IMG/VR virus record: IMGVR_UViG_3300045988_079583
Location: 50,885 to 114,884 of that record
DNA length: 64,000 nucleotides
Direction: 5' to 3' (one strand)
Source of the DNA: a virus
Of this stretch, positions 1 through 64,000 are shown one piece after another. Within the stretch, counting starts at the first letter, position 1. Every line of letters begins with the position of its first letter. The notes beneath the pieces were generated by a model. The model was not told the DNA's origin and ran no database searches. It saw only the letters and a program-made list of their open reading frames with translations. A program made the position numbers and the translations under genes.

Positions 1-617
1 TTCAAACGAAGTTCCTTACTTACTACTTCCAGTCTGTTGACAGCTTTTCCTGTTATTGGGTCTTTACGATACAAATCTTTTTGCATCTCTTGCTGGGTAA
101 ACCACAAACCCATCTTAACAATAAAGTTAAGCGTTAAGTGAGAATTGTCGAATAGTCCCAGAGAATCAAGACAAGCATCCATAACTAAACTTACTGACAC
201 TTCTCTAAATTCTACTGGAATACCATTAATAATATCCCCAATGGGATAAGTTTTAATGGTTTCATTAGTTAACACCTCTTTATTGTTCTGGATAATAGCC
301 TTCAAGTCTTCCAAACAGCGAGTATTGGTATATTGTTTTTCAGCTCTAAGCCATCTAATAAGAAGCTCAGCACGACATCTCTGAATTTGGTCAGACACTA
401 TGCCCAACAATGTTATACGACCCGGATTCTTAGTATCAGAATTGTATAGCATTTGTTCACAATGGTTATAAAACCGTCTCAATTGGTCATAATCAGCGTC
501 TACTAGTTTTACCTCTTCCTGGACCCCGTTTACTTTAGGACCTTTCCATACGTAACTATTGATGTCGTTTGCTTTATCATTTAAAGCTTCTTTCAGCTTA
601 TCTCCTAATACAGTCAT
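1..617 (-). CDS. hypothetical protein (gene start at 617, 3' end runs off window start)
   Basis: ATG at 615-617 on minus strand, open to position 1; first gene of dense minus-strand block. Confidence 0.45.
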   Translation of the reverse strand, partial: MTVLGDKLKEALNDKANDINSYVWKGPKVNGVQEEVKLVDADYDQLRRFYNHCEQMLYNSDTKNPGRITLLGIVSDQIQRCRAELLIRWLRAEKQYTNTRCLEDLKAIIQNNKEVLTNETIKTYPIGDIINGIPVEFREVSVSLVMDACLDSLGLFDNSHLTLNFIVKMGLWFTQQEMQKDLYRKDPITGKAVNRLEVVSKELRL

Positions 618-661
618 AAATTATTCTTTAATAATATTCCATAATTCATCTTATTTTAATG

Positions 662-985
662 TTAATCTAATAATATTTGCCCATTTTCAATCAACGGCTT
701 TTCGTGAATAAACTTCAGGAAAATTATATTCGTTTCTTTATATGGAACAAAATCTTTACCATCGTACCACTTATCGATGCCTTCTTCTACATACCTCACA
801 GTAACGTATCCGACATCTCCTAATTCCATAGAACACTGATTCCAGTTTGGGAACCTTACACACATTATATCTTTATAATCCAGATTATCGTATTCAAACC
901 TTTCAAAAACATAACTAGCATAGCCCATCCCGTCCTCATTTTTAGCAACAAATTTTACATGGTAAGTTACTTCTTTGGTTTCCAC
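662..985 (-). CDS. hypothetical protein
   Basis: 107-aa ORF in six-frame track, minus-strand operon context. Confidence 0.45.
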   Translation of the reverse strand: METKEVTYHVKFVAKNEDGMGYASYVFERFEYDNLDYKDIMCVRFPNWNQCSMELGDVGYVTVRYVEEGIDKWYDGKDFVPYKETNIIFLKFIHEKPLIENGQILLD

Positions 986-1139
986 ACATCGAATGTATTA
1001 ATATCCTCAAACATCTTGCAACCATAGGATGCAAAATCTCCTTGGAGCTTATCCATATTTTGGAGACATGGATAATTCTTACACCTAGTACAACTGCGTT
1101 CAGGATGTTTATAGTGAAAACCATCTTTGTCCTTAAACA

Positions 1140-1514
1140 TTATTTCAGTAATAGGCATAACAATATTAATACACATGAACCAGCAGCTCCGTATTTTATA
1201 ACGTTCTGCTTTCTCTTTAAAGACTTATTAAGACCTTCAATAGATCTATTTTTATCTTCGATTATGTTTCCATAATATAGTAACTGAACTCTGCGAACAG
1301 AATCCGTCCTTTCCCAACTCTTATTTATTAGTTCCAGATTAGTTATTTTGGTTTTCAATAACGGAACAGTCTCAGAAAGTTTCTGATGTTCAGCGAATAT
1401 CAGGTTCGCCGTCTTTAGCTGTTCTCCCGTTATTGTAACGGTCGATGTATTCTGAGAAGAAGCACAAATTGACGCTATCAGAACTAGACATAATAGTAGA
1501 TACTTTCTCATCAT
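1140..1514 (-). CDS. hypothetical secreted/lipoprotein-like protein
   Basis: 124-aa ORF with N-terminal hydrophobic signal-like segment MMRKYLLLCLVLIASICASS. Confidence 0.45.
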   Translation of the reverse strand: MMRKYLLLCLVLIASICASSQNTSTVTITGEQLKTANLIFAEHQKLSETVPLLKTKITNLELINKSWERTDSVRRVQLLYYGNIIEDKNRSIEGLNKSLKRKQNVIKYGAAGSCVLILLCLLLK

Positions 1515-1699
1515 ACTTCTTGTCTATATATTCAATCTTCTTCACAATGGAATCATTAACTATAAAGATACTATCTCTAATAATAGAATCTCGTACAATT
1601 TCTTGCACGTCTACTATAGGTAAGTCAAGGTGGCTCTTCCTAGAAGATAGTAAGTATATAATTAATAATCCCATTAGTATGATTGTAATATAACAGAGC

Positions 1700-2287
1700 T
1701 TAACCTTGTTCATTTAACTCAATGCCCATCGCCTTAGCCTTCTCTACAAGCTCGACGCATTTAGCAACATCTACGCTTCCGCTTTTAGCAGCATTGAATA
1801 TTTCTTTTTCAGAACCGTTCAAATTCTCTATTTCTTTCTTGACTGCTTCTTTTTTATCAAAGCGGGCTTTCATCTGGTTGTATCCCTTAATGATTCGTTC
1901 AGGGTTTTCTTTAATAAACCCTATTTCTTGTTTCAAGAACGCCTTAACCAGAGTTTTGTTAATCACACCTCTAGACTTAGTATAGATAGTAGGACACTTG
2001 GGATCATGCAAAGCCTTATTATAGGCATTAGCCTTTCCTCTCTCCTTATCAAACTCGTCGGTTGGGTGACATACACTAATGCCTACAGACACAATTCTGC
2101 AAATTTCTGCATAGTCAGGATCGTCTACGCAAATATAGCCATCTTCACTGGACCACCCAACTGAGAGTTTGTAGCCGTCTTCACTTTCCTCTGGAGATTG
2201 GCTCAGAGCGCACGCTACAATTTTATGTTCCTTACCCTTGAAATCTACAAATGAGTCAATCATGTACTCAATCACATCCTGTTTCAT
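1700..2287 (-). CDS. hypothetical protein
   Basis: 195-aa ORF, minus-strand operon context. Confidence 0.45.
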   Translation of the reverse strand: MKQDVIEYMIDSFVDFKGKEHKIVACALSQSPEESEDGYKLSVGWSSEDGYICVDDPDYAEICRIVSVGISVCHPTDEFDKERGKANAYNKALHDPKCPTIYTKSRGVINKTLVKAFLKQEIGFIKENPERIIKGYNQMKARFDKKEAVKKEIENLNGSEKEIFNAAKSGSVDVAKCVELVEKAKAMGIELNEQG

Positions 2288-2517
2288 TTTCTACAATTTT
2301 AAAACCGTTATTAATTAGATATTCTTCTGGAGCAAACTGTAATTCAAAGAACCTTCTTAGTGAATAATTCTTTTTCTTTACAGAAAGATTTTTCTTTTTT
2401 ATAGTAATCGGTTTACTAGAAGAAAAGTATTTCTCCTCCATTAGAGCCGCTCCCCAACTCCAAATTTGATAAATCGAACTACAATAGATAAACTTATCAT
2501 GTGTATATACAATTTGC

Positions 2518-2991
2518 TTATCCTTCTCGTAAGTCTTCCGTAAGGTCATTGTAAAACACTTTAATAGTTTTGAAAATAAATGAATTTTTTCTTGAATTAT
2601 AGCAATCGTTCCAGCTTCTACTCTGATAATGAGTTAAAAGTTCAGAGGCTTTTACTCCTGTATAAACATTTTTGCAGAAGCTACTATCGTCCTCACAGTC
2701 ACAAGAGTTTATTGTATACTCTCCTATACCTATGGCATAATGCCAATGACTACCTATTATTTCGCTAAATTTACCTCCAAGAAAATAATCTTCATAGATT
2801 ATAACTTTGAATTTAAATTTATCTCTACTAAGTAGCCTAGCTAAACAATATGCTATATAACAACAGCCTCCAGCATTAATGTCATACTCCTCATCCAGAA
2901 ACTTACAAAGCTTATTAAGCCTTTCCGCTAGAATCTCCTGCACTTCCGGTGATTTCGAGTTTAATCTCTTCTTTTGCCTTTTTAAACTCAT
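2518..2991 (-). CDS. hypothetical protein
   Basis: 157-aa ORF. Confidence 0.4.
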   Translation of the reverse strand: MSLKRQKKRLNSKSPEVQEILAERLNKLCKFLDEEYDINAGGCCYIAYCLARLLSRDKFKFKVIIYEDYFLGGKFSEIIGSHWHYAIGIGEYTINSCDCEDDSSFCKNVYTGVKASELLTHYQSRSWNDCYNSRKNSFIFKTIKVFYNDLTEDLREG

Positions 2992-3214
2992 CTAAGTACT
3001 GACCTAAAGTTATAATTTCATCTTTTCCGAATTTCTTTCTAGTTGCGTAGTTTATACAACGTTCTACAGCAGCCTCTAGTGAATAGCCATAGCCTTCCAC
3101 TTTAAATTCTTTTCTCGGATTTTTCCCTCCAATATCATATAGCAGCTCCAAGTCGAAACGAGGAGAAGCATCATTGATAGGGGTTAGCCTATAAAAGGAG
3201 CCTTCAATTATCAT
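2915..3214 (-). CDS. hypothetical protein
   Basis: 99-aa ORF overlapping neighbours by short stretches. Confidence 0.35.
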   Translation of the reverse strand: MIIEGSFYRLTPINDASPRFDLELLYDIGGKNPRKEFKVEGYGYSLEAAVERCINYATRKKFGKDEIITLGQYLDEFKKAKEEIKLEITGSAGDSSGKA

Positions 3215-3581
3215 TTTCTATTTCTTTAATAAGATTTTCGATGAAGTCTGCTCTGTTCTGTATAGCTTCATATAGTTCATCTAGACTTTCAGCAATATAG
3301 ATAGCACAATAAGTATATTGGTTTATACACGGGACACTAAACTTATTTACATTATCCTTGTTCCAAGAATATAAACACCCAGTGCAATCTGGGTCTCCAG
3401 CCTCATAACCGCATTCGTTGCATAAACAGCAATTTCTAAGACTCCCAAATCCAGTTATCCTAGATAACGCCTCATGCCAGTAATCATCGTCCTCATGCGC
3501 ATTGCTTTCAAGTTCCTCTCTTGTAATACTTCTATACTTTTTTACAAGACGTCTTGCAGCGTCTAAATTCTTTATTTGCAT
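3204..3581 (-). CDS. hypothetical Cys-rich protein
   Basis: 125-aa ORF with clustered Cys (CCLCNECGYEAGDPDCTGC). Confidence 0.4.
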   Translation of the reverse strand: MQIKNLDAARRLVKKYRSITREELESNAHEDDDYWHEALSRITGFGSLRNCCLCNECGYEAGDPDCTGCLYSWNKDNVNKFSVPCINQYTYCAIYIAESLDELYEAIQNRADFIENLIKEIENDN

Positions 3582-4384
3582 ACATCTATTACTGTTAAGT
3601 TATTATTACTAGGCTGATATTCATAATCACAGTATGAATTAGTTATCGTAACATGGTCAAAATTGTTACACAACTTTTTCAAGCCTTCTATATTTACAGC
3701 ATGGCAAACTATAATCTCGAATCTATAGTTAGGATACTTTTCTTTAAGAACTTTAAGTTCTCCAAGGAATGTTCCTCCAGCATCGCACAAATCATCAATG
3801 AATACAAACGTAGAATAGTAACAATTTACATTTCTACCTATAGAGAATTCCTTGATTTTTCCAGTTTCTAAGTCTCTTGTCTTATTGAACACTAAATGTC
3901 CCCATACCTTAGAGTACTCCCTGTATCTCTGATACGCTCCAGCATCAGGGAATACAACATTAGATTGTTGTGGTATATAGCTTCCATAATTCAATTCTTG
4001 ACACCAACATCTAGAACCTAGAAGATTCTTTGCTCTGTTAGAGTGAGCCTCTAAAATACAGACTGAACGATAGTTCATTCCATTTAAGATATTGCACACA
4101 ATTTTCAGAGAAAATGGACGGTTAAAATCCATTACCCTATCCATACGCATAGACATTAGATAGGTAATAAATAAGTCCCACTCAATTTCTTGTCTGTCTA
4201 GAATATCGCCAACTTGAGCTAACAGAAACAATTCTTCGGCAGAAGTAATTCTACACATAACCTTTACCGAATCTTTCCTTTCAAATTCGTCTGGAAAACT
4301 TATTTGAGGCTCTCCGTCAGGGAATGTAGTGAGGTCATACTTAATCTCACTTTCATCCCAATTAATTAAGTTTAATAATTTCAT
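3572..4384 (-). CDS. prs: ribose-phosphate pyrophosphokinase (PRPP synthetase)-like phosphoribosyltransferase
   Basis: PRPP-binding loop VFIDDLCDAGGTF near C-terminus; N-terminal region resembles Prs N domain (FPDGEPQISF... cf. FSDGEVSVQI); adjacent to nadV. Confidence 0.55.
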   Translation of the reverse strand: MKLLNLINWDESEIKYDLTTFPDGEPQISFPDEFERKDSVKVMCRITSAEELFLLAQVGDILDRQEIEWDLFITYLMSMRMDRVMDFNRPFSLKIVCNILNGMNYRSVCILEAHSNRAKNLLGSRCWCQELNYGSYIPQQSNVVFPDAGAYQRYREYSKVWGHLVFNKTRDLETGKIKEFSIGRNVNCYYSTFVFIDDLCDAGGTFLGELKVLKEKYPNYRFEIIVCHAVNIEGLKKLCNNFDHVTITNSYCDYEYQPSNNNLTVIDVCK

Positions 4385-4853
4385 CTACGACATATTTTAA
4401 GATTTCATAACTTTCTTCTAAGCCCGCCCTATCGTCTAGTAGAATATTGTAATAAGGCTTTCTAGAGTTCGGAAATAGTCTACTGCTTGTAAAAGGAGGT
4501 ATAATCATATCATTAATAAGATTTCCTATCCCCATTTGGACACACTCTACTTGTTTCTCTATAATTTTATTTTCGTTTTCCTCTGTAGAAAGTAAAATCA
4601 TTTCAAAACCTAACATAGTACAACGTCTCAGTAGATTAATAACACAACTATAATCTCCTCCAGTATTATGATAGTCGAAGATAGTGTTATCAAAGTCGAA
4701 AGCGACTATTAGCTTTCCGTATTTCTTATACTCTTCTAATAGTCGCTTCTTACAAGCCTCTTTTCCAAATGGATGGTTAAAACTTTCCATGTAATCCATT
4801 ATTAATTCTTTGCCTGATATCCTGTAGAGAATACTCCTTTTTAAGGATACCAT
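4362..4853 (-). CDS. HAD-superfamily hydrolase/phosphatase
   Basis: HAD motif I FDFDNT (DxDxT) in 163-aa ORF. Confidence 0.45.
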   Translation of the reverse strand: MVSLKRSILYRISGKELIMDYMESFNHPFGKEACKKRLLEEYKKYGKLIVAFDFDNTIFDYHNTGGDYSCVINLLRRCTMLGFEMILLSTEENENKIIEKQVECVQMGIGNLINDMIIPPFTSSRLFPNSRKPYYNILLDDRAGLEESYEILKYVVDEIIKLN

Positions 4854-6339
4854 CTTCGAACACAGCCTCTAAACAGCCTCCCTCTTCTACTTCAGGACTT
4901 ACTTGGTCTTCCGCGTAGTAGACACCGTTGACATCCTGATAAACGGCAATTAACCCTTTCAAAGAGTTCTTAGTCCCATCATCAGTTTTCGGATGTTTAA
5001 AGATTTCCTTCAATTCTCCATTGATTACACAAGCAGTAGCCTTAACTGCAAAGCCTAGACTATCTCTACTTGCATACTGATATGAGAATGAACCAACACC
5101 AAGAACAAGATTACAAGCTGCCATATGAGCATTTTCAAGTCTCATGTAGATTTGTTTCTGACGCTCTAAAGTAATAGAATCGCCATATAACAAGCCTATC
5201 TTAGTACTCGGATAACGATAGTCCTTGGAAGTAGTATTCCAGCCGAATATCTTACCAAGCATATAGTATGCTCCGTAATATTGACCTTCTGATACTTCTA
5301 CGTATTCTGCATCGTCATTAAACGGAGCATAACAGCAGTAGTATTTACCTTCCTTTATTCTTGTATTGAAATGAGGATTAGTTCTCAAACCACAAATAAT
5401 ATCTACCGGGTCTCCACTATCGGGACGAATAACTACACGACCGTCACGAGCCATAATGTCTTTCTTCAACTTAGGAAGGAAGTTTTCAACAACATTCCAG
5501 AAATCCCAAGTATCGGACACTATAGAAACAAACCCAGTAGGATATAACTCATTAATAAGACGTTTATATGTTCCTAACTCGTCCTCTTCTCCTCCTGCAC
5601 ACATTACCGAATGTTCAGTAGCCGGAACAGTAGCAGCAATTAATTCACTATCCGAATTAGCTCCATAATACTCTTCAAGAGCTGCAATAGCAGGAATAGT
5701 TTCACTTCCTACAAATGAAGTCATATGAGCCATACCAGAAATAACAGATGCTTCCAAACCAGCCATTCCTCTCATAGAGAAGTCATGACACAAGAAATCC
5801 AGGTTTACATCCTCCGGAAATCCAGTGTGTACTGAGTGTCTTTTGAGTTCTTTCTTATAGAGTCTTGCTCTAGTGGCAGAGGTACAAGGCATCCACAAAG
5901 TACAACTAATCAAAGTCTCTAGATAATTAGTTAACCAAAAGAACTCTGGTTTCGTATTAGTAATAGTCATCATAGGAACTCTAATAGGACATACTGAACC
6001 TTCTGGCAACGCTTTAATACGAATAGGGAGATATCCTAAATCATACAAAGCCTCAATATGTCTATATCCCACGGACTCAATTCCAACGAAGTTGTGGACT
6101 CTCCGATAAAACATTTCTATAGCTTTCTCTTTAGGCAATACAAAGAAATTCTTATTAAATTCGTCGATCAAATACTTTTTAATTAAATATTGGATTCCGA
6201 ATACTACAGAACCTTCGGTAGCTTCTGGAAAGTACTTGTTACTTCTCGGAGTCCAGTTACTATAAACTTGTTCAGTACCTTCTGGGTACATCCTGTGATG
6301 GCCTAATTTGTAACCATCTGTTGCATTAATTATTTCCAT
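4777..6339 (-). CDS. nadV: nicotinamide phosphoribosyltransferase (NAMPT/NadV)
   Basis: 520-aa ORF; N-terminal DGYKLGHH...YPEGT and overall NAMPT-family similarity recognised by eye; phage NAD+ salvage context. Confidence 0.75.
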   Translation of the reverse strand: MEIINATDGYKLGHHRMYPEGTEQVYSNWTPRSNKYFPEATEGSVVFGIQYLIKKYLIDEFNKNFFVLPKEKAIEMFYRRVHNFVGIESVGYRHIEALYDLGYLPIRIKALPEGSVCPIRVPMMTITNTKPEFFWLTNYLETLISCTLWMPCTSATRARLYKKELKRHSVHTGFPEDVNLDFLCHDFSMRGMAGLEASVISGMAHMTSFVGSETIPAIAALEEYYGANSDSELIAATVPATEHSVMCAGGEEDELGTYKRLINELYPTGFVSIVSDTWDFWNVVENFLPKLKKDIMARDGRVVIRPDSGDPVDIICGLRTNPHFNTRIKEGKYYCCYAPFNDDAEYVEVSEGQYYGAYYMLGKIFGWNTTSKDYRYPSTKIGLLYGDSITLERQKQIYMRLENAHMAACNLVLGVGSFSYQYASRDSLGFAVKATACVINGELKEIFKHPKTDDGTKNSLKGLIAVYQDVNGVYYAEDQVSPEVEEGGCLEAVFEDGILKKEYSLQDIRQRINNGLHGKF

Positions 6340-6352
6340 TCTAAAAATTATT

Positions 6353-6859
6353 TTAATAACTGATTGTTAATAAACTCTTCATGTTTTTACCGACAGCTAA
6401 GTTCTTAAAACATTGAGTAATAAACTCTTTTGTCTCTGGATGAATCGCTCTAGGAGCGCTAATATATTTAATCCACCAGTTGTATTCTCCCTGAAAACTA
6501 TTGCCACTATATACCTTGCCAGCAGCTAAATAATCACACACTAACTCTAATGCATATTCTCTAGGGATTTTCACTGGGACTCCACCAGAATCTAATTGAG
6601 TTACCCAATATTCATAATGATGTGGATTTCTTCCTCTATGATGTAAATAGGACCTAGAATAGCCCAGAATTTCTTTCTCCTTATTTAATGGAGATGTGTT
6701 ATCATCGTAAAATTTAACAGAGCGAGAAAATTCATACCATCCGAACTTAGATAAATCGTGCAAAATGCCCTGCCTGTATAGTCCTAATTGGAAGCAATAG
6801 TATGCAACCCAGAACTTATGCCTTAGTATCCTTCTTAAATGCTTTAATATCCGAATCAT
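6353..6859 (-). CDS. hypothetical protein (His-rich motif HHRGRNPHHYEYW)
   Basis: 168-aa ORF. Confidence 0.4.
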   Translation of the reverse strand: MIRILKHLRRILRHKFWVAYYCFQLGLYRQGILHDLSKFGWYEFSRSVKFYDDNTSPLNKEKEILGYSRSYLHHRGRNPHHYEYWVTQLDSGGVPVKIPREYALELVCDYLAAGKVYSGNSFQGEYNWWIKYISAPRAIHPETKEFITQCFKNLAVGKNMKSLLTISY

Positions 6860-7148
6860 ATAACGAATCTCCTAGGAAGTTAAGAATAGGGACATCTACT
6901 GTATAGTCTTCATTGTACACTGCAAATGCGTATACTACCCACGATGCTAGTGAGGCACCTAAACCAAGCGGAGGGATAATCAAACTAGCTACAACAATAA
7001 TAATAGTCCATCTAGGGATTTTTATTCTTGTAGCTTTAGAAGTTAACCAATTTACCTGGTAGGTGTAGTACAGACAGTAATATAGAAGTGCATAAAGTAT
7101 AAGCCCTATGCCGTCGCATATTAAATACACAAATTTAAGATCTTCCAT
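6816..7148 (-). CDS. hypothetical membrane protein
   Basis: 110-aa ORF with two to three hydrophobic helices. Confidence 0.35.
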   Translation of the reverse strand: MEDLKFVYLICDGIGLILYALLYYCLYYTYQVNWLTSKATRIKIPRWTIIIVVASLIIPPLGLGASLASWVVYAFAVYNEDYTVDVPILNFLGDSLYDSDIKAFKKDTKA

Positions 7149-7468
7149 ATCTTCTTTATAATTTTAGTCAGAACATTTCTACCTCTTAACGTATACTTGT
7201 GAGTATATCCGTCATTTCTGTTAGGATTCCACAAAGCATGGATTGCATAGTATATATAACCTACCATATATAGTACTATATTTAAGACAGGAACAAATCC
7301 CAGAACTATGATTAGTAATACTGCCCAGATTGGAACTTTAATGTCATACTCTTCGTCTATGTTAGCATAGTTGCTACTATACCCAGTCCAATAAACCGTA
7401 ACATGAGTATCTTTTAAGATAAGCACCGTGACGATTATCATCACAGTGCATATTATTAAGTACATCAT
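7121..7468 (-). CDS. hypothetical membrane protein
   Basis: 115-aa ORF, hydrophobic segments. Confidence 0.35.
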   Translation of the reverse strand: MMYLIICTVMIIVTVLILKDTHVTVYWTGYSSNYANIDEEYDIKVPIWAVLLIIVLGFVPVLNIVLYMVGYIYYAIHALWNPNRNDGYTHKYTLRGRNVLTKIIKKIWKILNLCI

Positions 7469-7470
7469 AG

Positions 7471-8295
7471 TTATTTCCCAGCTACATCCTTAAATAAGGT
7501 AGGAACAGTACCATAAGTAGGCAGTTTTCCATCCCACTTCTCCACAAAATTCTGTTGTACAATCAATGCAGATAAGGAAGCTGCAATCTTTCTGTTATAC
7601 TCAGCTTCTGCGTCTCCCTTAATTTTCAGAGCCTGAGCTGCTCCCTCTGCTTGGGCTACAGCCTTTTTAGCATTAGCTTCTACAGATTTAACCTCATTTT
7701 CTATCTTAAGAGCATCCTGCACCGCTTTATTTTTAGCATCAATAGCATCTACTAATGTCTTAGGATATTGAAGACCAGAAGTTAGCTGCTCAAGTTGGAA
7801 GTTTTCGGCAAGTAATTCTTTGCTTAATCTATCTTCTATAGATTTCTCAAACTCTTCTCTTTTGCTAACTAATTCATCAGTAGTATAATTATTGAGTTGT
7901 ATACGGAATGCGTTTTTAACATAGTTATATAATGTAGTATTTACGACATCAAGTATATTGTCTTTTCTGTATTTCTTAAATACCTCAGGTGACTTTCCAT
8001 CAACTATCTTAAGAGATATAGTAGGGTCAACAGTAAATGACGAACCATCCTTAGCGTTAATAGAAAAAGCCTCATAGTCCACAGTAAGCACATAGGTTGG
8101 GTATTCATATACAGCTGTGGTAATTGGATTATACCAAACAGCCCCCGTGACCAATGAGATGTCATCTACTCCTTTACCATCACCGTAAAGATTTACCTTG
8201 ATTCCTTCATGTCCAGCGTCTACCCGCTCGTAGCCGCAACTTGACAAACCAAATACTAGAGTTAATACACACAGAAACTTAATTATTGTCTTCAT
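7471..8295 (-). CDS. SPFH/band-7 (prohibitin/stomatin-like) lipoprotein
   Basis: signal peptide + lipobox-like LSSCG; central/C-terminal Ala/Glu/Lys-rich coiled region typical of SPFH proteins. Confidence 0.5.
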   Translation of the reverse strand: MKTIIKFLCVLTLVFGLSSCGYERVDAGHEGIKVNLYGDGKGVDDISLVTGAVWYNPITTAVYEYPTYVLTVDYEAFSINAKDGSSFTVDPTISLKIVDGKSPEVFKKYRKDNILDVVNTTLYNYVKNAFRIQLNNYTTDELVSKREEFEKSIEDRLSKELLAENFQLEQLTSGLQYPKTLVDAIDAKNKAVQDALKIENEVKSVEANAKKAVAQAEGAAQALKIKGDAEAEYNRKIAASLSALIVQQNFVEKWDGKLPTYGTVPTLFKDVAGK

Positions 8296-8732
8296 CTTTT
8301 TTATTTTTAAAATGTTTTTTGAAATGTTTAATAGTCCTATAGACTAGACTAGGAATTGCTATAAATAATAACAATAGTCCTCCAAGGTTTGCAACCCATA
8401 GGGACTGAGATAATAACCACAGTCCCATATTATAGGCTACAAAAACTAATACTATGGCAATAAATGCCTTAATTAGGTTTTTCTCGACCATAAAATAATA
8501 TATTCTCTATTGCTTTTCTTATTATACCACAGTAGTACACTATCCTCCGCAATATCTACATAAGGATCATAGTAGATATATGCAATGAATAGTAAGCATA
8601 TAATTATAAACGCAATCATAAATCACCGAGTTTTTACAGAACCTGGTCTAGTGGTAGCAGCTTGAAAATCCTTCCCTTGCTTATCCCACCATGCTTGCTT
8701 TGATTTCAACCAAGCTACTCTTTTCTTGTACT

Positions 8733-9749
8733 TCATTGCTCAGAAACTATTACAATTCTGTTAAATTCATTATCTCCAAAATCAGTAGTAACTCCACACC
8801 CCTTTACTGTAAGTTTGTCCTCTGGAGCACCATAGTTAACCAGAGCCTTCTTCATAGATTCCGCTCTAGCATTAGCTAATTTGTTGTTGAAGTCGATAGG
8901 TCCCTCTTCAGAAGCATATCCCTCTATAACATATGACTTACCACTATTTGCTATGTAAGCTGCTAATTCAGACACAGCAACATTAGAAGTAGCGGATATT
9001 TCAGAGGAGTTTTGTAAGAATTGGATTTTAGGAGTAAGTAATTCTACCTTAGTAATTTCTATGGTATCTACCTTAACTACCTCAACAGGTTTGCGAGCCA
9101 TAAGTTCATTATTCTTCTCTCTCAATTCATTAATAGACGCATTTAAGCTTTCTATTTCCGAATCATTATAAAGTTTCATAACTGGGAAATTCCCTTTGCT
9201 CGACTTAAATCTGTAAGTAGCTCCTACATAAACATTGATTTCTTGGTTTAATGGAGTAGTTTTAGGAAGTAGCATATATTCTGGGGTTATATTTAACGCC
9301 CACGTATCAGTAATGTTGAAATTACATCTTACTGCACCACGCGCAGATACATTGTTATAGACGTACCCATAGGTATGATACCAACCTGCTCCTATAATCA
9401 ATACTGGTTCAAACAGACGTCTATTGCCTTCATAGCCACATACCAAATTACTAAGATTGGTAGTAACATTAGCCGTAAGGTTGTGTGAATCAAAGAATGT
9501 CTTATTTCCCTGATTCATACCAGCTACCATGTCTAATTCTAGGCCAAAGATAGGTGTAATTTCTTTACCTACAGCAATATTCACCAGAATATCATTAGGT
9601 TCAGCCCAACTTCTCTGATTGTCCCAAACTGTAGTTCCAACATTGCCGGAAATATACCAATTGTCTTTCAAACTTCCGGTTTCTACAACTTGTGCACTTA
9701 CAAACGCACACATTAAACACAAACAAATAATACTAAAAATTTTCTTCAT
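8733..9749 (-). CDS. OmpA-like outer-membrane protein
   Basis: N-terminal signal peptide, beta-strand-rich body, C-terminal OmpA-like peptidoglycan-binding motif (YASEEG...NxxLAxxRAES). Confidence 0.5.
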   Translation of the reverse strand: MKKIFSIICLCLMCAFVSAQVVETGSLKDNWYISGNVGTTVWDNQRSWAEPNDILVNIAVGKEITPIFGLELDMVAGMNQGNKTFFDSHNLTANVTTNLSNLVCGYEGNRRLFEPVLIIGAGWYHTYGYVYNNVSARGAVRCNFNITDTWALNITPEYMLLPKTTPLNQEINVYVGATYRFKSSKGNFPVMKLYNDSEIESLNASINELREKNNELMARKPVEVVKVDTIEITKVELLTPKIQFLQNSSEISATSNVAVSELAAYIANSGKSYVIEGYASEEGPIDFNNKLANARAESMKKALVNYGAPEDKLTVKGCGVTTDFGDNEFNRIVIVSEQ

Positions 9750-9767
9750 AATTACATTAATTAAAAT

Positions 9768-10202
9768 TTAATCCCACCAAGTTCTCATACGTTCAAACTT
9801 AAGTTTGTTGTACAAGTACCAGGCTTTTTCTCTTCTCAAAGAGTCTTGGAGAATAGGTTCGCTCCAATCGAGATCAGCAGCTTTAGGACGGAATCGTTTC
9901 CAATTCTTAATGTTTATGTGCCTATCTACAAATCCTTTAGACCTCGGTCTGAAATCACAGTGATAGGCAGAATCTATCTCTAACACAATGTCCAAGAGTC
10001 CTAGTGCTAGTTTTAGATCCCTTTCAACAAATTCATTACCTTCAGCAATTCTAGATACTTTGAAGTATTCATACATTCTGATTAAGGCTTGCTTCTCTAG
10101 TGAGAGCACGAAACCATAATCAAACGGATAGAACTTCATAGCCTCTTTAATGAGCTTCTTGTTCTTACTCTTTCTTAGTTTCATATTCTTGACTTGCTTC
10201 AA
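9768..10202 (-). CDS. hypothetical protein
   Basis: 144-aa ORF. Confidence 0.4.
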   Translation of the reverse strand: MKQVKNMKLRKSKNKKLIKEAMKFYPFDYGFVLSLEKQALIRMYEYFKVSRIAEGNEFVERDLKLALGLLDIVLEIDSAYHCDFRPRSKGFVDRHINIKNWKRFRPKAADLDWSEPILQDSLRREKAWYLYNKLKFERMRTWWD

Positions 10203-10623
10203 CTGCTAATTTATCTGCGAGATTATTCATCTGAGAAAAGAAATCAGAATTGGAGGTATGTCCTTTTACCCAACAAAAGTTTATACTAGGACAGAATTTT
10301 TCTGCCTTTTCTAAAACCTTGTCATACAAATTCCATAGTTCCACATTCTTTTTCCTTTTCCATCCTTTAGTAGCACATCCTATAACGTACTGAGAATCTG
10401 AATAGATAGTAAGAGATTTAAGTTGACTGCTTACTGCATTAAGGGCATATATTACTGCTAACAACTCACATTTGTTATTAGTAGTATTAGGAATCATTTT
10501 GCTAAATTCATAGACTTTTTCTCCATCAATTACAAATACGACTCCTACCCCTCCAGTGTTTCTAGACGAACTAAAAGCTCCATCAGTGAAGACTTCTAGA
10601 ACCTTATTGGATTTCTCCATCAC
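10165..10623 (-). CDS. rnhA: ribonuclease HI
   Basis: TDGA...ELLAVIYAL...YSDSQYV...WVKGH...NNLADKLA pattern matching RNase H catalytic motifs. Confidence 0.7.
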   Translation of the reverse strand: MMEKSNKVLEVFTDGAFSSSRNTGGVGVVFVIDGEKVYEFSKMIPNTTNNKCELLAVIYALNAVSSQLKSLTIYSDSQYVIGCATKGWKRKKNVELWNLYDKVLEKAEKFCPSINFCWVKGHTSNSDFFSQMNNLADKLAVEASQEYETKKE

Positions 10624-11008
10624 GAGAATTTACTCTCATGTTAGTTCCTAGTAATATTGCAATCTTTATCAAATCATCATAATTATCACAAATTATATTT
10701 TCTAGAATATAGTTTGCGTAATCCTTAATCTTAACTCTCTTACCTATAGCTCCGTATTTGTCATTTAACCATTTAATTTGAGGATTGAAATCCTCTAACC
10801 CATCGGATAAGTGTCTAAGAGCTTTCCTAATAGGAACTGGAAACCACATTTTCTCCCCTATCCAATCTAAATGACAATATCCAAAAGCAAAAGCTCTACT
10901 CAAATCTCTTTGAATAAACTCGTCTAACTCAAAGTTTCTCTCATGTCTGCCCATTTCCTCAAAATCGTCTCTTAAGTCTAGGCAAAATACTTCGTTAAAC
11001 TCAATCAT
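10604..11008 (-). CDS. hypothetical protein
   Basis: 134-aa ORF. Confidence 0.4.
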   Translation of the reverse strand: MIEFNEVFCLDLRDDFEEMGRHERNFELDEFIQRDLSRAFAFGYCHLDWIGEKMWFPVPIRKALRHLSDGLEDFNPQIKWLNDKYGAIGKRVKIKDYANYILENIICDNYDDLIKIAILLGTNMRVNSRDGEIQ

Positions 11009-11390
11009 CGCTCCAAGATCCTATAATGCAGTCTAACTCTAGTATACCATATCTGTATATAGCCTTAAATGGTCCAGTAGCCATAAAAATCACAGGAGCT
11101 TTGCTAGTTTCCTTAACCTTCATAACACCCTTAAGTAACCTGCTAGCACAGTCTCTAAGTTCACTTATGTCAGGTATTTTATATATACTAGGTGCTACAA
11201 ACATCTTCCAGGAGGACTTATCTATACAATTCCCCTCATCGTCATAGCTTCTTTTGCTCTTTTCCCAATTCATAAATTCGCGAACTCTGTCGAAATCAAA
11301 GTTCCTCATTATGTTCTCGTACTGAACATTTAGAGGAGGGGAATCACTGTAGTTGTTTGTTCTCTTCACTTTCATTTTTGTAACATTCAA
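11001..11390 (-). CDS. hypothetical protein
   Basis: 129-aa ORF. Confidence 0.4.
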   Translation of the reverse strand: MNVTKMKVKRTNNYSDSPPLNVQYENIMRNFDFDRVREFMNWEKSKRSYDDEGNCIDKSSWKMFVAPSIYKIPDISELRDCASRLLKGVMKVKETSKAPVIFMATGPFKAIYRYGILELDCIIGSWSDD

Positions 11391-11661
11391 TAAGACGTTG
11401 CAGATTTGAGAGTCTGTCAGGTTTTACACTGACAATTAACCCTCCCTTCCGCAAATTATAACTTAGTTTAATTCCGCAATGACTTAAGACATCTATGAAG
11501 TCTTTCAAAGCGTTTCCCTTTAAAACATTTCTGTAGACTAACTTCTGACCATCTTCATAACCTTTACGATAATATTCATTCGCAACATCAGAAATAAGCC
11601 ATCGCTTAATAGGCGAAATCCTACTTAAGAGTTCATTGACTCTGGTTGCGATGAAATCCAT
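11344..11661 (-). CDS. hypothetical protein
   Basis: 105-aa ORF. Confidence 0.4.
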   Translation of the reverse strand: MDFIATRVNELLSRISPIKRWLISDVANEYYRKGYEDGQKLVYRNVLKGNALKDFIDVLSHCGIKLSYNLRKGGLIVSVKPDRLSNLQRLIECYKNESEENKQLQ

Positions 11662-11662
11662 A

Positions 11663-11824
11663 TTACTGATTGATTACGAGGCTATCAACGCCTACAGTAT
11701 CTACACTTAATGTGTCCACAACTTCCTCAATGACTACAATAGAGTCATTCTCTGAGGTCTTAGTGTTTCCTGCACAAGCAGACATCAATGCAATCATTCC
11801 GAAAAGCAATAGTACTTTCTTCAT
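11663..11824 (-). CDS. small putative lipoprotein (53 aa, below ORF-track cutoff)
   Basis: hand translation MKKVLLLFGMIALMSACAGN...; signal + Cys. Confidence 0.3.
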   Translation of the reverse strand: MKKVLLLFGMIALMSACAGNTKTSENDSIVVIEEVVDTLSVDTVGVDSLVINQ

Positions 11825-12305
11825 TTCCATTAGTTTTTTAAAATTAATAACTTATCTATCAAAAAAAAAGAGTGGTTCCAATATCTGTGCTTCACCAGAT
11901 ATTTTCCCCACTCCCAATACTCCGAAGAGCTTGTACCGTTATTAGGTTGGCCAACCTCCCTTTTCATCTTGTTGAGAATTTGGGATAATAGTCACCAAGT
12001 TTAAAGATTACTTGTAACTGAAGCAAAGCTGAAATCCCGTTAAGGACTTCGTAACTCCTCCAACAACGTGGTTGGCGAGCTATTTTAGTAGGAAGCTAAC
12101 GCGCAGGCAAAGATAAAAGCAAAGTCTAAGACCTGACCGTACTAACAAAGACTAAGGCAAAGACTCTTATATATTATAAGAGTAATTTTTTTTTAATTTT
12201 GCACAGTCAGCGAATGAGTTGTCAGAAATCCAGTGATTTCTAATAGCAATTATTTATATTCCTGTTAAGTATAAATTGTTAGCTTCCTACAGAAAATCTT
12301 CTAAA

Positions 12306-13220
12306 TTACTTAGAAGAAGGATCGCCTTGTTTCTTAATCTCTTCGAAGATTCCTAGGAGATTCTTTGGCAAGGTAATTTTTAACTGTGAAATCCGCTCCT
12401 TTTCGGAGGTCTTCCAATTATTAAAGCGGCTTCTTAATTCTTGTATCTTAGAATTATATCTCTCATAATCAGCCTTAAATTCTGCAAGTCTTTCCTGATA
12501 TTCCTCTTCTCTAGTCATATCAATCTTATTTACAGTCTCTTTAAGTTCAGCTTTAAGAGCGTTTAATTCTTTCTCGTAGGAACGGTATATGTCTTGGAGA
12601 GACATAAACATATCATCTACCTTACTTACACTAATAGTAGGGTCTTGGTAATAGAGAATTAAATCTCTACCAGATCCTTCCTTATAGATAGGACAATTCT
12701 CAGCGGCATGGACATCCTTTCTAGCCTTACTGAAAGCCCCTTTAGGATGGATATATTTACCATAAGTAGAAGCAAACGCTTCAAGTCTTAGATACTTGTT
12801 TCGCTTATTGCCGTCCCAAGAATCTATAACTTCCTTCTCTTCTGCTCTCCGCAGAGATTCCGGATACTCAGGTTGTTCGGGGATTTCTATGCCGTTTTCC
12901 TTAGCCCATTTCTCAATAGGAGTAGCGGCAAGATAAGAAATCATCTCCTCTTTCTTTTTGATAGCTTCTCGTACCCAAGCACAGAAACTATTCATTTCAG
13001 CACATTTTTCCAAATCGTTCTTAATGAAGCCTATGGAAGTTTGCCCTACAGTCATTAGCTGTTTTTCTCCACCTCCAATAGAGGCTACAGATACTTGGTA
13101 AAACTTCACACCATTTAGACGCTCTGTGGCAGCCTGAATCATTTCCTGCGCAATATTAGCATAATAGTTAGCAGATGTGGAAGTTAACCCTTCGTTTCCA
13201 AAAAATACACTTTCTTTCAT
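12306..13220 (-). CDS. hypothetical protein with C-terminal coiled coil
   Basis: 304-aa ORF. Confidence 0.45.
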   Translation of the reverse strand: MKESVFFGNEGLTSTSANYYANIAQEMIQAATERLNGVKFYQVSVASIGGGEKQLMTVGQTSIGFIKNDLEKCAEMNSFCAWVREAIKKKEEMISYLAATPIEKWAKENGIEIPEQPEYPESLRRAEEKEVIDSWDGNKRNKYLRLEAFASTYGKYIHPKGAFSKARKDVHAAENCPIYKEGSGRDLILYYQDPTISVSKVDDMFMSLQDIYRSYEKELNALKAELKETVNKIDMTREEEYQERLAEFKADYERYNSKIQELRSRFNNWKTSEKERISQLKITLPKNLLGIFEEIKKQGDPSSK

Positions 13221-13411
13221 TTTGTTAATTTATCAATTACGTTTACTATAGACTGTTCTCCAGCTATAAAGCCAGACTTATGAGCATTTCTAATAAGTTT
13301 TTTCAAACTTTCTAGCTCTTCTTTTGATTTAAGAGTATTACTATTGTATATCTCTTCAAGTTCCTGTATATATCTTTCCATGACTAAAAATATTTAGTAC
13401 CCGAAGTGGCA

Positions 13412-14047
13412 TTACTCTAGAAGTATGCCGTACTTCCATATGTAGCCATAAGCATGGGTTATTTTATGATTGCAACAATCAGTGATATGTCTTTTGCAAT
13501 TAACAGTTTTTGCTAGACCATTATCTACAAGCCATTGAGCTGCTTCTTCTCTTCCCCAGAAGTGCTATATATAATTGCCAGCCATATCAAATTGATCAAT
13601 TTTCTTAGCAGACCCACCTCTGATTTTAATGTCATGAGCTTTCAATACTTTTCTTACAGTATCATCACTACATCCCACTTTCTCCGCAACTTTTTTGCAA
13701 GTATATCCCATATTGTACAGTTCGATTATCTCTTGATAATCATATAACTATGTTCCGTCACCACCCTTAGTAGCATTATAGCCTTTGGAGCCATAAGTTT
13801 CCAACTCTTTTATCCAATATACCTCTCTTTCTGAAAGTATGTTTTCGTCCTTTACATATTCTAATTCCTCTATTATAAAGTTTTCAACTCCATATTTATT
13901 CATAGCATCATATAATGGACGTTTTTCACATCTTTCTTTTCGAGAATCCTTGCAGTGTTCCTAAAATCTTTCCTATATAGTAAAGAGGGTTTTACCAACG
14001 TATCTTTTATTGTTGATAATATTTGTAATGCAATAGATATATCCCAT
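13412..14047 (-). CDS. GIY-YIG homing endonuclease (I-TevI-like) containing 3 in-frame TAG codons
   Basis: hand translation MGYIYCITNIINNKRYVGKT...REVYWIKEL...GYNATKGG; invisible in ORF track because TAG splits it; terminates at TAA. Confidence 0.7.
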
Positions 14048-14134
14048 ATCATAAACTATTTATAACATTATTAATAATTGATTGAATTAGCTTTACCCAA
14101 AACACACCACGTGGAGGTTTCAATCTTGTGTTTC

Positions 14135-14220
14135 TACCCGAAGTGGGACTCGAACCCACACGGCCCTTTCGGACCATCAGAGCTTAAATCTGACGCGTCT
14201 ACCAATTTCGCCATTCGGGC
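14135..14220 (-). tRNA. tRNA-Leu(UAA), type II
   Basis: cloverleaf by hand: anticodon stem TCAGA/TCTGA, loop TTTAAGC, long variable arm, T-loop TTCGAGT. Confidence 0.8.
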
Positions 14221-14328
14221 ATAATGACAGCTATTCTCACGAACCACTGTCGAGAATAATCCTAATTATTTCTTACTAGATTAGTCTCTAAATTGTTAAA
14301 TTCAAAGTTAAAATCCGTTAAGAAATGT

Positions 14329-14727
14329 TTATCTAGTTCGAACCACATTATAAACCCAAGATATATCGGCATAATCTACATAGATTTGGGAATTTCCATT
14401 ATTCTCAACTCTAAGTCTTAGAAATCCTTTATCATAGTCCTGGTCTAGGACTCTAAACTTCACCTGAGTTCCATTAGAATCATAGGGAGACTTGACTTGC
14501 TCTAAAACTTTGTATATTTGAGTTTCTTGGCTGTAAATTATAATTAGGTCATTGGATAGGTCAAATTTTATATTTATATCAACTGATTCCCAATCAGACC
14601 ATTTTGTCCAACGCCCATTATCAACTACTCTTACAGCAAACTCGGTAGCCTTAAACCATTGGGTTTGAGCTTGGACTGCTCCTACACAGAACAGCCCAAA
14701 CATAATTACAATAAGAATCCGTTTCAT
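14329..14727 (-). CDS. hypothetical secreted protein
   Basis: 132-aa ORF with signal peptide. Confidence 0.45.
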   Translation of the reverse strand: MKRILIVIMFGLFCVGAVQAQTQWFKATEFAVRVVDNGRWTKWSDWESVDINIKFDLSNDLIIIYSQETQIYKVLEQVKSPYDSNGTQVKFRVLDQDYDKGFLRLRVENNGNSQIYVDYADISWVYNVVRTR

Positions 14728-15098
14728 CCCAATTCAGCGAGGCGCTGTCTCAGTTCCTCCTCTGACAAGTTCTCCAACTTCTCAGATTGCTTCTTATCTA
14801 ACAGATCCAGCAATTTAGCCTTCTCAGCAGCCTTTTGCTTGGCATGGTCTCTGTCTGCCTTTTCTTTCAACTTGTCAGTAATGATATCTTTCACAATGTT
14901 GAACTTTAATTCAAGTTCATCATTCTTAGGTGAATCATTACTAATAAAAGATTTTCTAGGACTCTTAGCTAGTTCTTCGTCATAGGAGACAGCTAATTTA
15001 TCCAATACTGGCAGGCTCAAGTCCCACAAATCTTCAACACTCAGATTACCTTTACTAGTTGCGAAGCGCAACTTCATTCTTGATGCTTGTTTAAACAT
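14724..15098 (-). CDS. hypothetical protein
   Basis: 124-aa ORF. Confidence 0.4.
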   Translation of the reverse strand: MFKQASRMKLRFATSKGNLSVEDLWDLSLPVLDKLAVSYDEELAKSPRKSFISNDSPKNDELELKFNIVKDIITDKLKEKADRDHAKQKAAEKAKLLDLLDKKQSEKLENLSEEELRQRLAELG

Positions 15099-15100
15099 AG

Positions 15101-17107
15101 TTAGAAAATGATTTTAAATGATTTATTATCTACTTTTACAATAACGTCGTTACGAGATGTTGAAGAGAACCCAAGTCCACTTAACTGCTCGTCACTATAT
15201 TCAGTTTTAGCCCTAGCTCCCAGAGCTTCAAATACTCTCTTATGGTCTCTCTCAAGGTCAGCTCTTAAGTACTCATTAAAGAACCCTCGAACCGGCTCAG
15301 GATTCTTACATCCATCAACCATAAAGAATAGGTGCTTATTACCTACAGAGTTTCCTTCCCAGTGGTTAGGAGAGAACATTATACAAGAAACCTTTTGGAA
15401 TTTCATAGTATCTATTCCCCACTCGTTTACTGATTTGAAAGATGTAGTCCCTTCTGGAATAGAAGGAGTTAGGCTAATGTTGCCTTGTCTGTCTACTTCA
15501 ATACGAGCAACATCAACGTAGTCACCGTGCGGAATCATCTTGCTATAATTAAACTTATGGATCTCTCCGTTGATTTCAATTTCCATCTCGAAGCCTACGT
15601 CTATACTTTCTCTTCTAGCGAAGTTATGAACACGTACCCTATAGCTCCCAGTTCTTATTCTAGATGGGTCTGTCCAGATAATATTCTCAACAGCATCTCT
15701 AGTTTTACCACTTCCAGCATTCATGTCTACGTCTAGAACGCCACCACTGTACCCGTTCTTATGTCCAAAATAAATTTCACTACCACCAGGCTCAGTTACA
15801 TGAAGATCCAAATCGTCGTAGTTAAACCAGTGTAGAGAACATCTTAGGAATCCATTAACATTACCTCCTGCTGCTTTAACCTTTTCTTTGAATGAATCAG
15901 CTACAGAACCGTTGTAAACCCAAGCAAAGTTATTGTTCCACTTAAACAACTGATTAGCGTCTGGATTCTCAGGAGCAGTTAAAGTAACAAAGTTAGGAAT
16001 GTGCCTATTCTCTACCAAGATAGAGACATCCTTTGCTCCTGGCAATATATCAGTTACAAACTTCTGAGCGGATACTTCAGTAGCTTTAGTAAATTCCTTC
16101 GGGTTTACCATAGCAGTCTCCGTAAGAGCGTCAAACATTCCGCCTTTCATTCTAGCACGAGTATCTCTATTTACGAATAATACATCGTTTACAGAAATAT
16201 CTTCTACATGTGCATGACGTCTAGGAAGGGCATCAGTTAGTCCAAGTTCCTCAACTTTCTTTTGGGCGGCTTCTATTTGCTTCTTGGTAATAAGAGCAGT
16301 AGGTCTCTTGTAGTTAGCAGGAGCCATGATATTCTCATATGCTCTTACAGCCCTTTCCAGTTCTACTCCATTGCTTAGGTCAATAAGCAATGTTCCCATA
16401 GCCGTATTTCTAATCTTAGCTATAGGAGATCTGAAATTCATCCAACAGAAATTTGAAAGATTCTTCCTAGGGGCAGACTCCTTTATTCTCCTAAATTCCT
16501 GCAGCCCCTTCAAGAACTCTTGTCCACGGTAGAGAGAATTATCTTCAATTAGTTCTATTACAGTATTAACTGAATCATCAGTTAATTCCGAGATTGAACG
16601 TTGAAGAACTTCCTTTCTCGCACGAACATCGCCGCGATATCCAGGAGCGGTATCAAAATTGTGAACTCTCTTATTGAATTTGAATTGGTTAGGAATTTGA
16701 ACAAACAGATGTGTCCAAGTTCTAGTAGTTCCATCTGGAAGAAGTTGAATATTATGGTCACATCCATGGAACTCGTTTACATCCTGTATAAAGATGTCAG
16801 CTATTCCAGCTTCCTTAACCAGTTTAGCTAATTCCTTAGCAGTTTTCTCATACCCAGGAGTATGAACGTCATCCCAAAACGTCTTAATTTCGAAGGTTCT
16901 GGGATCAATAGCTACTACCTTACCGTAGTGCCTAATAAATGACTTGCAAGCATTACAGTTATGATCTTGCCTAATATCGTCATCCTCAAACGATAGCAAG
17001 TATCCAGTCCACAGCAGATCCTTGTCTACATTAGCTACGAAAAGAGTGTCTGCAATCATATTTTTGAAAGCAGTCTCTACATCTTTTTTAAAATCTTGAA
17101 AATTCAT
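15101..17107 (-). CDS. large hypothetical protein (668 aa)
   Basis: longest ORF of minus-strand block; no family recognised by eye. Confidence 0.5.
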   Translation of the reverse strand: MNFQDFKKDVETAFKNMIADTLFVANVDKDLLWTGYLLSFEDDDIRQDHNCNACKSFIRHYGKVVAIDPRTFEIKTFWDDVHTPGYEKTAKELAKLVKEAGIADIFIQDVNEFHGCDHNIQLLPDGTTRTWTHLFVQIPNQFKFNKRVHNFDTAPGYRGDVRARKEVLQRSISELTDDSVNTVIELIEDNSLYRGQEFLKGLQEFRRIKESAPRKNLSNFCWMNFRSPIAKIRNTAMGTLLIDLSNGVELERAVRAYENIMAPANYKRPTALITKKQIEAAQKKVEELGLTDALPRRHAHVEDISVNDVLFVNRDTRARMKGGMFDALTETAMVNPKEFTKATEVSAQKFVTDILPGAKDVSILVENRHIPNFVTLTAPENPDANQLFKWNNNFAWVYNGSVADSFKEKVKAAGGNVNGFLRCSLHWFNYDDLDLHVTEPGGSEIYFGHKNGYSGGVLDVDMNAGSGKTRDAVENIIWTDPSRIRTGSYRVRVHNFARRESIDVGFEMEIEINGEIHKFNYSKMIPHGDYVDVARIEVDRQGNISLTPSIPEGTTSFKSVNEWGIDTMKFQKVSCIMFSPNHWEGNSVGNKHLFFMVDGCKNPEPVRGFFNEYLRADLERDHKRVFEALGARAKTEYSDEQLSGLGFSSTSRNDVIVKVDNKSFKIIF

Positions 17108-17233
17108 TTTTGATCTTTATTAAATATTTGATTAACTAAAATCACGCCTATTCCACTTAGGGCAGCAGTTTCAAAATCGAATATCGCTCTAACCCCAAAT
17201 AAAACTACCGCCATAGCAGCTACTGCTCCTAGT

Positions 17234-17470
17234 TTAATTCCCTCTGTTTTCCAGTTCATGTTCCAATTTTTGTAATGTTTCTACACTTTCTTCATAAAAC
17301 TTATCCTCATAAGGTTCACTAATCTTGTAAATAGCAAGAATCTGCTGAAACCTTAGGTAAGGATACTGGTCAATAATTTGTCCGAGTCTGGTTAAGATTT
17401 TGAAATTAGCTTTCTTTCTAAGCTTAATAACTTCTCTATTCTGAGTTTCCATACTTATTGGAAATTTCAA
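17234..17470 (-). CDS. hypothetical protein
   Basis: 78-aa ORF. Confidence 0.35.
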   Translation of the reverse strand: MKFPISMETQNREVIKLRKKANFKILTRLGQIIDQYPYLRFQQILAIYKISEPYEDKFYEESVETLQKLEHELENRGN

Positions 17471-17930
17471 GTTCTAATTTCTTAACCTTACTCTCATAAA
17501 GAGAATCCTCCGCGTACCCTATCCTATCCAAGAATACATAATAATTCTCTTCTGGATTATACTTGTTGAGGATGAACTTCTTATAAGCAAATACACAGCT
17601 TATCCAACTATCAAAGCTAAAGTAAGACATTGTTCTAGAGTTATAAAGTCCGAACAGATTATTCTTATCTTTACATAGCTTTGATTTAAAATTGCCAGAT
17701 TCCAGAACAGCCTGGGCTGTTATAATAGCTGGACTTGGAAAATCGTAATGTACTAAGGTATTATAAAGTACCTCTTCATTTACTTCTTCCAACAAATAAA
17801 ATGGATGCTCTGGCAGCATTACCATTTCATCTTGCTTCTCATTAAAGTGGATAAGGTGATGCAACGAGTATCCCGTTGCAAAACCAAATACTATACTGAT
17901 TAGCAAGATGAATAAAACTTTCTTTTTCAT
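17436..17930 (-). CDS. peptidoglycan hydrolase with glucosaminidase (FlgJ-like) domain, N-terminal signal/anchor
   Basis: AQAVLESGNFKS...NNLFGL matches mannosyl-glycoprotein endo-beta-N-acetylglucosaminidase motif; possible lysin. Confidence 0.5.
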   Translation of the reverse strand: MKKKVLFILLISIVFGFATGYSLHHLIHFNEKQDEMVMLPEHPFYLLEEVNEEVLYNTLVHYDFPSPAIITAQAVLESGNFKSKLCKDKNNLFGLYNSRTMSYFSFDSWISCVFAYKKFILNKYNPEENYYVFLDRIGYAEDSLYESKVKKLELEISNKYGNSE

Positions 17931-18229
17931 ATCTTGATAGATTTCGTAAATTCTGCATCATTGCACAGCTGATATTCAACCTTGTTGAGTTCAGGAATGT
18001 AAACAATGTAGTAATAATCAAAGAACTGATTGTTGTCCTCAAATCCTATAATTATTCCTTCATGTCCCTCGTGCGTTGTGCAGTCTTTATATAAATATTT
18101 AGCTATGTCAGCACGAATCTCATCGTGATTAATAACAGCTTGTAGTGCGGAGATACCATAGTAAGAAGTATTAGTACCTCTTACCTCATGCCCTAGTATA
18201 TCCTTATCGTATGAGGTGGTGATAACCAT
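17927..18229 (-). CDS. hypothetical protein
   Basis: 100-aa ORF. Confidence 0.4.
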   Translation of the reverse strand: MVITTSYDKDILGHEVRGTNTSYYGISALQAVINHDEIRADIAKYLYKDCTTHEGHEGIIIGFEDNNQFFDYYYIVYIPELNKVEYQLCNDAEFTKSIKI

Positions 18230-18494
18230 AATTCTTAATTACAGATTCTATAGTGGAGACGGTCTTATACAAGGATACTATCATACTGACTTTCTTAGAA
18301 ATCTCATTACACATATTTTGGTAATAGTCTCTGTCAGCTTCTATACTTTTTAGTTTATCCAGATCAACAGCTATCATTAGTTTAGAATCCACGCCTTCAA
18401 GATACTTCGCTTCAACAGCTTCTTCTTCCGTATCATACTGACCTAGAATAAACGGGATGCCATTCCGGAACTTAATTAAATAGAACTCCTTCAT
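18204..18494 (-). CDS. hypothetical protein
   Basis: 96-aa ORF. Confidence 0.4.
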   Translation of the reverse strand: MKEFYLIKFRNGIPFILGQYDTEEEAVEAKYLEGVDSKLMIAVDLDKLKSIEADRDYYQNMCNEISKKVSMIVSLYKTVSTIESVIKNYGYHHLIR

Positions 18495-18742
18495 TTTCCA
18501 ATTTTAAAGTACTCTTTTAGTAAATCAATATTTCCTTCCTCTAGATGCCTTATGATAGCTTCTCTTTCTTTTTCCATAAAATGAAGCCGACTTTCTAGAA
18601 TACTTATCTTATGACTAAGATTATTTTCGTATTCCTCTAAAGCATCTACAATGACATTAACTATGGCACAATCCTTCATCGTATTCTTAGTTGTAATGAC
18701 TTTCGTCACCATTATCGTCTCCGATAGGATTTTCCCAACCAT
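18491..18742 (-). CDS. hypothetical protein
   Basis: 83-aa ORF. Confidence 0.4.
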   Translation of the reverse strand: MVGKILSETIMVTKVITTKNTMKDCAIVNVIVDALEEYENNLSHKISILESRLHFMEKEREAIIRHLEEGNIDLLKEYFKIGK

Positions 18743-19178
18743 ACTTTTCGGCGGTAGCCTTAAATAGAGGAAGCCCGTACATAGGATAATTATCCTCGGA
18801 ATAGTCTTCTAGTCCTTCTTCTAGAACTTGGTTCCAGCGTAAAACCACATAGAACATCAAGCTAGCTGATATTCCTCTTTGGTCTAGAGCTTTTTCAAAT
18901 CCAAATTCTACATCTTTTCTAAGTTGAGCTAGGATATTTTCTCTAGTCCATTCTTTAGGCTCCGGATAAGGTTCTTCACTGTCCCATTTGAAACCTATCT
19001 TTTCTAATTGTTCCTTAGTTAAGAACTGGGACAATCTGACGCCAAAGCGATCATCAAGGAATATCTCATAATCCTTGTAATTGTCTAAAATCTCGTTTAA
19101 TGTTTTCATTATAATTCTTTTAAATAAATATTCTGAGGATATTCTCCAAATACTTCCAGAGTCACCGGACAAATCCAA
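18687..19178 (-). CDS. hypothetical protein
   Basis: 163-aa ORF. Confidence 0.4.
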   Translation of the reverse strand: MDLSGDSGSIWRISSEYLFKRIIMKTLNEILDNYKDYEIFLDDRFGVRLSQFLTKEQLEKIGFKWDSEEPYPEPKEWTRENILAQLRKDVEFGFEKALDQRGISASLMFYVVLRWNQVLEEGLEDYSEDNYPMYGLPLFKATAEKYGWENPIGDDNGDESHYN

Positions 19179-19516
19179 ACTCTATCATTATAGCGCCTGC
19201 TCTTACATAAGTAAGTAGCTCCACTCTCGTCTTCTTCTATCTTAGATAAGGTTATCTTAGCTACGGATGGATCCACCATTTGTAGTCTAACAAATTTATT
19301 ATCTATAGAATCAAGAAAACTGTCAGCCCCATTGACCATAGCTAGCTCTCCTGGGTCTCCACAGAAATCTGGCCACCAATAGAACCAGGTTCCTCCAATT
19401 TTTACAAATTCAAATGTCTTTCTCATTAATTCTAATTTATTAAACAAAAAATACCCCAACAACTTTCGCTGCTGGGGTACATAGTAACGCCAACGGGATT
19501 CGAACCCGTATGCCAA
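19109..19516 (-). CDS. hypothetical protein
   Basis: 135-aa ORF; 5' end overlaps tRNA-Glu so true start may be downstream. Confidence 0.35.
   Translation of the reverse strand: MAYGFESRWRYYVPQQRKLLGYFLFNKLELMRKTFEFVKIGGTWFYWWPDFCGDPGELAMVNGADSFLDSIDNKFVRLQMVDPSVAKITLSKIEEDESGATYLCKSRRYNDRVWICPVTLEVFGEYPQNIYLKEL
19447..19480 (-). terminator. rho-independent terminator-like hairpin downstream of tRNA-Glu
   Basis: minus strand CCCCAGCA-GCGAAAGT-TGTTGGGG followed by TATTTTTTGTTT. Confidence 0.4.
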
Positions 19517-19556
19517 GAATGAAAATCTTGTATCCTAACCCTTAGATGATGGCGCT
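19485..19556 (-). tRNA. tRNA-Glu(UUC)
   Basis: anticodon stem CAAGA/TCTTG, loop TTTTCAT; T-loop TTCGAAT. Confidence 0.8.
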
Positions 19557-19563
19557 ATCCTGG

Positions 19564-20238
19564 TTACGCGATAAGACTATAAGCCTCTTGCAATAACTTA
19601 ATAGTTGGGACTTTATTATTGTCTACAACTACTATTTTATAAATGTTCAAGAACTCTATATAAGTCAAAGAGGTACATGTAAGGAAAATTTGCACGTCTT
19701 CATTTATAGAAGCGGAAGACTTAAGTTTTAGATCTATTCTCACCATTTCTGGTAAGCATCCTACTTGAGACGCATCCCAAGTTGACTTAGGTTTTCTAAG
19801 AACTTCTCTCTGTTTTGCAGATAGATATTTGTCCTTAAGAGTACTCTCAATAAGAGTTCCACTGAAAGTTAAACAACCTTCAGCAGGAGTATTGTTACTT
19901 AGTGCTTGTTGTATCTTCTGCACAGCAGAATCCTTAGGTTTTGGGCCCATCTGTACAGGTGTCTTCATTCCTTTTATAAGCTGCAACGATGGAATAAAAT
20001 CTTTAATCTGATTTGCATTCCAAACGAGAAACTTTCCAGGACTATCTTTAATAGTCACAACGTATTTAGTTCCTCCGTTGTAAGGAATAATGACCTGTAG
20101 GTCTGCGTCAGTCATTCTACTCCAATGGTCAGAGACTCTTACCTTAACATTACCTATAACAAAATAGCGAGAAACTGTAGTTTCAGCTTCAATTATTTCA
20201 GAAGCTGTTGCCAATAAATACTTTTCTAATCTAGTCAT
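19564..20238 (-). CDS. hypothetical protein
   Basis: 224-aa ORF. Confidence 0.45.
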   Translation of the reverse strand: MTRLEKYLLATASEIIEAETTVSRYFVIGNVKVRVSDHWSRMTDADLQVIIPYNGGTKYVVTIKDSPGKFLVWNANQIKDFIPSLQLIKGMKTPVQMGPKPKDSAVQKIQQALSNNTPAEGCLTFSGTLIESTLKDKYLSAKQREVLRKPKSTWDASQVGCLPEMVRIDLKLKSSASINEDVQIFLTCTSLTYIEFLNIYKIVVVDNNKVPTIKLLQEAYSLIA

Positions 20239-20266
20239 AAATAATTAATCTAATTAATAGTTAAAG

Positions 20267-20340
20267 ATCCGGATGTGGGGGTCGAACCCACAACCTCGAG
20301 ATTACAAATCACGTGCTCTAGCCAATTGAGCTAATCCGGA
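20267..20340 (-). tRNA. tRNA-Thr(UGU)
   Basis: acceptor TCCGGAT/ATCCGGA, anticodon loop TTTGTAA, T-loop TTCGACC. Confidence 0.7.
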
Positions 20341-20342
20341 AT

Positions 20343-20383
20343 ATAGCCGAGACTGGGGGATTCGAACCCCAACCTTCACAGTG
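20343..20383 (-). other. tRNA 3'-half-like fragment (partial duplicate of tRNA-Asp 3' end)
   Basis: T-arm-like GGGGTTCGAATCCCCC plus TCTCGGC acceptor-like strand, but no D arm or 5' acceptor. Confidence 0.3.
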
Positions 20384-20455
20384 CCGAGAGTACCAGACTC
20401 GAACTGGTGACCTTCGCATAGACAGTGCACTATTCTACCACTGAACTAACCCTCG
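20384..20455 (-). tRNA. tRNA-Asp(GUC)
   Basis: D-arm TAGTTCAGTGGTAGAAT and anticodon loop CTGTCTA resemble E. coli tRNA-Asp; 5' end has unusual C1/G72 or an extra base pair. Confidence 0.65.
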
Positions 20456-20466
20456 GTGTAACTGGA

Positions 20467-21018
20467 TTACTCCAGACTAATTAAACCCTTCTCTAACATA
20501 ATATGGTGATTCGGACATAACCATACTAAATTATTCTCGTTGTTAATCTCCTTAATAAGAGTGTCTTCGTCAAATTCTAATATTCCTTTAAGATGATGTA
20601 CTTCAAGTATTGCATCAAATTCATGATTATGACAATATTGACATACTTTCTCACGTTCGGAACTTTCTAATACTCTACGAGCATTAGTCCTTATTTCTTG
20701 ACATTTAGATGATAAGTACTTCTGCCCAGATGTATAATAACCTAATGTTTTGTTACCAATTCCATTAAGTTCTTCCCAGCAACTACGACACATTTCTGAA
20801 TCTTTATGCTTAGGTTTACCACATCTAGGACATATCTTGTTTTCATCGTGCTTTATCCTACCTCTATTATTGTAAGAAGCAGCACACGAATGACTACAAA
20901 ACTGTTTCTTCCTCACATCTGCGACCCTCTGATTATCTAGTACTTCGATTACCTTACCACATTCCTTACAGTGGTTAGGATTCTCATAATACAATTTAAG
21001 AGATTGTTCTCGATTCAC
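20467..21018 (-). CDS. HNH homing endonuclease (standard code)
   Basis: CQYCHNHEFDAILEVHHL...NLVWLCPNHH HNH motifs; zinc-ribbon-like N-terminus. Confidence 0.65.
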   Translation of the reverse strand: MNREQSLKLYYENPNHCKECGKVIEVLDNQRVADVRKKQFCSHSCAASYNNRGRIKHDENKICPRCGKPKHKDSEMCRSCWEELNGIGNKTLGYYTSGQKYLSSKCQEIRTNARRVLESSEREKVCQYCHNHEFDAILEVHHLKGILEFDEDTLIKEINNENNLVWLCPNHHIMLEKGLISLE

Positions 21019-21155
21019 AGATAAGTTTAATTAATTTTAATGACAGTGTGATATGCAAGCCATTACACCACAGCCTCGAAAATGCAGGTATTTATCTCGT
21101 TACACCTGCGAGTCCGGCAATCCTTTCTTATATACCGCGTGAGCTGGCGGTTTTG

Positions 21156-21229
21156 TAGGGCTAATCAGACTTGAACTGATAACCTCCACATTATCAGTGT
21201 GGTGCTCTAACCAGTTGAGCTATAGCCCT
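21156..21229 (-). tRNA. tRNA-Ile(GAU)
   Basis: anticodon stem CCACA/TGTGG, loop CTGATAA; T-loop TTCAAGT. Confidence 0.75.
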
Positions 21230-21334
21230 ATTTCTCTTTGTATCACCGTGCAAAATGCACATTTGTAAGTATCTTTATATCAGGATACCTCCCGTGCCAG
21301 GAATTGCTACAAAGAATGTGGACCTAACGGAGTT

Positions 21335-21967
21335 TTATTTGTATTTCCATACATAACCTCCACAGGATTTTGCTTTTCCTACACAGCAATCAATTATATG
21401 ATTACTAGCAGAGTGTTTACTCTTTGATTTTCCTACCTCAACTAGCCAATCTGCAGCTTTCAGAGAACCAGGAAATTCCTAAATTTTGTTTCCAGCTTTA
21501 TCATACTGAACAACAATTCTACATTCACGTGCCTATTTATTAGCTCTTCCATCTATTCCATGAGCTTTTAACACCAAATACACAGTTTCCACTGAACAGC
21601 CTATCTTTTCTGATACCTCTTTACATAAATATCCTAAGTTATATAATTCAATAATTTCCTTGTAGTCATACAATATCTTCCCATCACCGCCTTTAGTAGC
21701 ATTATACCCATCTTTGTAGGACTACAATTTGTTTATCCAATATATTTCCCTATCAGATAGGGAGTTATCATCCGCTTCCTCTAGGCATTCAACTATGAAG
21801 TTCTCAACCCCGTACTTATTCATAGCATCGTATAACGGCCTCTTTTCACATCTTTCTTTCTAACTATCTTGACAATGTTCTTTAAAACGCGCTTGTGGGT
21901 TTTGTGTAGTCTTTCCTACATAGCGCTTATTGTTAATCAAGTTTGTAATACAATAAATATATCCCAT
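21335..21967 (-). CDS. GIY-YIG homing endonuclease paralog containing 4 in-frame TAG codons
   Basis: hand translation MGYIYCITNLINNKRYVGKT...DREIYWINKL...GYNATKGG; paralog of 13412-14047; terminates at TAA. Confidence 0.7.
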
Positions 21968-22051
21968 AATTTTCTTTTTTTTATTAAACATTTAGTTTTA
22001 ATCCAGAGTTCACCACGTGGAGGTAGTTTAATACGAACTCCTGGACCTAAC

Positions 22052-22556
22052 GGGAGTCGAACCCGTGTCCAAACAACCCTTGTTACAAGGATAACGTGCG
22101 TCTCATTTTTATTACATCAGCTAGTGAGTTCTAGCATTTAGATAGTTTTCATAGAAGAGCTAGATTCTTTGCAAGCGGACTCATCTAGCACCTTTCCGCT
22201 TAACTACACAACAAACTATCAAACTTAGAGGACCAGGGGTCTCTTCTCTACCACTCCATTTACGTTGGAGAACGCCTATTTGTAACCTATAGATAGGTAA
22301 TGGAGAATTTCAGCTTTACTAACCTTTGGCTTTCAAGTTAAGTACAGTGGCTCTATCATCCTTCTGCTGTACACCTCTTCTGTTTCTAGGTCTTCTCCGT
22401 TAACCCGACTCGATTAATATTTCTATTAATTAGCCACAGCTCACGCTGCCATTCTTACTTCGCTATAAGTAGCAATTATTGTTTTCCTTCGTTTAGAGAG
22501 ATTGCGCTCTACACGTCCTTATAATTCGTAATCGCCTGTCAAATCCAAGTAGGCCC
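22052..22556 (-). ncRNA. candidate tmRNA-like (ssrA-like) structured RNA
   Basis: about 500 nt without ORFs; 3' end is a T-arm (ACGGG-TTCGACT-CCCGT) plus TAGGTCC strand that can pair with GGGCCTA about 500 nt upstream; 5' region TGGGCCUACUUGGAUUUGACAGGCG resembles conserved tmRNA 5' end GGGGCUGAUUCUGGAUUCGACGGG; internal short ORF ends ...VRMAA-TGA. Confidence 0.3.
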
Positions 22557-22598
22557 ATGTTCCAGTTTATCTCTGATTAGAAAACTGGAGAAAAGAAA

Positions 22599-22856
22599 TT
22601 ATAGCATTATAGTTGAGCCAGGAGGCAAAATTGTGACCTTACAAGTAAGCAAACGACGCGTATCCTCAACAGTAAACAGCTTAGGATAGCATAGACCGCT
22701 ACGCCCACCAATGATAATTAAAGCATCTCCGTACCTCTGAACTATAGTTCCAGGCTCCATTTCCTCGTCACAGAACCAATTTACAATCTCAGCTACATCT
22801 CCATCTTTCATATTTGTAAGATGTGTTGTGATTGTCTTATTAATTACTTTTGCCAT
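22599..22856 (-). CDS. hypothetical protein
   Basis: 85-aa ORF followed by hairpin CCAGTTT...AAACTGG. Confidence 0.4.
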   Translation of the reverse strand: MAKVINKTITTHLTNMKDGDVAEIVNWFCDEEMEPGTIVQRYGDALIIIGGRSGLCYPKLFTVEDTRRLLTCKVTILPPGSTIML

Positions 22857-23418
22857 ATAAACACTGTTTTAATATTTCCTTAGTAACTACTCTATCAGCT
22901 TCTCTAGATAGCTTATCCAACTTTTCTAAGTCAAACTCGCTAGACTGGAACTTAAATTGAATCCAAGTTGGTTCACTAGGTCTATAGTCTAAATAAGTCT
23001 CACACTTATCAGTTCCCAAAACCTCATGCACCATAGCTAATATACGTTCACCAGCAGCTTTAGTTTTTACGAATCCAGATAAATCATATCCAACACCTCT
23101 AGAACTCCAGTATTCTCCTTCCTCTGGACGAATGTCTTTGGGTTCCCAATGCCAGGCAGAAACACCGGACCTAGGATGAGCAATACGATGAGCATACTCC
23201 ATTACGGATTCCGAATTTGGATCAGAAGGATTCTCTGGATGAGAGCCATATTGCACTATGCCTTTTCCGTTATCACTTCTTATTTCGAATGTTAGTTTAC
23301 AATGTCTGCAAGTTCCAGAGGTAACTCCTCCGCAAGAGAAACAACCACTGGTCACAGAATCACATCCACAATTAGGACAACCCCATTCCTTAAATTCTGA
23401 GAATAATATAGATAACAT
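22840..23418 (-). CDS. hypothetical Cys-rich protein
   Basis: 192-aa ORF. Confidence 0.45.
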   Translation of the reverse strand: MLSILFSEFKEWGCPNCGCDSVTSGCFSCGGVTSGTCRHCKLTFEIRSDNGKGIVQYGSHPENPSDPNSESVMEYAHRIAHPRSGVSAWHWEPKDIRPEEGEYWSSRGVGYDLSGFVKTKAAGERILAMVHEVLGTDKCETYLDYRPSEPTWIQFKFQSSEFDLEKLDKLSREADRVVTKEILKQCLYGKSN

Positions 23419-23711
23419 TAGTAATTAGGTTTAAATTCTACTTCCTTTAATACAACATACATCTTACCATCCTTCTGTTCGAAACAACCATTAGCTTGTA
23501 AAAAGTTAATGATAAAGTCCATAGGGATATGGTAATTGTCAGTAATAAGCATTCCATTATCAATATGATAACGTTCCTTTCTTTCTAATCTAGTGGGATT
23601 ACCGTTTATAGTAATCTCACCAGAATTTTTATTCTCCTCATCAGGTTTAATTCCTTTTATATAAATGGAATAGCCGGATTCAGCAAGATAGACCTATTGT
23701 ATCACACTCAT
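23418..23711 (-). CDS. hypothetical protein with one in-frame TAG (97 codons)
   Basis: hand translation MSVIQ(TAG)VYLAESGYSIYIKG...; fills otherwise ORF-free gap, ATGA/TAATG overlaps with neighbours. Confidence 0.35.
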
Positions 23712-24133
23712 AGCTCAGGAACATCGGAACGATTATCGTGATAGCCTTGGTCTCCAACAAGCTCTGCTAAACATCCGTGCATATAGGGAACTAGCTTAGG
23801 CTTCTCCTTATAGCATCTGTAAAGCATCCAACTCATATTCATAGAATTTCCACTATGTCCCTTGTCATAGTAGGGAAGCTTATTTTTGATTTCTTCAATC
23901 AATTCGAACAGGCTAGGGAATTTTCTATAAAATTCTTCGCACTCTTCCAAGCTCATTTCCTTGAAATATTCGGCAAACGATAAAGCTTGCTTTATACAAG
24001 CCATCTCATAACCGAACAATTCATTCTCCTCAAATGTGCCGTCACCAGCTTCACTGAATAAGCGATTAAAACGCTCAATTCTCTCCTGAAATTCTTTCGG
24101 AAGAGCTTCTTTTGTAAGATTTTTGTAATTCAT
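23708..24133 (-). CDS. hypothetical protein
   Basis: 141-aa ORF. Confidence 0.45.
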   Translation of the reverse strand: MNYKNLTKEALPKEFQERIERFNRLFSEAGDGTFEENELFGYEMACIKQALSFAEYFKEMSLEECEEFYRKFPSLFELIEEIKNKLPYYDKGHSGNSMNMSWMLYRCYKEKPKLVPYMHGCLAELVGDQGYHDNRSDVPEL

Positions 24134-24163
24134 GATCTAATTTTTATAGTTAATAAACTTAAG

Positions 24164-24237
24164 TTGCGAGAGTCGGACTCGAACCGACGACCTTCAGGTT
24201 ATGAGCCTGACTAGCTACCAACTGCTATCATCTCGCA
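24164..24237 (-). tRNA. tRNA-Met(CAU) (initiator-like T-arm/acceptor, 3-nt connector before D stem)
   Basis: anticodon stem TCAGG/CCTGA, loop CTCATAA; AAGGTCGTCGGTTCGAGTCC...GCAAC resembles bacterial initiator 3' region. Confidence 0.65.
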
Positions 24238-24244
24238 ATAAATG

Positions 24245-24317
24245 TGGACACGCAGGGACTCGAACCCTATCTTCCGGTGTGCAAAACCAGCGCTCTAGCC
24301 ATTTGAGCTAACGGCCC
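24245..24317 (-). tRNA. tRNA-Ala(UGC)-like; acceptor stem does not pair as read
   Basis: good D arm, anticodon arm CTGGT-TTTGCAC-ACCGG and T arm, but 5' GGGCCGT is not complementary to 3' CGTGTCC; possible pseudogene or my misreading. Confidence 0.45.
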
Positions 24318-24323
24318 ATTCAC

Positions 24324-24623
24324 TTATTTTTGTATCATATTAAGGATTTCTTCAAAGGAATAACTTAAAAAGACTCTATCCATGTCAGCATCACTAACTA
24401 CACCCTCAGGTCTAGGATAGATGAGAGTAGGAGAATGTCCTCGTTCGTGTAACCCATACACAATTTCCACATTGCCTTTAATAAGACGAAGGTCTATATA
24501 TTCAGACATAGAAGAATAAAATCCAATGTTGTTATCTTCTATGTAAGAAGATCCTTTCTTAGTCATTACCTTACGATAAGGTTTATAACCTTTACTAATC
24601 AAATATTCTACAAATCCAATCAT
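24324..24623 (-). CDS. hypothetical protein
   Basis: 99-aa ORF. Confidence 0.4.
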   Translation of the reverse strand: MIGFVEYLISKGYKPYRKVMTKKGSSYIEDNNIGFYSSMSEYIDLRLIKGNVEIVYGLHERGHSPTLIYPRPEGVVSDADMDRVFLSYSFEEILNMIQK

Positions 24624-24638
24624 AATAATTAATTTTAG

Positions 24639-24712
24639 TAGTTCCTATGTGATTCGAACACATGACCCTCTAATTCGTAGTTAGATACTCTATCCAACTG
24701 AGCTAAGGAACT
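24639..24712 (-). tRNA. tRNA-Arg(ACG)
   Basis: anticodon stem TCTAA/TTAGA, loop CTACGAA. Confidence 0.75.
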
Positions 24713-24915
24713 GACATCAGTTTTATTTTTGGTTGGTCAAAACCTTTACAAAATTTCCACTGTTAAGATTCCGCAACTTAACAACACCAGATAAGTTTTT
24801 ATACCACAGTCTATAGGACTGTTACGCAAGGGCTGGCTTCAACTTAAACCTCGAACGGATTTTTACCTTGCCAGGTTAGGATATTTTCATTATAGTGGTT
24901 TTGATTTAGCAAGGA

Positions 24916-25125
24916 TCACCATCCATGCCCATGTTCAGCCCTATAGGCATTTATCTGCTCCTGTTCCCTTGCTCTTTTATTATCTCTATTCCACGAATAA
25001 AAAGGGTCGCCAGAACAATCTTTACTTTGAGCTTCTAAGGCTTTCTCGCACGAGCGTTTCTTCATTACATATGGACAATCACAACTTCCGTTGTAATACC
25101 AACAACAATAATCACATTGATGCAT
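24916..25125 (-). CDS. hypothetical Cys-rich small protein
   Basis: 69-aa ORF. Confidence 0.35.
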   Translation of the reverse strand: MHQCDYCCWYYNGSCDCPYVMKKRSCEKALEAQSKDCSGDPFYSWNRDNKRAREQEQINAYRAEHGHGW

Positions 25126-25276
25126 AATCTAATATTAAAAGTTAAAGTGGGTGCTAGCCGTTTCTATCCCACCATTGCGTACTACAGTGCTAGCTACCGT
25201 CCAAGTTACTCTCTTCCTCACATCAACTTGGAATTTGCTGGATTAATATTACTAGGAGGATTCAGCAAAAAGCTCT

Positions 25277-25558
25277 TTATTTCTCAGCCTGTTTAGAAAT
25301 TTCTAATGCGGCAGTTTCATCACTAATACATTCAGTAGGACATGGAATAATATTTCCGTGAATTTCTCTATGGCAATTGGCGCAGACTAGTATACATTTG
25401 TCCAATTCCTCTTTAACACGTTTCCATGAACGTGTATAACCCTTTGCGGATATTCCGAAGTCCTTTTCTTCTGAATTAATATGGTGAAACTCCAAAGCCC
25501 CAACATATTTGTTATATCCACAACATTGACACTTTCCACCTTTGTAAGCAATAGACAT
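25277..25558 (-). CDS. HNH endonuclease (standard code)
   Basis: CQCCGYNKYVGALEFHHIN...ILVCANCHREIH. Confidence 0.6.
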   Translation of the reverse strand: MSIAYKGGKCQCCGYNKYVGALEFHHINSEEKDFGISAKGYTRSWKRVKEELDKCILVCANCHREIHGNIIPCPTECISDETAALEISKQAEK

Positions 25559-25717
25559 AAGTTTTACTTTATCTCTTCTTCTCTATACTGCCTCTGCTTC
25601 ACATTTAAGACATTTCCATTTGGTTCTATTACCATCTTTTCGCTCTGCAAATTCAGTTTCTCCGTGAATCTAGCAGAACATAACTTCTCTCTTATTCATA
25701 ATATTACTTTTTAATAG

Positions 25718-25789
25718 CTGGGGCACATGGACTCGAACCATGATTCTTTGATTAACAGTCAAAAGTTCTGACCTTTGAACTATACCCCA
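25718..25789 (-). tRNA. tRNA-Asn(GUU)
   Basis: anticodon stem TTTGA/TCAAA, loop CTGTTAA; U1-A72. Confidence 0.75.
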
Positions 25790-26043
25790 ATAGTTAATTT
25801 CTCTCCACGACATAGATAAGTACCCCTTTGGTACTTACCTCTAGTAGTATTTCTTACTCAAATCCTCTATAGGGAGGTGGGATAGTTCCAGAAACTAACC
25901 ATGTGTAGCTTTTAGAACTCTGTTCAAAATACCACTTAGCAGCTTTCTTCACAACATTAATTACCTTTTTCATAACATTAAAGTTTAAAATTGTTAATAA
26001 TTAATCTAATTCAGAGCCACAAAAGGAGTTTAGTTGCGGAGGT

Positions 26044-26113
26044 AGGATTCGAACCGTTTATGACGATTTCTAGGTTATGAGCCTAGCGAGATGACCAACT
26101 TCTCTACTCCACT
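26044..26113 (-). pseudogene. degenerate tRNA-like sequence with CAU anticodon loop
   Basis: D arm GAGA/TCTC and anticodon arm CTAGG-CTCATAA-CCTAG present, T stem and acceptor do not pair. Confidence 0.25.
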
Positions 26114-26119
26114 ATATTG

Positions 26120-26193
26120 ACTCGGTGGTCAGATTCGAACTGACGAACTAAGGATTTGCAGTCCTAGCCATTAAACCACTCTGGTACACCGAG
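26120..26193 (-). tRNA. tRNA-Cys(GCA)
   Basis: acceptor CTCGGTG/CACCGAG, anticodon loop CTGCAAA. Confidence 0.65.
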
Positions 26194-26197
26194 ATTG

Positions 26198-26278
26198 TTC
26201 CGATTAAAGGATTTGAACCCCTGACCTCCCGCTGATGTTTTGGATGCGGACGCTCTAACCAGACTGAGCTAAATCGGA
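26198..26278 (-). tRNA. tRNA-like gene with canonical acceptor, D and T arms but a 13-nt anticodon loop (ATCCAAAACATCA); anticodon unassignable
   Basis: acceptor TCCGATT/AATCGGA, D arm GCTC/GAGC, stem TCCGC/GCGGG flanking a 13-nt loop, T arm AGGGG-TTCAAAT-CCTTT. Confidence 0.35.
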
Positions 26279-26284
26279 ATATTG

Positions 26285-26356
26285 AGTAGGTAATGAGAAT
26301 CGAACTCACATCATCGGCATGGCAAGCCGATGCACTAACCGTTGTGCTATACCTAC
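26285..26356 (-). tRNA. tRNA-Gly(GCC)
   Basis: anticodon stem TCGGC/GCCGA, loop TTGCCAT. Confidence 0.8.
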
Positions 26357-26361
26357 AAATG

Positions 26362-26436
26362 TGCAGATAGAGAGACTCGAACTCTCCCCTTCAGATTGGA
26401 AGTCTGACGTGCTCAAACCATTAACACCACATCTGC
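26362..26436 (-). tRNA. tRNA-Gly(UCC)
   Basis: anticodon stem TCAGA/TCTGA, loop CTTCCAA. Confidence 0.75.
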
Positions 26437-26472
26437 ATTGAGGAGAGTTATGCGATACTCTCCTAAACGCTA

Positions 26473-26817
26473 CTACGAATGTAGTAATTCTTGGGCTTCA
26501 ATTTCGCCAATTATTTTAGTAAGTGCGATCTTGAATGGATTTCCCTTGATTTTGTCGAAGAGATTGGCATCGCGTACCTCCTCAACTTTGTCTGGAACAT
26601 TCAATTTTCTTTTACCGTTGTCTACGGTTTTCCATGTGATAACTGTGCAACGCTTCACGTCATAAACGCTGTCGTTGCGGTCAACGAACACCTTGAAGAA
26701 GTTTCTTTTGTGCTTTACTACCTCAACTCTTTTAAAGTTTTTGATAGGTGCGTGCATTTTCAAGTCACATCTTCCATTAGCTAAGAAAATCAATTCTGCC
26801 ATAATAATACTCTGCAT
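26473..26817 (-). CDS. hypothetical protein
   Basis: 114-aa ORF. Confidence 0.4.
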   Translation of the reverse strand: MQSIIMAELIFLANGRCDLKMHAPIKNFKRVEVVKHKRNFFKVFVDRNDSVYDVKRCTVITWKTVDNGKRKLNVPDKVEEVRDANLFDKIKGNPFKIALTKIIGEIEAQELLHS

Positions 26818-26939
26818 AGTCAGAGATTCAAAGTTAAACTATGTTAATTCCAGTCTTTCGTCTGGCACTCCACCTCGTTTTAACCAATAGCTACTGTCCT
26901 TCACTATCTGAGCTAAGCTCTAAACTGGGATAAAGGTAT

Positions 26940-27326
26940 TTATTCTATAAATATAAAAGAAGTTCCGTATCTGTCCAAGAATGATTCCAGATATTCAGTC
27001 ATTTCATTGTTAGTTTCGAAATACAGAACCTCATCACATTCATCGCTTAATTCAAAAACTATGTGAGGTTTAGTATATACTACCCCATTTTTAAAGAAGT
27101 CCTTCTTGGGGTCTAATTCTGCGATCATTTCTTCTTCAGAAAAACACTCTCCAAGATACAGACAATTGTACCAGTAGTCGTGGTGCCTCTTCCAGAAAAA
27201 GAAAACAGAGGAATCATACACATAGTGTTCCCAATACCTATTAGTTCTAGTTTTATAAGCTAAAACTCTCCTAACCAAATTTCCATTAATATACGTATCC
27301 ATAATTAATCCCAATATTCTGGACAA
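26940..27326 (-). CDS. hypothetical protein
   Basis: 128-aa ORF. Confidence 0.4.
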   Translation of the reverse strand: MSRILGLIMDTYINGNLVRRVLAYKTRTNRYWEHYVYDSSVFFFWKRHHDYWYNCLYLGECFSEEEMIAELDPKKDFFKNGVVYTKPHIVFELSDECDEVLYFETNNEMTEYLESFLDRYGTSFIFIE

Positions 27327-27739
27327 TTATCCACTGTTAATAATCCTTTTTCGCATAGACCTCCGTCATAAAATATACATGACGAGCAAGAAAGATTATC
27401 CCTGGATTCATATTCCTGAATACCCTCCTGAATATCTTTCTTAGCTTTGTATCTATCTTTTCTATTCTCTTTCTTGTATTCGTATTGCATCATTTTACTT
27501 CTATAAGGAGAAGTACAATTTTTTAGCATTTTAGCATACTTAGAACCATCTAGAAAATCTGTAATTGATTCGCAAACTCTCAATGCTTTATTCCTAAAAA
27601 TAGGAACATTGTATTTTACAGTAGCTTTAATTCCATTAACAGGAATATAGAACCTTCCGCAAGAATCATAGACCTTTTTAGCCCTAGAAATCCACTTTCT
27701 TTTAGAAAGTTCTCTTCTCAATTTTCTATCCATAAGCAA
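27305..27739 (-). CDS. hypothetical Cys-containing protein
   Basis: 144-aa ORF. Confidence 0.4.
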   Translation of the reverse strand: MLMDRKLRRELSKRKWISRAKKVYDSCGRFYIPVNGIKATVKYNVPIFRNKALRVCESITDFLDGSKYAKMLKNCTSPYRSKMMQYEYKKENRKDRYKAKKDIQEGIQEYESRDNLSCSSCIFYDGGLCEKGLLTVDNCPEYWD

Positions 27740-27754
27740 ATAAGATTGGTGTAG

Positions 27755-28308
27755 AATCTAGAGTGGGATTCGAACCCACGAAACACGGTTATTTAATATT
27801 TTTACTGCCATAATTTTCAGTCTAGGAATGACAATTAGGACAAAGGATTTGCAGATTCTCTATTCTATTATCATTACTAATACCATTAATATGGTGTAAC
27901 TACAAAGAAATAGGCTTATTGTTCCACTATGTTATCCCACATATTTCACATTTACACGTCTTATATCCCTCAGAAATTAACCGTTTCTTTAATCTATCAG
28001 TATTCTAATAAGTTGAGTTTTCAACTAGAATCTCTTCTATAGGTATTTTCTTCTGAGAAGGCTAAGAAGTTCCTTTGTTCCATCCCTAGCCTTTAAAATG
28101 GGAATAATCTATATTAAGAGAATCCAATTTCTTATGAATTACTCTTATATTTCCTGAATTTGCTGGCCTCTACATAAGACGACAAACATCAGAAAATGTA
28201 AAACACTATTTAACAAAGTGTTCTATTTCTTCCTTAGAAAATTCTGGGTATTTATTCATATTTCTTATTTTTTATAACCGTTCCCTTAGACCGCTCGGGC
28301 ATCTAGAC
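27755..28308 (-). other. split tRNA-like gene: 5' half (28270-28308) and 3' half (27755-27789) separated by HNH endonuclease gene inserted in the anticodon loop
   Basis: 5' half GTCTAGA-TG-CCCG..GGG-A-ACGGT; 3' half ACCGT-GTTTC-GTGGG-TTCGAAT-CCCAC-TCTAGAT; acceptor and anticodon stems pair across the insertion. Confidence 0.45.
27789..28259 (-). CDS. HNH homing endonuclease with 8 in-frame TAG codons (156 aa)
   Basis: hand translation MNKYPEFSKEEIEHFVK(TAG)CF...CKCEICGIT(TAG)WNNKPISL(TAG)LHHINGISNDNRIENLQILCPNCHS(TAG)TENYGSKNIK-TAA. Confidence 0.65.
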
Positions 28309-28344
28309 GTGATGGGAGACTAGCTTCTAATTCTTCCTGTGTCA

Positions 28345-28560
28345 TTAGTACGAATCCTCTGAATTTTTAATTAGGTTGCGAGCTTTGTCCATTCCGGACT
28401 CGTAGGCCTCCACAACATACTGTATAGCAGTTTTTGAATCAACTTGATTCATGGAATTGCTATTTTCTACCAGCTCTTGAATAATCTCACTTAACTCTTT
28501 CATATTTAATAAATAAAAGTGTAGGGTAGGAGAGACTCGAACTCTCACGCCCGAAGACAA
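28345..28560 (-). CDS. hypothetical protein (N-terminus overlaps tRNA-Leu, true start probably internal)
   Basis: 71-aa ORF. Confidence 0.3.
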   Translation of the reverse strand: MSSGVRVRVSPTLHFYLLNMKELSEIIQELVENSNSMNQVDSKTAIQYVVEAYESGMDKARNLIKNSEDSY

Positions 28561-28602
28561 TAGATCCTAAGTCTATCGCGTCTACCATTCCGCCACTACC
28601 CC
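28522..28602 (-). tRNA. tRNA-Leu(UAG), type II (reads CUN; not an amber suppressor)
   Basis: anticodon stem ATAGA/TCTAT, loop CTTAGGA, long variable arm. Confidence 0.75.
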
Positions 28603-28607
28603 AACAG

Positions 28608-29108
28608 TTACAGTTTCATATCCCGTATTTTAGGAGCTACGTTAACCATTTCCTTATAATAATTACATATGTTCTCGAATACCTCATCAGGTATTATCTG
28701 ACATTCAACTCCTGATCTGTCGTATAATATATTACCAGGAAACCAAGCTATGTTTAGCATTCTCTGTTTAGAGTAAATAACTCTGGTTTCCTTAGAATCA
28801 ATATAGACTTCATAGCAGTCTTCGTGTACACTATAAGAGTTACCAAATTTTTTAGTTAGCCTGAAGTATATAAAGGCTTGACCATTGAAGTTGATTCTAA
28901 AGCACTTCCCTACATAGCTTTTAAGTAGTTCCTCTCTTTTTTCCTCTTCCCTCTTTTTGGCATCTCTTCTTTCCTGTTCTTCTCTATCTAGGTGATCACA
29001 ATATTCTTGCAATGAACAGCCGGGATGCTTCTTAGCATATACTTTCATGGGATTTTCATTCCACATATTATACCATTTTAAGTTGTCCGTATACATCAAA
29101 CCTTGCAA
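28608..29108 (-). CDS. hypothetical protein
   Basis: 166-aa ORF. Confidence 0.45.
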   Translation of the reverse strand: MQGLMYTDNLKWYNMWNENPMKVYAKKHPGCSLQEYCDHLDREEQERRDAKKREEEKREELLKSYVGKCFRINFNGQAFIYFRLTKKFGNSYSVHEDCYEVYIDSKETRVIYSKQRMLNIAWFPGNILYDRSGVECQIIPDEVFENICNYYKEMVNVAPKIRDMKL

Positions 29109-29490
29109 TAGGAATCCAGGTTACAATACTATTACTATCTACCGGCTTTCCTCCCTTAATAGTGCAAACAGTAATATGAGGATTGGCATTTGCACAAGGC
29201 AACTGTGGATCTCCAATAGTAACTCTGAAAGCTATAGCTTTATCAGAAAAGCCAATTCCGTCAATTGTTATACGATGCATTTCAAATGGGCCTCTTCTAA
29301 TATATCCTCTTAAGGCTTCAAATATCTCTTCATCACCTTGACTACTATGAAGCAAGGTACAATGGTCTAGATACAGGGTACTCCCTCTTTGGAACACTAA
29401 ATTAGATACAATAGGGTTATCAATGATAACTCTCAAAAGTGCATTTCTATCTTTCTCAGAAAGAAATAATCCAAAATACTGATATTTCAT
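29068..29490 (-). CDS. hypothetical protein
   Basis: 140-aa ORF. Confidence 0.45.
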   Translation of the reverse strand: MKYQYFGLFLSEKDRNALLRVIIDNPIVSNLVFQRGSTLYLDHCTLLHSSQGDEEIFEALRGYIRRGPFEMHRITIDGIGFSDKAIAFRVTIGDPQLPCANANPHITVCTIKGGKPVDSNSIVTWIPIARFDVYGQLKMV

Positions 29491-29510
29491 ATTTTCTACA
29501 TTTTAGTTAG

Positions 29511-29584
29511 TGGGCCTGGCCGGGATTGAACCGACGACCTTGACATTATGAGTGTCCTGCTCTAACCGACTGAGCTACAGGCCC
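29511..29584 (-). tRNA. tRNA-Met or tRNA-Ile2 (CAU)
   Basis: acceptor GGGCCTG/CAGGCCC, anticodon loop CTCATAA; overall similarity to E. coli ileX/metT types; cannot distinguish. Confidence 0.7.
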
Positions 29585-29596
29585 TAAATAGGTTTC

Positions 29597-29875
29597 TTAT
29601 TCTCTTTCTAATAAATCCTCTTCATAAACGTATTCTACTAATAATTCATCATTTCCGAATACCATTATTTGTAGTACTACAAGTTTACGTGTAGAGTTTT
29701 TAGTTAGCCTAGGAGAATCAGAGAGTACACACTCAGACATTGGAGACCTAGCATGAAATCTAACAAAATTACTTCTAGGATGAGACTTCTGAATTATTCC
29801 AGTACTAGGTGTATTTAGAGATACTTTACTAGTTATCTCCCCAATATTGAAAGAAGTTACGTTAAGCATAAGCAC
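29597..29875 (-). CDS. hypothetical protein
   Basis: 92-aa ORF. Confidence 0.4.
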   Translation of the reverse strand: MLMLNVTSFNIGEITSKVSLNTPSTGIIQKSHPRSNFVRFHARSPMSECVLSDSPRLTKNSTRKLVVLQIMVFGNDELLVEYVYEEDLLERE

Positions 29876-30071
29876 TTATTGATTGACATTTAAATATTAT
29901 AGTTTTACCAATAATATCATCAGGCTTTATATTAAACTTAGAAAACTCCTCAACCAGCTCATTCATATCTTCTACAGAATATGTCTCTCCAATAACTCTC
30001 ATATTATCTAGAGAAGTTTGGAAGTTCTTCAGTAGCTCTGTAAGTAAACAGCTATTAATTATTACTTTCAT
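29862..30071 (-). CDS. hypothetical protein
   Basis: 69-aa ORF. Confidence 0.35.
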   Translation of the reverse strand: MKVIINSCLLTELLKNFQTSLDNMRVIGETYSVEDMNELVEEFSKFNIKPDDIIGKTIIFKCQSISAYA

Positions 30072-30390
30072 TTTACTATGATTTGCTCTTCAGGTTTTAA
30101 CTTAGCTGGAGCATCAGAATGTAATTTACCACATCTTACACACCAACAAACTCCAAATGAATTTTCTCTCACTTTACATCTGCCTTTCTCACAGATTTTA
30201 ACTACTTTTCTATAATTCTTCTTATCCATAATTATATAATTTAGAAATACAGCCTTACTACCCCTATGTTCCTAGTTATTCTTTAGCTAGCTTTAGATTA
30301 TTACTAGGTAATACCGCAACGGATTTATTCAGCTGACTTTACCGCCTCTTGGTATGCAAGGCTAGGTCTCCCTAGCGAAGCTGTATTTAG

Positions 30391-30462
30391 TTGGGCTACC
30401 AGGACTCGAACCTGGACTCTCAGAACCAAAATCTGATGTGACTACCATTACACCATAGCCCA
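30391..30462 (-). tRNA. tRNA-Gln(UUG)
   Basis: U1-A72, D region TGGTGTAATGGTAG, anticodon stem TCAGA/TCTGA, loop TTTTGGT, 4-nt variable loop. Confidence 0.8.
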
Positions 30463-30525
30463 GTTTAGCTTAACTATTCTCTCGAACCGTTAAGCCCATA
30501 TTTACCATGAAAAACACACAATGCG

Positions 30526-30602
30526 TGGGACGAGGCAGGATCGAACTGCCGCTATCGTCCTGGATTTTCAGTCCAGCGCTCTACCTACTGAGCTATCGTC
30601 CC
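30526..30602 (-). tRNA. tRNA-Phe(GAA) with 9-nt variable region
   Basis: anticodon stem CTGGA/TCCAG, loop CTGAAAA. Confidence 0.7.
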
Positions 30603-30622
30603 ATGTAATTAGATACTCAAAT

Positions 30623-30847
30623 CTAATACTTTTTTGTTCCACCGTTAGTTAAATCTTGTAAAGAAAACTTAAATTCTTCCTCAAACTTTTCTACTGGAAC
30701 AGTTTCATCTCCTAATTCTATTGCCCATCTCCAGCAAGCTTCTGTTTCTGCTACGTCAATAGGTTCCTCCATTAGCCAAGTATCATCCATAAGTAAGTCA
30801 AGAAATGGCTTATGAAGGGACTTAAATATTTCAATTCTTTCTTCCAT
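30623..30847 (-). CDS. hypothetical protein
   Basis: 74-aa ORF. Confidence 0.4.
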   Translation of the reverse strand: MEERIEIFKSLHKPFLDLLMDDTWLMEEPIDVAETEACWRWAIELGDETVPVEKFEEEFKFSLQDLTNGGTKKY

Positions 30848-30863
30848 AACACATTTTATTAAG

Positions 30864-30948
30864 CGGAGGCAGCTGGATTCGAACCAGCGGGACCCGAAGG
30901 CCCTCCGTCTTAGCAGGACGGTGGTTTAAACCACTCACCCATACCTCC
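30864..30948 (-). tRNA. tRNA-Ser(GCU), type II
   Basis: anticodon stem CCGTC/GACGG, loop CTGCTAA, long variable arm. Confidence 0.7.
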
Positions 30949-31010
30949 AAATTGCGAAGGGGCTTTTGTTATACTTTACTATTGAAATTGTAAAGCCCCT
31001 TCGCTGTGAA

Positions 31011-32984
31011 TTACTTCACTTCTTCAAACTCAGTTGTTTCGGCTTTCTTCTCCTCCAACTCTTTCTTGCCGAGAACACTTTTCAGTGTATCAGCGAAAGG
31101 TATAGAGCGAAGCAAGTCGAACGCAGGATTCAAGTTCTCAGCAGTTTTAGCCATGAAGTTACCAGCGGTATTCTCGTTACCATAAACAGTAACCTGTCCA
31201 AGGTGAACGTGTTCAAACATCTGAGCAGATGCTTCTGCAATACCTGTCAACTGGTCAACTGTCTTGTACTGAACCACCATTTCAGGAGTCAAGCCAGATT
31301 CAATCATCTTCTGGACTGCCAGAGCAGGAGCCATTTCAATAGCCTGGACTTTATCAGCCTCAGCCATCAAAGATGCTCTCTTACCCTCAGCTTCAGCAAG
31401 CAGTTTCTTTCTTGTACCTTCAGCTTCGGCTTCTAGCTGCAACTTTGTAGCATTCGCTTTAGCTTCTGCTTCTTTCAGAATTTCAGCAGCCTTAGCTTCT
31501 GCTTCAAGTACAGCTTTCTGCTTAACAGCTTCTGCTTCAATCGTGATACGTTCCTTCTCCTTTTGAGCAGGAACAATCGTCTCAGCATGAAGCTTAGCTT
31601 CCATAGCCAATGCAGCTGCTTCGTTTACTTCCAGTTGCTTTTCTTGCTTAGTTTTCTCGATAGTCATTTGAGCTTCTACCTTAGAAGTTCCTGCTACCTT
31701 TTCAGCTTCAGCCTTAGCTTTCTCGGCCTCTCCCTTAGCTTTAGAGACTTCAATTGTGGCATTTTGTTCTGCCACTCCTGCAATCTTATCAGCTTCAGCT
31801 GCCTTTACACGCTTGTCTGACTCATACTTAGCAACTGCAGCTTCCTGTTCGTTAACAGCTTTCTCAGTTTCAGCTACCTGTTTTTGTTTAGCTTGAGCAA
31901 TACGAGTTTGCTTTTCAGCCTCTGCTTCTGCCTTCTTGGCATCAGCTTGAGCTTTAGCTTTAGCTACATTAGCCTCAGCTATAGATTCAGACTCAGCTCT
32001 GCTAGAATCAGCTTCCGATTGTGCTTTAGCCAAAGCAGCAATTCTTTCTGCTTCTGCTTTTGCCTTTTCAGATTCAGCTGTAGTATTAGCTCTTGCTATG
32101 TTTGCAACCTGCTCTGCTCTTTGATTAGCAACACCAGATTGTTTGTTCTTTTCAGCCTCAGCAAGTCTAATTTCCTTCTCCTGATTGATTTCAGCAACTT
32201 TTACTTCCTGTTCCTGCTTAGTTTGCGCAACAGTAGTTTCACGTTCCTTCTCAGCATCAGCTACCGCAATTTCACGCTGTTTGTTGGTTTCTGCAATCTG
32301 AATATCTCCTTTCTTCTTCTCTTCTGCAATGTCAGCTTGTGCCTGAGCAAGAGCTTTAGTTGCAGCTTTCTGACCAAGATTCTTGATATAGTTTGCATCG
32401 TCAGAAATATCGGCATTGTTAATGTTGATAATACTGAAACCTACCTTGTTGAGTTCGCTTTCAATATTCTCCTTAGCCTTACCGATAAATTTGATTCTGT
32501 CAGCATTGATTTCCTCAATCGTCATTGTAGCCATCAAGCTTCTCACTTCACCAATGAGAATATCCTTGATTTGGTCTGAGATTTCGGAAGTTTTAGCTGT
32601 TAAGAATCTACTTGCAGCATTTTGCATTAATACCTGCGTGGTTCCAATACCAGTAGTTAATGTTACAGGAATGTTTACCTTAATCATTTGACTAGATACA
32701 CCTGATACATTTACTTGAATCTGGATTGGTTTCAGCGACATTTTAGCCCAGTCTTGGATTACTGGCATCACGAATGTGCCACCTCCATGAATAATTTTAG
32801 AAGGCAAGATAACTTCTTCCGACTTTCCAGTCTTTTCATTAATTACCTTCTTCTTACCAGCCTTACCAAATACTACCAGGATTTCGTCACTGGCACACTT
32901 ACGATACCGAGACAATAGTCCGATAAAAGTTAATACCACCAGTAGTACAATTACACCCGCCACAATAAGAGTTTCTGTTGTCAT
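31011..32984 (-). CDS. flotillin-like SPFH protein
   Basis: 657 aa; N-terminal TM, SPFH domain, long Ala/Glu/Lys-rich flotillin repeat region. Confidence 0.65.
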   Translation of the reverse strand: MTTETLIVAGVIVLLVVLTFIGLLSRYRKCASDEILVVFGKAGKKKVINEKTGKSEEVILPSKIIHGGGTFVMPVIQDWAKMSLKPIQIQVNVSGVSSQMIKVNIPVTLTTGIGTTQVLMQNAASRFLTAKTSEISDQIKDILIGEVRSLMATMTIEEINADRIKFIGKAKENIESELNKVGFSIININNADISDDANYIKNLGQKAATKALAQAQADIAEEKKKGDIQIAETNKQREIAVADAEKERETTVAQTKQEQEVKVAEINQEKEIRLAEAEKNKQSGVANQRAEQVANIARANTTAESEKAKAEAERIAALAKAQSEADSSRAESESIAEANVAKAKAQADAKKAEAEAEKQTRIAQAKQKQVAETEKAVNEQEAAVAKYESDKRVKAAEADKIAGVAEQNATIEVSKAKGEAEKAKAEAEKVAGTSKVEAQMTIEKTKQEKQLEVNEAAALAMEAKLHAETIVPAQKEKERITIEAEAVKQKAVLEAEAKAAEILKEAEAKANATKLQLEAEAEGTRKKLLAEAEGKRASLMAEADKVQAIEMAPALAVQKMIESGLTPEMVVQYKTVDQLTGIAEASAQMFEHVHLGQVTVYGNENTAGNFMAKTAENLNPAFDLLRSIPFADTLKSVLGKKELEEKKAETTEFEEVK

Positions 32985-33000
32985 CTTTTAAAAATTCTTT

Positions 33001-33528
33001 TTAGTTAAAATAATATTTTCCATTCTCAAATTTAGAAATTCTCACTCTCTGTCCGCCTTTCAAGGACTTGTTACTATCCTCTGGATAGGCCGGAAGCTCC
33101 TGCAACATTCCATTTATCTCTATTAATAAGATAGAATGGGAATTAGGAAGCTCATTAGGGATTGAGACAAATCCAACTCTTCCGACTAAGGCTTCGCCTT
33201 CTTCTGGAATAACTTGATGCTGGAGTTTTAAACAAAGTTTATATAAGTAGTAAAGTATAACCACAAAAAGAATACCGCACACTAGTGCGATTAGATAGTC
33301 GTACCATTCTACAGAATGAGATATAGACTGCTTAATGCAAAGCCATCCACTAGCTCCCATTATAAAATGGATCAGTCCCTTAAAAGAAACAATATCACTC
33401 ACGTCCATGTCTAGTTCTCCATCTAAATCAACATCTAAGTCAGTGTCTCCACCAAACCAAGATAGAATAAATTGAACTAGAAAAATGCCGTATGAAATGG
33501 CTGCCAAAAGATAATATACGTTGCTCAT
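33001..33528 (-). CDS. NfeD-like membrane protein (flotillin partner)
   Basis: 175 aa, multi-TM N-terminus plus soluble C-terminal domain; adjacent to and downstream of flotillin gene as in nfeD-floT operons. Confidence 0.5.
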   Translation of the reverse strand: MSNVYYLLAAISYGIFLVQFILSWFGGDTDLDVDLDGELDMDVSDIVSFKGLIHFIMGASGWLCIKQSISHSVEWYDYLIALVCGILFVVILYYLYKLCLKLQHQVIPEEGEALVGRVGFVSIPNELPNSHSILLIEINGMLQELPAYPEDSNKSLKGGQRVRISKFENGKYYFN

Positions 33529-33809
33529 CTCTTACAATATTTACAGTCTGGGTCGTGAACTACTCCGGAAATCTTATACTGTCCAGATCCTTCAACAAAC
33601 TTAATGTACTGATGATTCTTGTACTTGAAGTGAACTGCGTTATCAAACGGAATAATCCCGTCTGGAGCGCTCATAGTCGCTTTTGACTCTGGTACTGGAC
33701 CACAGCTATATAGCAACGTAAGTCCTAATAAAACAATTACTAATCTTTTCATAATTTTTTTAATCTTTGTTTTTATTTTTAAAGTGTATATCTCTATGAC
33801 AATTTGCAC
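33525..33809 (-). CDS. hypothetical lipoprotein
   Basis: 94-aa ORF with signal peptide and LLYSCG. Confidence 0.4.
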   Translation of the reverse strand: MQIVIEIYTLKIKTKIKKIMKRLVIVLLGLTLLYSCGPVPESKATMSAPDGIIPFDNAVHFKYKNHQYIKFVEGSGQYKISGVVHDPDCKYCKR

Positions 33810-34176
33810 ACAGAACTATACATTTCTTTAATTCTTCCTCCATCTTTTTCCTAGAACCATTGTGGGCTAAGGTAGCAATACATGATTCCTTTTCATCCGG
33901 ATTTTCATGGTGAAAGTCCAAGACCCACCATCTGTCTTCCCCACATATAGAACATTTCAAAGAAGATTTTATTTCTCTAATGTAATCTTCACATTCTTTC
34001 GAACTTTCTCTAGCTTTTGCCAGATAAGTCTCCTTGTTCTTCTGGTAATGAAGTTTATTATAGGCAGATTTACACTCTTTGCATTCTGCCTGCAATCCGT
34101 CTTTCTTGGCCTTATTCTTTCCAAACTCAGAAACAGGCTTTTCCTTTTTACATTTACTGCAAATTTTTGTCTCCAT
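33760..34176 (-). CDS. HNH endonuclease (standard code)
   Basis: CSICGEDRWWVLDFHHENP...IVLCANCHRDIH plus N-terminal zinc ribbon. Confidence 0.6.
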   Translation of the reverse strand: METKICSKCKKEKPVSEFGKNKAKKDGLQAECKECKSAYNKLHYQKNKETYLAKARESSKECEDYIREIKSSLKCSICGEDRWWVLDFHHENPDEKESCIATLAHNGSRKKMEEELKKCIVLCANCHRDIHFKNKNKD

Positions 34177-34178
34177 AG

Positions 34179-34252
34179 CACGTCCGCTAGGATTCGAACC
34201 TAGGAATAATAGTTTTGGAGACTATCCTCTTAAACCACTTGAGTACGGACGT
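34179..34252 (-). tRNA. tRNA-Trp(CCA)
   Basis: anticodon stem ATAGT/ACTAT, loop CTCCAAA. Confidence 0.75.
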
Positions 34253-34257
34253 ATTTG

Positions 34258-34346
34258 CGGAAGGACAGGGATTCGAACCCTGGGGACGTGTTACCGCCCG
34301 ACGGTTTTCAAGACCGTTGCATTAAACCTGACTCTGCCACCCTTCC
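34258..34346 (-). tRNA. tRNA-Ser(UGA), type II (reads UCA; not an opal suppressor)
   Basis: anticodon stem ACGGT/ACCGT, loop CTTGAAA, long variable arm. Confidence 0.75.
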
Positions 34347-34441
34347 AAAAGCTAGTCTTACGACTAGCCAAGAATCATACAAAGAAGCACTAATACACAG
34401 AATATAGCTAGAATACACCAGCCTATAGCCTGGACTGCTCC

Positions 34442-34921
34442 TCAGCCAAATATACAAATCATTGAAGCTACGAAGAACACTGCTCCTCCTACTACACTTA
34501 TCCAACCTCCAGCATCCTCATCGTTTTTAGATAGTTTGCCTCGACCAGTTAGAAGCATAAATAAGGATATTCCTAATAGGAGTATGCCTACTATAACTCC
34601 AGCTATTTCTTTGTAAAGAAGTTTCCATACTACAATAGTTATTGCTGTCTGCCCTAGACTAGAATCTGCTATTCTTATAGCGGAATCTTCTACTGCTTTC
34701 AAAGTTTCATTAACTGCTACGCCAATTTCCTTGCCAAGATTTGCATACTCAGAAACTTCCTTGATTTCGCCTTTTACAGCTTTCTCTGTAGTAAGTTTCT
34801 CAATTTGGGTCTTAGTTTCTCCAGGCAACTTATCATAATCTTCTTGCGAGATAGTTATCTGAGAAAAAGCTGCTACGCTCATCCAGAGCATAGCAAGCAT
34901 AAGTATAAAGAATTTCTTCAT
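34442..34921 (-). CDS. hypothetical membrane protein
   Basis: 159-aa ORF with signal and TM segments. Confidence 0.4.
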   Translation of the reverse strand: MKKFFILMLAMLWMSVAAFSQITISQEDYDKLPGETKTQIEKLTTEKAVKGEIKEVSEYANLGKEIGVAVNETLKAVEDSAIRIADSSLGQTAITIVVWKLLYKEIAGVIVGILLLGISLFMLLTGRGKLSKNDEDAGGWISVVGGAVFFVASMICIFG

Positions 34922-35238
34922 TTTTTGTCTTTGATTCTTAGTTGTTCAACTGGAATGAAAAGTCTGTCTGCAATTTCTTCTAGAGTAAGCTCTACTACTG
35001 GTTTTCCTTCCCAGACAAGTTGTCTATCTCCAATCTCTAGTTTACGAGCATCACGTGGATGTGTACGGTCGTACACCCTAGTTATCCTCCACATTTCTAC
35101 ATCCTCTACTGGGCACCAGTGATCTACTCCACAAAGGCACAGACCGCTTGTACTTCCAACTACAAGACATAACTCACCACAGTACTCTACCAACATTCCA
35201 GACTTAATGTCTTCTTTTCTCAAGTATTTCTTATTCAT
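34918..35238 (-). CDS. hypothetical protein
   Basis: 106-aa ORF. Confidence 0.4.
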   Translation of the reverse strand: MNKKYLRKEDIKSGMLVEYCGELCLVVGSTSGLCLCGVDHWCPVEDVEMWRITRVYDRTHPRDARKLEIGDRQLVWEGKPVVELTLEEIADRLFIPVEQLRIKDKK

Positions 35239-35252
35239 TTTTTTTTAGAATT

Positions 35253-35813
35253 TTAGTCTAACCATTCAAATTCTTCACCCTTGAAATGTCTTGCAAAACA
35301 AGCATCGAACACTAGCTTTCCAAACTGGGTTGATACGTATTTGGCAATTTCTTCAGATTTGCACGCTAGCATCCCGACATCGGAATAGGCATAGCCGACG
35401 CCATCGTTAGAATAGAAAAAGCCGAGACCCGCATCGCCGCCATAACCCGCGCCGCCGCCCACCAACGCGAATTTCTCGCCCTGATAACGGAAGTGACCAA
35501 TGACCTCTGCATCCTTCGGAACTGATTTCATTCTAAAGAACCGAACCCAAGGATACCATACAGTTCCAGTCAGCAGATTGAACTTGTGCTTTTCGTTCAG
35601 CGCATCCAGAATTGTTTGCAACTTAGCTAGAGCCTTTACAGATTCAGTGTAATGGATTTCACTATTAAATAAGTACCCAAGATAGTCTCTAGCGTCCTCA
35701 TAGGTCTTTATTCGTCCCATAATATTCTCTGGAACAATTTCAACATTACCTGTTTTGGCATTGTAGATAGGCTTGTAGCCATCTGGACATTCAATTTCAA
35801 TAGTTCTTTTCAT
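35253..35813 (-). CDS. hypothetical protein carrying a second DGR variable repeat (candidate variable protein)
   Basis: aa 117-148 VGGGAGYGGDAGLGFFYSNDGVGYAYSDVG encoded by GC-rich segment homologous to the DGR template repeat. Confidence 0.55.
   Translation of the reverse strand: MKRTIEIECPDGYKPIYNAKTGNVEIVPENIMGRIKTYEDARDYLGYLFNSEIHYTESVKALAKLQTILDALNEKHKFNLLTGTVWYPWVRFFRMKSVPKDAEVIGHFRYQGEKFALVGGGAGYGGDAGLGFFYSNDGVGYAYSDVGMLACKSEEIAKYVSTQFGKLVFDACFARHFKGEEFEWLD
35373..35465 (-). repeat. DGR variable repeat 2 (VR2)
   Basis: minus-strand sequence aligns codon-for-codon with TR (63501-63596); all differences at TR adenine positions. Confidence 0.6.
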
Positions 35814-35843
35814 TTGTTATAATATTTAATAAAACATGGTTTG

Positions 35844-35918
35844 GGTGTTATAGCGGATTCGAACCGCTGACCTCTACAGCCACAATGTAGCGTTCTGACC
35901 AACTGAACTAATAACACC
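35844..35918 (-). tRNA. tRNA-His(GUG) with encoded G-1
   Basis: anticodon stem CTACA/TGTAG, loop TTGTGGC; extra 5' G pairs with C73. Confidence 0.8.
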
Positions 35919-35924
35919 ATCAAA

Positions 35925-36383
35925 TTATTCGAATAGCGGCAGCAACTTCTTTCCTAGTATCTTCACCGCTTTCTGTACATCAGCTACAGTTCTAAAATAA
36001 ACAACACCTGGATATTTTACGTTTTGATGCATAACGACGTACACTCCTTTTATATCAGTTTCCGTCTTTCCAGATAGAGAAGAACCCCTTCCAAGGAAAT
36101 AACCGCTGTTACTCTCTGTTTTATTCCAACCATTGTTTAAGTAATTAGCTACTATTTGTAGACAAATTAGAGACTTAGTTTGCTCTGATATCCCTAAAGG
36201 TAAAAATAGCACATCCCAATCCTTTTCAGATTCTAATATTTCTCCAAGAGAAGGGACTAGAACTTCTTCACTAAAAGCGGTAAGAGCTAATTTTTTCAAG
36301 TCTTCATTGCCACTCTCATACCATTTACGTGCCTGTTCTAAAGTTATTTCAAGGCAAGCTTTTGTTTTATTCATTTTATTCAT
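35925..36383 (-). CDS. hypothetical protein
   Basis: 152-aa ORF. Confidence 0.4.
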   Translation of the reverse strand: MNKMNKTKACLEITLEQARKWYESGNEDLKKLALTAFSEEVLVPSLGEILESEKDWDVLFLPLGISEQTKSLICLQIVANYLNNGWNKTESNSGYFLGRGSSLSGKTETDIKGVYVVMHQNVKYPGVVYFRTVADVQKAVKILGKKLLPLFE

Positions 36384-36384
36384 T

Positions 36385-36630
36385 TTATTTATTAGTTTTT
36401 AATGGACACCAATCTGGAATTAATACCCTTTCGTAAGGTCTTAACATTCCTTCAATTAGTTTATTCTCAGACTCCTTACAGAGCGCTTTCTCGTCGTCAT
36501 CATTGAACCAGTCATTAGGATCTGGGTCAGGAACAATTAAGCAGTGCGGACATTCTCTACACTGCTTAATTTCTTTTTGAAATACTACACTAGTACCAGA
36601 TTTCTGGTAAGTATCCTTCTCCGTACTCAT
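36385..36630 (-). CDS. hypothetical Cys-containing protein
   Basis: 81-aa ORF. Confidence 0.35.
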   Translation of the reverse strand: MSTEKDTYQKSGTSVVFQKEIKQCRECPHCLIVPDPDPNDWFNDDDEKALCKESENKLIEGMLRPYERVLIPDWCPLKTNK

Positions 36631-36636
36631 AATTTG

Positions 36637-36852
36637 TCATTTTGTAATTTCTTTAAATTCGTTTATAACTGTTTTTATAAATGGTTTAATACCAAATAAT
36701 AGTATTACAATAACAAATATAGTATTTATTACTGGTAATGCCATTATTGCGAGTCTTCTAACTGTAACAAATCGTTCATTTACTGCCATATAAAGGCCAA
36801 CTATGTACATGCTTATTATGTATATAAATGCTGAATATACAAATATCATCAT
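36637..36852 (-). CDS. hypothetical membrane protein
   Basis: 71-aa ORF, two TM helices. Confidence 0.35.
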   Translation of the reverse strand: MMIFVYSAFIYIISMYIVGLYMAVNERFVTVRRLAIMALPVINTIFVIVILLFGIKPFIKTVINEFKEITK

Positions 36853-36870
36853 AATGTATTGAAATTAGTG

Positions 36871-36954
36871 TGGGATTGGGAGGACTCGAACCTCCAGTCT
36901 CAAAAGAGAGCAGATTTACAGTCTGCGCGGCTACCAATTACCGGTTACAATCCC
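36871..36954 (-). tRNA. tRNA-Tyr(GUA), type II
   Basis: anticodon stem GCAGA/TCTGC, loop CTGTAAA, long variable arm. Confidence 0.7.
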
Positions 36955-37063
36955 TTTAATTATTCATAGACAGATTCATAATAATCTATCCAATAGTCAG
37001 CTTGGTCATCTTCGAAGATTTCTTTAAGTTCTTCGTCAGATAATCCTTCATACTTATCTTCCA

Positions 37064-37435
37064 TTATATCTTTCTTCTATTAAATAGTTTAAAATATTCA
37101 CTGGAATACACATTACATAGGTCCTTGTATCTTCTCGGCATAGGATAATCAAAATCATCAAATGCCGATTCCTTAATGAACCTATCATAGAGAGCCATGT
37201 TTGCTGTAGTAACAGCTGTGTTACAATTATGCTTCTTTCCCCATTCAACAATATTATTCATTATACTGTTGAAGTATGATGTATCATCATCTACTTGGAG
37301 ATAGATTTCTACTCTGCAAATTGCAGGATTTTTGAATCCTTGTCTTCCCTGCCTTAATTCTACTTTAGACACGTACTTAAGGTCTAGTAAATCTGCAATT
37401 CTTTCTTTAGCTATAATTCTAGAAATTCTTATCAT
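37064..37435 (-). CDS. hypothetical protein
   Basis: 123-aa ORF. Confidence 0.4.
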   Translation of the reverse strand: MIRISRIIAKERIADLLDLKYVSKVELRQGRQGFKNPAICRVEIYLQVDDDTSYFNSIMNNIVEWGKKHNCNTAVTTANMALYDRFIKESAFDDFDYPMPRRYKDLCNVYSSEYFKLFNRRKI

Positions 37436-37560
37436 CTTTGTTATATTTAATACGAAAACATTCTTTTATAGCTCCGCAGATTATTGCTACAACTGGTATA
37501 GCGCAAATCAATATAATGCTAATTTCTCCTCCGTCCATATTCTTAAAATTTAAATACTAG

Positions 37561-37644
37561 TGGGATAGGTAGGATTCGAACCTACTAAGCCTAAAGGCAA
37601 CGGATTTACAGTCCGTCCCAACTCACCATCGTTGGCGCTATCCC
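37561..37644 (-). tRNA. second tRNA with GUA anticodon (tRNA-Tyr-like), type II
   Basis: anticodon stem ACGGA/TCCGT, loop CTGTAAA, long variable arm; identity less certain. Confidence 0.55.
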
Positions 37645-37866
37645 GTAAAGCAATTAACAGATTTGTTCTAATTAACATAGCTACTACAATTCTTCCTCTT
37701 AGCATCCCAAGTCCTCTAGTAGCTAATAGCCGCAATGCGTGGTAACAATTTTAAGGAAATTTACCTCTGTTAATTGGAGTAATCAGGGATTCTTTCTAGA
37801 TAGGCACCCTATAGTTCTTATATCGTAAGACTATACTATTCTAGCGAATGATGATTACTTCTTTTG

Positions 37867-37939
37867 TCTGGATAGCAAGGTTCGAACTTGCGATCTCTGC
37901 ATCCCAAATGCAGCGTGTTACCAACTCCACCATACCCAG
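37867..37939 (-). tRNA. tRNA-Pro(UGG)
   Basis: C1-G72, anticodon stem CTGCA/TGCAG, loop TTTGGGA. Confidence 0.75.
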
Positions 37940-38007
37940 ATATAAGCACCTGTTTCACAACAGATACTTACTACAAAAAAAAAAGAAATTTAAGAAAACT
38001 ATTAAAG

Positions 38008-38081
38008 TGACCCCGCTGCGACTCGAACGCAGGACCCCCAAATTAAAAGTTTGGTGCTCTAGCCAGCTGAGCTACGAGGTC
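38008..38081 (-). tRNA. tRNA-Lys(UUU)
   Basis: anticodon stem CCAAA/TTTGG, loop CTTTTAA. Confidence 0.8.
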
Positions 38082-38289
38082 ATTCTTTCTTAATAAGAAC
38101 TATCTTATTAGATATAGTGCATAAGAGTAATGCTACCGCAAGCCAAGAGGCAGCAGAAAGCGCTAAAGATAGCACCAAATCTAATAGCGTGAAGATATAG
38201 ACTTTTTCTTTTTTGTATTGGTTTCTCTCATATACATAAAGCAGAAACCACGATGACAACACTCCCAAAAGGTAAATAAATAATACCAT
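38080..38289 (-). CDS. hypothetical small membrane protein
   Basis: 69-aa ORF, two TM helices. Confidence 0.3.
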   Translation of the reverse strand: MVLFIYLLGVLSSWFLLYVYERNQYKKEKVYIFTLLDLVLSLALSAASWLAVALLLCTISNKIVLIKKE

Positions 38290-38313
38290 ATCTTTATTTT
38301 TTTTAATTGTTAG

Positions 38314-38387
38314 TATCCCGTGAAGGATTCGAACCTTCGACCCACAGCTTAGAAGGCTGTTGCTCTATCCAACTGAGCTAACGGGAC
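38314..38387 (-). tRNA. tRNA-Arg(UCU)
   Basis: anticodon stem ACAGC/GCTGT, loop CTTCTAA. Confidence 0.75.
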
Positions 38388-38439
38388 ATCGTGTTCGCTA
38401 TTATATACAGCGAACTACGTTCTCCTTAGTTAATAATTG

Positions 38440-39399
38440 TTAAATATGTTCTTCTGCTATTAATGCATTTCCGCATGTGATTCTGTCTGAATCTTCTTCC
38501 TTGGATGGGACAAATACTATTACATCCCAGCCTTCTTCCAATAATGGCTGTTCAAACATGCGGTAAACATTGTAGTCAGAATAACCAGTAACTTCAAACC
38601 CGTTCTCGATGGCCGATGCTGTCTCATGTATTGGAGTTATTTTAACAATGAATTTATCCTTGTCAAATAAACTTGTCAATTCCTTTGCATCGAGTATAGT
38701 TTGTGCGGTTACTGGAAAGTTTAAAGTATACTTTCTGCCCTTAGGCATAGGTAACTTGTCAGCAATTTTGGATATTGCAGATAATGAAAGACTCCTAGAG
38801 TCAAATAACTCTAGCCTCTGCTTATCACTTGTGGAGTTGATGGATAACTGAAGACCTGCTTCTCCTCCATACAAGTCATTCTTGATGCTACACCAAACAT
38901 GAAGAAAATTCTCCAGTTTTGTATTAGCTCTCGGAAGCATAGTAGATACTACTGGATGTACTGTGTCAGCTCGTAACCCGCATCTTCTTACTACTCCTTT
39001 AAGGGCTATTCCAAATGCTAACACGTCTTGGTTCCAAGTCGGTTCTCCCATTCTTGCAAAGTGTACATTAAATCTTTCGGTGTATCGTACACTTTCGTTC
39101 TCTATAATAGTTCGGATTTGTCTTTCCATGTCTTCAATAGAAGCATTTCCATAAAATCCGAACTTTGGGACGTCGCAGAATTTGCAGTTCATAGGGCAAC
39201 CTTTCTGAGTTGAGATTGTTGCAACCCACTTCTTACTTAGGTTAACCTCAGTATTAGCCACTCCGTTAATCTCCTTAGTTAAACCCAAGAAGTTTGCCTT
39301 GATATTGTTCTCTTTACCATAGTCTCCTACGGTTAAGAACTCTAATTTATGCTCAGTGTCAACATAAATCTTTCCTGTGTGAGTTAATATTGTTTTCAT
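38440..39399 (-). CDS. radical SAM domain protein
   Basis: CPMNCKFCD (CxxxCxxC) cluster motif and GEP-like SAM-binding region in 319-aa ORF. Confidence 0.55.
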   Translation of the reverse strand: MKTILTHTGKIYVDTEHKLEFLTVGDYGKENNIKANFLGLTKEINGVANTEVNLSKKWVATISTQKGCPMNCKFCDVPKFGFYGNASIEDMERQIRTIIENESVRYTERFNVHFARMGEPTWNQDVLAFGIALKGVVRRCGLRADTVHPVVSTMLPRANTKLENFLHVWCSIKNDLYGGEAGLQLSINSTSDKQRLELFDSRSLSLSAISKIADKLPMPKGRKYTLNFPVTAQTILDAKELTSLFDKDKFIVKITPIHETASAIENGFEVTGYSDYNVYRMFEQPLLEEGWDVIVFVPSKEEDSDRITCGNALIAEEHI

Positions 39400-39676
39400 T
39401 AATCCTCAATCATTTTCCACATGATAATTATTACTATAAATACTGCTATGTACATGGCACAATTCTCCAGTCTAATCTCCCTCTAGTTATACGAAATTTG
39501 TCAGCTTCTGACCAGCTTCGGAAAGGTCTAATAACCTTTCCATAGCCGTCCAATAGATAGTATTTCATAATCTACAAGTTCTCCATTTATGTGAATTGTA
39601 CACAACGCTATATCTCCAACAATTATCATAGTTTCCACCATGATTATATTATTGTTAATCTCTGTGGTTCTTCTTA

Positions 39677-39916
39677 CTATTGCCATAGTTCAAATACTGT
39701 TTTTGTGAGTGGGTAATTCCCTTGCCATTTTGTTGCATATCTAAATATGCTTGAATTGTCCATACGACGCCAAGTAGATCGGAATAGCGGGAACAAAATC
39801 GCCATAACGATGAGTGCAAACACCAGAACTACAAAGGTTAATCCTTTTAGTATAAATTCTAGTAACCATACAGGCAAAGTTATTGCCCATCTAACAACTG
39901 TTAACAACTCGTTCAT
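39677..39916 (-). CDS. hypothetical membrane protein
   Basis: 79-aa ORF. Confidence 0.35.
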   Translation of the reverse strand: MNELLTVVRWAITLPVWLLEFILKGLTFVVLVFALIVMAILFPLFRSTWRRMDNSSIFRYATKWQGNYPLTKTVFELWQ

Positions 39917-40149
39917 TTTTCTACAATTATTAAGGTGTTATGGATTTTCATTTCCTCTTCTGAAATCGGAATTAATTCTCCAAATACTCTTATGTACTTT
40001 TGTTTATTAACTACTAAAGATGTTGTAATCTCAGTAATAGTCTCGATATTGTCATTATGCCAATTCTCGATATACTGAGCATGGATTCTTCTAGATAACT
40101 CATAGTTATCAGAGGATGCTAATCTGTTAATCTTAAATCTCTTTCTCAT
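39913..40149 (-). CDS. hypothetical protein
   Basis: 78-aa ORF. Confidence 0.35.
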   Translation of the reverse strand: MRKRFKINRLASSDNYELSRRIHAQYIENWHNDNIETITEITTSLVVNKQKYIRVFGELIPISEEEMKIHNTLIIVEK

Positions 40150-40229
40150 GGTAAATTTTCTTAATGTTAATCCTGACTACCTATTTCTAGGTAGTTTCGT
40201 CTTAATTTTCAAAGACTCATCAGAGGATT

Positions 40230-41027
40230 TTATCTGAAGAAGGCTACTATAGTAACATCTTCCTCTTTGTTACAATACATGTTCCAGGCCTTATTGATTA
40301 CTTCAATCTTTTCTACATTCCTGCTGGTTGCAGCAATCATGTTTCTAGCCTGCTTGTACATCGGTTTCCCAGAAGATGCCAGCATTTCAAAGAATGTTGA
40401 AACTGTTTTAACTGGATGTTCTAGCGAAATGATTAATAGGGCTGATACGGCTCCTATAATAGATGCCCCACATATTCCTTTCAACCCATTCTTAACGGCA
40501 GTACTACCAATGTATGAGCAACAATCATATATAAGACGGTTGTCAAGGTAAATTGTCAGTAGATCTTCCGGAGTGTGTTTCTTCCTTAGTTTACTGTAAG
40601 ACCCTTCGTCCAATGACTTTAATTGGTCTTTTAGCAACATGTGCTTGCCAACAATTGCAGCCTTTACTAAGGAATCTGTTACTCCAGCTATGCCAAATAC
40701 ATCTCCCATAGACCTACTCTTACCTTGGTCTATTGTAGTCCATGTTTTTCTCGGCACACCTGTAATGAGAATAGTATCAAAGGGTGTGTTAGCTTTTATA
40801 CACGCTAACAGTCTGTGATGGCCGTCAGACACGTCTCCATTCTCATCTAGTATTATGGATTCTCCATTTAATTCCCACTTTCCAGATGCCATCAGGTTGG
40901 CGTATTCAGTTACCCTACTTCTATTAATAGTTCTATTACCTTTAGATTTCCCATAAAGTCTTTCTGCGTCTTCAGGGTAAATTCTAACCGTTTTACATTT
41001 GATTGCTGAGTTTGTTAAGTTTTCCAT
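40230..41027 (-). CDS. ParB/Srx-fold (ParB-like nuclease domain) protein
   Basis: DGHHRLLACI motif in N-terminal domain of 265-aa ORF. Confidence 0.45.
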   Translation of the reverse strand: MENLTNSAIKCKTVRIYPEDAERLYGKSKGNRTINRSRVTEYANLMASGKWELNGESIILDENGDVSDGHHRLLACIKANTPFDTILITGVPRKTWTTIDQGKSRSMGDVFGIAGVTDSLVKAAIVGKHMLLKDQLKSLDEGSYSKLRKKHTPEDLLTIYLDNRLIYDCCSYIGSTAVKNGLKGICGASIIGAVSALLIISLEHPVKTVSTFFEMLASSGKPMYKQARNMIAATSRNVEKIEVINKAWNMYCNKEEDVTIVAFFR

Positions 41028-41608
41028 AATCTAAATTTTTTTTGCATTTTACACCTAAAACTTATATTTATAGCATTATACGGCATCAATTGACAAAGGC
41101 TTTAAATCCTTTTCGTTCATCTTTGAACTAATCAATCGAATTTACGATATAGTTTTGCTTTTCAATAAGAAACTGGTGCCCTCAATGTCTTGGGAAGTTA
41201 TTGAGTTTTTTAAATGTCAGTCTTCCAAAGGACGATAGTGTAAATACTTCTCCCATCTGACCGTGTAGTGATACTTAGTAGGCAAACACTAAGCGGAACT
41301 ACCTTGAACCTACTAGATCTCTCCTTTTTAGTTACCACATGCTTCAGCGTTCAATCTTCATGTGCAATCTTAAATTTGCCAATCTTTATAGCGTTGGCGT
41401 TATTTGCATTCTCTAATAGATATTATATTAGTCTTTGCAATAGTACATAAGGGTTTACCATTAGAATTAAGTGGCTGTATGAACCGCTCATCTTCATGGT
41501 ACTCATTACAGTATACATAGTCTTTACCGTAACGATAGTTAAATTCAATCTTATATTTCATATGCTAATTAAATGATGAAACTATTAGAGCTATCATTAC
41601 GATAGTTC

Positions 41609-42100
41609 CTACTCGTTTATCAGAGAGTTGCTAAAAATGCAGAGCAGGCAGTCAATTAGTTCTCCGAAACCTATTCCCTGATGATCGTTCTTCAGTTCGT
41701 CTGGAATCCAGTACAAAGCCTTTATCAGTTGCTGTATTTGAAGAGCATCGAAAGTTATGTCCCCGGCACTCTCTGCTTCTTCCAATATCTCTATGAAAGC
41801 CTCCATAGCAAAACAGCTAGCGTGAGAAAAGTGGTGAATGTTTCCATTCTTCTTCTTAAACAAAACGCCACGTTCGTCCGAGCCTATCACTCTGTCCTTG
41901 TTGCGGAACAACATTTCCATACAGGCATCGATTCTCATTCGTAATGCTTTGATGCACACCTCTCGCCATGCCATAACTACTTCATGCGGGCTGTAGCACT
42001 TGGCCTGCGACGTTGGATCTTCAACTGCTTTGAAAGGAATAGTAAACGACATTACGAATTCTGCGCGCTTGTTTACATGATCTAATGCTAATGTATTCAT
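41609..42100 (-). CDS. hypothetical protein
   Basis: 163-aa ORF. Confidence 0.4.
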   Translation of the reverse strand: MNTLALDHVNKRAEFVMSFTIPFKAVEDPTSQAKCYSPHEVVMAWREVCIKALRMRIDACMEMLFRNKDRVIGSDERGVLFKKKNGNIHHFSHASCFAMEAFIEILEEAESAGDITFDALQIQQLIKALYWIPDELKNDHQGIGFGELIDCLLCIFSNSLINE

Positions 42101-42269
42101 ATTATAAAAGTTTATAAGTTACTAAAAAAGTGCTGGTTTCTGTTTCACTTCTAAGCCAGCAAAGGACGAAGGGAGATGGGCTTACCATTCCAATTCTCTT
42201 TTTACATTCTCAACCTTATAAAGAGTAATTAGGTTAGCTAGTTTTAATTCACCAAGCTTGGAATTGTTG

Positions 42270-42494
42270 CTACTCGAGCAAGGAGTTCATCCCAGCAGTA
42301 TAAGCTCCCCATATTTCTTTGTAGATATTGCTACTTGAATCTGGGTCTTCTTCTAACATTTTAGCTAGTAATTCTCTCATTGCTTTTGTGAACTTTTCAA
42401 TACGTTTCAGTCTTTCTTCCATGGTAATTTTTCTTTTAATTGTTTTTGAACTATTAGTTTCAGCTTTAGTAAGCTTACTTATCTCCCAAACCAC
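42270..42494 (-). CDS. hypothetical protein
   Basis: 74-aa ORF. Confidence 0.35.
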   Translation of the reverse strand: MVWEISKLTKAETNSSKTIKRKITMEERLKRIEKFTKAMRELLAKMLEEDPDSSSNIYKEIWGAYTAGMNSLLE

Positions 42495-42782
42495 GTAACG
42501 GTTGTTCTTATCTTGGGAGTAGGAGACCTAAGTCTCCCAGTATGCACAATTGTTTCTCAACAACCTGCACCACTATGTACGATAAAAGAAGATGAATTAT
42601 CCTGTGCCTACAATCATTTAAGATTGTCTTCGATTGTTAGTACAATCTCACAATACTTTGCCTTATCTCACGATAAGACACCTCTATTCATAAGAGATGC
42701 TCTGCATTAGTCTCAGGGCGTACCCATTATAATCTTTAACTGCAACAGAGTCTACAAGTAGTTGTAGTCCTCAAATACCAAG

Positions 42783-42853
42783 TTCCCCATTCTGGACTCG
42801 AACCAGAATCTCCTTCTTTAGAGGAAGGCGCAATAGCATTATACTAATGGGGA
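42783..42853 (-). tRNA. amber suppressor tRNA, anticodon CUA, tRNA-Gln-like (copy 1)
   Basis: acceptor TCCCCAT/ATGGGGA (U1-A72), anticodon stem CCTTC/GAAGG, loop CTCTAAA (anticodon CUA reads UAG), 4-nt variable loop, T arm TCTGG-TTCGAGT-CCAGA. Confidence 0.65.
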
Positions 42854-43575
42854 AATCCTATCTTGACAACTAGTATAAGATAGGAGATTATTTAGTATGT
42901 TTTCCAGACATACAACGTTATCAACGTTCACTAAATTCTGAGGTAGCTAATCTCAAAACTTGCGAATAGATTCGAGATGGAAAATGACGCCTTATGAGCG
43001 TCTCTCTTACTATCTAGCCTATATCTATCTGATGGCTTACTTCAGGCAACTTCCAATATTGCATACGAATACTTATAGGTGATATACTTTGGTCTACCAG
43101 CATATCAGTGGTACTTTGTAATATTGCCATAAGTGACCATTCATATGGCTCAATCCTCTTGTAATAGTGTTCAAGTTTGCGAATATACACATTACAATCG
43201 TAGCAGTTATTTTCGGATATTGGGTTCTTCTGCGTAACCCGCTTTTTGTTACCTTTTTATAGGCAAATGTTAGAGTAAATAATCATTGTAGTATGTGTTA
43301 TAAAACTCATCCTACTGGCGATTTTTTGAGAACTGGAGAAAGTCGGAAAATCGGCTGTCTTTTGCGTGGACAATTTCTCTCAGCCCTTACCATATTTTCA
43401 CGTGCAACAATAGTCCCAATCTACATTAGAACCACATTACTTAATATAATACTAAAATAAAATAACTACGACGAATTGATTTTGAAGTTTTTGTTTTGTT
43501 TTGTTGTTTTCTCCGTTAACCAATGGTCCGATGATGGAGTTCATGTGGGTATCTTATTTTGAAACCCATAATACC

Positions 43576-43776
43576 TTAGGGTTCATCTATAAAGACTATT
43601 CTTACTATCTTCGGAATATCTTCTTCTGACTTTTGATAAGTCATAATCCAAGCCCAAGAAGTTTTGCAATAAACTCTATCGGCTTTGAAATTTAACTTTT
43701 CATCTGTCTCTGGGTCATAGATGGCTCCCCAGTGATACAAACATTTTTTAGTCTTGAACTTTTCTCTTGTGTTCAT
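43576..43776 (-). CDS. hypothetical protein
   Basis: 66-aa ORF. Confidence 0.35.
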   Translation of the reverse strand: MNTREKFKTKKCLYHWGAIYDPETDEKLNFKADRVYCKTSWAWIMTYQKSEEDIPKIVRIVFIDEP

Positions 43777-43827
43777 AACTACAAAGACTATTTGTATTTA
43801 AAAGAAAGGGGATTTCTCCCCAATCTT

Positions 43828-44322
43828 TTACTCGTAATCCTCAACCTCAAGTTTGTAAGTTTTCTTTACGTAAGCCGGAGTTGTATCCGACTTCGGAATG
43901 TCCTCTGTGCTGATACTTTTGATTGAAAATACTACTTTGTGGTCTATACACCAAACAAGGAAATTTGCATTTTCCAACGGTGTACTACCAACAGCCGGAG
44001 CGTTTTCGTCGATTTCCACACCTGCAAAGTGTTTTGCGCCGATAGATGCACCGTTATCAGTTGTGAAAGTAATAGGAATAAAACGGGCTTGCCCTTCTCT
44101 TTGTTGGGTCTGTGTGGTTAGTTCTACTTTGTTCATAGCGGCAAGGGAGAACTTGTCCCCCTTTTTCAAGCCAATCACAACCGAACGTTCATCACCATTT
44201 AAGCCTAAGTCTTTTACTACGCTTTTCGCGCGTTCTTCTATACTCACATTCTGATTTTTCAATTCTTCTAAGTTCATAACTGTAAATTTTAAAGGTTTAT
44301 ACTTGTTTTTTGTTTTTAACAC
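43828..44322 (-). CDS. hypothetical protein
   Basis: 164-aa ORF; first sizeable gene of the leftward block. Confidence 0.45.
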   Translation of the reverse strand: MLKTKNKYKPLKFTVMNLEELKNQNVSIEERAKSVVKDLGLNGDERSVVIGLKKGDKFSLAAMNKVELTTQTQQREGQARFIPITFTTDNGASIGAKHFAGVEIDENAPAVGSTPLENANFLVWCIDHKVVFSIKSISTEDIPKSDTTPAYVKKTYKLEVEDYE

Positions 44323-44424
44323 ACTAAAGCTGAATTATCGTAAAAGTCGTAATAACTTACTTCTCTTAAAACTTCTGCCAATGTGTAATCATACTCGTTT
44401 AATAAATCTTTTTCGTACATAGTT

Positions 44425-44699
44425 ATTTTATTTTTAGTTTTATATCAATATACAGGGGGGGACTAAGGGGGTTGTGGACCGTAACTACACTCACTCTTAT
44501 AATTTTCGGAATATAGGTCAGTACCTTCTCTATAAAAATCCGGACTTTATTTTAACCCCAGGGGGCTATTTATATAAAGTACCGGTACTTGTTTGCCAGT
44601 AACTAAATGAAATATGTATAATATTGGAATTAGAATTTTTTAACTTTGCGTTTAACTTTTGAGAGCTTATTGTTGTATATAACTAAAAAGAAAACAATT
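44425..44699. promoter_or_regulatory. divergent intergenic region between leftward and rightward gene blocks
   Basis: 275 nt without ORFs between first minus-strand gene (ends 44421) and first plus-strand gene (44700); contains G-runs CAGGGGGGGACTAAGGGGG and CCCCAGGGGG and AT-rich stretches. Confidence 0.35.
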
Positions 44700-45107
44700 A
44701 TGATTACAGACTTAGAAACTTTGTTAAATTAGGATGAGTTTAAAGAACTCGTTAAAGCAATTAATTAGAATCAAGAGTTTTATTGTTCAAAAAAAGGACT
44801 CACCATTAAATCAGAGTCTACTGATGATTCTCTATTCTTATTAATATCCTATGATAGATAGGAAGAAGAAAGTTGTTTAGCGAACAAGGAAGCAGATACA
44901 TTCCAAAAATATCTAGAATCTTTAGATGATGATTTATTTGTAGGAGTATGTGAATATTTGGGAGAAGATAATATTCATAGAATACAAGCATGTTTAGAGA
45001 GTGGTAAACTAGAAACAGTAAGAAGTGGGATTGCTAAGTTTAGAGAAGCTCTATCAAAATTAGTTAATCAACAAATTGAATATTTAAAATCATTGCTAAA
45101 TGTATGA
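44700..45107 (+). CDS. hypothetical protein with 3 in-frame TAG codons
   Basis: hand translation MITDLETLLN(TAG)DEFKELVKAIN(TAG)NQEF...LKSLLNV-TGA. Confidence 0.4.
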
Positions 45108-45240
45108 ACAAATAGCTCAAATAAGAATACTTCTTGCTAACTTGAATACTACTATGCAAGCATTATTCCAAGAAAATGAATAGCTAAAGAAAGAACTAGA
45201 GAGACTAACAGAAGAAAACAAATCTCTAAAGGAGAAATAA
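45100..45240 (+). CDS. small coiled-coil peptide with 1 in-frame TAG
   Basis: MYEQIAQIRILLANLNTTMQALFQENE(TAG)LKKELERLTEENKSLKEK-TAA; overlaps previous gene (ATGTATGA). Confidence 0.35.
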
Positions 45241-45244
45241 ATAC

Positions 45245-45316
45245 TGCCCTATGGTGTAATGGTCAGCACAGATGACTCTAAATCATTTAGTCTGGGTTCG
45301 AATCCTAGTAGGGCAA
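45245..45316 (+). tRNA. amber suppressor tRNA, anticodon CUA, tRNA-Gln-like (copy 2)
   Basis: TGCCCTA-TG-GTGT-AATGGTCA-GCAC-A-GATGA-CTCTAAA-TCATT-TAGT-CTGGG-TTCGAAT-CCTAG-TAGGGCA-A; U1-A72 and D region nearly identical to tRNA-Gln(UUG) at 30391-30462. Confidence 0.75.
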
Positions 45317-45333
45317 CTCCAAAATTAATAGCT

Positions 45334-45561
45334 ATGATAAAATTAAATGAGAATTATGCAGTAACTCCAACTGGAGCTAAAACCCTCATTATTGAAGAGG
45401 GAGATGATTGGAATAAAGTTTGTGATAAGGTAGTTGGATGTAGGTTCGATTACATATTTATACCTCAAGAATTTGAGAATCAAGCCTGCTACTTTCTTCC
45501 ACAAATAACAGTTCAAGGAAAGCAGATAGGTAAAATATGTACTTATAAAGTAGTAAAATGA
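45334..45561 (+). CDS. hypothetical protein
   Basis: ATG at 45334 downstream of tRNA; track ORF 45259-45561 overlaps tRNA in its first part. Confidence 0.45.
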   Translation: MIKLNENYAVTPTGAKTLIIEEGDDWNKVCDKVVGCRFDYIFIPQEFENQACYFLPQITVQGKQIGKICTYKVVK

Positions 45562-45872
45562 AGCAATGCGCAGTTGTATTGAATGGTAATGATGTTATCA
45601 AGGTTTCCAACTTAAAAAGGAAATATGATAAAATAAAGAATAACCCTAATATGAAAATATTAGAGGAATGTGATATGGATATGTTAGATGAAAAATACAG
45701 CTACTGGAATAGAACTTTAAATAGAAATCCAGAAGAAGAGAAAAAAGAGGAGTCTAAATTACACCACTTTAGAAATCCCAAAACAGGGTGGTTAATAACT
45801 AGCATCTATCCAGACTTGGAAGATTGTAAGAATTATATAAAAGACTGGAGGGATTATGAAAGAATTGATTGA
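45558..45872 (+). CDS. hypothetical protein
   Basis: 104-aa ORF. Confidence 0.45.
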   Translation: MKQCAVVLNGNDVIKVSNLKRKYDKIKNNPNMKILEECDMDMLDEKYSYWNRTLNRNPEEEKKEESKLHHFRNPKTGWLITSIYPDLEDCKNYIKDWRDYERID

Positions 45873-46035
45873 GAGGTATCACGAACTTACTAATCCGAAG
45901 GTAGAATCTTTAGCAAGGGTTACATTAGTACTTATTGAAACCATTATTGAAGATATTGAAGAGAACGGAAGACAGAATGAACAATGGTTTCTGGATTACT
46001 TAGATAGACTAAATGAACTAAGTGTAACGCATTAA
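45856..46035 (+). CDS. hypothetical protein (59 aa)
   Basis: hand-found ORF MKELIERYHELTNPK... filling gap. Confidence 0.3.
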   Translation: MKELIERYHELTNPKVESLARVTLVLIETIIEDIEENGRQNEQWFLDYLDRLNELSVTH

Positions 46036-46037
46036 AT

Positions 46038-46277
46038 ATGTGGGATAGGGAATTTAAGTTTGAAGTCCTAATTAATGGACAATTATTAAATATGGTAAAG
46101 GCTAGTTATTTGGAAAGCATTTTAAAAAGCCTTCCGGAAAATAAATCCTTACTAATTGATATATGGAATGTAGTTGATAACTCCGTTAGAAATATAATCA
46201 AGAACGGACTATATAAAGATACCACAGTAGAAAAAGCTATAATTGATAATACATTTAAAGGATATGATAGACTTTAA
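46038..46277 (+). CDS. hypothetical protein
   Basis: 79-aa ORF. Confidence 0.4.
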   Translation: MWDREFKFEVLINGQLLNMVKASYLESILKSLPENKSLLIDIWNVVDNSVRNIIKNGLYKDTTVEKAIIDNTFKGYDRL

Positions 46278-46470
46278 AAAGACATTAACAAATTTACATG
46301 ATGAATTTCCAGAATTTGATTTGGATACATTATTCAAAATACTAGATGCTATAGTAGAAACTTATACTCCTACAATAAATATTCCAAGTAATATTAGACA
46401 ACCATCGGATAAACCTTGGTGGAATGATATAAATAGAATCACTTGTACTTATAATGCGAAAGTTAAATAA
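46243..46470 (+). CDS. hypothetical protein
   Basis: 75-aa ORF. Confidence 0.4.
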   Translation: MIIHLKDMIDFKKTLTNLHDEFPEFDLDTLFKILDAIVETYTPTINIPSNIRQPSDKPWWNDINRITCTYNAKVK

Positions 46471-46507
46471 AAATAGGCGAACCTAATCTCTAGGCTCGCC
46501 TATTTTG

Positions 46508-46699
46508 TTATATGATATAATACCAATCAGTTCTCTCCATAACTCCTTTTTCTCGGAGCTATTTATTATCCAAATGATAATCCCCATTTCTAAAGTTCAA
46601 TTCCTATTTATTATAATCCCAATAAAAATATCCCTTCCAGCCTGGAAGTAGTAGAGTACGACCAGTAGCTGCATGTAAAGTTGCTTTGTTATAGTCCAT
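46508..46699 (-). CDS. hypothetical protein with 2 in-frame TAG (63 aa)
   Basis: hand translation MDYNKATLHAATGRTLLLPGWKGYFYWDYNK(TAG)... Confidence 0.25.
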
Positions 46700-46774
46700 G
46701 TTACTTTTTAAATATAAATAGTAAATACAGATATATTCTCAATACAATCTCTTTAATGCACTTAATAATGTTTT

Positions 46775-47116
46775 TCATCGTTTCTTAGTTTTAATAAATC
46801 CATAATTTCCTTTCTTTAATCTAGTAGTAGGAATCCATCCATTATCTAATATAGACCTATGCCCTCCTGGTTTATGTATCTTAGCTCCGTCTTCGTGTTT
46901 CCATTTAGAAGCATTTCTAGCAAAATTAGCTCGCTTCTTCTAAAGAGGAGTAGCTTTAGGATTATTTAATACCTTTGTAGCGTGCTCTTGCACTGATTCT
47001 CCTGCAGCTTTAGCCGAGGCTGTAAATTTGCCTCTGTTCTCTTTCTTAATATGAATGCCTGATCCATTCTTGAAAATAGGACATCCAAATGTTGTAATTT
47101 TTCTACTGTTAGACAT
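46775..47116 (-). CDS. hypothetical basic protein with 1 in-frame TAG (113 aa)
   Basis: hand translation MSNSRKITTFGCPIFKNGSGIHIKKENRGKF...PL(TAG)KKRANFARNASKW...TKKR-TGA. Confidence 0.35.
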
Positions 47117-47230
47117 TTTTAATATAATGTATTATTTATTGATTTGTGTCTTACAAAGAATATTAATATACTTGAAAAGTATCAAATAAATATAGATAAA
47201 TGTGATAAATGATTAAATGAATTATGACTA

Positions 47231-48145
47231 ATGGACAAAAGTAAAATTACAAAACAAAATGGGAACATAGCTTTCGAGGAGGAGGCTCATATTTATTATG
47301 ATGTTACAGAGCCTGAACAGAAATTTATATCTGTGACGACTTTAATACATTCTTTCACCCAACCCTTTGACAAAGAGTTCTGGTCAGCCTATAAAGCATT
47401 AGAGAAACTTCTGTCTAAAGAAGATTGGGCTATTGAGAAAAAGTCATTACTGAATACTAAGAAATTTGACAAAGTTCTACTTGAGCTTCATAACATTACA
47501 GAAGACGAGTTTAATAAGGAACAACAAGCTATCTTAGATGCATGGGATTTAGAGAATAGGAACTCTTGCGAAAGAGGAACTAAGATTCATGCAGATTTAG
47601 AAAACTCTTTTTACAAAAAGAAAAAGAACATAGACCTTAGTAAATATCAAATAGGTGGTAAGTTTGAGTGTGTAAAAGACCATAATGAATTAGATTTAGA
47701 GAATGGGGTATATCCTGAGTATTTAATATCTAGAGTATCAGAAGATGGGAAACTTAGAATAGCTGGACAAATCGACTTGCTAGTTAAAAGAGGTAACAAG
47801 ATAATTATAGGAGACTGGAAAACCAATAAGAAGATAGAAACTAAGAGTTTCTTTAATTCTAAAACTAAATCATCAGTTAAGATGAAATATCCTCTAAATA
47901 ATTTAGATGATGTTAATTATTGGCATTATGCACTTCAATTAAGTACTTACGCCTGGATGATACAAAAAAAGAATCCGGAGTTTGAGATTGAAGATTTAGT
48001 ATTGGTTCACTTTGATCATAGTGATAATATGACAGTATATCATCTACCTTACCTAAAAGATGAAGTAATTAGAATGCTGTTGTTTTATAAAAAAGAATCT
48101 GTACTAGCTGAAAACAAAAGAAAACGTCAACGTATTGAATATTAA
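47231..48145 (+). CDS. PD-(D/E)xK family nuclease (RecB/Cas4/lambda-exonuclease-like)
   Basis: GQIDLLVKRGNKIIIGDWK (D...D/ExK) and YALQLSTYAWM (QxxxY) motifs. Confidence 0.55.
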   Translation: MDKSKITKQNGNIAFEEEAHIYYDVTEPEQKFISVTTLIHSFTQPFDKEFWSAYKALEKLLSKEDWAIEKKSLLNTKKFDKVLLELHNITEDEFNKEQQAILDAWDLENRNSCERGTKIHADLENSFYKKKKNIDLSKYQIGGKFECVKDHNELDLENGVYPEYLISRVSEDGKLRIAGQIDLLVKRGNKIIIGDWKTNKKIETKSFFNSKTKSSVKMKYPLNNLDDVNYWHYALQLSTYAWMIQKKNPEFEIEDLVLVHFDHSDNMTVYHLPYLKDEVIRMLLFYKKESVLAENKRKRQRIEY

Positions 48146-48147
48146 TT

Positions 48148-48363
48148 ATGACATTAGAAGAAATTGAAGAACGGTGGAAAATATGTAGACGATGTCCTAT
48201 ATGCGACCAAGATAATGGATTATGTAATGGAAATTTATATCTAAATCCAAAAAATAATGATATAAGTATAGGACCAAAAGAAGGTTATATAAAAGGATGC
48301 GGATGTCTACTAGAGAAGAAGATTCCAAACGAGAAAAAACATTGTCCTGCAGGGAAATGGTAA
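48148..48363 (+). CDS. small Cys-rich (zinc-ribbon-like) protein
   Basis: CRRCPICDQDNGLC...GCGCLLEKKIPNEKKHCPAGKW. Confidence 0.4.
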   Translation: MTLEEIEERWKICRRCPICDQDNGLCNGNLYLNPKNNDISIGPKEGYIKGCGCLLEKKIPNEKKHCPAGKW

Positions 48364-48680
48364 TGTACGGAACTCCCGTACTGTATAGACCTGATAAGGC
48401 TTACGTACTTACTTATCAGGAAACAAAAGAAGAAAATAAAGAAGATATGACAGAAAAATGGATTAAGGCAATATTTACTAAGCCTCTAACAATATTAAAG
48501 AGTATATATTTTAATATATTTGGAATAAATCAAGATTTAGCAACCAAGAGATTAAAGATTTGTAATACTTGTCCTCACAAGTTATATACTTCTGTTGGAG
48601 AAGTATGTGAGGAATGTGGTTGTATATTAGAGAATAAAACTAGAATAGAAGATGAACATTGTGATTTATGTAAATGGTAA
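48357..48680 (+). CDS. small Cys-rich protein, paralog of upstream gene
   Basis: C-terminus ICNTCPHKLY...CEECGCILENKTRIEDEHCDLCKW parallels previous ORF; start taken at first ATG after upstream stop. Confidence 0.4.
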   Translation: MVMYGTPVLYRPDKAYVLTYQETKEENKEDMTEKWIKAIFTKPLTILKSIYFNIFGINQDLATKRLKICNTCPHKLYTSVGEVCEECGCILENKTRIEDEHCDLCKW

Positions 48681-48688
48681 AATGAATT

Positions 48689-49414
48689 ATGGAAAATTTA
48701 AGAACAGAATTAAACAGTAACGAGAAACTAGCCTTATCTTTGACCGGAATGGAAGGAACAGGAGAACACTTTATTTTAAATGGTGAAGCTGCAGATAAGA
48801 CATTACTTAGAGAGAAACAAGAAAGATTTAATACAGCGGTAGATGAAATAGAAGATAAATTCTCAAAACATAATAAGGCTTTAGAGGATTACGCTAATTC
48901 ATTATCAGAAGATATGAATGGTGTAGAGATTATGCCTATGTATGGATATGCTCTTATCAAGCCGTTTGAACAGAACCCATTCCAAAAAATTAAGACTACT
49001 AAATCAGGATTAATTACAGACTTAGGAGGGTTTGCTCCAACATACAAGTCTAACGAGACTGGAGAAATTGAGGAAGAACAACAGTTTATCAAGGTAGGTA
49101 CTGTAGTAGAGGTAGGTCACAAGTGTGAGTTCTTAAAGCCTGGTGATATTGTATTCTATACTATAGCTAGTGAATGTATGGTTCCATTTTACAAACTAGG
49201 ATTCGTAGTAGTTAATGAGAATAGAATCATGGCTGTAGTTAATGAGAAACTAACTGAAAGAAGAGACCAAATTAAGCAATCTCAAGACTGTATAAATGTA
49301 GATATAGATAAGATCCCAAAAGAGCTTGGAGATAGCTTACCTGAGAGAATAAAGAATTGGATAGAATACAAAAAGATAGGAATTAATTTACTTAGAGAAG
49401 ATGGAAACAATTGA
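48689..49414 (+). CDS. hypothetical protein (C-terminal half weakly GroES/gp31-like)
   Basis: 241-aa ORF; beta-rich C-terminal region with VKVGTVVEVG...GDIVFY pattern. Confidence 0.4.
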   Translation: MENLRTELNSNEKLALSLTGMEGTGEHFILNGEAADKTLLREKQERFNTAVDEIEDKFSKHNKALEDYANSLSEDMNGVEIMPMYGYALIKPFEQNPFQKIKTTKSGLITDLGGFAPTYKSNETGEIEEEQQFIKVGTVVEVGHKCEFLKPGDIVFYTIASECMVPFYKLGFVVVNENRIMAVVNEKLTERRDQIKQSQDCINVDIDKIPKELGDSLPERIKNWIEYKKIGINLLREDGNN

Positions 49415-49624
49415 TGAGAAAGTTTATTTCAAACCTGGGGATTGTGTTACTTTACGGTAGTGTAAGGTAATGCATTCTCCAGTAATGCTTGTTCTGAGAA
49501 GAGAATCAGCATTATTTAAAGATAACCAGGGATTGCGCGGACTTAGATGTAGATGGTTTACTGATTCTGGACTGATGCAAGAAGCAGTATTTAATACAAA
49601 AGACTTAATTAAAGTAGAAGAATA

Positions 49625-50839
49625 ATGGCGAAAATACAATTTGATCCAGAGTTAATGTAGCATATCAAGACTATATATGGAGACGCAGAGTTAGACGGAA
49701 GAACTTTACAACAGTTGCATTAGACTTGGCAAAGTAATCCGAACTCTATTAGAAATACTGCATAGTAGAAGAAAAGAAGTGCTGTGCCAGCTATACAACA
49801 AAAACCTATATTAGGATTAAAGCTGTCTACTCCTACTATTCCTAAGAAAATAAATGCACCTTAGCAACAAATTCAAAACGACGACTTAAGAGGAGTCTAG
49901 GGGTTTGGTACGGCATTTAGAGAAGCCAGAAAGAGAGGACTAACTCAATTCAAATGGGGGAAAGGAGTGTATGGAACATAGTTAGCTAATGGAAAGAAAG
50001 CAACAGTAGAGGTAGGAACTCCAGTAATGAATAATCCCTATGTTACATATAGTCAAGACGGAAAAAGAGCTACTACGTACCAAAATCAAGTAGACTAGGA
50101 AACTGGAGAGCATACTGGAACTATCCAAGAACAATGGATAAAGCCGCCTACAACTAATATGTATGGGCAGAAACTAACTCCAGAATAGCTCAAAAATTAG
50201 AGAAGTTGGGAACATATACCAAAGGCAACTGCTAGATAGCAACGAGTTAAATATCAACAAGGAGGAGCAATGGCTAATTAGGAAGAATTACAAAAAGCAT
50301 TTATGGCATACTTAATACAGGATGCCGCAGCACAAGGAATACAATTACAATCTGAGTAGGATTTAGAACAATATGCTCAGCAATTAGGAGAAGACGGAAT
50401 TAAAGCCAAATACCAGGAATTTATGCAAAAAATGCAAGGTGGGGTTATGGCTAGATTAGGAGCTAAGCTTGAGTACTATAAAAAATTAAAAGGAGTTTGC
50501 CCAGAAGGGGAAGAGCTTGTTTATTTTAAACAAGGAGGGAGAATATGTAAAGCCTGCCAGAAAGCTTAGAAAGGTGCCAAGGTAAAAGGTAACGAGGTAG
50601 ACAAATTTAAGAAAGGAAGAGCACAGTATAAGAAAGATATGAAATCAGCGAAAGATGAAGCTTCCAGAGATTCTATATCTATCAATAAGTATAATGATTA
50701 GGAAACCATGTCTAATAAAGGACATAAAGGAAACTTCCAAAAGGGAAAATGGGTTCCTGATAGAAAGCAATATACTAAAAAGGATGCTTGTGGCTCTAAA
50801 ATGAAAGTAAGCAAGTGTGGCTCTAAAATGAAGAAGTAA
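49625..50839 (+). CDS. hypothetical protein, first gene of TAG-recoded structural module (404 aa, many in-frame TAG)
   Basis: single frame open from ATG 49625 to TAA 50837-50839 if TAG is read through; Gln-rich; no TAA/TGA in frame. Confidence 0.5.
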
Positions 50840-50866
50840 GAAAAGATTGTCGAATGTTAATGATTA

Positions 50867-51433
50867 ATGATTATGAATGTATTTAACTATAACACTTTAA
50901 CTAAATAGTTAGAAATAAATGAACCAGAGATTCTTCTAGTTAAAGAGTTCAAAGCTTTACTACAAAGAGATAAATCTGTGGAAAAGGATAGAGCAATTAG
51001 AGAACTATCATACATTTATTTAGCTATTGATTGGAAGAGTCCGTATAGCTAGTACTCTGAATATGAAAGGCACGATGAAGCAATTAATGATTCTGGATTA
51101 ACAGAATCAGAATTTAATGATCCGATATTTAGGGAAGCATGTAGAAAATATAGAGCATTATAGGACTCAAATAAATCAATTAAATTATTAGAAGCTGCTA
51201 GAAGAGCTGCTGACTAGTTTATTGATTACTTCGATACTATTGTAGACTTAAATGAACGTGACACTAATGGAAAGCCAGTATTCTCTGCTGAGAAAGTAAT
51301 GAAGGAAATGGCTAGCCTTCATAAAGTTCACGAAGAATTAATTACATTAGAAGATGAGGTTAAAAAAGAACTTACTGAATAGTCTACCGTTAGAGGAGGG
51401 GCTACAGATGGTTTTGATCCTGGAGAATTTTAA
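50867..51433 (+). CDS. hypothetical protein upstream of terminase (possible small terminase subunit), TAG-recoded
   Basis: 188 aa with several in-frame TAG; position immediately 5' of terL. Confidence 0.35.
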
Positions 51434-51435
51434 TT

Positions 51436-53796
51436 ATGCCAAGAAAGAAAAAGATATTACCTGATGAACTATAGACTATAGTAGATTAGGTAAGAGAAAA
51501 AGAACATAAAGAAGATGCTGTAGAGGCAAGAGAGCTAGTATAGAAAATAAGAGAAGAAAGGGTCAAAAGTGCAGACTATTGGGATGTCAAGAAAGGAGAC
51601 AAGATAGATGTTTTTGACCCTACTTTGTCTTATGAGATAACTGGCTATAGACCTATTGATGAAACGCATGGTTTGGACTTTAATCCCGAATGGTTCACCG
51701 AAACCAGAGAAGTATACAGAAAGACTGGGAAGTATTGTCCCTACTTAAAAGACAGTAAGAGATACAATGAATTTTGGAAAGAGTAGTACAGAAGATGTAA
51801 ATATGGAATGACAGTTAATGGTTATACTATTACTGGAGATAACTATTTCTTCTTAAATTTCTATTAGCTTCCTATTATTGATGATAATAAAGCATCCGGT
51901 GAAGGAACTAATAGTGACTTCCCTATATTCTTTGCATCCCATTACATGTTCTTCCATTACTTACAAATGGCTAGAGTACTACATAGACATGCAGCTTTAA
52001 TGAAGGCTCGTTCAATCGGATTCTCAGAAATAAATGCCTCACTATCCGCTCGTATGTATTCTGTAATTAGAAGAAGTAGAGTAATGATTACTTGCTTTAA
52101 TGATACCTTCCTTAAAGGTACATTTAGTAAGTTTGATAATGCTCTAACATTTTTAAATACTTGCACAGGTGGAGGATTCTTTAAGCTTCGTCTAATTGAC
52201 CAGGATTTAAGAAAGAAGTCTGGTAAGTAGGTTAAAGTAAACGGATAGTTTGAAGATGTTGGATTTAAATCAGAAGTAGTAGGAATAAATGGAGCTAAAC
52301 CATCTAATATTCGTGGAGACCGTGTTGACTTATTAATATATGATGAAGCAGGGTCTTGGCCAGGATTAGATACTGCTGTGGTACAAGGACAAGAACTTTG
52401 TGAAGTCTAGGGTAAGCCTCGTGGAACAATGTTGTTTGGAGGTACTGGTGGTGATATGGGTGCTCCATTAGCAGGTCTTAAAAAGATTTACTATAATCCA
52501 AAAGCTTACAAAGTTCTTCCCTTTAGACATAATTATACTCAAGATGGGACTACTATTGAGAGTGGATTCTTTATTCCATATTTTGTACAGTCTTTGAACT
52601 CCGAATACATGGATCATAGAGGTGTATGTAATACCGTAGAATATAAGAAGTATCTGTAGGAAGAAAGAGATAATCTATTAGCAGTACCCGATGACTATTT
52701 AAAGAAGTGTGCTGAACGTTGTTGGAATGCAGAAGAGGCCTTCAATCTAGAAGGTGTTAACAAGTTTAACAAAATTCTTATTTCTGATCAATTAGCTAAT
52801 ATAAGACTAAAGAAAATAGGTCCCAGACCAGAATGTGGTTATATAGATTACTTCTATAAAAATAATAAACACACTGCTGATAACATTGATGGATTTAAGT
52901 GGATTCCTAATACTAAGGGAAAGGTAAAGATTCTGGAACATCCAGTATGGTCTGACCTATATAAGGAGTAGATGGATAAACTTAGATAGGAAGCAGAGGA
53001 AAGAGGAGAGGAATTTGAAGCACCTGTATATAAAGAAATGCATAATCTTTATATTGCAGGAATAGACGGTATTGATATAGGAGCTAATTAGACCTCGAAG
53101 GAAACTAAAGATCCTTCTGACTTCTGTATAACTATTAAGAGAAGGGCATTTGGTATGAGTGAGCCATAGTATGTAGCAATGTATAAGGACAGACCTGGAG
53201 ACATTCGAGAGGCTTACAAAATAGCTATGTGTTTACTTAGATACTACAACTGTAAGGTAAATATAGAAGCAACTCGTGTTGGTATGATTACCTGGGCTAG
53301 AGAAAAGAAATGTTTGAATTACTTTATGAAACGTCCTAGAGCTACTCTTACTGATGTTAAAAATGGAACTACTAAATAGTATGGAACTCCAGCTACTAAA
53401 ACTATTATAGAACAACACACTGATCTAACTGCTGCGTTTGTGGAAGATTATTGTCATACTATATGGTTTGAAGAAATGTTGGAATAGCTTACTGGATATA
53501 ATGACGAGAATAAAGGTAAGTTCGATATTATAGCAGCTATGGGTATGACAGAATTAGCAGATGAAGAGTTGTCTGGAAGATAGCCTATAGTTGTGGAAAA
53601 AGAAGTTGAATTGTTCAGGGATTTTGGTTATTATTACGATGAGAGAGGAATAAAAAGATTTGGAGTTATACCAACTAGAGAAACTCCAGAATTAAATATG
53701 CAAGACGACGAATACGATGACCCATACAGAATTGAAACAAGTGATCCTAGAGTATATGAGAGACTTATACCAAATGGAATATATAGGCGGACTTGA
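51436..53796 (+). CDS. terL: terminase large subunit, TAG-recoded (786 aa, about 18 in-frame TAG)
   Basis: Walker B-like VDLLIYDEAG; nuclease motif YIAGIDGIDIGAN...DPSDFCITI; ends TGA; track shows only fragments (51946-52230, 53179-53379, 53593-53796). Confidence 0.7.
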
Positions 53797-54054
53797 GATT
53801 GAGGATTTGAATCCAGTTGGTTACAAAATATCTTTTAACTTTGACAGGTCTGAGATGCCATTAGTAATCATAGCTGATTTACCCGATGATGAATTTCTGC
53901 CTTTTATTAAAGAAGAATTAAGAAGTAGGAAGTTATAGAGAGTTAAGTATTATAACGCCACTAAGCTTCCTCCAGAACAACATAATACATGTTATGAAAG
54001 AGAAAGAATTGATAGACAAAACAAACGAGGCTATTGCGGAACTTGTGTATGATA
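53774..54054 (+). CDS. possible small overlapping ORF with 1 TAG
   Basis: extends track ORF 53717-53938 through TAG to TGA; overlaps both terL end and portal start, may be spurious. Confidence 0.2.
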
Positions 54055-56168
54055 AATATGAGCTTTAGAAAGCTTATAATTATTATAATGGTAAAAGAGA
54101 TCCAGAATAGTTTCGCTATCTTGAAGAGAATTTTGGAATAGGCAGTCCTACATCAGTAGAATTTACACCACTACTTAAGAAGCATGTAGATGCTTTAGTA
54201 GGGGAATATCTAGGAACTCCAATACTCCCGAAAGTCTCTTGCAAAGATTCAGATACTATCAGTAATATAACCAGAGAAAAATAGCTAGAGATAACTAAAG
54301 GAATAGTTAAGTTTTTAAAAGATCACTTAAGTAATGCTATCTTAAGCTTTATTGACGGAAAAGATATTACTGATAAAGCTGTAAAGACTCAGCTAGATAA
54401 GGTTATATAGGATATTGATTAGTCATTCATTTCTCAGTATGAAATTGCTGCGCAGAACATTATTCACTACCTAATGCAATCTAGGGAAACTGATCTTATT
54501 ACTAAGTTGCGGTAGTTATTAACTGACTTACTAATTACTGGATACACATTCTTTAGAGTAAAGTCTTCTTTCTCCGGAACTAATGTGGAGATAGAGGTTC
54601 TTAACCCGTTAAATACGTTTGTTGATAGAAATCCAGAATCTCCATATGTCAAGAAATCATATAGAGTTGTTATTAGAAAATGGATGAGTAAAAGCCAAAT
54701 ACTAGCTAAGTATGGTAAAGAAATATCTAGAGAAGACTTAAAGAGGTTAAAAGATGAATGGAGAGCAGATGATTCTGCTGCTGTATACAGAAGAGTTTAT
54801 GGAGATGTTTGTACAGTGGTTAATGAAGATCAAAATCATGAGACCATTCCTGGGTATCCAGATAATGAATATAGTGCTCATAGATTTTAGTTAATTCCGG
54901 TCTACGATGTAGAGTGGATAGAGACTGATGATGATTTCAAAATGCAGAGATACAATACTATAAGGATAGGAGAGGAAATCTATATTCTTAGAGGATTAGA
55001 CAAGACTGCAATGAGGTCTAAAGACGATCCTAACTCTTGTTCATTATCAGTAAATGGAGTTTATTTTCTAAATCGTTCTCAGTAGCCATATTCTTTAATA
55101 CTTAAGTGTGCACATCTACAGGATAGATATGACTTACTTAACTATTACAGAGACAACTTGATAGCTAATAGTGGAACCTCAGGAGTTATTATGGATATGT
55201 CATTACTTCCTACTAACTTAGGAGTACATTGGCCAGAAAGAGTATAGAAATGGCTAGCTTATAAAAAAGCTGGTATTCAGTGGGTTGATACTACTTAGGA
55301 GGGTAGAAATGACAATGGAAACGCTCCTTTAAATACTATCTTTAATGGATTTGATGACACCCTTAAAGCGTAGGCTGTATAGGCTATTGAGTTAGCTATT
55401 CAATCAGTAGAATAGACTACATCATCTATAACTGGAGTATTTAGGGAAAGACTTAATGGAATAGAGACTCATGATGCTGTAACTAATATTAAGCAAGGAG
55501 TCGCTAACTCTTATATAGTAACTAAACACTATTTCCAACAAATGGACTTGATAACTTGTGAAATATTATTAGATAGTCTTAATTAGGCTAAAGTAACTTA
55601 CAAGAAAGGGTTAACTGGAACTATTATATTGGGAGATAAGTATTAGTAGATATTTACTGCCCTTCCTGAATATTTCACAATGACTGATTTTGACATTCAT
55701 ATAACCTCCAGCACTGAAGTTATGGAAGATTTATAGACTATTAAAGCTATGATTCCGGAGTTCCTTAAGAGTTAGCAAATGGATGCTGGTATAGTTTTTG
55801 AAGCATTAACAGCTAAGAGTTTGACAGACTTAAAGTACAAGGTTAAAAAAGCTATGCAGGTTTAGAAAGAAGAGAACAATCAATTACAATAGTTGTAGTA
55901 GAAGTTGGAAGAAACTTCATAGCAAGCACAACAACTACAATAGGAATTGGAGAAAGCTTAGTAGAAAATAGAAAGGCTAGACGAACAAAAACTTGGACTA
56001 GAACAGTAGAAGATGCAACTAGAGTATAAGGTTAATTGGCTTAAAGCTCAGTCTGATTCTACTTACAAAGATAGACAAATGGATATTGAAGAGAAGAGAA
56101 CTGAAATAGAGTTAGCATAGCTTCATGACGGAAATCCATATAACGATAAAGTAAGACAAATACATTAA
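53994..56168 (+). CDS. portal protein, TAG-recoded (724 aa)
   Basis: position after terL; portal-like N-terminal region (AYNYYNGK...), size; C-terminal Gln-rich coiled coil generated by TAG codons. Confidence 0.55.
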
Positions 56169-56169
56169 T

Positions 56170-57039
56170 ATGGCTACAGCAGGTACAATAGTATATAATA
56201 AAGATTAGCAACAAATATATCCCATTTCTCATGCAGAGGTGGTAATTAGTAATGCTTCTGGAAGTAAGTCAGACGTGGAAGACAACCTTATAAAATTATG
56301 GAAAAAGGTCTCAGAATTAAGTGGAGACTAGGAAGCAGCTAGTAATATCATGGTAGTAGTTACTTATTGTAAAACAAATACCAGAGATGAATCTGAAGTA
56401 AGAAAGTTATCATCATGGAGTGATATTTTTGAACTACCAGACTCAGAAAGACCATATGTTTGGAAGAAAACTTTATATACATATAAAGGAGACACAGCTA
56501 AACTTAATGAGATTTACGAAATTGTTGCTACAGATATTGCTGAAAAAATTCAGAATATCTATATTGCAAGATCAACTGGGGTTGCTCCAGTTATTACTTA
56601 TCCAATACTAAAGGATGGATATGGAGATCCTATATTAGACTCTGAAGGAAATACTTAGGAAGATTTGACTGCCTTTGACAATAAATTACCAGAAGGCTGG
56701 TCAGAAACTCCAGTTAGTATTGGTCCAGCTACTCCATATGTATTTATATCAACACGTAAGAGAGTAGAAGGATTATGGAAAAGATATTCTGAACCAGCTC
56801 AATACGGTAGGTGGGCATTTGACAGTTAGTTAGAGTTACGATATACCATTACTTCTGGAGATAAACCAGCTGTTAATACTACAAGTGACGATCCTGGAAG
56901 TTAGTGGTCTAGCGATACTCCAGATAATTTTACTGGAAAAATGTGGATGATTACTGCAACATCAGTAAACGGAGTATTGAATAGTGATGAAAATAACGTT
57001 AGATGGCACGGTCCTCATTTGATGTCAATTATACAATAA
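56170..57039 (+). CDS. hypothetical structural-module protein, TAG-recoded (289 aa)
   Basis: open from ATG 56170 to TAA 57037-57039 with TAG read-through. Confidence 0.45.
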
Positions 57040-57770
57040 TGGAATTTAGTATTGATATACATACCCAGATTACTGGGGAAATAACTATTGAAGACTTCTC
57101 TAAAGAATATGGATAGTATATTGATGAAGATTTAGAAGTAGTAACTTCTTACGACTCTTATAAGTATAGTGAGAGTGCTACTCTAAATACTATCATCAAG
57201 GTAAGTATAGGGGATGCCACACTAATAGATGTCCTTTTAAATGACCATACAGAAGATTTAGATTCATGTACATTTAAAGTAAAAGAGGATGGATATTATG
57301 TGGTAGATCATATAATACTTCCTAATATGAAGTGGTATGAAAATTCATCTGATGAATATAAGGAATACTACGAAACTATCTATGTTACAGATGGGGAGAA
57401 ACTATATAAAGAAGTAGAAGGAGAGTTAGAAGAGTGTACAGTAAAGGAAATTCTAGAAAGAAACATAGAAGGCACTACTATCAAGAAATGTAAGGTCGAT
57501 GTATTCTTTACTGGGAATTTACAATAGTGCTATATTAATTATTGTAAAAAATTATTTGATGGTCTCCTAAATAAATGTGTTACCAATGAACATGAGGCAG
57601 ATATTTTTGCCAGAGATTTTATTTGGATGACTCTCAACATTATAGATTATTTAATAGGCTTTAAACAATTCATGGAAGCTGAAAGGTTACTAGCAATGTT
57701 CCGCACTTGTGGAGGATTCTGTAATACTCGCTATCATGGACATAAACATATAAGTTGTGGATGCTCTTAA
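57039..57770 (+). CDS. hypothetical structural-module protein, TAG-recoded (243 aa)
   Basis: TAATG overlap with previous gene; ends TAA. Confidence 0.45.
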
Positions 57771-57925
57771 AAGAAAGGCTATTAAAAGGTATGAAGAGTT
57801 TCTTGGAAGAATTAAGAAAGGATATAGACCAGATTATCAAGATATTTTGAATTTAATCTGTTTTATTAATCTACCTGTAAAACTAGATAATCACGAATTT
57901 ATTAAATAGCAACTATTAAATCATA

Positions 57926-59515
57926 ATGATACAGCCTATTTACACTTCGGTAAGCAATGCTGATATAAAGCCTTGTGGAAAGAAAGGACATTTAATAAAA
58001 AGTGAGCCTATACCACTTCTAAGAGATAATTACTTAGGAGAATATAGAACAGAACTAGAAAGAGCTAAGGTTAGAAAAAACTTAGGAATTGCTGATGAGT
58101 AGAGTCTTCTTTGGGGAAATATTAGTGGAACCATAGAGGCTTAGAAAGACTTGGTTTAGTATATTGAACAAAAATGGACATATACTAGCGATGTTGCAGA
58201 AAATATTAACACCGTAAAAGATGCATTAGACTATGCATTATTTTTTATTAGTTAGTATGAGGCTAATACTGAGGAAATAGAAGAGATAAAGGTTGATATA
58301 AGTAATATTAGGACTAGTATTTAGGTATTAGGAGAAGATCTGAAAAGAGAGATTGATACTAATAGGGAAGGACTAAATAACTTATCTTAGGATATAATCG
58401 AAATTAATTAGGCAATATCAGACCTCAACACTGCTATAGAAAATATAGATGTTGATAAGAACATTCTTAATTGGATTAAAAACAACCTTTAGAACTCTAA
58501 GACTGTAGAGATAAAGGAGGATAATACTATAGAAGTCATTCTTTCTAAGTAGGATAATAATGCTATTCATTTAATCGAATAGGAATTACCTCCTACAGAA
58601 GAAGGAGAGGAGCCTTCTACTATAACCCTTCCAGGAATTTATGTAAAGAATCTAGAACCTTAGTTAGAAGAAGCTTAGAAATCTATAGGAGAAGTATAGA
58701 AAGCTCAAGAAGAGACTAATGAAAAGGTTAGCACTAATAGCGAGAGTATTACAAATATCTAGACTAGTCTAGAAACTATAGCTACCTATTAGACAGAACT
58801 TCCTGATGATACAACTTCTACTGTTATAGAAGGTACTACCGTTGAAAAATTAAAAGGGAAACCATTTAATGAAATCATAGATACTTTACTATTCCCAACA
58901 GTAGTTAGAGATTTAATATATCCATAGTTGTATTATAGCTTTGCTTCCCAAATTGTGGAAGTAGGAACTGCGCTACTAACTCCAACCTTAACTTTCGTAA
59001 AAAATGATGCAGGAGAAGAAACTGACAGAGAAGAAGTCATTACTTATAACGGTTCTCCTATAGAGTCTGTTACATATGATTCTATTGGGATTTATACTCA
59101 TTCTGGTACAGTGAATTATGCTGCTGGAGAATACTTAGTAAACAATAAGGGAGAAGTTACAGATAAAAGGGTGGAAGCTGGTTCTATATCAGCAACTGCA
59201 CAAGTAACAGCTACTTATCCTTGGTATTCTGGAAATACTGATGGATTGATAAAATAGTCCCTAGTTCCATTTAATTAGGCTTCTGGCACTATTACATTCT
59301 CATTAAGTGGTAAGGCTATTATAAAATTACCAGGAAGTAATACTCAGCTAAATTCCTTCACAGTAGATGGAGGATTGGGATATTTGAATGTCGATTTAAA
59401 TGGTTGGGAAGCTTCTACTGAACAAATAAATGGATTCCCATATAAAGTATGGACTAAGAAGGATACCTACTCTTCAGCACTGCCTCACCAAATTAACTTT
59501 ATTCTATCACAGTAA
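57926..59515 (+). CDS. tail fibre-like protein, TAG-recoded (529 aa)
   Basis: long Thr/Asn/Glu-rich protein with coiled-coil segments, many in-frame TAG; ends TAA. Confidence 0.45.
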
Positions 59516-61383
59516 TGGCATTTAAATATACAGGTGATGCTACCCTAGGTGTTGGTTTAACCGTAGAAACTCCGAAGCCTCTGGATAATAGAACAGTAGT
59601 TGATAACCTAGAGGAGCTATATTCTATTCCAGAGAGATATGCTTATTAGGGCATGACCGTATCTAATATAGATAACGGAAATATTTATATGCTTATTGAT
59701 AAGTCTAAGATTAAATATAAAGAAGGATGGAAAGCATCTTATGAATCTATCTAGATAATAGCTTGTACAGAAGCTGAATATAAAGAATGGTCTGCTAATA
59801 CTACAGAAGATTTTAAACCAATAGATGAGAATAAAACATATCTTCACGCTGAAACATATTATTATATATATGAGGACAGCCTAGACGATAATTAGTTTTA
59901 CCTATCAGCAGAATGGGGTAAGAAAATAGAAGAGTAGTTAAAGTAGAAAGCTCTTAATACTACAGTTGTATAGATTAGAAATGATTTAGACTAGACTATT
60001 TAGAATCTTTCTAAGTATGCAACATTAGAAGAATTAACTGCTAATTATGCTCCTAAGGCGGACCTAGATTTGGAAGATCCAGAATCCCTTTTATCTAAAG
60101 CTCTATCTAACCACTATACTAAACAGGAAACTGATGATATATTTGTTACTAAGGAAAGTCTTAGAGGGGAAGGAATGGAAGGAGATGATTTCGTCTTTGT
60201 TACTAAAAAGCAATATGACGAAGATTAGTAGGCTATCTAGAGCGAATTAGATAAGACTTTAAAAGTAGATAGAGATGGTTCTCTGGAAAGCATTACTGTG
60301 GGACAGATAAAATCTCCAGTGATTGAAGGAGAGGATTAGCTAGTAGTAGATGTTAAATCAGACGGATTGTTTGTTGGAGAAGATCAATTTGCTATGATGT
60401 CTGATGTTCCAAATTTAGTTACATTAACTGAAGAGGAATATTTAAAACTGGTAGAAGATGGTACTCTAGAACCTGACACATACTATTATGTGTATGACGT
60501 GACAAATGACGCTAAAGTCTATATTACTAAAGAGTATCTAGATTAGAATTACCATACTACTCATTAGTATTAGTCATGGGTAGCTACCAACTACTACTCA
60601 AAATCTCAGATTGATGAGATCGTTGCTGGTTTACAGAAACTTGGGAGCTACGTCACTACAGAAGATATTAAAGCATATTACACTAGTCAATAGGTAGATG
60701 AAAAGTTTCTTACAAAAGAGAATGCTCAATCTACATACGCTACCTAGCAGTCGTTAACTGAGCTGTCTGGATAGATAGCAGAAGAGTATGTAACAAAGGA
60801 TAGTTTGAGAGGAGATTCTCCCGAGACTGGTGATGATGACTTTATATTTGTTACTTAGAATAAATATCAATAGGATTAGACTGCTGCTTCCCAAGAATTT
60901 AATACTAAGCTATTAAAATCAGAATAGATAGAAACTTCTGACATTACTATTTAGAAAATTGTAGAAAAAGAAGTACAATAGGGAACAACTGAAGAAAGTC
61001 CAGGAGATATAGTAATAGAGCAAACTATTGAAAGCTCTGTTAATCTTACTACTAAAGATAATAGGTTATTAGCATCAGGTAAACAAGTTGCTCTTATTGA
61101 AGAAGTTCCAAAATTAGTATGTTTACCCTAGACTGATTATGATAACCTAGTTGAAAATAATAAGACAGAGAACGATACTTATTACTGTACTTACGGAGAA
61201 AAAGATATATAGGATACAGGATATGTTAGAAGCGAATATCTTACTGAAAAGTACTATACTAAAGCAGAGGTAGAAGCTTTGATACAGGAAGCTGTAAGCG
61301 AATTATAGAAAAAGATAGATGCAATATAGCCTGGTTCGGGCAGTGCATCAGTAGATGAATCAAATGAACAATTAATATTTTAA
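59515..61383 (+). CDS. tail fibre-like protein, TAG-recoded (622 aa)
   Basis: TAATG overlap with previous; repetitive coiled-coil-like segments; ends TAA. Confidence 0.45.
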
Positions 61384-61388
61384 ACAAG

Positions 61389-61598
61389 ATGGGAACAATT
61401 TATATTGACGGACAGTTTAAAAGCTCTGCTAAGCCTGTAAAAGTTGTTGGTGGCAGTGTAGGAGGGTCTGGAGTAGATCCTGATACTCTCAAGAACTATG
61501 CTACTAAAGCAGAACTTCAGAAAGCTGTTGAGGACTTAACTGCTTCCATAGAAGGAATAGATCATGATGTAGTTGAAGAAACTTTAATAATATAGTAA
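61389..61598 (+). CDS. small Gly-rich protein
   Basis: track ORF 61389-61595 extended through terminal TAG to TAA. Confidence 0.35.
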
Positions 61599-61599
61599 T

Positions 61600-63420
61600 A
61601 TGGCAGCTATCAAATCTATAAAGGTAGGAGAAATTACATACGACTTAAAGGCTACTTATGATGGTTCTGGCAACAATATTGCCGAGACCTATGCTAAATC
61701 TAGTGCTATTCCGACTAAAGTATCATAGTTAAGTAATGATAAAAACTACCTAACAGAACATTAGGACATTAGTGGTTTAGCAACTAAAGAATAGATAGAC
61801 GAAAAAGTAGACAAGGAATTAGGAAAAGGTCTTTCTGAAGCTAATTATACTGAATTAGAAAAATAGAAGCTTTAGGGTGTAGAAGATGGTGCAAATAATT
61901 ATGAACACCCAACTACAGCGGGATATAAACATATTCCCTCTGGAGGAGCAGCAGGATAGATTTTAACTTACTCTAATGATGGTACTGCCCAATGGGCAGA
62001 TTCTAGCACTAAGTTAGATTAGCAATTCTAGGCACTTAATGAGGCTTGGGAAGAACTTCAGAAAGCTTAGCAAAATTTAGATAGCTAGGTAACAGCTATG
62101 ACTAGTAACGCAGATCTTTACTCCTATGGAGTAGAATGGGATATAACTGTATCTTCTCCGGTTCTCACCAGAATTGGAAACCCGTTACTGCATAAATCAC
62201 TTCCTATTCAATCTGCTTATAGAGGATGCGTAGCCAATGGAGCTAATATAAACTATTTCTTACATCCAGATAATTGGGCTTATAAGGAAGACGGTACTAC
62301 TCCCTCTGTGCTTGATGGTAGTGAAGGAACTGTTAGGGTTAACACTCCTAAGTTCTATGGTAAGTCTGGTTCCAATGGAAATAAAAGATGGGTAAGAGAA
62401 TCAACTGTTAAGATAGACGACTCTTGGGTTGAAATACCGGAATTGTTAATTGATGCATATAGAAGCACAGTTGATACTACAGTATCTGCAACTCCAAAGG
62501 CTGTATCAGTAGTTAATACTACTACAGCATTTAGAGGAGGTGGAAATAGAGCATAGTTCGACGAGTACTTGACTACTGAGCTGGAGACTAAAGATATTTT
62601 CAGAAGCGACTTAGGAAAACCAAGAACGAATATTTCCAGAGCCACAATGAGAACTTATGCTACAAACGCAGGTTCTGAATTACTATGTTACGAATATTAC
62701 AAGTGGATATTCTACTGGAATTATGTAATAGAATATGCTAACTTTAACTCTTAGGCTACATATGAGGCAGAGCTTACTGCTGATGGCTATCATTAGGGAG
62801 GTCTTGGACCCGGAGTTACGGATTGGAGTAATTCTGCCACAAGTTGGTCTGGATATAACGGAACTTATCCTCTTACTCCATGCGGTCACTGTAACGATAT
62901 TGGTAACTTCACAGGAGTTAAAGATTTAGTTATCCCAGGATGCACTGCAACAGATGGGACTAGTACAGTAGCTACTCATACCTTTAAAGTACCACGTTGG
63001 AGAGGCTTTGATAATCCATTTGGAGACATTTGGACAAACCTAGATGGAGTAGTTATTCAAAGAACTGCAGCGAATGAAATAAGTAGTGTATATACTACCA
63101 CAGATAAAGCGGAGTTTACTGACGTAATTGGCAACAAGACTATAGCCGGATACGAGGTAGCACAAGATGGATACATTAAAGAGTTTGATTTAGGAGAGAC
63201 AGCGGAGATTATACCATCTTCTTGTACTGGAGCTTCAATTACTACTTATATGTGTGACTACCACTATTGTAACGCTAGCTCTACAGCGCTTCGCACGCTG
63301 CGGGTGGGCGGCGGCGCGGGTGTTGGCGGCAGTGCGGGTCTCGGCTGTTTCGGTTCTAACTTTGGCGTCGGCCTTGCCGATTCCCATGTCGGGTTCAGAA
63401 CTCTAAATAGAGTATCTTAA
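61600..63420 (+). CDS. tail fibre / receptor-binding protein with C-terminal DGR variable region, TAG-recoded (606 aa)
   Basis: open from ATG 61600 to TAA 63418-63420 with TAG read-through; C-terminal 35 aa (VGGGAGVGGSAGLGCFGSNFGVGLADSHVGF) encoded by VR1. Confidence 0.6.
63298..63393 (+). repeat. DGR variable repeat 1 (VR1)
   Basis: 96 nt, GC-rich and nearly adenine-free, aligns with TR; about two dozen differences all at TR adenines. Confidence 0.7.
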
Positions 63421-63500
63421 GATATAAAAATATAAAAAATCAGTTTAGATAATAAACTGTAGGATATTACTTCTAAAAACCGTTGATTGGCAAAAAAGAA

Positions 63501-63596
63501 CTGCTAGTAGGCAGCAACGCGAATAATGGCAGCAATGCAGGTCTCAGCTATTTCAATTCTAACAATGACGTCAGCAATGCCAATTCCAATGTCGAG
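63501..63596 (+). repeat. DGR template repeat (TR)
   Basis: AAT/AGC/AAC-rich copy of the VR sequence located between target gene and RT gene. Confidence 0.7.
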
Positions 63597-63795
63597 TTAT
63601 TATATATTTAGAAACAATTTTAATTTTTACCTTATTTAGTTTGCTAAGTAATATCCTTGCCTCTAGGCAAAAAATAACGTAGTGTTGAATGAAGGGTGTT
63701 AGTAGGTTATCTCGAACGCTTCCGATGAAATATATAAAAAATTGAAACGTGTAGGACATTTGCACGAAAGGGTGTATGATTTATGGAACATCGAA

Positions 63796-64000
63796 ATGGC
63801 TGATGATAGAGCCAGAAAAAATAAATCTGTTCGATGTGGAATTAAGCAACATGATAAAAATAGATTAAAAGAAAATAAGGAATTATCCCACAAACTAAGG
63901 GACCTAATTTATCAGACGTCTGAATATAGTACTTTCATAATATATGAACCTAAGGAAAGATTAATCTTTAGACTTCCATACTATCCTGATAGAATAACTC
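63796..64000 (+). CDS. DGR-type reverse transcriptase, N-terminal part (continues beyond window)
   Basis: MADDRARKNKSVRCGIKQHDKNRLKENKELSHKLRDLIYQTSEYSTFIIYEPKERLIFRLPYYPDRIT... matches the conserved N-terminal segment of DGR RTs (cf. BPP-1 Brt ...FLVYEPKPRLISALEFKDRLVQHAL). Confidence 0.6.
   Translation, partial: MADDRARKNKSVRCGIKQHDKNRLKENKELSHKLRDLIYQTSEYSTFIIYEPKERLIFRLPYYPDRIT

What the first reader, a model, noticed from the sequence alone, without database searches (positions are those of the whole stretch)
42783..45316. Two tRNA-Gln-derived amber suppressor tRNAs (anticodon CUA) flanking the divergent control region
Two genes fold into complete cloverleafs with anticodon loop CUCUAAA, so anticodon CUA reads UAG. 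They are 42783-42853 on the minus strand and 45245-45316 on the plus strand. Both share U1-A72, the D region TGGTGTAATGG/TAGTATAATG and a 4-nt variable loop with the bona fide tRNA-Gln(UUG) gene at 30391-30462. They sit on either side of the ORF-free divergent region (44425-44699). Each transcription direction therefore carries its own suppressor, and the plus-strand copy lies immediately upstream of the first standard-code plus-strand genes. Two small ORFs just upstream of that copy (44700-45240) themselves need TAG read-through.
Basis: seen in the sequence. Interest (0 to 1): 0.8.

Follow-up and report, generated by a model that had tools for sequence, protein, structure and literature searches.

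The report
Two amber-suppressor tRNAs, crAss-like phage
This is part of a large crAss-like gut phage that reads the stop codon TAG as glutamine in its late genes and carries two tRNAs for that job, which is a well-documented phage strategy; what looks new is that the second tRNA sits directly after an orphan structured RNA and changes its anticodon between related phages.

Summary
ARAGORN and Rfam both find complete tRNAs with anticodon CUA at 42783-42853(-) ("SupA") and 45245-45316(+) ("SupB").

The window comes from a crAss-like phage whose IMG/VR relatives are 178-193 kb. Its late genes, including terminase and portal, use TAG for 53% of glutamine-type codons. The minus-strand block and the plus-strand genes at 45.3-49.4 kb contain no in-frame TAG. 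In relatives, TAG positions alternate almost only with CAA/CAG, so TAG means Gln.

SupB belongs to a known suppressor family:
- Its homologs in RefSeq crAss-like phages are annotated tRNA-Gln but carry CUA.
- It is nearly invariant across 28 related loci.

SupA is different:
- It has no significant database relative.
- It keeps a covarying cloverleaf, yet its anticodon is CUA, UUA or CUG in relatives, and the gene is damaged or lost in some.
- It always follows a RAGATH-14 RNA.

The D-arm and U1-A72 features it cited are not specific to Gln.

Verdict: an ordinary new member of a known kind (code-15 phage recoding), with a modestly novel SupA/RAGATH-14 module.

The parts
45245..45316 (+). SupB: amber suppressor tRNA(CUA) of tRNA-Gln type. 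Probably the main suppressor.
   Evidence: ARAGORN. Rfam 66.3 bits. Differs by 0-1 nt in 27 related loci, with a diverged copy in L017 whose acceptor-stem changes are compensatory. Homologous CUA tRNAs are annotated tRNA-Gln in cr7_1, cr124_1 and cr60_1, and it is 83% identical to Mycobacterium phage Wildcat tRNA-Gln(CUG).
42783..42853 (-). SupA: a second, divergent tRNA(CUA) that is evolutionarily labile.
   Evidence: ARAGORN. Rfam 56.5 bits. The window allele lacks G18G19 in the D-loop. Orthologs keep the cloverleaf: 94.8% of cells paired against about 50% in slid controls, and 6 pairs with changes on both sides. The anticodon varies among CUA, UUA and CUG, and the gene is damaged or lost in some relatives.
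42854..42881 (-). Hairpin between RAGATH-14 and SupA. It ends 2-3 nt before tRNA position 1.
   Evidence: The stem CCTATCTT/AAGATAGG in the window is replaced by CTCCACCT/AGGTGGAG and other variants in relatives. Some relatives have an inserted inner hairpin (sequences).
42882..43054 (-). RAGATH-14 RNA (Rfam RF03145).
   Evidence: 166.3 bits against a gathering score of 149.1, full-length match. Present directly 5' of the SupA slot in all 29 related loci.
43055..43400 (-). Conserved structured non-coding stretch upstream of RAGATH-14.
   Evidence: Conservation 0.64-0.85. Variable sites show no codon periodicity (64/65/58). RNAalifold, run on 43055-43330 only, finds 14 pairs kept through changes on both sides.
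44422..44699 (.). Divergent intergenic region and strand switch.
   Evidence: No credible ORF. GC-skew sign change. The stretch 44450-44700 is 0.70-0.93 conserved with invariant motifs.
44700..45107 (+). Head ORF g44700 (135 aa, function unknown) with 3 in-frame TAG.
   Evidence: Conserved in all relatives, with TAG at codons 11 and 54 invariant. Codon periodicity in variable sites. No Pfam or PHROG match.
45100..45240 (+). Head ORF g45100 (46-aa coiled-coil peptide) with 1 in-frame TAG. Its stop codon lies 4 nt before SupB.
   Evidence: In relatives the TAG sits at codon 4, 20 or 28, and is absent only in L011.
45334..49414 (+). TAG-free plus-strand block, compatible with either code. Includes a PD-(D/E)XK nuclease at 47231-48145.
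   Evidence: 0 TAG among 30 Gln-type codons. Pfam and PHROG matches.
49401..63420 (+). TAG-recoded late block, the client of the suppressors. Includes TerL at 51436-53796 and portal at 53994-56168.
   Evidence: 132 TAG of 249 Gln-type codons, up to 28 per ORF. PHROG terminase E 8e-63 and portal E 2e-47 on the TAG-to-Q translations. ORF coverage in 48-64 kb rises from about 0.3 to about 0.95 when TAG is read through.
1..44277 (-). Minus-strand block: auxiliary genes, at least 25 tRNAs and a tmRNA-like gene. Essentially free of in-frame TAG.
   Evidence: 0 TAG among 165 Gln-type codons in 21 large ORFs. 5 of 71 ORFs end in TAG, and 4 of those have TAA or TGA within 0-3 codons.
30391..30462 (-). 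The phage's own sense tRNA-Gln(UUG), used as comparator.
   Evidence: 71% identical to SupB and 54% to SupA.

Best explanation
The window is part of a large crAss-like (Crassvirales, probably Zeta-group) phage that uses genetic code 15 in part of its genome.

The phage supplies its own amber-suppressor tRNAs. They are presumably transcribed, trimmed by host RNase P and RNase Z, given CCA by the host enzyme (none is encoded), and charged with glutamine by the host GlnRS. They then compete with release factor 1 at UAG.

Genes on the minus strand and the plus-strand genes at 45.3-49.4 kb avoid in-frame TAG, so they are translated correctly under either code. The packaging and structural genes from 49.4 kb on, and two small ORFs at the head of the plus-strand block, can only be completed once suppressor tRNA is present. 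UAG therefore works as a translational gate on late functions.

SupB is the conserved principal suppressor. It is of tRNA-Gln(CUG) type with G36 changed to A, and it sits inside the plus-strand gene string, 4 nt after one ORF and 17 nt before the next. SupA is a clade-specific second copy that adds dosage or is partly redundant. It lies at the 3' end of a structured non-coding locus that contains RAGATH-14.

Shown here: tRNA anatomy, TAG distribution, TAG=Gln by codon substitution, conservation patterns, homology of SupB.

Inferred: charging by GlnRS, processing, timing, and the relative contribution of the two tRNAs.
For: - Both tRNAs are real, with anticodon CUA.
- TerL and portal are whole only if TAG is read through. 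ORF coverage in 48-64 kb rises from 0.27-0.32 to 0.93-0.96, against 0.31-0.41 for TGA read-through.
- TAG is 53% of Gln-type codons in late genes and 0% in the minus-strand large ORFs and in 45334-49414.
- TAG means Gln. Of 263 aligned non-TAG codons in relatives at window TAG positions, 228 are CAA or CAG. In TerL, 6 of 16 TAG positions are invariant and 10 alternate only with CAA/CAG.
- SupB is nearly invariant in relatives whose neighbouring protein is only 64-78% identical.
- The only phage-database matches of the 2.7-kb region fall on SupB, plus one weak match (H39) inside RAGATH-14. All but one of the listed annotated SupB hits are called tRNA-Gln. The three crAss-like ones inspected carry CUA, and Wildcat carries CUG.
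- SupB's acceptor stem differs from a Bacteroidales tRNA-Gln(UUG) by one compensated pair, and its D-arm by one base. The discriminator A73 is the same.
- One SupA ortholog (L003) reads CUG, the Gln codon CAG.
- Published work describes the same system in crAss-like and Zeta phages and confirms TAG=Q by metaproteomics (PMC7886860; bioRxiv 10.1101/2021.08.26.457843; PMC9523058; PMC12386605).
Against: - There is no expression, charging or proteomic data for this phage.
- Nothing in the window would weaken RF1: no release factor or GlnRS was found among the ORFs scanned. ORFs with up to 28 UAGs need very efficient suppression, so part of the mechanism is missing.
- The two TAG-containing ORFs lie upstream of SupB in the same gene string, which does not fit a simple 'suppressor first, clients later' order.
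- SupA's amino-acid identity is unproven. The window allele lacks G18G19, and SupA has no significant homolog.
Confidence: 0.85

Rival explanations
1. SupA is not a working decoder. It would be either a tRNA-like processing module that defines the 3' end of the RAGATH-14-containing RNA through RNase P cleavage, or a redundant duplicate drifting towards loss. SupB alone would carry out TAG decoding.
For: SupA always sits 2-3 nt after a covarying hairpin that closes the RAGATH-14 locus. RAGATH-14 persists where the tRNA is internally deleted (L019) or absent (L020). The anticodon loop is the variable part: CUA, UUA, CUG, a 6-nt loop in L022/L024 and an 8-nt loop in L013. The acceptor and T arms stay paired through compensatory changes. 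The window allele lacks G18G19. No database relative.
Against: 19 of the 36 contigs examined keep an intact CUCUAAA loop, and 10 more have an intact CUUUAAA loop. The three intact anticodons (CUA, UUA, CUG) are exactly the classical tRNA-Gln suppressor and sense series, which suggests selection on decoding rather than drift. The anticodon stem also covaries.
Confidence: 0.3
2. The suppressors serve mainly as an anti-host weapon. Read-through of host UAG stops would damage host, including defence, proteins. Decoding of phage genes would be secondary.
For: Proposed in PMC7886860 and PMC12386605. The latter lists Zeta phages that carry a CTA suppressor without any recoding. Two copies would strengthen such an effect.
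Against: In this phage the decoding role is obligatory. There are 132 in-frame TAGs in late genes, including TerL and portal. The two roles do not exclude each other.
Confidence: 0.15
3. One reading: each transcription direction needs and carries its own suppressor.
For: The geometry is real and conserved. One CUA tRNA lies on each side of the strand switch in most relatives.
Against: tRNAs act in trans. The minus-strand genes have no in-frame TAG. The minus-strand copy is lost, damaged or changed in anticodon in many relatives while SupB never is.
Confidence: 0.05
4. They are pyrrolysine tRNAs, as ARAGORN labels them.
For: Only the anticodon CUA.
Against: TAG alternates with CAA/CAG, not with Lys codons. 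Both have a normal 5-bp anticodon stem, a 4-nt variable loop and a canonical TTCGA T-loop. No PylS or PylBCD was found among the ORFs scanned.
Confidence: 0.01

Closest known systems
Amber-suppressor tRNA(CUA) of crAss-like phages, annotated 'tRNA-Gln' in RefSeq (cr7_1 NC_055895, cr124_1 NC_055899, cr60_1 NC_055891; Suoliviridae)
   Same: SupB is 82-83% identical to these three over the whole tRNA. It shares the acceptor 5' strand TGCCCTA, the D-arm, the variable loop TAGT and the anticodon CUA.
   Different: They come from a different phage family and context: next to dUTPase in cr7_1 and cr124_1, and next to a tRNA-Met in cr60_1. Here SupB sits after two TAG-containing small ORFs at the head of the late arm, and a second, unrelated CUA tRNA is present.
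Stop-codon recoding (code 15, TAG to Gln) of late genes in gut phages (Ivanova 2014; Yutin 2021 PMC7886860; Borges 2021/22 bioRxiv 10.1101/2021.08.26.457843; Peters 2022 PMC9523058)
   Same: Early and replication genes are compatible with the standard code, and structural and packaging genes are rich in TAG. The phage encodes the suppressor tRNA. No phage GlnRS was found.
   Different: This window has two non-identical suppressors, and a small TAG-containing ORF pair upstream of one of them. No release factor or 'code change module' was found in the window.
Zeta crAss-like phages (proposed Echekviridae; PMC12386605, Table 1, amber members of 176-189 kb with 23-27 tRNAs and a CTA suppressor)
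   Same: Relatives of the window are 178-193 kb and carry a large tRNA block. They show amber recoding, a CTA suppressor and mobile HNH elements.
   Different: Membership was not tested by phylogeny. That paper lists anticodon types only and does not mention duplicate CTA genes, TTA variants or RAGATH-14.
E. coli glutamine suppressors supE (glnV, CUG to CUA) and supB (glnU, UUG to UUA) (textbook genetics, from my own knowledge)
   Same: The SupA slot shows the same series of states, CUG, CUA and UUA, each one base apart. SupB looks like a CUG-type tRNA-Gln with G36 changed to A.
   Different: These are natural, fixed alleles in phage lineages rather than laboratory mutants. The charging enzyme of the Bacteroidales host has not been studied for these tRNAs.
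Large structured phage RNAs that lie next to tRNA genes (GOLLD, ROOL; from my own knowledge of Weinberg et al. 2009 and 2017)
   Same: A conserved structured non-coding RNA locus in a phage, directly adjacent to a tRNA.
   Different: RAGATH-14 is a separate Rfam family of unknown function. Here the neighbour is specifically a suppressor-type tRNA, separated only by one hairpin.

Membership tests
Phage-encoded amber suppressor tRNA serving code-15 recoding | Complete tRNA cloverleaf with anticodon CUA | tested here: met
   ARAGORN. Rfam 56.5 and 66.3 bits.
Phage-encoded amber suppressor tRNA serving code-15 recoding | In-frame TAG in conserved essential genes that are full-length only with read-through | tested here: met
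   TerL has 16 TAG and portal 28. The PHROG matches span the recoded proteins. ORF coverage test.
Phage-encoded amber suppressor tRNA serving code-15 recoding | TAG positions correspond to glutamine in homologs | tested here: met
   228 of 263 alternative codons are CAA or CAG. 10 of 10 variable TerL TAG positions alternate only with CAA/CAG.
Phage-encoded amber suppressor tRNA serving code-15 recoding | A block of genes without in-frame TAG that is readable by the host code | tested here: met
   0 of 165 and 0 of 30 Gln-type codons are TAG. ORFs that end in TAG have back-up stops.
Phage-encoded amber suppressor tRNA serving code-15 recoding | The tRNA is expressed, charged with Gln and inserts Gln at UAG | not testable with these tools
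   Needs tRNA-seq, acid-gel northern blots or proteomics. Peters 2022 (PMC9523058) showed TAG=Q for other crAss-like phages.
tRNA-Gln descent (SupB) | Closest homologs are tRNA-Gln genes | tested here: met
   All but one of the listed annotated phage-database hits to SupB are called tRNA-Gln. It is 83% identical to Wildcat tRNA-Gln(CUG). It is closest to Gln(UUG) within the window, at 71%.
tRNA-Gln descent (SupB) | Gln-type acceptor end and D-arm as in host-clade tRNA-Gln (U1-A72, G2-C71, G10, A73) | tested here: met
   Compared with Bacteroidales and Prevotella tRNA-Gln genes. Pair 3-70 is C-G where the closest of them (L135) has A-U, and this is the one compensated change. Caveat: the D-arm motif and U1-A72 alone are not specific to Gln.
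tRNA-Gln descent (SupA) | Closest homologs are tRNA-Gln genes | tested here: not met
   No significant hit. The best are partial matches to tRNA-Thr at E 0.01. It is 54% identical to the window's Gln(UUG), below its identity to Gly, Met and Thr.
tRNA-Gln descent (SupA) | Behaves as a glutamine acceptor | tested here: inconclusive
   The L003 ortholog has CUG (Gln), and the UUA and CUA states match the Gln suppressor series. U1-A72 and A73 are invariant. Pairs 2-71 and 3-70 are C-G. There is no direct test.
tRNA-Pyl | 6-bp anticodon stem, 3-nt variable loop, tiny D-loop, atypical T-loop, and pylS/pylBCD genes nearby | tested here: not met
   5-bp anticodon stem, 4-nt variable loop and TTCGA T-loop. 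TAG alternates with Gln codons.
Crassvirales (Zeta group) | crAss-type TerL and portal | tested here: met
   phrog_6681 at E 8e-63 and phrog_6547 at E 2e-47. The named tblastn hits are mostly crAss-like phages, plus Flavobacterium phages and unannotated faecal contigs, all below 60% identity.
Crassvirales (Zeta group) | Placement inside the Zeta clade, and a genome of 145-192 kb | tested here: inconclusive
   Related IMG/VR contigs are 178-193 kb, matching PMC7886860 and PMC12386605. No phylogeny was run, and no near match exists in the annotated phage collection.
RAGATH-14 RNA (RF03145) | Score at or above Rfam's gathering threshold over the full model | tested here: met
   166.3 against 149.1 bits, model positions 1-190.

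The most novel reading that the evidence does not exclude
The SupA slot is not a spare copy. It would be an evolvable anticodon cassette fused to a roughly 0.6-kb structured RNA (RAGATH-14 plus its conserved 5' extension). Lineages switch it between amber (CUA), ochre-type (UUA) and sense Gln (CUG), so that some phages run an amber and an ochre-type suppressor together. That could be a step towards reassigning a second stop codon, or a regulated read-through programme. In parallel, the TAG-containing head ORFs that lie in the same gene string as SupB would form a feed-forward switch, in which the first products of suppression help commit the cell to the late programme.
Probability: 0.12. Interest if true: 0.7.

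Novelty: new member of a known kind. Interest (0 to 1): 0.35.

Why it matters
Phage-driven switching of the host cell's genetic code is an active topic, but its outline is established: suppressor tRNA plus TAG-rich late genes. This window adds another clear example rather than a new principle.

Three details are worth a specialist's attention:
1. A clade of about 36 large crAss-like genomes keeps two unrelated suppressor genes under very different selection. One is frozen. The other keeps changing its anticodon (CUA, UUA, CUG) or is lost.
2. The orphan Rfam family RAGATH-14 gets a concrete home. It lies immediately 5' of that variable suppressor in this phage clade, inside a longer structured RNA.
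3. Suppression must be very efficient, with up to 28 UAGs per ORF, yet no RF1 antagonist was found among the window ORFs that were scanned. How such phages beat release factor 1 remains the open question.

There is also a practical point. RefSeq annotates the SupB-type suppressors of other crAss-like phages as ordinary tRNA-Gln.

Tried and rejected
- Near-identity search of 42-50 kb against the annotated phage collection: no match. The phage itself is not in that collection.
The motif is mostly in tRNA-His and tRNA-Leu, so it was rejected as a diagnostic. Global identity also ranks His slightly above Gln for SupB, through a one-base offset in the acceptor stem. This was resolved with acceptor and discriminator features and with the phage-database hits.
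- U1-A72 as a Gln marker: rejected, because five of this phage's own non-suppressor tRNAs have it (Leu, Thr, Met, Asn and Gln itself).
- TAA recoding in the lineages whose SupA is UUA: no in-frame TAA in three late genes of L018, L021, L027 and L029, and no clear shift in stop-codon use.
- Suppressors or RAGATH-14 near TerL in the next-closest phages (MT835470, MT835539; TerL 44-46% identical): none.
- Two extra hits of the RAGATH-14 DNA pattern (L042, L060): chance matches, one of them inside an ORF.
- Function of the head ORFs and neighbours in Pfam and PHROGs: nothing beyond coiled-coil noise.
- A phage release factor, GlnRS or other translation factor among the larger window ORFs: none.
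- Literature on RAGATH-14: no paper in the library mentions it, and the supplements of Weinberg 2017 are not held.
- Sigma-70-type promoter and terminator scan of 42-46 kb: counts close to the shuffled expectation, so not used.
Full report
OBSERVATION. ARAGORN finds 27 tRNA genes and a tmRNA-like gene in the window. Two of the tRNAs have anticodon CUA: 42782-42853(-) and 45245-45317(+). I call them SupA (minus strand) and SupB (plus strand). Both have the anticodon loop CUCUAAA, U1-A72, discriminator A73, a 4-nt variable loop and no encoded CCA. All other tRNAs are on the minus strand between 14 and 38 kb. GC skew changes sign at about 44 kb. The stretch 44422-44699 has no credible ORF.

WHAT THE GENOME IS. 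The plus-strand ORFs beyond 49.4 kb are intact only if TAG is read through. ORF coverage of 48-64 kb rises from 0.27-0.32 to 0.93-0.96, against 0.31-0.41 for TGA read-through. Individual ORFs carry up to 28 in-frame TAGs. Translated with TAG as Q, 51436-53796 is a large terminase (phrog_6681, E 8e-63) and 53994-56168 a portal protein (phrog_6547, E 2e-47). tblastn of the terminase against the phage collection finds mostly crAss-like phages, plus Flavobacterium phages and unannotated faecal contigs. All hits are below 60% identity, and the best are two unannotated human-faecal contigs at 44-46%. No near match exists in that collection. A protein next to the strand switch recovers 29 IMG/VR loci on contigs that are mostly 178-193 kb. 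That size range, together with the large tRNA block and the mobile HNH genes, fits the Zeta group of crAss-like phages (PMC7886860; PMC12386605). I did not run a phylogeny, so the Zeta assignment is an inference.

TAG MEANS GLUTAMINE, AND ONLY SOME GENES USE IT. At window TAG positions in five genes, orthologs in the relatives have TAG 565 times, CAA 149 times, CAG 79 times and anything else 35 times. In TerL, 6 of the 16 TAG positions are invariant, and the other 10 alternate exclusively with CAA or CAG. CAA is two changes away from TAG, so this is not mere mutational proximity. TAG makes up 132 of 249 Gln-type codons (53%) in the late block. It makes up 0 of 165 in 21 large minus-strand ORFs and 0 of 30 in the plus-strand ORFs 45334-49414. 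In the two small ORFs at 44700-45240 it makes up 4 of 13. Only 5 of 71 minus-strand ORFs end in TAG, and 4 of those have TAA or TGA within 0-3 codons. Those genes therefore give almost the same protein under either code. This is the pattern published for recoded gut phages (PMC7886860; bioRxiv 10.1101/2021.08.26.457843). It was confirmed by metaproteomics for other crAss-like phages (PMC9523058).

SupB. In 27 of the 28 related loci that cover its position, the tRNA is identical to SupB or differs by one base. Over the same loci the neighbouring protein is 64-78% identical, and flanking DNA is 0.8-0.9 conserved. The 28th locus, L017, has a diverged copy with compensatory changes in the acceptor stem.

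A blastn search of window 42700-45400 against the phage collection matches almost only the SupB segment; one weak hit (H39) falls inside RAGATH-14. All but one of the listed annotated SupB hits are called tRNA-Gln. The three crAss-like examples I inspected (cr7_1, cr124_1, cr60_1; Suoliviridae) actually carry CUA. Mycobacterium phage Wildcat's 83%-identical gene carries CUG. Against a tRNA-Gln(UUG) gene from a Bacteroidales MAG, SupB differs by one compensated pair in the acceptor stem and by one base in the D-arm, and shares A73.

SupB is therefore a tRNA-Gln(CUG)-type molecule with G36 changed to A. It belongs to a suppressor family already present, though mislabelled, in public crAss-like genomes. 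It sits 4 nt after the stop codon of ORF 45100-45240 and 17 nt before the next start codon, and the 4-5 nt upstream spacing is conserved in all relatives. It therefore appears to be embedded in the plus-strand gene string. That it is co-transcribed is an inference.

SupA. SupA is only 64% identical to SupB and 54% to the window's tRNA-Gln(UUG). That is no closer than its identity to tRNA-Gly or tRNA-Met. It has no significant relative in the phage collection: the best hits are partial matches to tRNA-Thr at E 0.01. The window allele lacks the G18G19 pair of the D-loop.

Its orthologs fall into several sequence types that keep the cloverleaf. 94.8% of cells are paired, against about 50% when the partners are slid. 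Six pairs change on both sides, and U1-A72 is invariant. So the fold is under selection. The anticodon is not fixed:
- CUA in 19 contigs;
- UUA in 10;
- CUG in one (L003);
- a 6-nt loop in L022 and L024;
- an 8-nt loop in L013, and an aberrant copy in L017;
- an internal deletion in L019;
- no tRNA at all in L020.

Alleles do not follow the divergence of the neighbouring protein. L025 and L026 carry the window's allele next to a protein that is only 65% identical, which suggests recombination. The states CUG, CUA and UUA are one step apart and mirror the classical E. coli glutamine series glnV/supE/supB (my own knowledge). This is indirect support for glutamine identity. I found no in-frame TAA in three late genes of four UUA lineages, and stop-codon usage does not differ clearly.

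THE NEIGHBOURHOOD OF SupA. Rfam places a full-length RAGATH-14 RNA (RF03145, 166.3 bits against a gathering score of 149.1) at 42882-43054(-). Between it and SupA lies one hairpin whose stem covaries among relatives and which ends 2-3 nt before tRNA position 1. RAGATH-14 is present in all 29 loci, including those that lack the tRNA. Every genuine match of a strict RAGATH-14 pattern in IMG/VR falls in this phage clade. The 350 nt upstream (43055-43400) are conserved and show no codon periodicity. An RNAalifold run on 43055-43330 contains 14 pairs maintained through double changes. SupA is thus the 3' element of a structured non-coding locus of about 0.6 kb. No paper in the library mentions RAGATH-14.

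THE HEAD OF THE PLUS-STRAND BLOCK. The intergenic segment 44450-44700 is strongly conserved. It contains invariant G-rich and palindromic motifs and a TAACTTTG element that matches the Bacteroides -7 consensus. The consensus is from my own knowledge, and the match is not statistically meaningful on its own.

The ORFs 44700-45107 and 45100-45240 are conserved in every relative, and their variable sites show codon periodicity. The first always has TAG at codons 11 and 54. The second has one TAG at codon 4, 20 or 28, and none only in L011. With TAG at 53% of Gln-type codons in the recoded class, at least one TAG among 4-5 Gln positions is expected. I therefore read this simply as membership of the recoded class, not as special selection. 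Neither protein matches a known family.

MECHANISM. I judge the standard model the best supported (confidence 0.85). The phage's suppressor tRNAs are processed and charged with Gln by host enzymes and decode UAG in competition with RF1. Late functions are therefore made only when suppressor is abundant. SupB is the conserved workhorse. SupA adds dosage or is partly redundant.

What is not explained:
- how ORFs with up to 28 UAGs escape RF1, since no release factor, GlnRS or obvious antagonist was found in the window;
- why two recoded ORFs precede SupB;
- what RAGATH-14 does.

The main rival for SupA is that it is a processing module or a decaying duplicate (0.3). The anti-host reading (0.15) is compatible with the main model but cannot be the principal role here. 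The direction-specific idea (0.05) and the pyrrolysine label (0.01) are contradicted by the TAG distribution and by the codon substitutions.

The coordinates, the anticodons, the read-through requirement of the two head ORFs and the TAG-free genes after SupB are all right. The Gln origin is right for SupB and unproven for SupA. The cited similarities are not diagnostic. The D-arm motif occurs mostly in tRNA-His and tRNA-Leu (41 and 19 of 74, against 13 Gln). U1-A72 occurs in five of this phage's own non-suppressor tRNAs (Leu, Thr, Met, Asn and Gln itself).

NOVELTY AND SCORE. This is a new member of a known kind. Suppressor tRNAs with late-gene TAG-to-Gln recoding are documented for crAss-like phages, including the Zeta group (PMC12386605, Table 1). 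SupB-type genes already sit in RefSeq. The modestly new points are the two-gene architecture with opposite evolutionary behaviour, the anticodon switching at the SupA slot, and the link between RAGATH-14 and a suppressor tRNA. Interest 0.35.

CAVEATS. Most related contigs come from one IMG dataset and are not independent. Only 20 kb of each was available. All statements about expression, processing, charging and timing are inferences.

Noticed in passing
window 42882-43054(-), with 42854-42881 and 43055-43400: A full-length RAGATH-14 RNA (Rfam RF03145) lies directly 5' of SupA, joined to it by one covarying hairpin. It is preceded by about 350 nt of conserved, non-coding, covarying sequence. 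This looks like one structured RNA locus of about 0.6 kb. It is present in all 29 related loci, even where the tRNA is gone. All genuine IMG/VR matches to a strict pattern are in this phage clade.
   Followed up: partly
L018, L021, L027, L029, L031, L041, L043, L056, L059, L061 (SupA slot); L003; L013; L017; L022/L024; L019; L020: In relatives the SupA slot carries UUA (ochre-type) in 10 contigs and CUG (Gln) in one. Others have aberrant loops, an internal deletion or complete loss. SupB stays CUA throughout. No in-frame TAA was seen in three late genes of the four UUA lineages checked.
   Followed up: partly
L184 304-375, L185 304-375, L186 306-380 (RefSeq NC_055895, NC_055899, NC_055891): Genes annotated 'tRNA-Gln' in RefSeq crAss-like phages cr7_1, cr124_1 and cr60_1 have anticodon CUA. 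They are amber suppressors homologous to SupB.
   Followed up: yes
window 22042-22556(-): A tmRNA-like gene of about 515 nt. ARAGORN gives the tag peptide VQQKDDRATVLNLKAKG**, and Rfam tmRNA scores 56.3 bits against a gathering score of 47. It sits inside the phage tRNA block. The Zeta-phage paper consulted does not mention tmRNA.
   Followed up: no
window 26198-26278(-) and 24245-24317(-): Two tRNA-like genes found by Rfam but not by ARAGORN. One has a 10-nt insert in the anticodon loop (a possible intron). The other has a UGC anticodon and three mismatched acceptor pairs. 26034-26113 (Met) also has a long insert before the T-arm.
   Followed up: no
window 44430-44475, 44553-44590, 44641-44661: Motifs in the divergent intergenic region that are invariant across all relatives: CAGGGGGGGACTAAGGGGG, CCCCAGGGGG, the 10-bp palindrome GTACCGGTAC, and a twice-repeated TTTAACTTT that includes TAACTTTG (like the Bacteroides -7 box). 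These are candidate promoter, operator or origin elements.
   Followed up: no
L009, L012, L014, L018 (full length); disrupted in L003 and L019; about 0.7-1.55 kb upstream of SupB: A 282-283-aa ORF with an HNH-endonuclease-like C-terminus is inserted between the divergent region and the first head ORF in some relatives. It is absent from the window. This is a mobile-element polymorphism.
   Followed up: no
window 17436-17930, 30623-30847, 39677-39916, 41609-42100 (all minus strand): The few minus-strand ORFs that end in TAG have a TAA or TGA 0-3 codons downstream, so they give nearly the same protein with or without suppression.
   Followed up: yes
L121 (GTDB 'uncultured Clostridium sp.' MAG contig, 153,247 bp): Carries a tRNA-Gln(UUG) identical to window 30391-30462. 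It is probably a phage genome of this clade binned into a bacterial MAG.
   Followed up: no
window 4777-6339, 7471-8295, 8733-9749, 31011-32984, 38440-39399 (all minus strand): Auxiliary genes in the standard-code block: a nicotinamide/nicotinate phosphoribosyltransferase, two SPFH/Band-7 proteins, an OmpA-like beta-barrel protein and a weak radical-SAM match (below Pfam's cut-off).
   Followed up: no
L183 14001-18311 (MT835539.1): The terminase gene of the next-closest phage is split into three pieces over 4.3 kb. This is consistent with the intron and intein load reported for Zeta crAss-like phages.
   Followed up: no

Follow-up and report, generated by a model that had tools for sequence, protein, structure and literature searches.

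Probable reading of TAG as glutamine in the packaging and tail genes of a large crAss-like phage with two tRNA-Gln-related suppressors

The question raised by this locus is how packaging and tail genes can function in frames crowded with TAG codons; namely, whether these codons are stops in a broken module or are translated and, if translated, as which amino acid, by which tRNAs and in which genes. The window, by which we mean the whole 64-kb stretch of DNA that was analysed, is part of a genome of ~190 kb. Megablast of positions 49–64 kb against GenBank phages found no match, and placement therefore relied on protein searches. In tblastn, TerL aligned to Crassvirales TerLs with ~26% identity over ~80% of its length (E ~1e-36). 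In the phage collection, the nearest TerL records (44–46% identity) have no classification, and relatives with 72–87% TerL identity occur on contigs of 180–195 kb; the TerL of one relative, P0003, bears an intein. Judged by its proteins, the source is a large crAss-like phage, whose predicted TerL and portal have homologs among the crAss-like phages.

A packaging and tail block interrupted only by TAG

Under the standard code, open reading frames (ORFs) of 100 aa or more account for a fraction of 0.10 of positions 49470–64000. Reading through TAG raises this coverage to 0.92, compared with 0.12 for TGA and 0.48 for TAA as controls, in agreement with a sequence-only reading that had proposed that the plus strand from ~49.5 to 63.4 kb is continuous only when TAG is translated. 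Nine plus-strand genes between 49625 and 63420 contain 130 in-frame TAGs among 4,403 codons and no in-frame TAA or TGA; each has 2–28 TAGs and terminates with TAA or TGA, and the coordinates given earlier for genes rich in TAG and devoid of the other stops proved exact. On the basis of off-frame TAA plus TGA rates (4.3–10.6% per codon), the probability that these nine frames are stop-free by chance is ln P ~ −195. When counted among the Gln codons, TAG constitutes 30–83% of them per gene.

The block opens with two genes without assigned function (49625–50839, 15 TAGs; 50867–51433, 5 TAGs), followed by TerL (51436–53796, 16 TAGs), portal (53994–56168, 28 TAGs), two more genes without assigned function (56170–57039, 5 TAGs; 57003–57770, 2 TAGs), a tail-like gene (57926–59515, 18 TAGs), a further gene without assigned function (59515–61383, 28 TAGs) and a tail protein gene (61600–63420, 13 TAGs). 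Translated with table 15, TerL is 786 aa in length and matches phrog_6681 (8e-63; profile positions 77–725 of 758), portal is 724 aa in length and matches phrog_6547 (2e-47), and the tail protein matches phrog_5302 (8e-80); all three matches run across TAG sites. The table-15 check that had been suggested thus yields long TerL and portal proteins, and no ORF of comparable length occurs in other frames of 49.5–64 kb under the standard code. The short fragments that standard-code tracks had been said to show (51946–52230, 53593–53796 and 62098–62556) are indeed pieces of the long genes and lie in frame with them. The base at position +4 does not differ between sense TAG and CAA or CAG, giving no sign of context-dependent decoding. 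The last tail gene (61600–63420) carries a DGR cassette; a frameshift suspected at its end was rejected, as the end matches that of the ortholog and the similarity downstream is that of the DGR template repeat.

Under the standard code the region resembles a series of fragmented pseudogenes, and the TAGs could be taken for true stops in a decayed or defective module, or for an assembly or sequencing artefact. We consider this extremely improbable, given that the frames are interrupted by TAG alone and never by TAA or TGA, and that the block proteins are 73–90% identical to those of relatives that themselves carry many TAGs, at shared as well as different sites. The gene is also common to thousands of database members, and the phage has dedicated suppressor tRNAs of its own, which are conserved (see below).

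The amino acid at TAG and the origin of the suppressor tRNAs

Codon alignments to relatives place the TAGs of the window opposite TAG in 118 cases, opposite Gln codons in 85 and opposite any other single residue in at most 14 (Lys codons, 11). At orthologous codons of four relatives, TAG exchanges mainly with CAA and CAG, and next with GAA and AAA; Glu and Lys are the usual substitution partners of Gln. When CAA and CAG codons of the window are compared with relatives, TAG stands opposite them about as frequently as Gln codons do. A BLOSUM-based codon-inference score, which uses sense codons only and no database translations and which recovered 46 of 48 known codons in calibration, gives 408 for Q compared with 197 for E. 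Counts of Gln in database homologs were set aside as circular, because those proteins had themselves been translated with TAG as Q, and the codon-level comparison was used instead.

The composition of TerL bears on the same point. Gln makes up 1.1% of TerL without TAG and 3.2% with the 2.0% contributed by TAG, compared with 3.5–4.1% in standard-code TerLs; the Gln content is therefore normal only if TAG encodes Gln, which supports that assignment. Distant standard-code TerLs give a weak Q signal at the TAG columns (Q 11, E 10) and are uninformative because the TAGs lie at variable positions. The codon alignments, the calibrated score and the TerL Gln content all support a predicted reading of TAG as Gln (genetic code 15) in the window, as the sequence-only reading had held. 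Gln at TAG has been proven by proteomics in related crAss-like phages (PMC9523058). Two of the arguments offered earlier carry less weight: the coiled-coil motif ENE-TAG-LKKELERL is present, although it lies in the gene at 45100–45240, outside the range to which it was ascribed, and the alignment of TAG with CAA between GIY-YIG paralogs does occur but is thin, amounting to one of six discordant TAG columns.

A different amino acid at TAG (Glu, Lys or pyrrolysine) is very unlikely. It could draw on GAA and AAA being the codons found most often at TAG after those for Gln, on E being nearly as frequent as Q in distant TerLs and on the label ‘tRNA-Pyl’ that ARAGORN gives to both suppressor tRNAs; that label, however, is the program's name for any CUA tRNA. 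Gln codons outnumber those of any other residue by at least 6:1, the score of Q is twice that of E, and where the window has CAA or CAG, relatives show TAG and Gln codons with similar frequency. Both tRNAs also trace to tRNA-Gln, and Q was found in the proteomics of related phages (PMC9523058). Against pyrrolysine in particular, the ORFs scanned contain no pyl-like domains and the cloverleaves are ordinary and Gln-like.

The window encodes at least 28 tRNAs. Two have the anticodon CUA, both detected by ARAGORN and by Rfam, and both have a standard cloverleaf and identical A36-A37-A38 loops. The plus-strand suppressor (45245–45317, 66 bits) has U1-A72, G2-C71, A73, the anticodon loop CUCUAAA and the same D-arm as the canonical phage tRNA-Gln(UUG) (30390–30462, minus strand), which is its closest relative (71% identity, the best of 28 tRNAs); it is conserved in the related contigs L001–L004 and L104. 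The minus-strand suppressor (42782–42853, 56.5 bits) shares the loop CUCUAAA and has an exact 29-nt match in 14 contigs. Resemblance to tRNA-Gln(UUG) had been claimed for both, and holds for the plus-strand tRNA but not, by overall identity, for the minus-strand one.

The ancestry of the minus-strand suppressor is instead visible in relatives. In L083 its syntenic slot is occupied by a tRNA-Gln(CUG) that is identical at 67 of 71 positions to the tRNA(CUA) of L063 and L104; the CUG and CUA orthologs differ at anticodon position 36, at one compensated pair of the acceptor stem and at a single base in the T-stem. The copy in the window is identical to the L083 tRNA at only 51 of 72 positions, so it is synteny and intermediates that connect the two. 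In Escherichia coli, the amber suppressor supE (glnV44) arose from a tRNA-Gln by a change of anticodon from CUG to CUA. The suppressor lineage discussed here is like supE in differing from the syntenic tRNA-Gln(CUG) at position 36. We infer that both CUA tRNAs are Gln-derived, the minus-strand one by way of the CUG ortholog in relatives and with a supE-like origin. Unlike supE, the suppressors of the window are encoded by the phage and, whereas supE suppresses partially, the phage would have to decode TAG near-completely, with up to 28 TAGs per gene.

A RAGATH-14 structured RNA (42882–43054, minus strand; 166 bits, cutoff 149) lies upstream of the minus-strand suppressor at a distance of 28 nt, an arrangement that is kept in all 13 testable related contigs. 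A 15-base RAGATH-14 pattern search returned mostly chance matches, which were filtered. A general RAGATH-14–tRNA unit is ruled out by contigs of ~100 kb that have RAGATH-14 without the tRNA, and a literature search for RAGATH-14 found no paper.

Genes with and without sense TAG

With early and late genes labelled from gene function, the distribution of sense TAG is sharply bimodal, with none in ~66 early genes and 2–8% of codons in structural genes. The minus-strand block (1–44322), which is compatible with the standard code, comprises these ~66 genes (NAMPT, PRPP synthetase, SPFH, OmpA-like and others), at least 26 tRNAs and one tmRNA, the tag of which ends in TGA; the exceptions within it are four endonuclease genes. 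Terminal stops in the block are TAA in 45 cases, TGA in 15 and TAG in 6. The six TAG stops are backed up by TAA or TGA after 0, 1, 3, 3, 6 and 19 codons, so that five of the six have a backup within 6 codons, compared with 33% in controls. When TAG is read through, TAG-free genes gain 5′ extensions; these have a non-coding appearance or run into the gene upstream. Total Gln including TAG is 5.5% in late genes compared with 2.8% in early genes; TAG in late genes is added to CAA and CAG and does not replace them.

The plus-strand genes at 45259–49414 are also TAG-free, are interrupted by a short minus-strand insert and include a PD-(D/E)XK nuclease (47231–48145). A weak match of the ORF at 48297–48680 to the tRNA-synt_1g family fell below threshold and was discarded. 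The TAG-free stretch and the boundary from TAG-free to TAG-rich genes are kept in L003 and L004. At this boundary, the first TAG-bearing gene is a small conserved gene of 74 aa (49401–49625, plus strand, 1 TAG) that shares 14 nt with the end of the TAG-free gene at 48689–49414; its orthologs in L001, L003 and L004 (71–99% identity) contain TAGs too.

This gene is one of nine outside 49625–63420 that carry sense TAG (26 TAGs in total, on both strands), and the earlier proposal that recoding is confined to the plus-strand structural module therefore fails. Two of them, small conserved genes of 135 aa (44700–45107, plus strand, 3 TAGs) and 46 aa (45100–45240, plus strand, 1 TAG), lie directly upstream of the plus-strand suppressor, and the orthologs in L001, L003 and L004 have 2, 0 and 4 TAGs, respectively. 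Two further small conserved genes, on the minus strand (46508–46699, 2 TAGs; 46775–47116, 1 TAG), are 86–90% identical to L004 orthologs; a terminator-like hairpin of 17 bp (46470–46506) follows them. The remaining four are endonuclease genes on the minus strand, within the tRNA region. GIY-YIG homing endonucleases are located just 3′ of tRNA-Leu(UAA) (13412–14047, 4 TAGs; PF01541, 2e-11) and just 3′ of the tmRNA gene (21335–21967, 4 TAGs; PF01541, 3e-13), and an HNH-like endonuclease just 3′ of tRNA-Asn (25277–25699, 2 TAGs; PF01844, 1e-4, just above the cutoff); the fourth is an HNH endonuclease (27789–28259, 8 TAGs; PF01844, 5e-6). The related claim that upstream plus-strand and minus-strand genes lack TAG consequently stands for 45259–49414 and for the non-endonuclease minus-strand genes, with the four endonuclease genes and the two small genes at 46508–47116 as exceptions.

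Among the larger ORFs scanned in the 64-kb window, none encodes RF2, GlnRS or another code-change protein; lysis genes lie outside the window. A scan for sigma-70 promoters, the relevance of which to this host and phage is doubtful, found 37 compared with 41.5 expected, and thus no enrichment.

Probable use of two codes in one phage and in its relatives

The explanation that we favour, and regard as very probable, is a code-15 phage in which UAG is read as Gln by two tRNA-Gln-derived suppressors, early genes avoid TAG and late genes depend on the suppressors. The suppressor tRNAs would presumably be charged by the host GlnRS, as suggested by their ancestry and the E. coli precedent. Metabolic, tRNA-region and nuclease genes may be needed before suppression, and would for that reason avoid sense TAG and end mostly in TAA or TGA, with TAG stops backed up. 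The genes for packaging, tail proteins and homing endonucleases, together with a handful of small ones, would yield complete products only after the suppressor tRNA gains the upper hand over release factor 1, which may give the suppressors a role in timing. Counterpoints are that no intergenic gap separates the last TAG-free from the first TAG-bearing gene, that TAG in late genes comes on top of CAA and CAG, that distant TerLs show Q only weakly at the TAG columns, and that the larger ORFs of the 64 kb include no RF2, GlnRS or other code-change protein. Furthermore, a suppressor stands at the front of the minus-strand unit presumed to be early, and the other has two TAG-bearing genes upstream of it, so a simple timer in which the suppressor is made late does not follow.

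It is possible, but in our view rather doubtful, that sense TAG is not a late-gene timer at all, and that suppressors made early read through host TAG stops or hinder rival phages. The effect on the host would then be shut-off or anti-defence, and TAGs would accumulate where dependence on a suppressor is tolerable. Such a role is compatible with a suppressor that heads the minus-strand tRNA and metabolic unit, with TAG genes that precede the other suppressor and with TAG genes on both strands, homing endonucleases included; the phage's own tmRNA, with its TGA-ended tag, could handle ribosomes running past host stops. Some Zeta clades retain CUA suppressors without any recoding (PMC12386605), and an anti-host idea has been raised before (PMC7886860). 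By contrast, the bimodal distribution of TAG and the conserved boundary are expected if early genes have to function before suppression. Both ideas could hold at once. A more speculative and improbable proposal is that the code switch is RNA-controlled by an undescribed module, in which a RAGATH-14–tRNA precursor leader might time the suppressor and the tmRNA might clear ribosomes that have read through host TAG stops.

The recoding of TAG to Gln is already well described for crAss-like phages, and the pattern in the window matches published gut-phage recoding (PMC7886860, PMC9523058, bioRxiv 10.1101/2021.08.26.457843), as had been noted from the sequence. Crass-like late genes use TAG for Gln especially within groups Beta, Delta and Zeta (PMC7886860), and the Zeta group is characterized by genomes of 145–192 kb that contain numerous tRNAs, along with mobile endonucleases or inteins and with DGRs. 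The phage appears Zeta-group-like by its features, which are those reported for that group. Shared with Zeta and other crAss-like phages (PMC7886860, PMC12386605) are TerL and portal genes broken only by TAG, tRNA(CUA) genes, a mostly structural recoding alongside a distinct block that is rich in tRNAs and can be read in the standard code, numerous homing endonucleases, a tail gene with a DGR, and closely backed-up TAG stops. There is no fundamental difference from these systems, and the Zeta likeness is one of features, not of TerL phylogeny. Not found in either paper are two Gln-derived suppressors flanking the strand switch, one of them linked to RAGATH-14, and a tmRNA encoded by the phage. 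In the code switch that Borges et al. describe (bioRxiv 10.1101/2021.08.26.457843), early genes keep the standard code, and a suppressor tRNA and recoded structural genes come after them. The window has the same elements, but no RF2 or aminoacyl-tRNA synthetase ‘code change module’ was seen in its 64 kb, and the lysis genes, which are preferentially recoded in that model, lie outside it. A precedent for a recoded endonuclease in an early region is the TGA-recoded intron endonuclease of Agate phages (bioRxiv 10.1101/2021.08.26.457843).

In practice, the window has to be translated with table 15; under the standard code, annotation misses or breaks up TerL, portal, the tail genes and four endonucleases. 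The locus is one more clear case of two genetic codes within one phage genome and adds nothing fundamental. The additions are modest: both suppressors appear traceable to tRNA-Gln genes, one of them via a CUG/CUA ortholog pair, and gene class, not strand or block, defines which genes are recoded. The physical linkage of a suppressor to RAGATH-14 may also provide a testable context for an orphan structured RNA.

Open frames beyond 49.4 kb depend on TAG

Under the standard code, the plus strand has just four ORFs of 100 aa or longer from about 49.4 kb onward, and ORFs of this length cover 10% of positions 49470–64000. TAG read-through raises the coverage to 92%, compared with 12% for TGA and 48% for TAA read-through. 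The nine plus-strand genes put forward by a sequence-only reading are present at exactly the coordinates it gave, and the short standard-code fragments that it named are in-frame pieces of these long genes. Each gene contains 2–28 in-frame TAGs (130 in 4403 codons) and no in-frame TAA or TGA, and ends in TAA or TGA. With off-frame TAA plus TGA at 4.3–10.6% per codon, chance would produce nine such stop-free frames with a log-probability of about −195.

With TAG decoded as Gln (code 15), 51436–53796 matches the terminase large subunit (TerL) profile (positions 77–725 of 758, 8e-63), 53994–56168 a portal profile (2e-47) and 61600–63420 a tail-protein profile (8e-80). The three matches span the whole protein length, and the translation thus yields the full-length TerL- and portal-like proteins that had been predicted. 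By tblastn, TerL groups with crAss-like phages, with approximately 26% identity to classified Crassvirales and 44–46% to unclassified human-gut phage contigs; in a large protein database, TerL has thousands of relatives with 72–87% identity, many of them on 180–195 kb contigs. One database relative (P0003, 1131 aa) contains an intein, given its Hint and LAGLIDADG homing-endonuclease domains, whereas the TerL of the window is uninterrupted.

The last tail gene (61600–63420) is the target of a diversity-generating retroelement (DGR; VR 63298–63395; TR 63501–63598). Its 3′ end is repeated 203 nt downstream, 25 of the 26 mismatches fall at TR adenines, and a plus-strand reverse-transcriptase N-terminus that runs off the window end (63796–64000) shares 65% identity with the annotated enzyme of a crAss-like phage. 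Tail-gene DGRs have been reported in Zeta crAss-like phages (PMC12386605).

The amino acid encoded by TAG

Database homologues have Gln at most TAG columns; because an alternative code had already been used to predict those proteins, we did not rely on these counts and used codon-level alignments instead. In TerL and portal, the codons opposite TAG in four relatives (L001–L004) are mostly CAA or CAG, followed by GAA and AAA. Across eleven recoded genes, TAGs of the window are paired with TAG 118 times, with Gln codons 85 times and with any other residue at most 14 times, and in the reverse direction the relatives often have TAG opposite CAA or CAG of the window. A BLOSUM-based predictor that uses sense codons only, and that recovered 46 of 48 known codons, assigned TAG to Gln with twice the score of Glu. 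CAA and CAG (1.1%) and TAG (2.0%) sum to 3.2% of TerL codons, near the Gln content of standard-code TerLs (3.5–4.1%). Distant standard-code homologues are little informative because TAG occurs at variable positions. The alignments, the predictor and the TerL Gln content bear out the proposal that TAG encodes Gln; the argument from two GIY-YIG paralogues is weak, as TAG faces CAA in just one of six discordant columns.

Suppressor tRNAs and neighbouring RNAs

Two tRNA(CUA) genes, each detected by ARAGORN and Rfam (42782–42853, minus strand; 45245–45317, plus strand), lie on either side of a point near 44 kb where the coding strand switches and the GC skew turns. Both have an ordinary cloverleaf with U1–A72, A73 and an identical anticodon loop, CUCUAAA. 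Both had been thought to resemble the tRNA-Gln(UUG) of the window. That is true of the plus-strand copy, for which this tRNA is the best match of 28 (71% identity, D-arm shared) and which is found at the equivalent site in each of the four relatives; the minus-strand copy has no such resemblance.

The minus-strand gene lies 28 nt downstream of RAGATH-14 (RF03145; 42882–43054, minus strand; Rfam, 166 bits), an orphan structured RNA for which a literature search found nothing. All 13 related large-phage contigs in which the pairing could be tested (among L008–L021) have it; in contigs of about 100 kb, RAGATH-14 is followed by a hairpin and no tRNA. The slot about 29 nt after RAGATH-14 in related IMG/VR contigs holds a tRNA(CUA) or, in contig L083, a tRNA-Gln(CUG) (11530–11600, minus strand), which is identical at 67 of 71 positions to the tRNA(CUA) of contigs L063 (1138–1208) and L104 (2412–2482). 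The two versions differ at anticodon position 36, at one acceptor pair, where the change is compensated, and at one T-stem base. By these comparisons, the minus-strand suppressor lineage traces to tRNA-Gln, and in this slot sense and suppressor tRNAs have switched naturally in the manner of supE: the position-36 change (CUG to CUA) is also that of Escherichia coli supE. The window copy is identical to the CUG tRNA at just 51 of 72 positions, and its link to Gln therefore runs through synteny and intermediate sequences.

Self-cleaving ribozymes of the RAGATH-1 hammerhead and pistol classes occur 0.2–2 kb from RAGATH-14 and the suppressor in several relatives (L003 654–740; L011 11261–11330 and 12240–12308; L016 4269–4337; L019 589–657; L020 1116–1185); the window itself has none at the Rfam threshold. 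Rfam also reports tRNA-like genes missed by ARAGORN (24245–24317 and 26198–26278, both minus strand), and ARAGORN calls tRNA-Arg(ACG) (24638–24712) and tRNA-Tyr (36870–36954), which are missing from the Rfam list. A phage tmRNA (22039–22556, minus strand; 56 bits, Rfam cutoff 47) exceeds the length of the Rfam model by about 140 nt. Its tag, when translation starts at the consensus resume position, is ATYSEVRMAA and terminates in TGA, not TAG; the ARAGORN tag differs. We found no mention of tmRNA in the phage recoding literature searched.

Recoding beyond the structural module

Recoding extends past the plus-strand structural module to which it had been thought confined: the window contains 156 sense TAGs in 18 genes, and conserved TAG-containing genes occur elsewhere on both strands. 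On the plus strand, these are 49401–49625 and, directly upstream of the suppressor, 44700–45107 and 45100–45240; the latter encodes the motif ENE-TAG-LKKELERL that had been cited for Gln, and lies outside 49.5–63.4 kb. Four minus-strand homing-endonuclease genes in the tRNA region, two GIY-YIG (13412–14047, near tRNA-Leu 14134; 21335–21967, near tmRNA 22039) and two HNH (25277–25699, near tRNA-Asn 25717; 27789–28259, near tRNA-Leu 28521), contain 18 TAGs but no TAA or TGA, and are therefore recoded rather than decayed. Homing endonucleases that lie in early regions and are recoded have been described before. Each of the four genes in the window directly follows a gene for a tRNA or the tmRNA, a placement comparable to that of segB in the T4 tRNA cluster.

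The description of upstream plus-strand and large minus-strand genes as TAG-free holds for 45259–49414 and for about 66 minus-strand genes, including those for NAMPT, PRPP synthetase, SPFH and OmpA-like proteins. TAGs are present on the minus strand in the four endonuclease genes and in conserved genes at 46508–46699 and 46775–47116. The minus-strand set stops at TAA (45), TGA (15) or TAG (6). Five of the six TAG stops have a TAA or TGA backup at most six codons on, compared with 33% in control genes; such backups are also reported for Zeta phages (PMC12386605). In L003 and L004, TAG-free genes give way to TAG-rich ones at the same gene as in the window, where the two classes share a 14-nt overlap that leaves no obvious promoter gap. 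A 17-bp terminator-like hairpin (46470–46506) separates converging genes (plus-strand end 46470; minus-strand 46508–46699), so the plus strand is probably transcribed as more than one unit between 44.7 and 63.4 kb.

Code-15 recoding is already known in crAss-like phages, and the window shows every defining feature of the recoded members that is open to in silico testing. The relatives' contig sizes, the tRNA load, the endonucleases, the intein in one relative's TerL and the DGR are consistent with a tentative placement in the Zeta group. Neither RF2 nor GlnRS was found among the larger ORFs of the 64-kb window. Phage-encoded, Gln-derived amber suppressors, presumably charged by GlnRS, very probably turn UAG into a Gln codon; Gln at TAG has been proved by proteomics in other crAss-like phages (PMC9523058). 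Gene layout alone does not demonstrate a late suppressor, because one suppressor heads a tRNA and metabolic unit and TAG-containing genes lie upstream of the other, and a role of the suppressors in host interference is a live alternative. As the sequence-only reading had anticipated, the pattern agrees with the published model in which early genes use the standard code and structural genes an alternative one (bioRxiv 10.1101/2021.08.26.457843; PMC7886860). Suppression by the Gln-derived tRNAs may have a role in timing. Full-length products of TAG-rich genes can be made only under efficient suppression and, by arithmetic, a 10% yield from a gene with 28 TAGs requires about 92% efficiency per codon.

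Follow-up and report, generated by a model that had tools for sequence, protein, structure and literature searches.

The window analysed here, a stretch of viral DNA of 64,000 nucleotides, very probably carries a real and active diversity-generating retroelement (DGR) of a large gut crAss-like phage of Zeta type. One template repeat (TR) appears to serve two target genes, which fall in different coding regimes of the genome; the second encodes a small protein outside the structural module. The original prediction of a DGR is supported and proved incomplete rather than wrong, having missed the remote target and misplaced the start of the reverse transcriptase (RT). Avd-less DGRs of TAG-recoded crAss-like phages are a kind known since 2025 (PMC12386605), and the emphasis first placed on novelty is weakened because that paper already reports amber-suppressed RT genes and no Avd. 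The remote variable repeat (VR2), the structured spacer RNA and a near-deterministic rule by which an A before G becomes G are additions to this known kind.

A repeat search returns a direct repeat of 98 nt (63298-63395 and 63501-63598, offset 203), of which the first copy is the variable repeat VR1 and the second the non-coding, adenine-rich TR. In register the two copies differ at 26 positions, 25 of them TR adenines (19 A>G, 4 A>T and 2 A>C), and extension by one base, which gives VR1 as 63298-63396 and the TR, now with 31 adenines, as 63501-63599 (both on the plus strand), adds A63599 versus C63396 and brings the count to 26 of 27. The codon examples given at the outset are all present, and the VR copy is GC-rich and almost without adenine, as described (67% G+C and 5 adenines, against 30 adenines over the 98 nt of the TR). 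The adenine-specific pair itself is thus borne out by the alignment, but the assertion that every mismatch falls on a TR adenine fails at one position, TR T63505 versus VR G63302, the G being found again in 9 of 26 related genomes.

Such a pair could in principle be an ordinary duplication whose copies became different through mutation, recombination or a diversifying selection that acts on receptor-binding residues, given that tail-fibre tips are commonly under such selection and that many of the fixed A-to-G differences create Gly codons, which selection could favour. Yet the differences lie on the adenines of one copy only (hypergeometric P for 26 mismatches all on the 30 TR adenines, 7e-20, or about 1e-19) and the invariant copy is the non-coding one. 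Protein-level selection cannot explain the pattern because TR adenines at four-fold-degenerate third positions, where changes are synonymous, are still substituted. A DGR-clade RT adjoins, and the same TR matches two unrelated target genes across the VR only. Ordinary duplication is accordingly a vanishingly improbable explanation.

Target gene 1 (61600-63420, plus strand) encodes a tail (fibre) protein of 606 aa, which matches phrog_5302 'tail protein' (E 8e-80) and, in BFVD, crAss-like tail-fibre proteins, with no match in Pfam or NCBIfam. The VR had been placed at the 3' end of a tail-protein gene and does lie there, VR1 encoding the C-terminus (...LRVGGGAGVGGSAGLGCFGSNFGVGLADSHVGF) and ending 24 nt from the stop codon. 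At their ends both VRs read ATGTCGGG in place of the ATGTCGAG of the TR. A stem-loop just after the VR is frequent in DGR targets. No clear GC-rich IMH or strong hairpin is seen in the window after VR1 or VR2, and a candidate hairpin 4 nt after VR1 (ACTCT-AAAT-AGAGT, 63400-63413, plus strand) can be proposed only tentatively from the sequence: its 5-bp stem is the same in close relatives, the loop alone varies, so that covariation is absent, and the site is coding. In more distant relatives (L059, L066 and L076), clear GC-rich hairpins with 4-5-nt loops occupy the post-VR1 position.

The gene is a single ORF only if TAG is read as a sense codon, and its recoding is confirmed by 13 in-frame TAGs and a TAA stop. 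The RT gene has four in-frame TAGs, all beyond the window end, one of which (TAG 64303) stands for the Q in the SQ motif, and homologs of target 1 have Q at TAG codons 385 and 399. Two suppressor tRNAs with a CTA anticodon are found by ARAGORN and Rfam, copy A at 42782-42853 (minus strand) and copy B, or SupB, at 45245-45317 (plus strand); the latter is 71% identical to the phage's own tRNA-Gln(TTG), its best match among all tRNAs of the window. The distribution of TAG is uneven, minus-strand ORFs being mostly TAG-free and plus-strand ORFs from 49.6 kb onwards carrying 3-28 each. These features indicate that TAG specifies Gln (genetic code 15 type) in the late phage genes; the CTA suppressor tRNA is needed in trans to translate target 1 and the RT, and the TAG-free block of tRNA and nucleic-acid-enzyme genes is presumably early-expressed. 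Under the standard code, gene calling splits the RT as well as the target into pieces, with the result that DGRs of this sort are under-counted.

Comparison of related genomes indicates that this DGR is recently active. Two genomes about 99% identical to the window (L001 and L004) differ from it at 20 and 16 of the 98 sites of VR1, against a background divergence of 0.7-0.8% (binomial P for the excess, 6e-24 and 2e-16), and 20 of the 22 variable sites fall on TR adenines. The hypervariability that had been expected to show in reads is seen here between near-identical genomes, where the variation is confined to the VR. VR1 is different in each of 25 relatives in which the TR is constant, and the TR is identical at 98 of 98 positions in most relatives whose RT proteins are only 86-88% identical. 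Moreover, rare non-adenine variants of the TR are mirrored in the VR1 (L006, L012, L026/L029/L041 and L042) or the VR2 (L091, L094 and L095) of the same genome. An invariant TR together with hypervariable VRs points to a one-way flow of information from TR to VR. Decayed cassettes do exist in the family, for example one without an RT core (L155), and the element of the window could likewise be a fossil in which TR, VR and RT are real while the element is dead and the VR differences are old. This is very unlikely, as the RT ORF of the window is intact with all catalytic motifs, the 16-20 VR1 differences separate genomes otherwise about 99% identical, recent point variants of the TR have been copied to both VRs and the TR is strongly conserved.

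An adenine-masked scan of both strands with the same TR reveals the second variable repeat, VR2 (35370-35468, minus strand), 28 kb from the TR/RT cassette and on the opposite strand. VR2 is absent from the original account. It matches the TR at 64 of 68 non-adenine positions and has 22 mismatches at adenine sites, the four other mismatches sitting at the extreme ends. The gene in which it lies, target gene 2 (35253-35813, minus strand), is part of the minus-strand block of tRNA and nucleic-acid-enzyme genes, has no in-frame TAG and encodes a protein of 186 aa of unknown function, in which VR2 accounts for about residues 115-147, two-thirds along the gene, with 39 residues after it. The protein matches phrog_11581 (unknown function, 3e-15), has no Pfam or NCBIfam hit and has 834 homologs, all unnamed, with an invariant scaffold and about 12 variable positions; structure prediction gave a pLDDT of 43 and is unusable.

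The distance and orientation of VR2, its position away from the 3' end of the gene and the want of an obvious recognition hairpin (no evident stem-loop lies 3' of it) would suit a sequence that is no true target, whether similar to the TR by chance or ancestry, or formerly a target and no longer rewritten. Such a reading would have to accommodate a core of 92 nt (35373-35464) without a single non-adenine mismatch and a VR2 that, beside a constant TR, is different in each of 38 relatives and variable at TR-A sites only. It would also have to account for recent TR variants of the same genome carried by VR2, namely C at idx 7 in contig 059915 and T at idx 17/29/44/92, common to TR and VR2 in contigs 065173 and 061465; we consider it extremely unlikely. 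Sequence comparison argues that VR2 is instead a true target, rewritten from the same TR. A gut-phage DGR with two targets resembles the arrangement in the window in that a single TR serves two genes that differ in function, the second of them without a known role. There, however, both targets lie inside the cassette, and the VR of target 1, a C-lectin and Ig-domain protein, is close to the 5' end, whereas in the window 28 kb and a change of strand separate the second target from the cassette, and it encodes 186 aa with no recognisable domain.

The RT gene (63742-64000, plus strand) is cut by the window end, and its full length was read from a related contig (L002) that is 100% identical to the window over an overlap of 483 nt. 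The complete ORF has 424 aa when counted from TTG 63742 and ends at the window-equivalent position 65016. The start had been placed at ATG 63796; by homology it is most likely TTG 63742, as in relatives ATGAAAAGAATAGG (MKRIG...) occupies the aligned place of TTGAAACGTGTAGG in the window. The identification of the downstream ORF as a DGR-type RT stands: profiles match RVT_1 (5e-20) and phrog_1423 (1.5e-110), and the best PDB match is the Bordetella bRT (8ub7_A, E 1.2e-44), retron and group II RTs matching at 1e-14 or weaker. In Pfam/NCBIfam only RVT_1 is hit, the group II, retron and Drt hits being below the cutoff. The motifs IGNYLSQ (IGxxxSQ) and YADD are present and align with residues I181, G182, Q187, D215 and D216 of bRT, which are named in a cryo-EM preprint on that enzyme. 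The TR lies directly upstream of this RT, as originally proposed. The protein also has a basic C-terminal extension of ~95 aa, and its lineage is represented by at least 595 loci in IMG/VR.

In the natural VRs, TR adenines that precede a G are G in 378 of 398 cases, and in 97 of 101 at four-fold-degenerate sites. Selection for Gly is not a full explanation of these always-G sites, as the four-fold-degenerate ones behave alike. For bRT, incorporation opposite a template adenine is governed mainly by the base 3' of it, G misincorporation at NAG being 0.08% and C predominating overall, and a slippage model in which the preceding template base is re-used has been proposed (Unlu et al. 2026, PLoS Genet, PMC12875486). 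This model predicts A-to-G before G, as in the VRs of the window, and given it, A-to-I editing of the TR RNA need not be invoked. The outcome in our natural VRs, which belong to a different RT lineage and were scored downstream of selection, and perhaps of many homing cycles, rather than in cDNA, is nearly deterministic.

The spacer between TR and RT, 143 nt in the window, has the properties of a structured RNA, with helices P1 to P3 supported by covariation and a duplex in which the TR flank takes part. P1 (TTGCC-TCTA-GGCAA, 63657-63670, plus strand) is the small hairpin noticed originally; 97.5% of its cells in the alignment are paired, compensatory pairs occur (TTACC/GGTAA, TTTCC/GGAAA and TTGGC/GCCAA) and large insertions are confined to the loop. 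It is followed by an invariant A-tract (63669-63677, AAAAAAUAA) and by an irregular hairpin, P2-P3 (63693-63724, plus strand; P2, 63693-63699/63718-63724; P3, 63705-63707/63711-63713), with an internal loop of invariant UAGUA (63700-63704) opposite GAA (63714-63716). The 3' flank of the TR (63600-63609) forms an inverted repeat with 63728-63737 (both on the plus strand), an AAAA separating the latter from the RT start codon. This long-range duplex of 10 bp is part of the MFE fold of the window and has counterparts of covarying sequence at this position in other families (TTATACAT/ATGTATAA, TATATTGCT/AGCAATATA, TTAAAATT/AATTTTAA and TGCTTGTA/TACAAGCA). A count of structure pairs in the alignment, which takes in P2-P3, gives 85% paired against 36-51% when slid, both sides change in 10 of 15 pairs and the observed values were reached by none of 500 shuffles; RNAalifold independently predicts the same helices. 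The thermodynamic stability of the spacer is not higher than that of shuffled sequence (z = 0.06), and Rfam at gathering thresholds recognises no family in it. A BPP-1-like upstream:downstream duplex between GGCAAAA (63483-63491) and the 5' strand of P1 was considered but finds no support, the former not covarying with P1 in L061 (by eye).

We infer that this RNA serves to position template and primer, and the flank duplex is the candidate template:primer duplex. By analogy with the Bordetella phage, the TR and the spacer would be transcribed as a single RNA, which would fold into the P1 hairpin with its A-tract and then the irregular P2-P3 hairpin, while the 3' flank of the TR would pair with the bases immediately ahead of the RT start codon. 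This pairing could set an adenosine as primer, such that cDNA synthesis would begin at about 63599; the RT would copy the TR faithfully save at adenines, an A before G being copied almost always as G, and the cDNA would then take the place of VR1 or VR2. The Bordetella phage BPP-1 (mtd-avd-TR-brt) shares with the window a homologous RT (E 1e-44) with the same active-site motifs, adenine-specific transfer from TR to VR and a VR at the 3' end of a tail-fibre gene. In both, the structured spacer RNA has a duplex involving the 3' end of the TR, a small stem-loop with adenosines after it and, beside the RT gene, a long irregular stem-loop, a correspondence of position and shape only. The window differs in having two targets, TAG-recoded genes, a TR with codons AAT and AGC (mostly AAC in BPP-1) and the basic RT extension, and in having neither avd nor, directly after the TR, the stem-loop that in BPP-1 binds Avd.

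The absence of a nearby avd-like ORF, already remarked upon, holds: the intervals that separate target, TR and RT are too small to take an ORF, and the window is devoid of Avd domains. The element could nevertheless be a conventional Avd-dependent DGR whose Avd or other accessory protein comes from the host or from another part of the ~185-kb genome; the sequence examined comprises the 64-kb window and 13 kb downstream (77 kb in all), and a conserved ORF of ~115 aa (phrog_11557), which follows the RT in nearly all relatives and is linked to it in 79 of 80 loci, could be an unrecognised accessory protein. Within that sequence the Avd profile PF05635 finds no hit in 63 small ORFs. In most of 70 loci there is no room for a gene beside the TR: the VR-TR gap is generally 40-170 nt long, the L052/L053/L055 group having 235-240 nt, and the TR-RT gap about 120-220 nt. 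Larger VR-TR gaps of 420-500 nt (L081, L072, L080 and L083) lie outside this ORF check, and at least three of them reflect a distal copy of two VRs. Among 43 Zeta genomes, Avd genes occur only in Lera and ct1yV3 (PMC12386605). The phrog_11557 ORF has no Pfam/NCBIfam match and was not accepted as an Avd substitute: it is acidic, while Avd is basic, matches no Avd profile, carries an additional domain by fusion in some relatives and outlasts the loss of the RT core in L155, where target, TR and P1 hairpin are also kept. An Avd encoded elsewhere thus seems unlikely, if far less so than the alternatives weighed above. The RT may instead work without Avd, using its basic extension and the structured RNA, and possibly other factors. 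A broader proposal, which we put forward as a tentative possibility, is that the RT lineage is naturally Avd-independent, the extension and spacer RNA, perhaps with phrog_11557, replacing Avd, and that at the same time VR2 would diversify a non-virion protein such as a binder of a host factor, and not one that binds receptors.

The phage is placed among the Zeta crAss-like phages (Crassvirales; proposed Echekviridae) by gene content and genome traits rather than by phylogeny. The window has the Crassvirales markers TerL (phrog_6681) and portal (phrog_6547), and in tblastn TerL is 26% identical to crAss-like phages and 44-46% to gut phages; megablast of 58000-64000 against INPHARED phages gave no match. 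Related contigs are 183-186 kb long, and the window encodes 26 tRNAs plus the two CTA suppressors, traits that agree with Table 1 of PMC12386605. The Zeta phages of that paper have in common with ours genomes of 182-189 kb, 24-27 tRNAs, ~34.5-35% G+C, a CTA suppressor tRNA and amber suppression. Their DGRs, like that of the window, lie within the structural block, with a tail-fibre target and no Avd, and their RTs have GxxxSQ and in-frame amber codons; the RT is unusually long in both, and the 414 aa given there is also the length of the window RT when counted from GTG 63772. A remote second target is absent from that paper's text on the Zeta group, and the spacer RNA structure, the rule for A before G and the small ORF after the RT are not described there.

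The same paper raised the question of whether Zeta DGR cassettes still operate, and the present cross-genome comparison gives direct evidence that they do. The natural VRs independently support the 3'-neighbour rule, which matters both for predicting the sequence space of DGRs and for engineering DGR-based mutagenesis. Likewise, the RNA architecture and the extra basic domain of the RT make the question of a DGR RT without Avd experimentally approachable. If VR2 does diversify a non-virion protein, the function of phage DGRs would extend beyond host recognition.

Towards its end the window carries one long direct repeat, the only long one that a repeat search reported there, in which 63298-63395 and 63501-63598 (both plus strand) recur at an offset of 203 nt with 73% identity, and which can be extended by one base (A63599 of the template repeat, TR, facing C63396 of the variable repeat, VR1). 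In register, VR1 differs from the TR at 26 sites, 25 of them on TR adenines (19 A>G, 4 A>T, 2 A>C); for all 26 mismatches to hit the 30 adenines of the 98-nt repeat the probability would be about 7e-20. The original prediction of a diversity-generating retroelement (DGR), in which every mismatch falls on a TR adenine, is accurate save for a single site, where T63505 of the TR faces G63302 of VR1. VR1 is indeed GC-rich and nearly free of adenine (67% G+C, five adenines), and forms the final part of a tail-fibre gene (target 1, 61600-63420, plus strand), whose predicted recoding is borne out by 13 in-frame TAG codons that must be read through for the frame to stay open. The same T-to-G difference, 4 nt inside the 5' edge of the repeat, is common to nine of 26 related genomes, and may reflect either a 5' boundary of cDNA replacement that varies or a recurrent non-adenine error.

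The gene downstream of the TR is cut by the window end; exact matching against IMG/VR gave four contigs. Locus L002 agrees with the window at every position of a 483-nt overlap (100% identity) and runs 12.9 kb beyond it, while L001 and L004 are about 99% identical over 4.8 and 7 kb. Read with TAG as sense, the open frame continues to window-equivalent 65016 and matches Pfam RVT_1 (5e-20) and phrog_1423 (1.5e-110), whereas the NCBIfam models for group II, retron and Drt enzymes were hit only below cutoff. Among solved structures it is closest to 8ub7_A (E 1.2e-44), retron and group II intron reverse transcriptases (RTs) scoring 1e-14 or weaker; this chain is the Bordetella phage enzyme bRT, since its aligned residues I181, G182, Q187, D215 and D216 correspond to those that a cryo-EM preprint gives for bRT. 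At these positions the completed frame has the DGR-type motifs IGNYLSQ and YADD, which confirms the proposed DGR-type RT. Its start had been placed at ATG 63796; because the N-terminus of its relatives, ATGAAAAGAATAGG (MKRIG...), aligns with TTGAAACGTGTAGG of the window, the most likely start is instead TTG 63742 (plus strand), giving 424 aa. Past the bRT-aligned region the protein has a C-terminal extension of about 95 aa with a net charge, by our own count, of about +10, which persists in relatives down to about 32% identity and is missing from those most distant.

Comparison of related loci bears on the activity of the element. Outside VR1, the divergence of L001 and L004 from the window is 0.7-0.8%; within VR1, 20 of 98 sites differ in L001 and 16 in L004 (binomial P 6e-24 and 2e-16, respectively), and 20 of the 22 VR1 sites variable among the three fall on TR adenines. 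The TR is the same in all three apart from a single T>C in L001, whose VR1 has the matching T>C; likewise, non-adenine TR variants are mirrored in the VR1 of their own genome in L006, L012, L026/L029/L041 and L042. Among 25 loci with RT proteins 84-99% identical, the TR is identical at 98/98 positions in most and VR1 is different in each. This pattern is the sequence signature of continuing one-way transfer from TR to VR, and hence of an active element. With 98/98 TR identity in most of those genomes among L006-L062 in which RT protein identity is only 86-88%, the non-coding template is more conserved than its copying enzyme. When the comparison was widened to 80 RT loci among the at least 595 relatives in IMG/VR, nearly every locus with upstream sequence showed the layout VR, short gap, TR, about 120-220 nt, RT; without exception the copy nearer the RT is the TR, and mismatches are adenine-only. 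Several contigs of about 120-190 kb (L005, L009, L014, L017, L019 and L022) start or end within about 150-550 nt upstream of the RT, at or near TR/VR, an outcome that assembly breaks in a repeated, heterogeneous region would give.

Not all TR adenines behave alike, since some are G in essentially every VR. Counted over 29 TR families (the TR at 63501-63599 together with those of 70 related loci, L006-L084), 398 cases of an adenine preceding G correspond in the VR to G 378 times, to A 19 times, to T once and never to C, and adenines in AAT or AAC contexts vary freely. Selection at the protein level is not the cause of this rule, because the same is seen at four-fold-degenerate third positions, where adenines before G gave 97 G and 4 A (97/101) and those elsewhere 19 G, 2 A, 12 T and 2 C. 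The error profile of bRT is dominated by the 3' neighbour of the template adenine, and in the slippage model proposed for it the enzyme re-uses the preceding template base (Unlu et al. 2026, PMC12875486). Re-use of the preceding base predicts A-to-G before G, and the pattern found here fits this model; it also suggests that the AGC and GAG codons of these TRs are disguised glycine codons.

An adenine-masked scan of both window strands found one further match to the TR, VR2, at 35370-35468 on the minus strand, which departs from the TR at 22 adenines and, within a 92-nt core, at no other base; a first sign of it was the peptide LVGGGAGYGGDAGLGFFYSNDGVGYAYSDVG in a minus-strand ORF. VR2 lies in a 186-aa ORF (target 2, 35813-35253, minus strand) with no in-frame TAG, 28 kb from the TR and directly downstream of tRNA-His in a minus-strand block of tRNA and nucleic-acid-enzyme genes. 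Across 38 related loci VR2 is different in every genome, only at TR-adenine positions, and mirrors the TR variants of its own genome, with index 7 reading C in contig 059915 and indices 17, 29, 44 and 92 reading T in contigs 065173 and 061465. The target 2 protein has a nearly invariant scaffold in which about 12 positions vary; it matches phrog_11581 (unknown function) and no Pfam family, and its likeness to target 1 is confined to 38 VR columns. C-type-lectin domains have been reported from AlphaFold3 models (PMC12386605); profile searches of PDB sequences gave nothing to confirm this fold for the targets, and our structure model of the VR2 protein is unusable (pLDDT 43). For target 1, the best BFVD match is 82% identical and carries a depositor's label taken from the Treponema variable protein TvpA, the next matches being crAss-like tail-fibre proteins.

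As originally predicted, no avd-like frame lies among target, TR and RT: neither the VR1-TR gap (104 nt) nor the gap from TR to RT start (142 nt) holds a gene, and Pfam detected no Avd (PF05635) among 63 plausible small ORFs on the coding strands of the window and 13 kb downstream. Overlapping the RT stop, beyond the window, is an acidic phrog_11557 ORF of about 115 aa (window-equivalent ~64937-65314; L002 oriented 1420-1797), which follows the RT in nearly all loci, even where the next large gene is unrelated, and is fused to another domain of about 150 aa in L009, L031, L047 and L054. Of 80 loci found by this ORF, 79 have the RT just upstream; the exception, L155 (IMGVR_UViG_3300045988_113697, 947-3884), is a decayed cassette with the RT catalytic core deleted, which retains the target gene, the TR, the P1 hairpin, the RT-extension-coding region and the phrog_11557 ORF.

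P1 is the hairpin TTGCC-TCTA-GGCAA noticed previously in the TR-RT spacer, and is located at 63657-63670. It is kept in 24 diverse sequences with compensatory changes, large insertions occurring only in the loop, and is followed by an invariant A-tract and an irregular hairpin, in which the UAGUA and GAA strands, both invariant, and a variable helix P3, often with a GAAA loop, lie inside helix P2. In alignment A1, 85% of cells pair versus 36-51% with partners slid, both sides change in 10 of 15 pairs, and 0 of 500 shuffles reach the observed values; RNAalifold independently predicts the same helices. The ten nucleotides that follow the TR (63600-63609) can pair with 63728-63737, immediately ahead of the RT start, and other families have a helix of different sequence between the same two places. 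The window fold is no stabler than shuffled sequence (z = 0.06), so that covariation alone supports the structure. The cryo-EM preprint describes four elements in the Bordetella RNA downstream of the TR: an Avd-binding stem-loop that adjoins the TR, a duplex of template and primer terminated by the priming adenosine, a short stem-loop with adenosines after it, and a long stem with interior loops to which the RT binds. The duplex, the short stem-loop with adenosines and the long stem are alike in position and shape in the window, and by analogy would correspond; nothing resembling the Avd-binding stem-loop is seen.

TAG codes for glutamine here, in the RT as in target 1. The RT body itself contains four in-frame TAGs, that at 64303 encoding the Q of the SQ motif aligned with bRT Q187; in target 1, codon 399 is Q in 36/36 homologs and codon 385 is also Q in homologs. 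Of two tRNAs with a CTA anticodon, one is closest to the phage's own tRNA-Gln, and both sit at the boundary between the minus-strand ORFs of 1-44 kb, mostly without in-frame TAG, and the plus-strand ORFs from 49.6 kb, with 3-28 each, among them structural genes (terminase 16, portal 28). RT and target 1 belong to this recoded block, presumably a late one, and we infer that the RT can be produced only after suppression has become available. On direct reading, no TR codon can be converted to TAA, TAG or TGA by adenine changes, so that recoding is without effect on the VR itself. A RAGATH-14 RNA (RF03145, 166 bits; 42882-43054, minus) adjoins the suppressor tRNA(CTA) at 42782-42853, at the switch between the two blocks. 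The phage tRNA block includes a tmRNA-like gene (22039-22556, minus; ARAGORN, tag peptide VQQKDDRATVLNLKAKG; Rfam RF00023, 56 bits), and several HNH-domain ORFs (PF01844) lie among tRNA genes; these, and two paralogous ORFs with GIY-YIG-like N-termini (13412-14059 and 21335-21991, minus; …GYIYCITN…RYVGKT…), are likely homing endonucleases. A probable replication gene at 10165-10629 (minus) encodes an RNase H domain (PF00075, 2e-25).

The window's TerL and portal are of crAss-like type, and the ctoVY1/cthgQ11/3717_85572 group of Zeta crAss-like phages matches the window phage in genome size, tRNA count, G+C, CTA suppressor tRNA with amber suppression, and a DGR that has a long GxxxSQ RT and no Avd. 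The window DGR is thus a further member of an already described kind, its original identification being correct. The 2025 Zeta paper (PMC12386605) makes no mention of a second target in this group, and four items appear to be absent from the literature searched: the remote target in a TAG-free block, a spacer RNA with covariation support in a DGR lacking Avd, the tight phrog_11557-RT linkage and the near-deterministic AG rule in natural VRs. These data make the question of how an RT functions without Avd testable. Database homologs of target 1 (P0121-P0240) are mostly fragments of 119-260 aa labelled hypothetical, as would be expected if gene callers using the standard code stop at TAG, and the DGR targets and RTs of TAG-recoded phages are likely under-counted in surveys.
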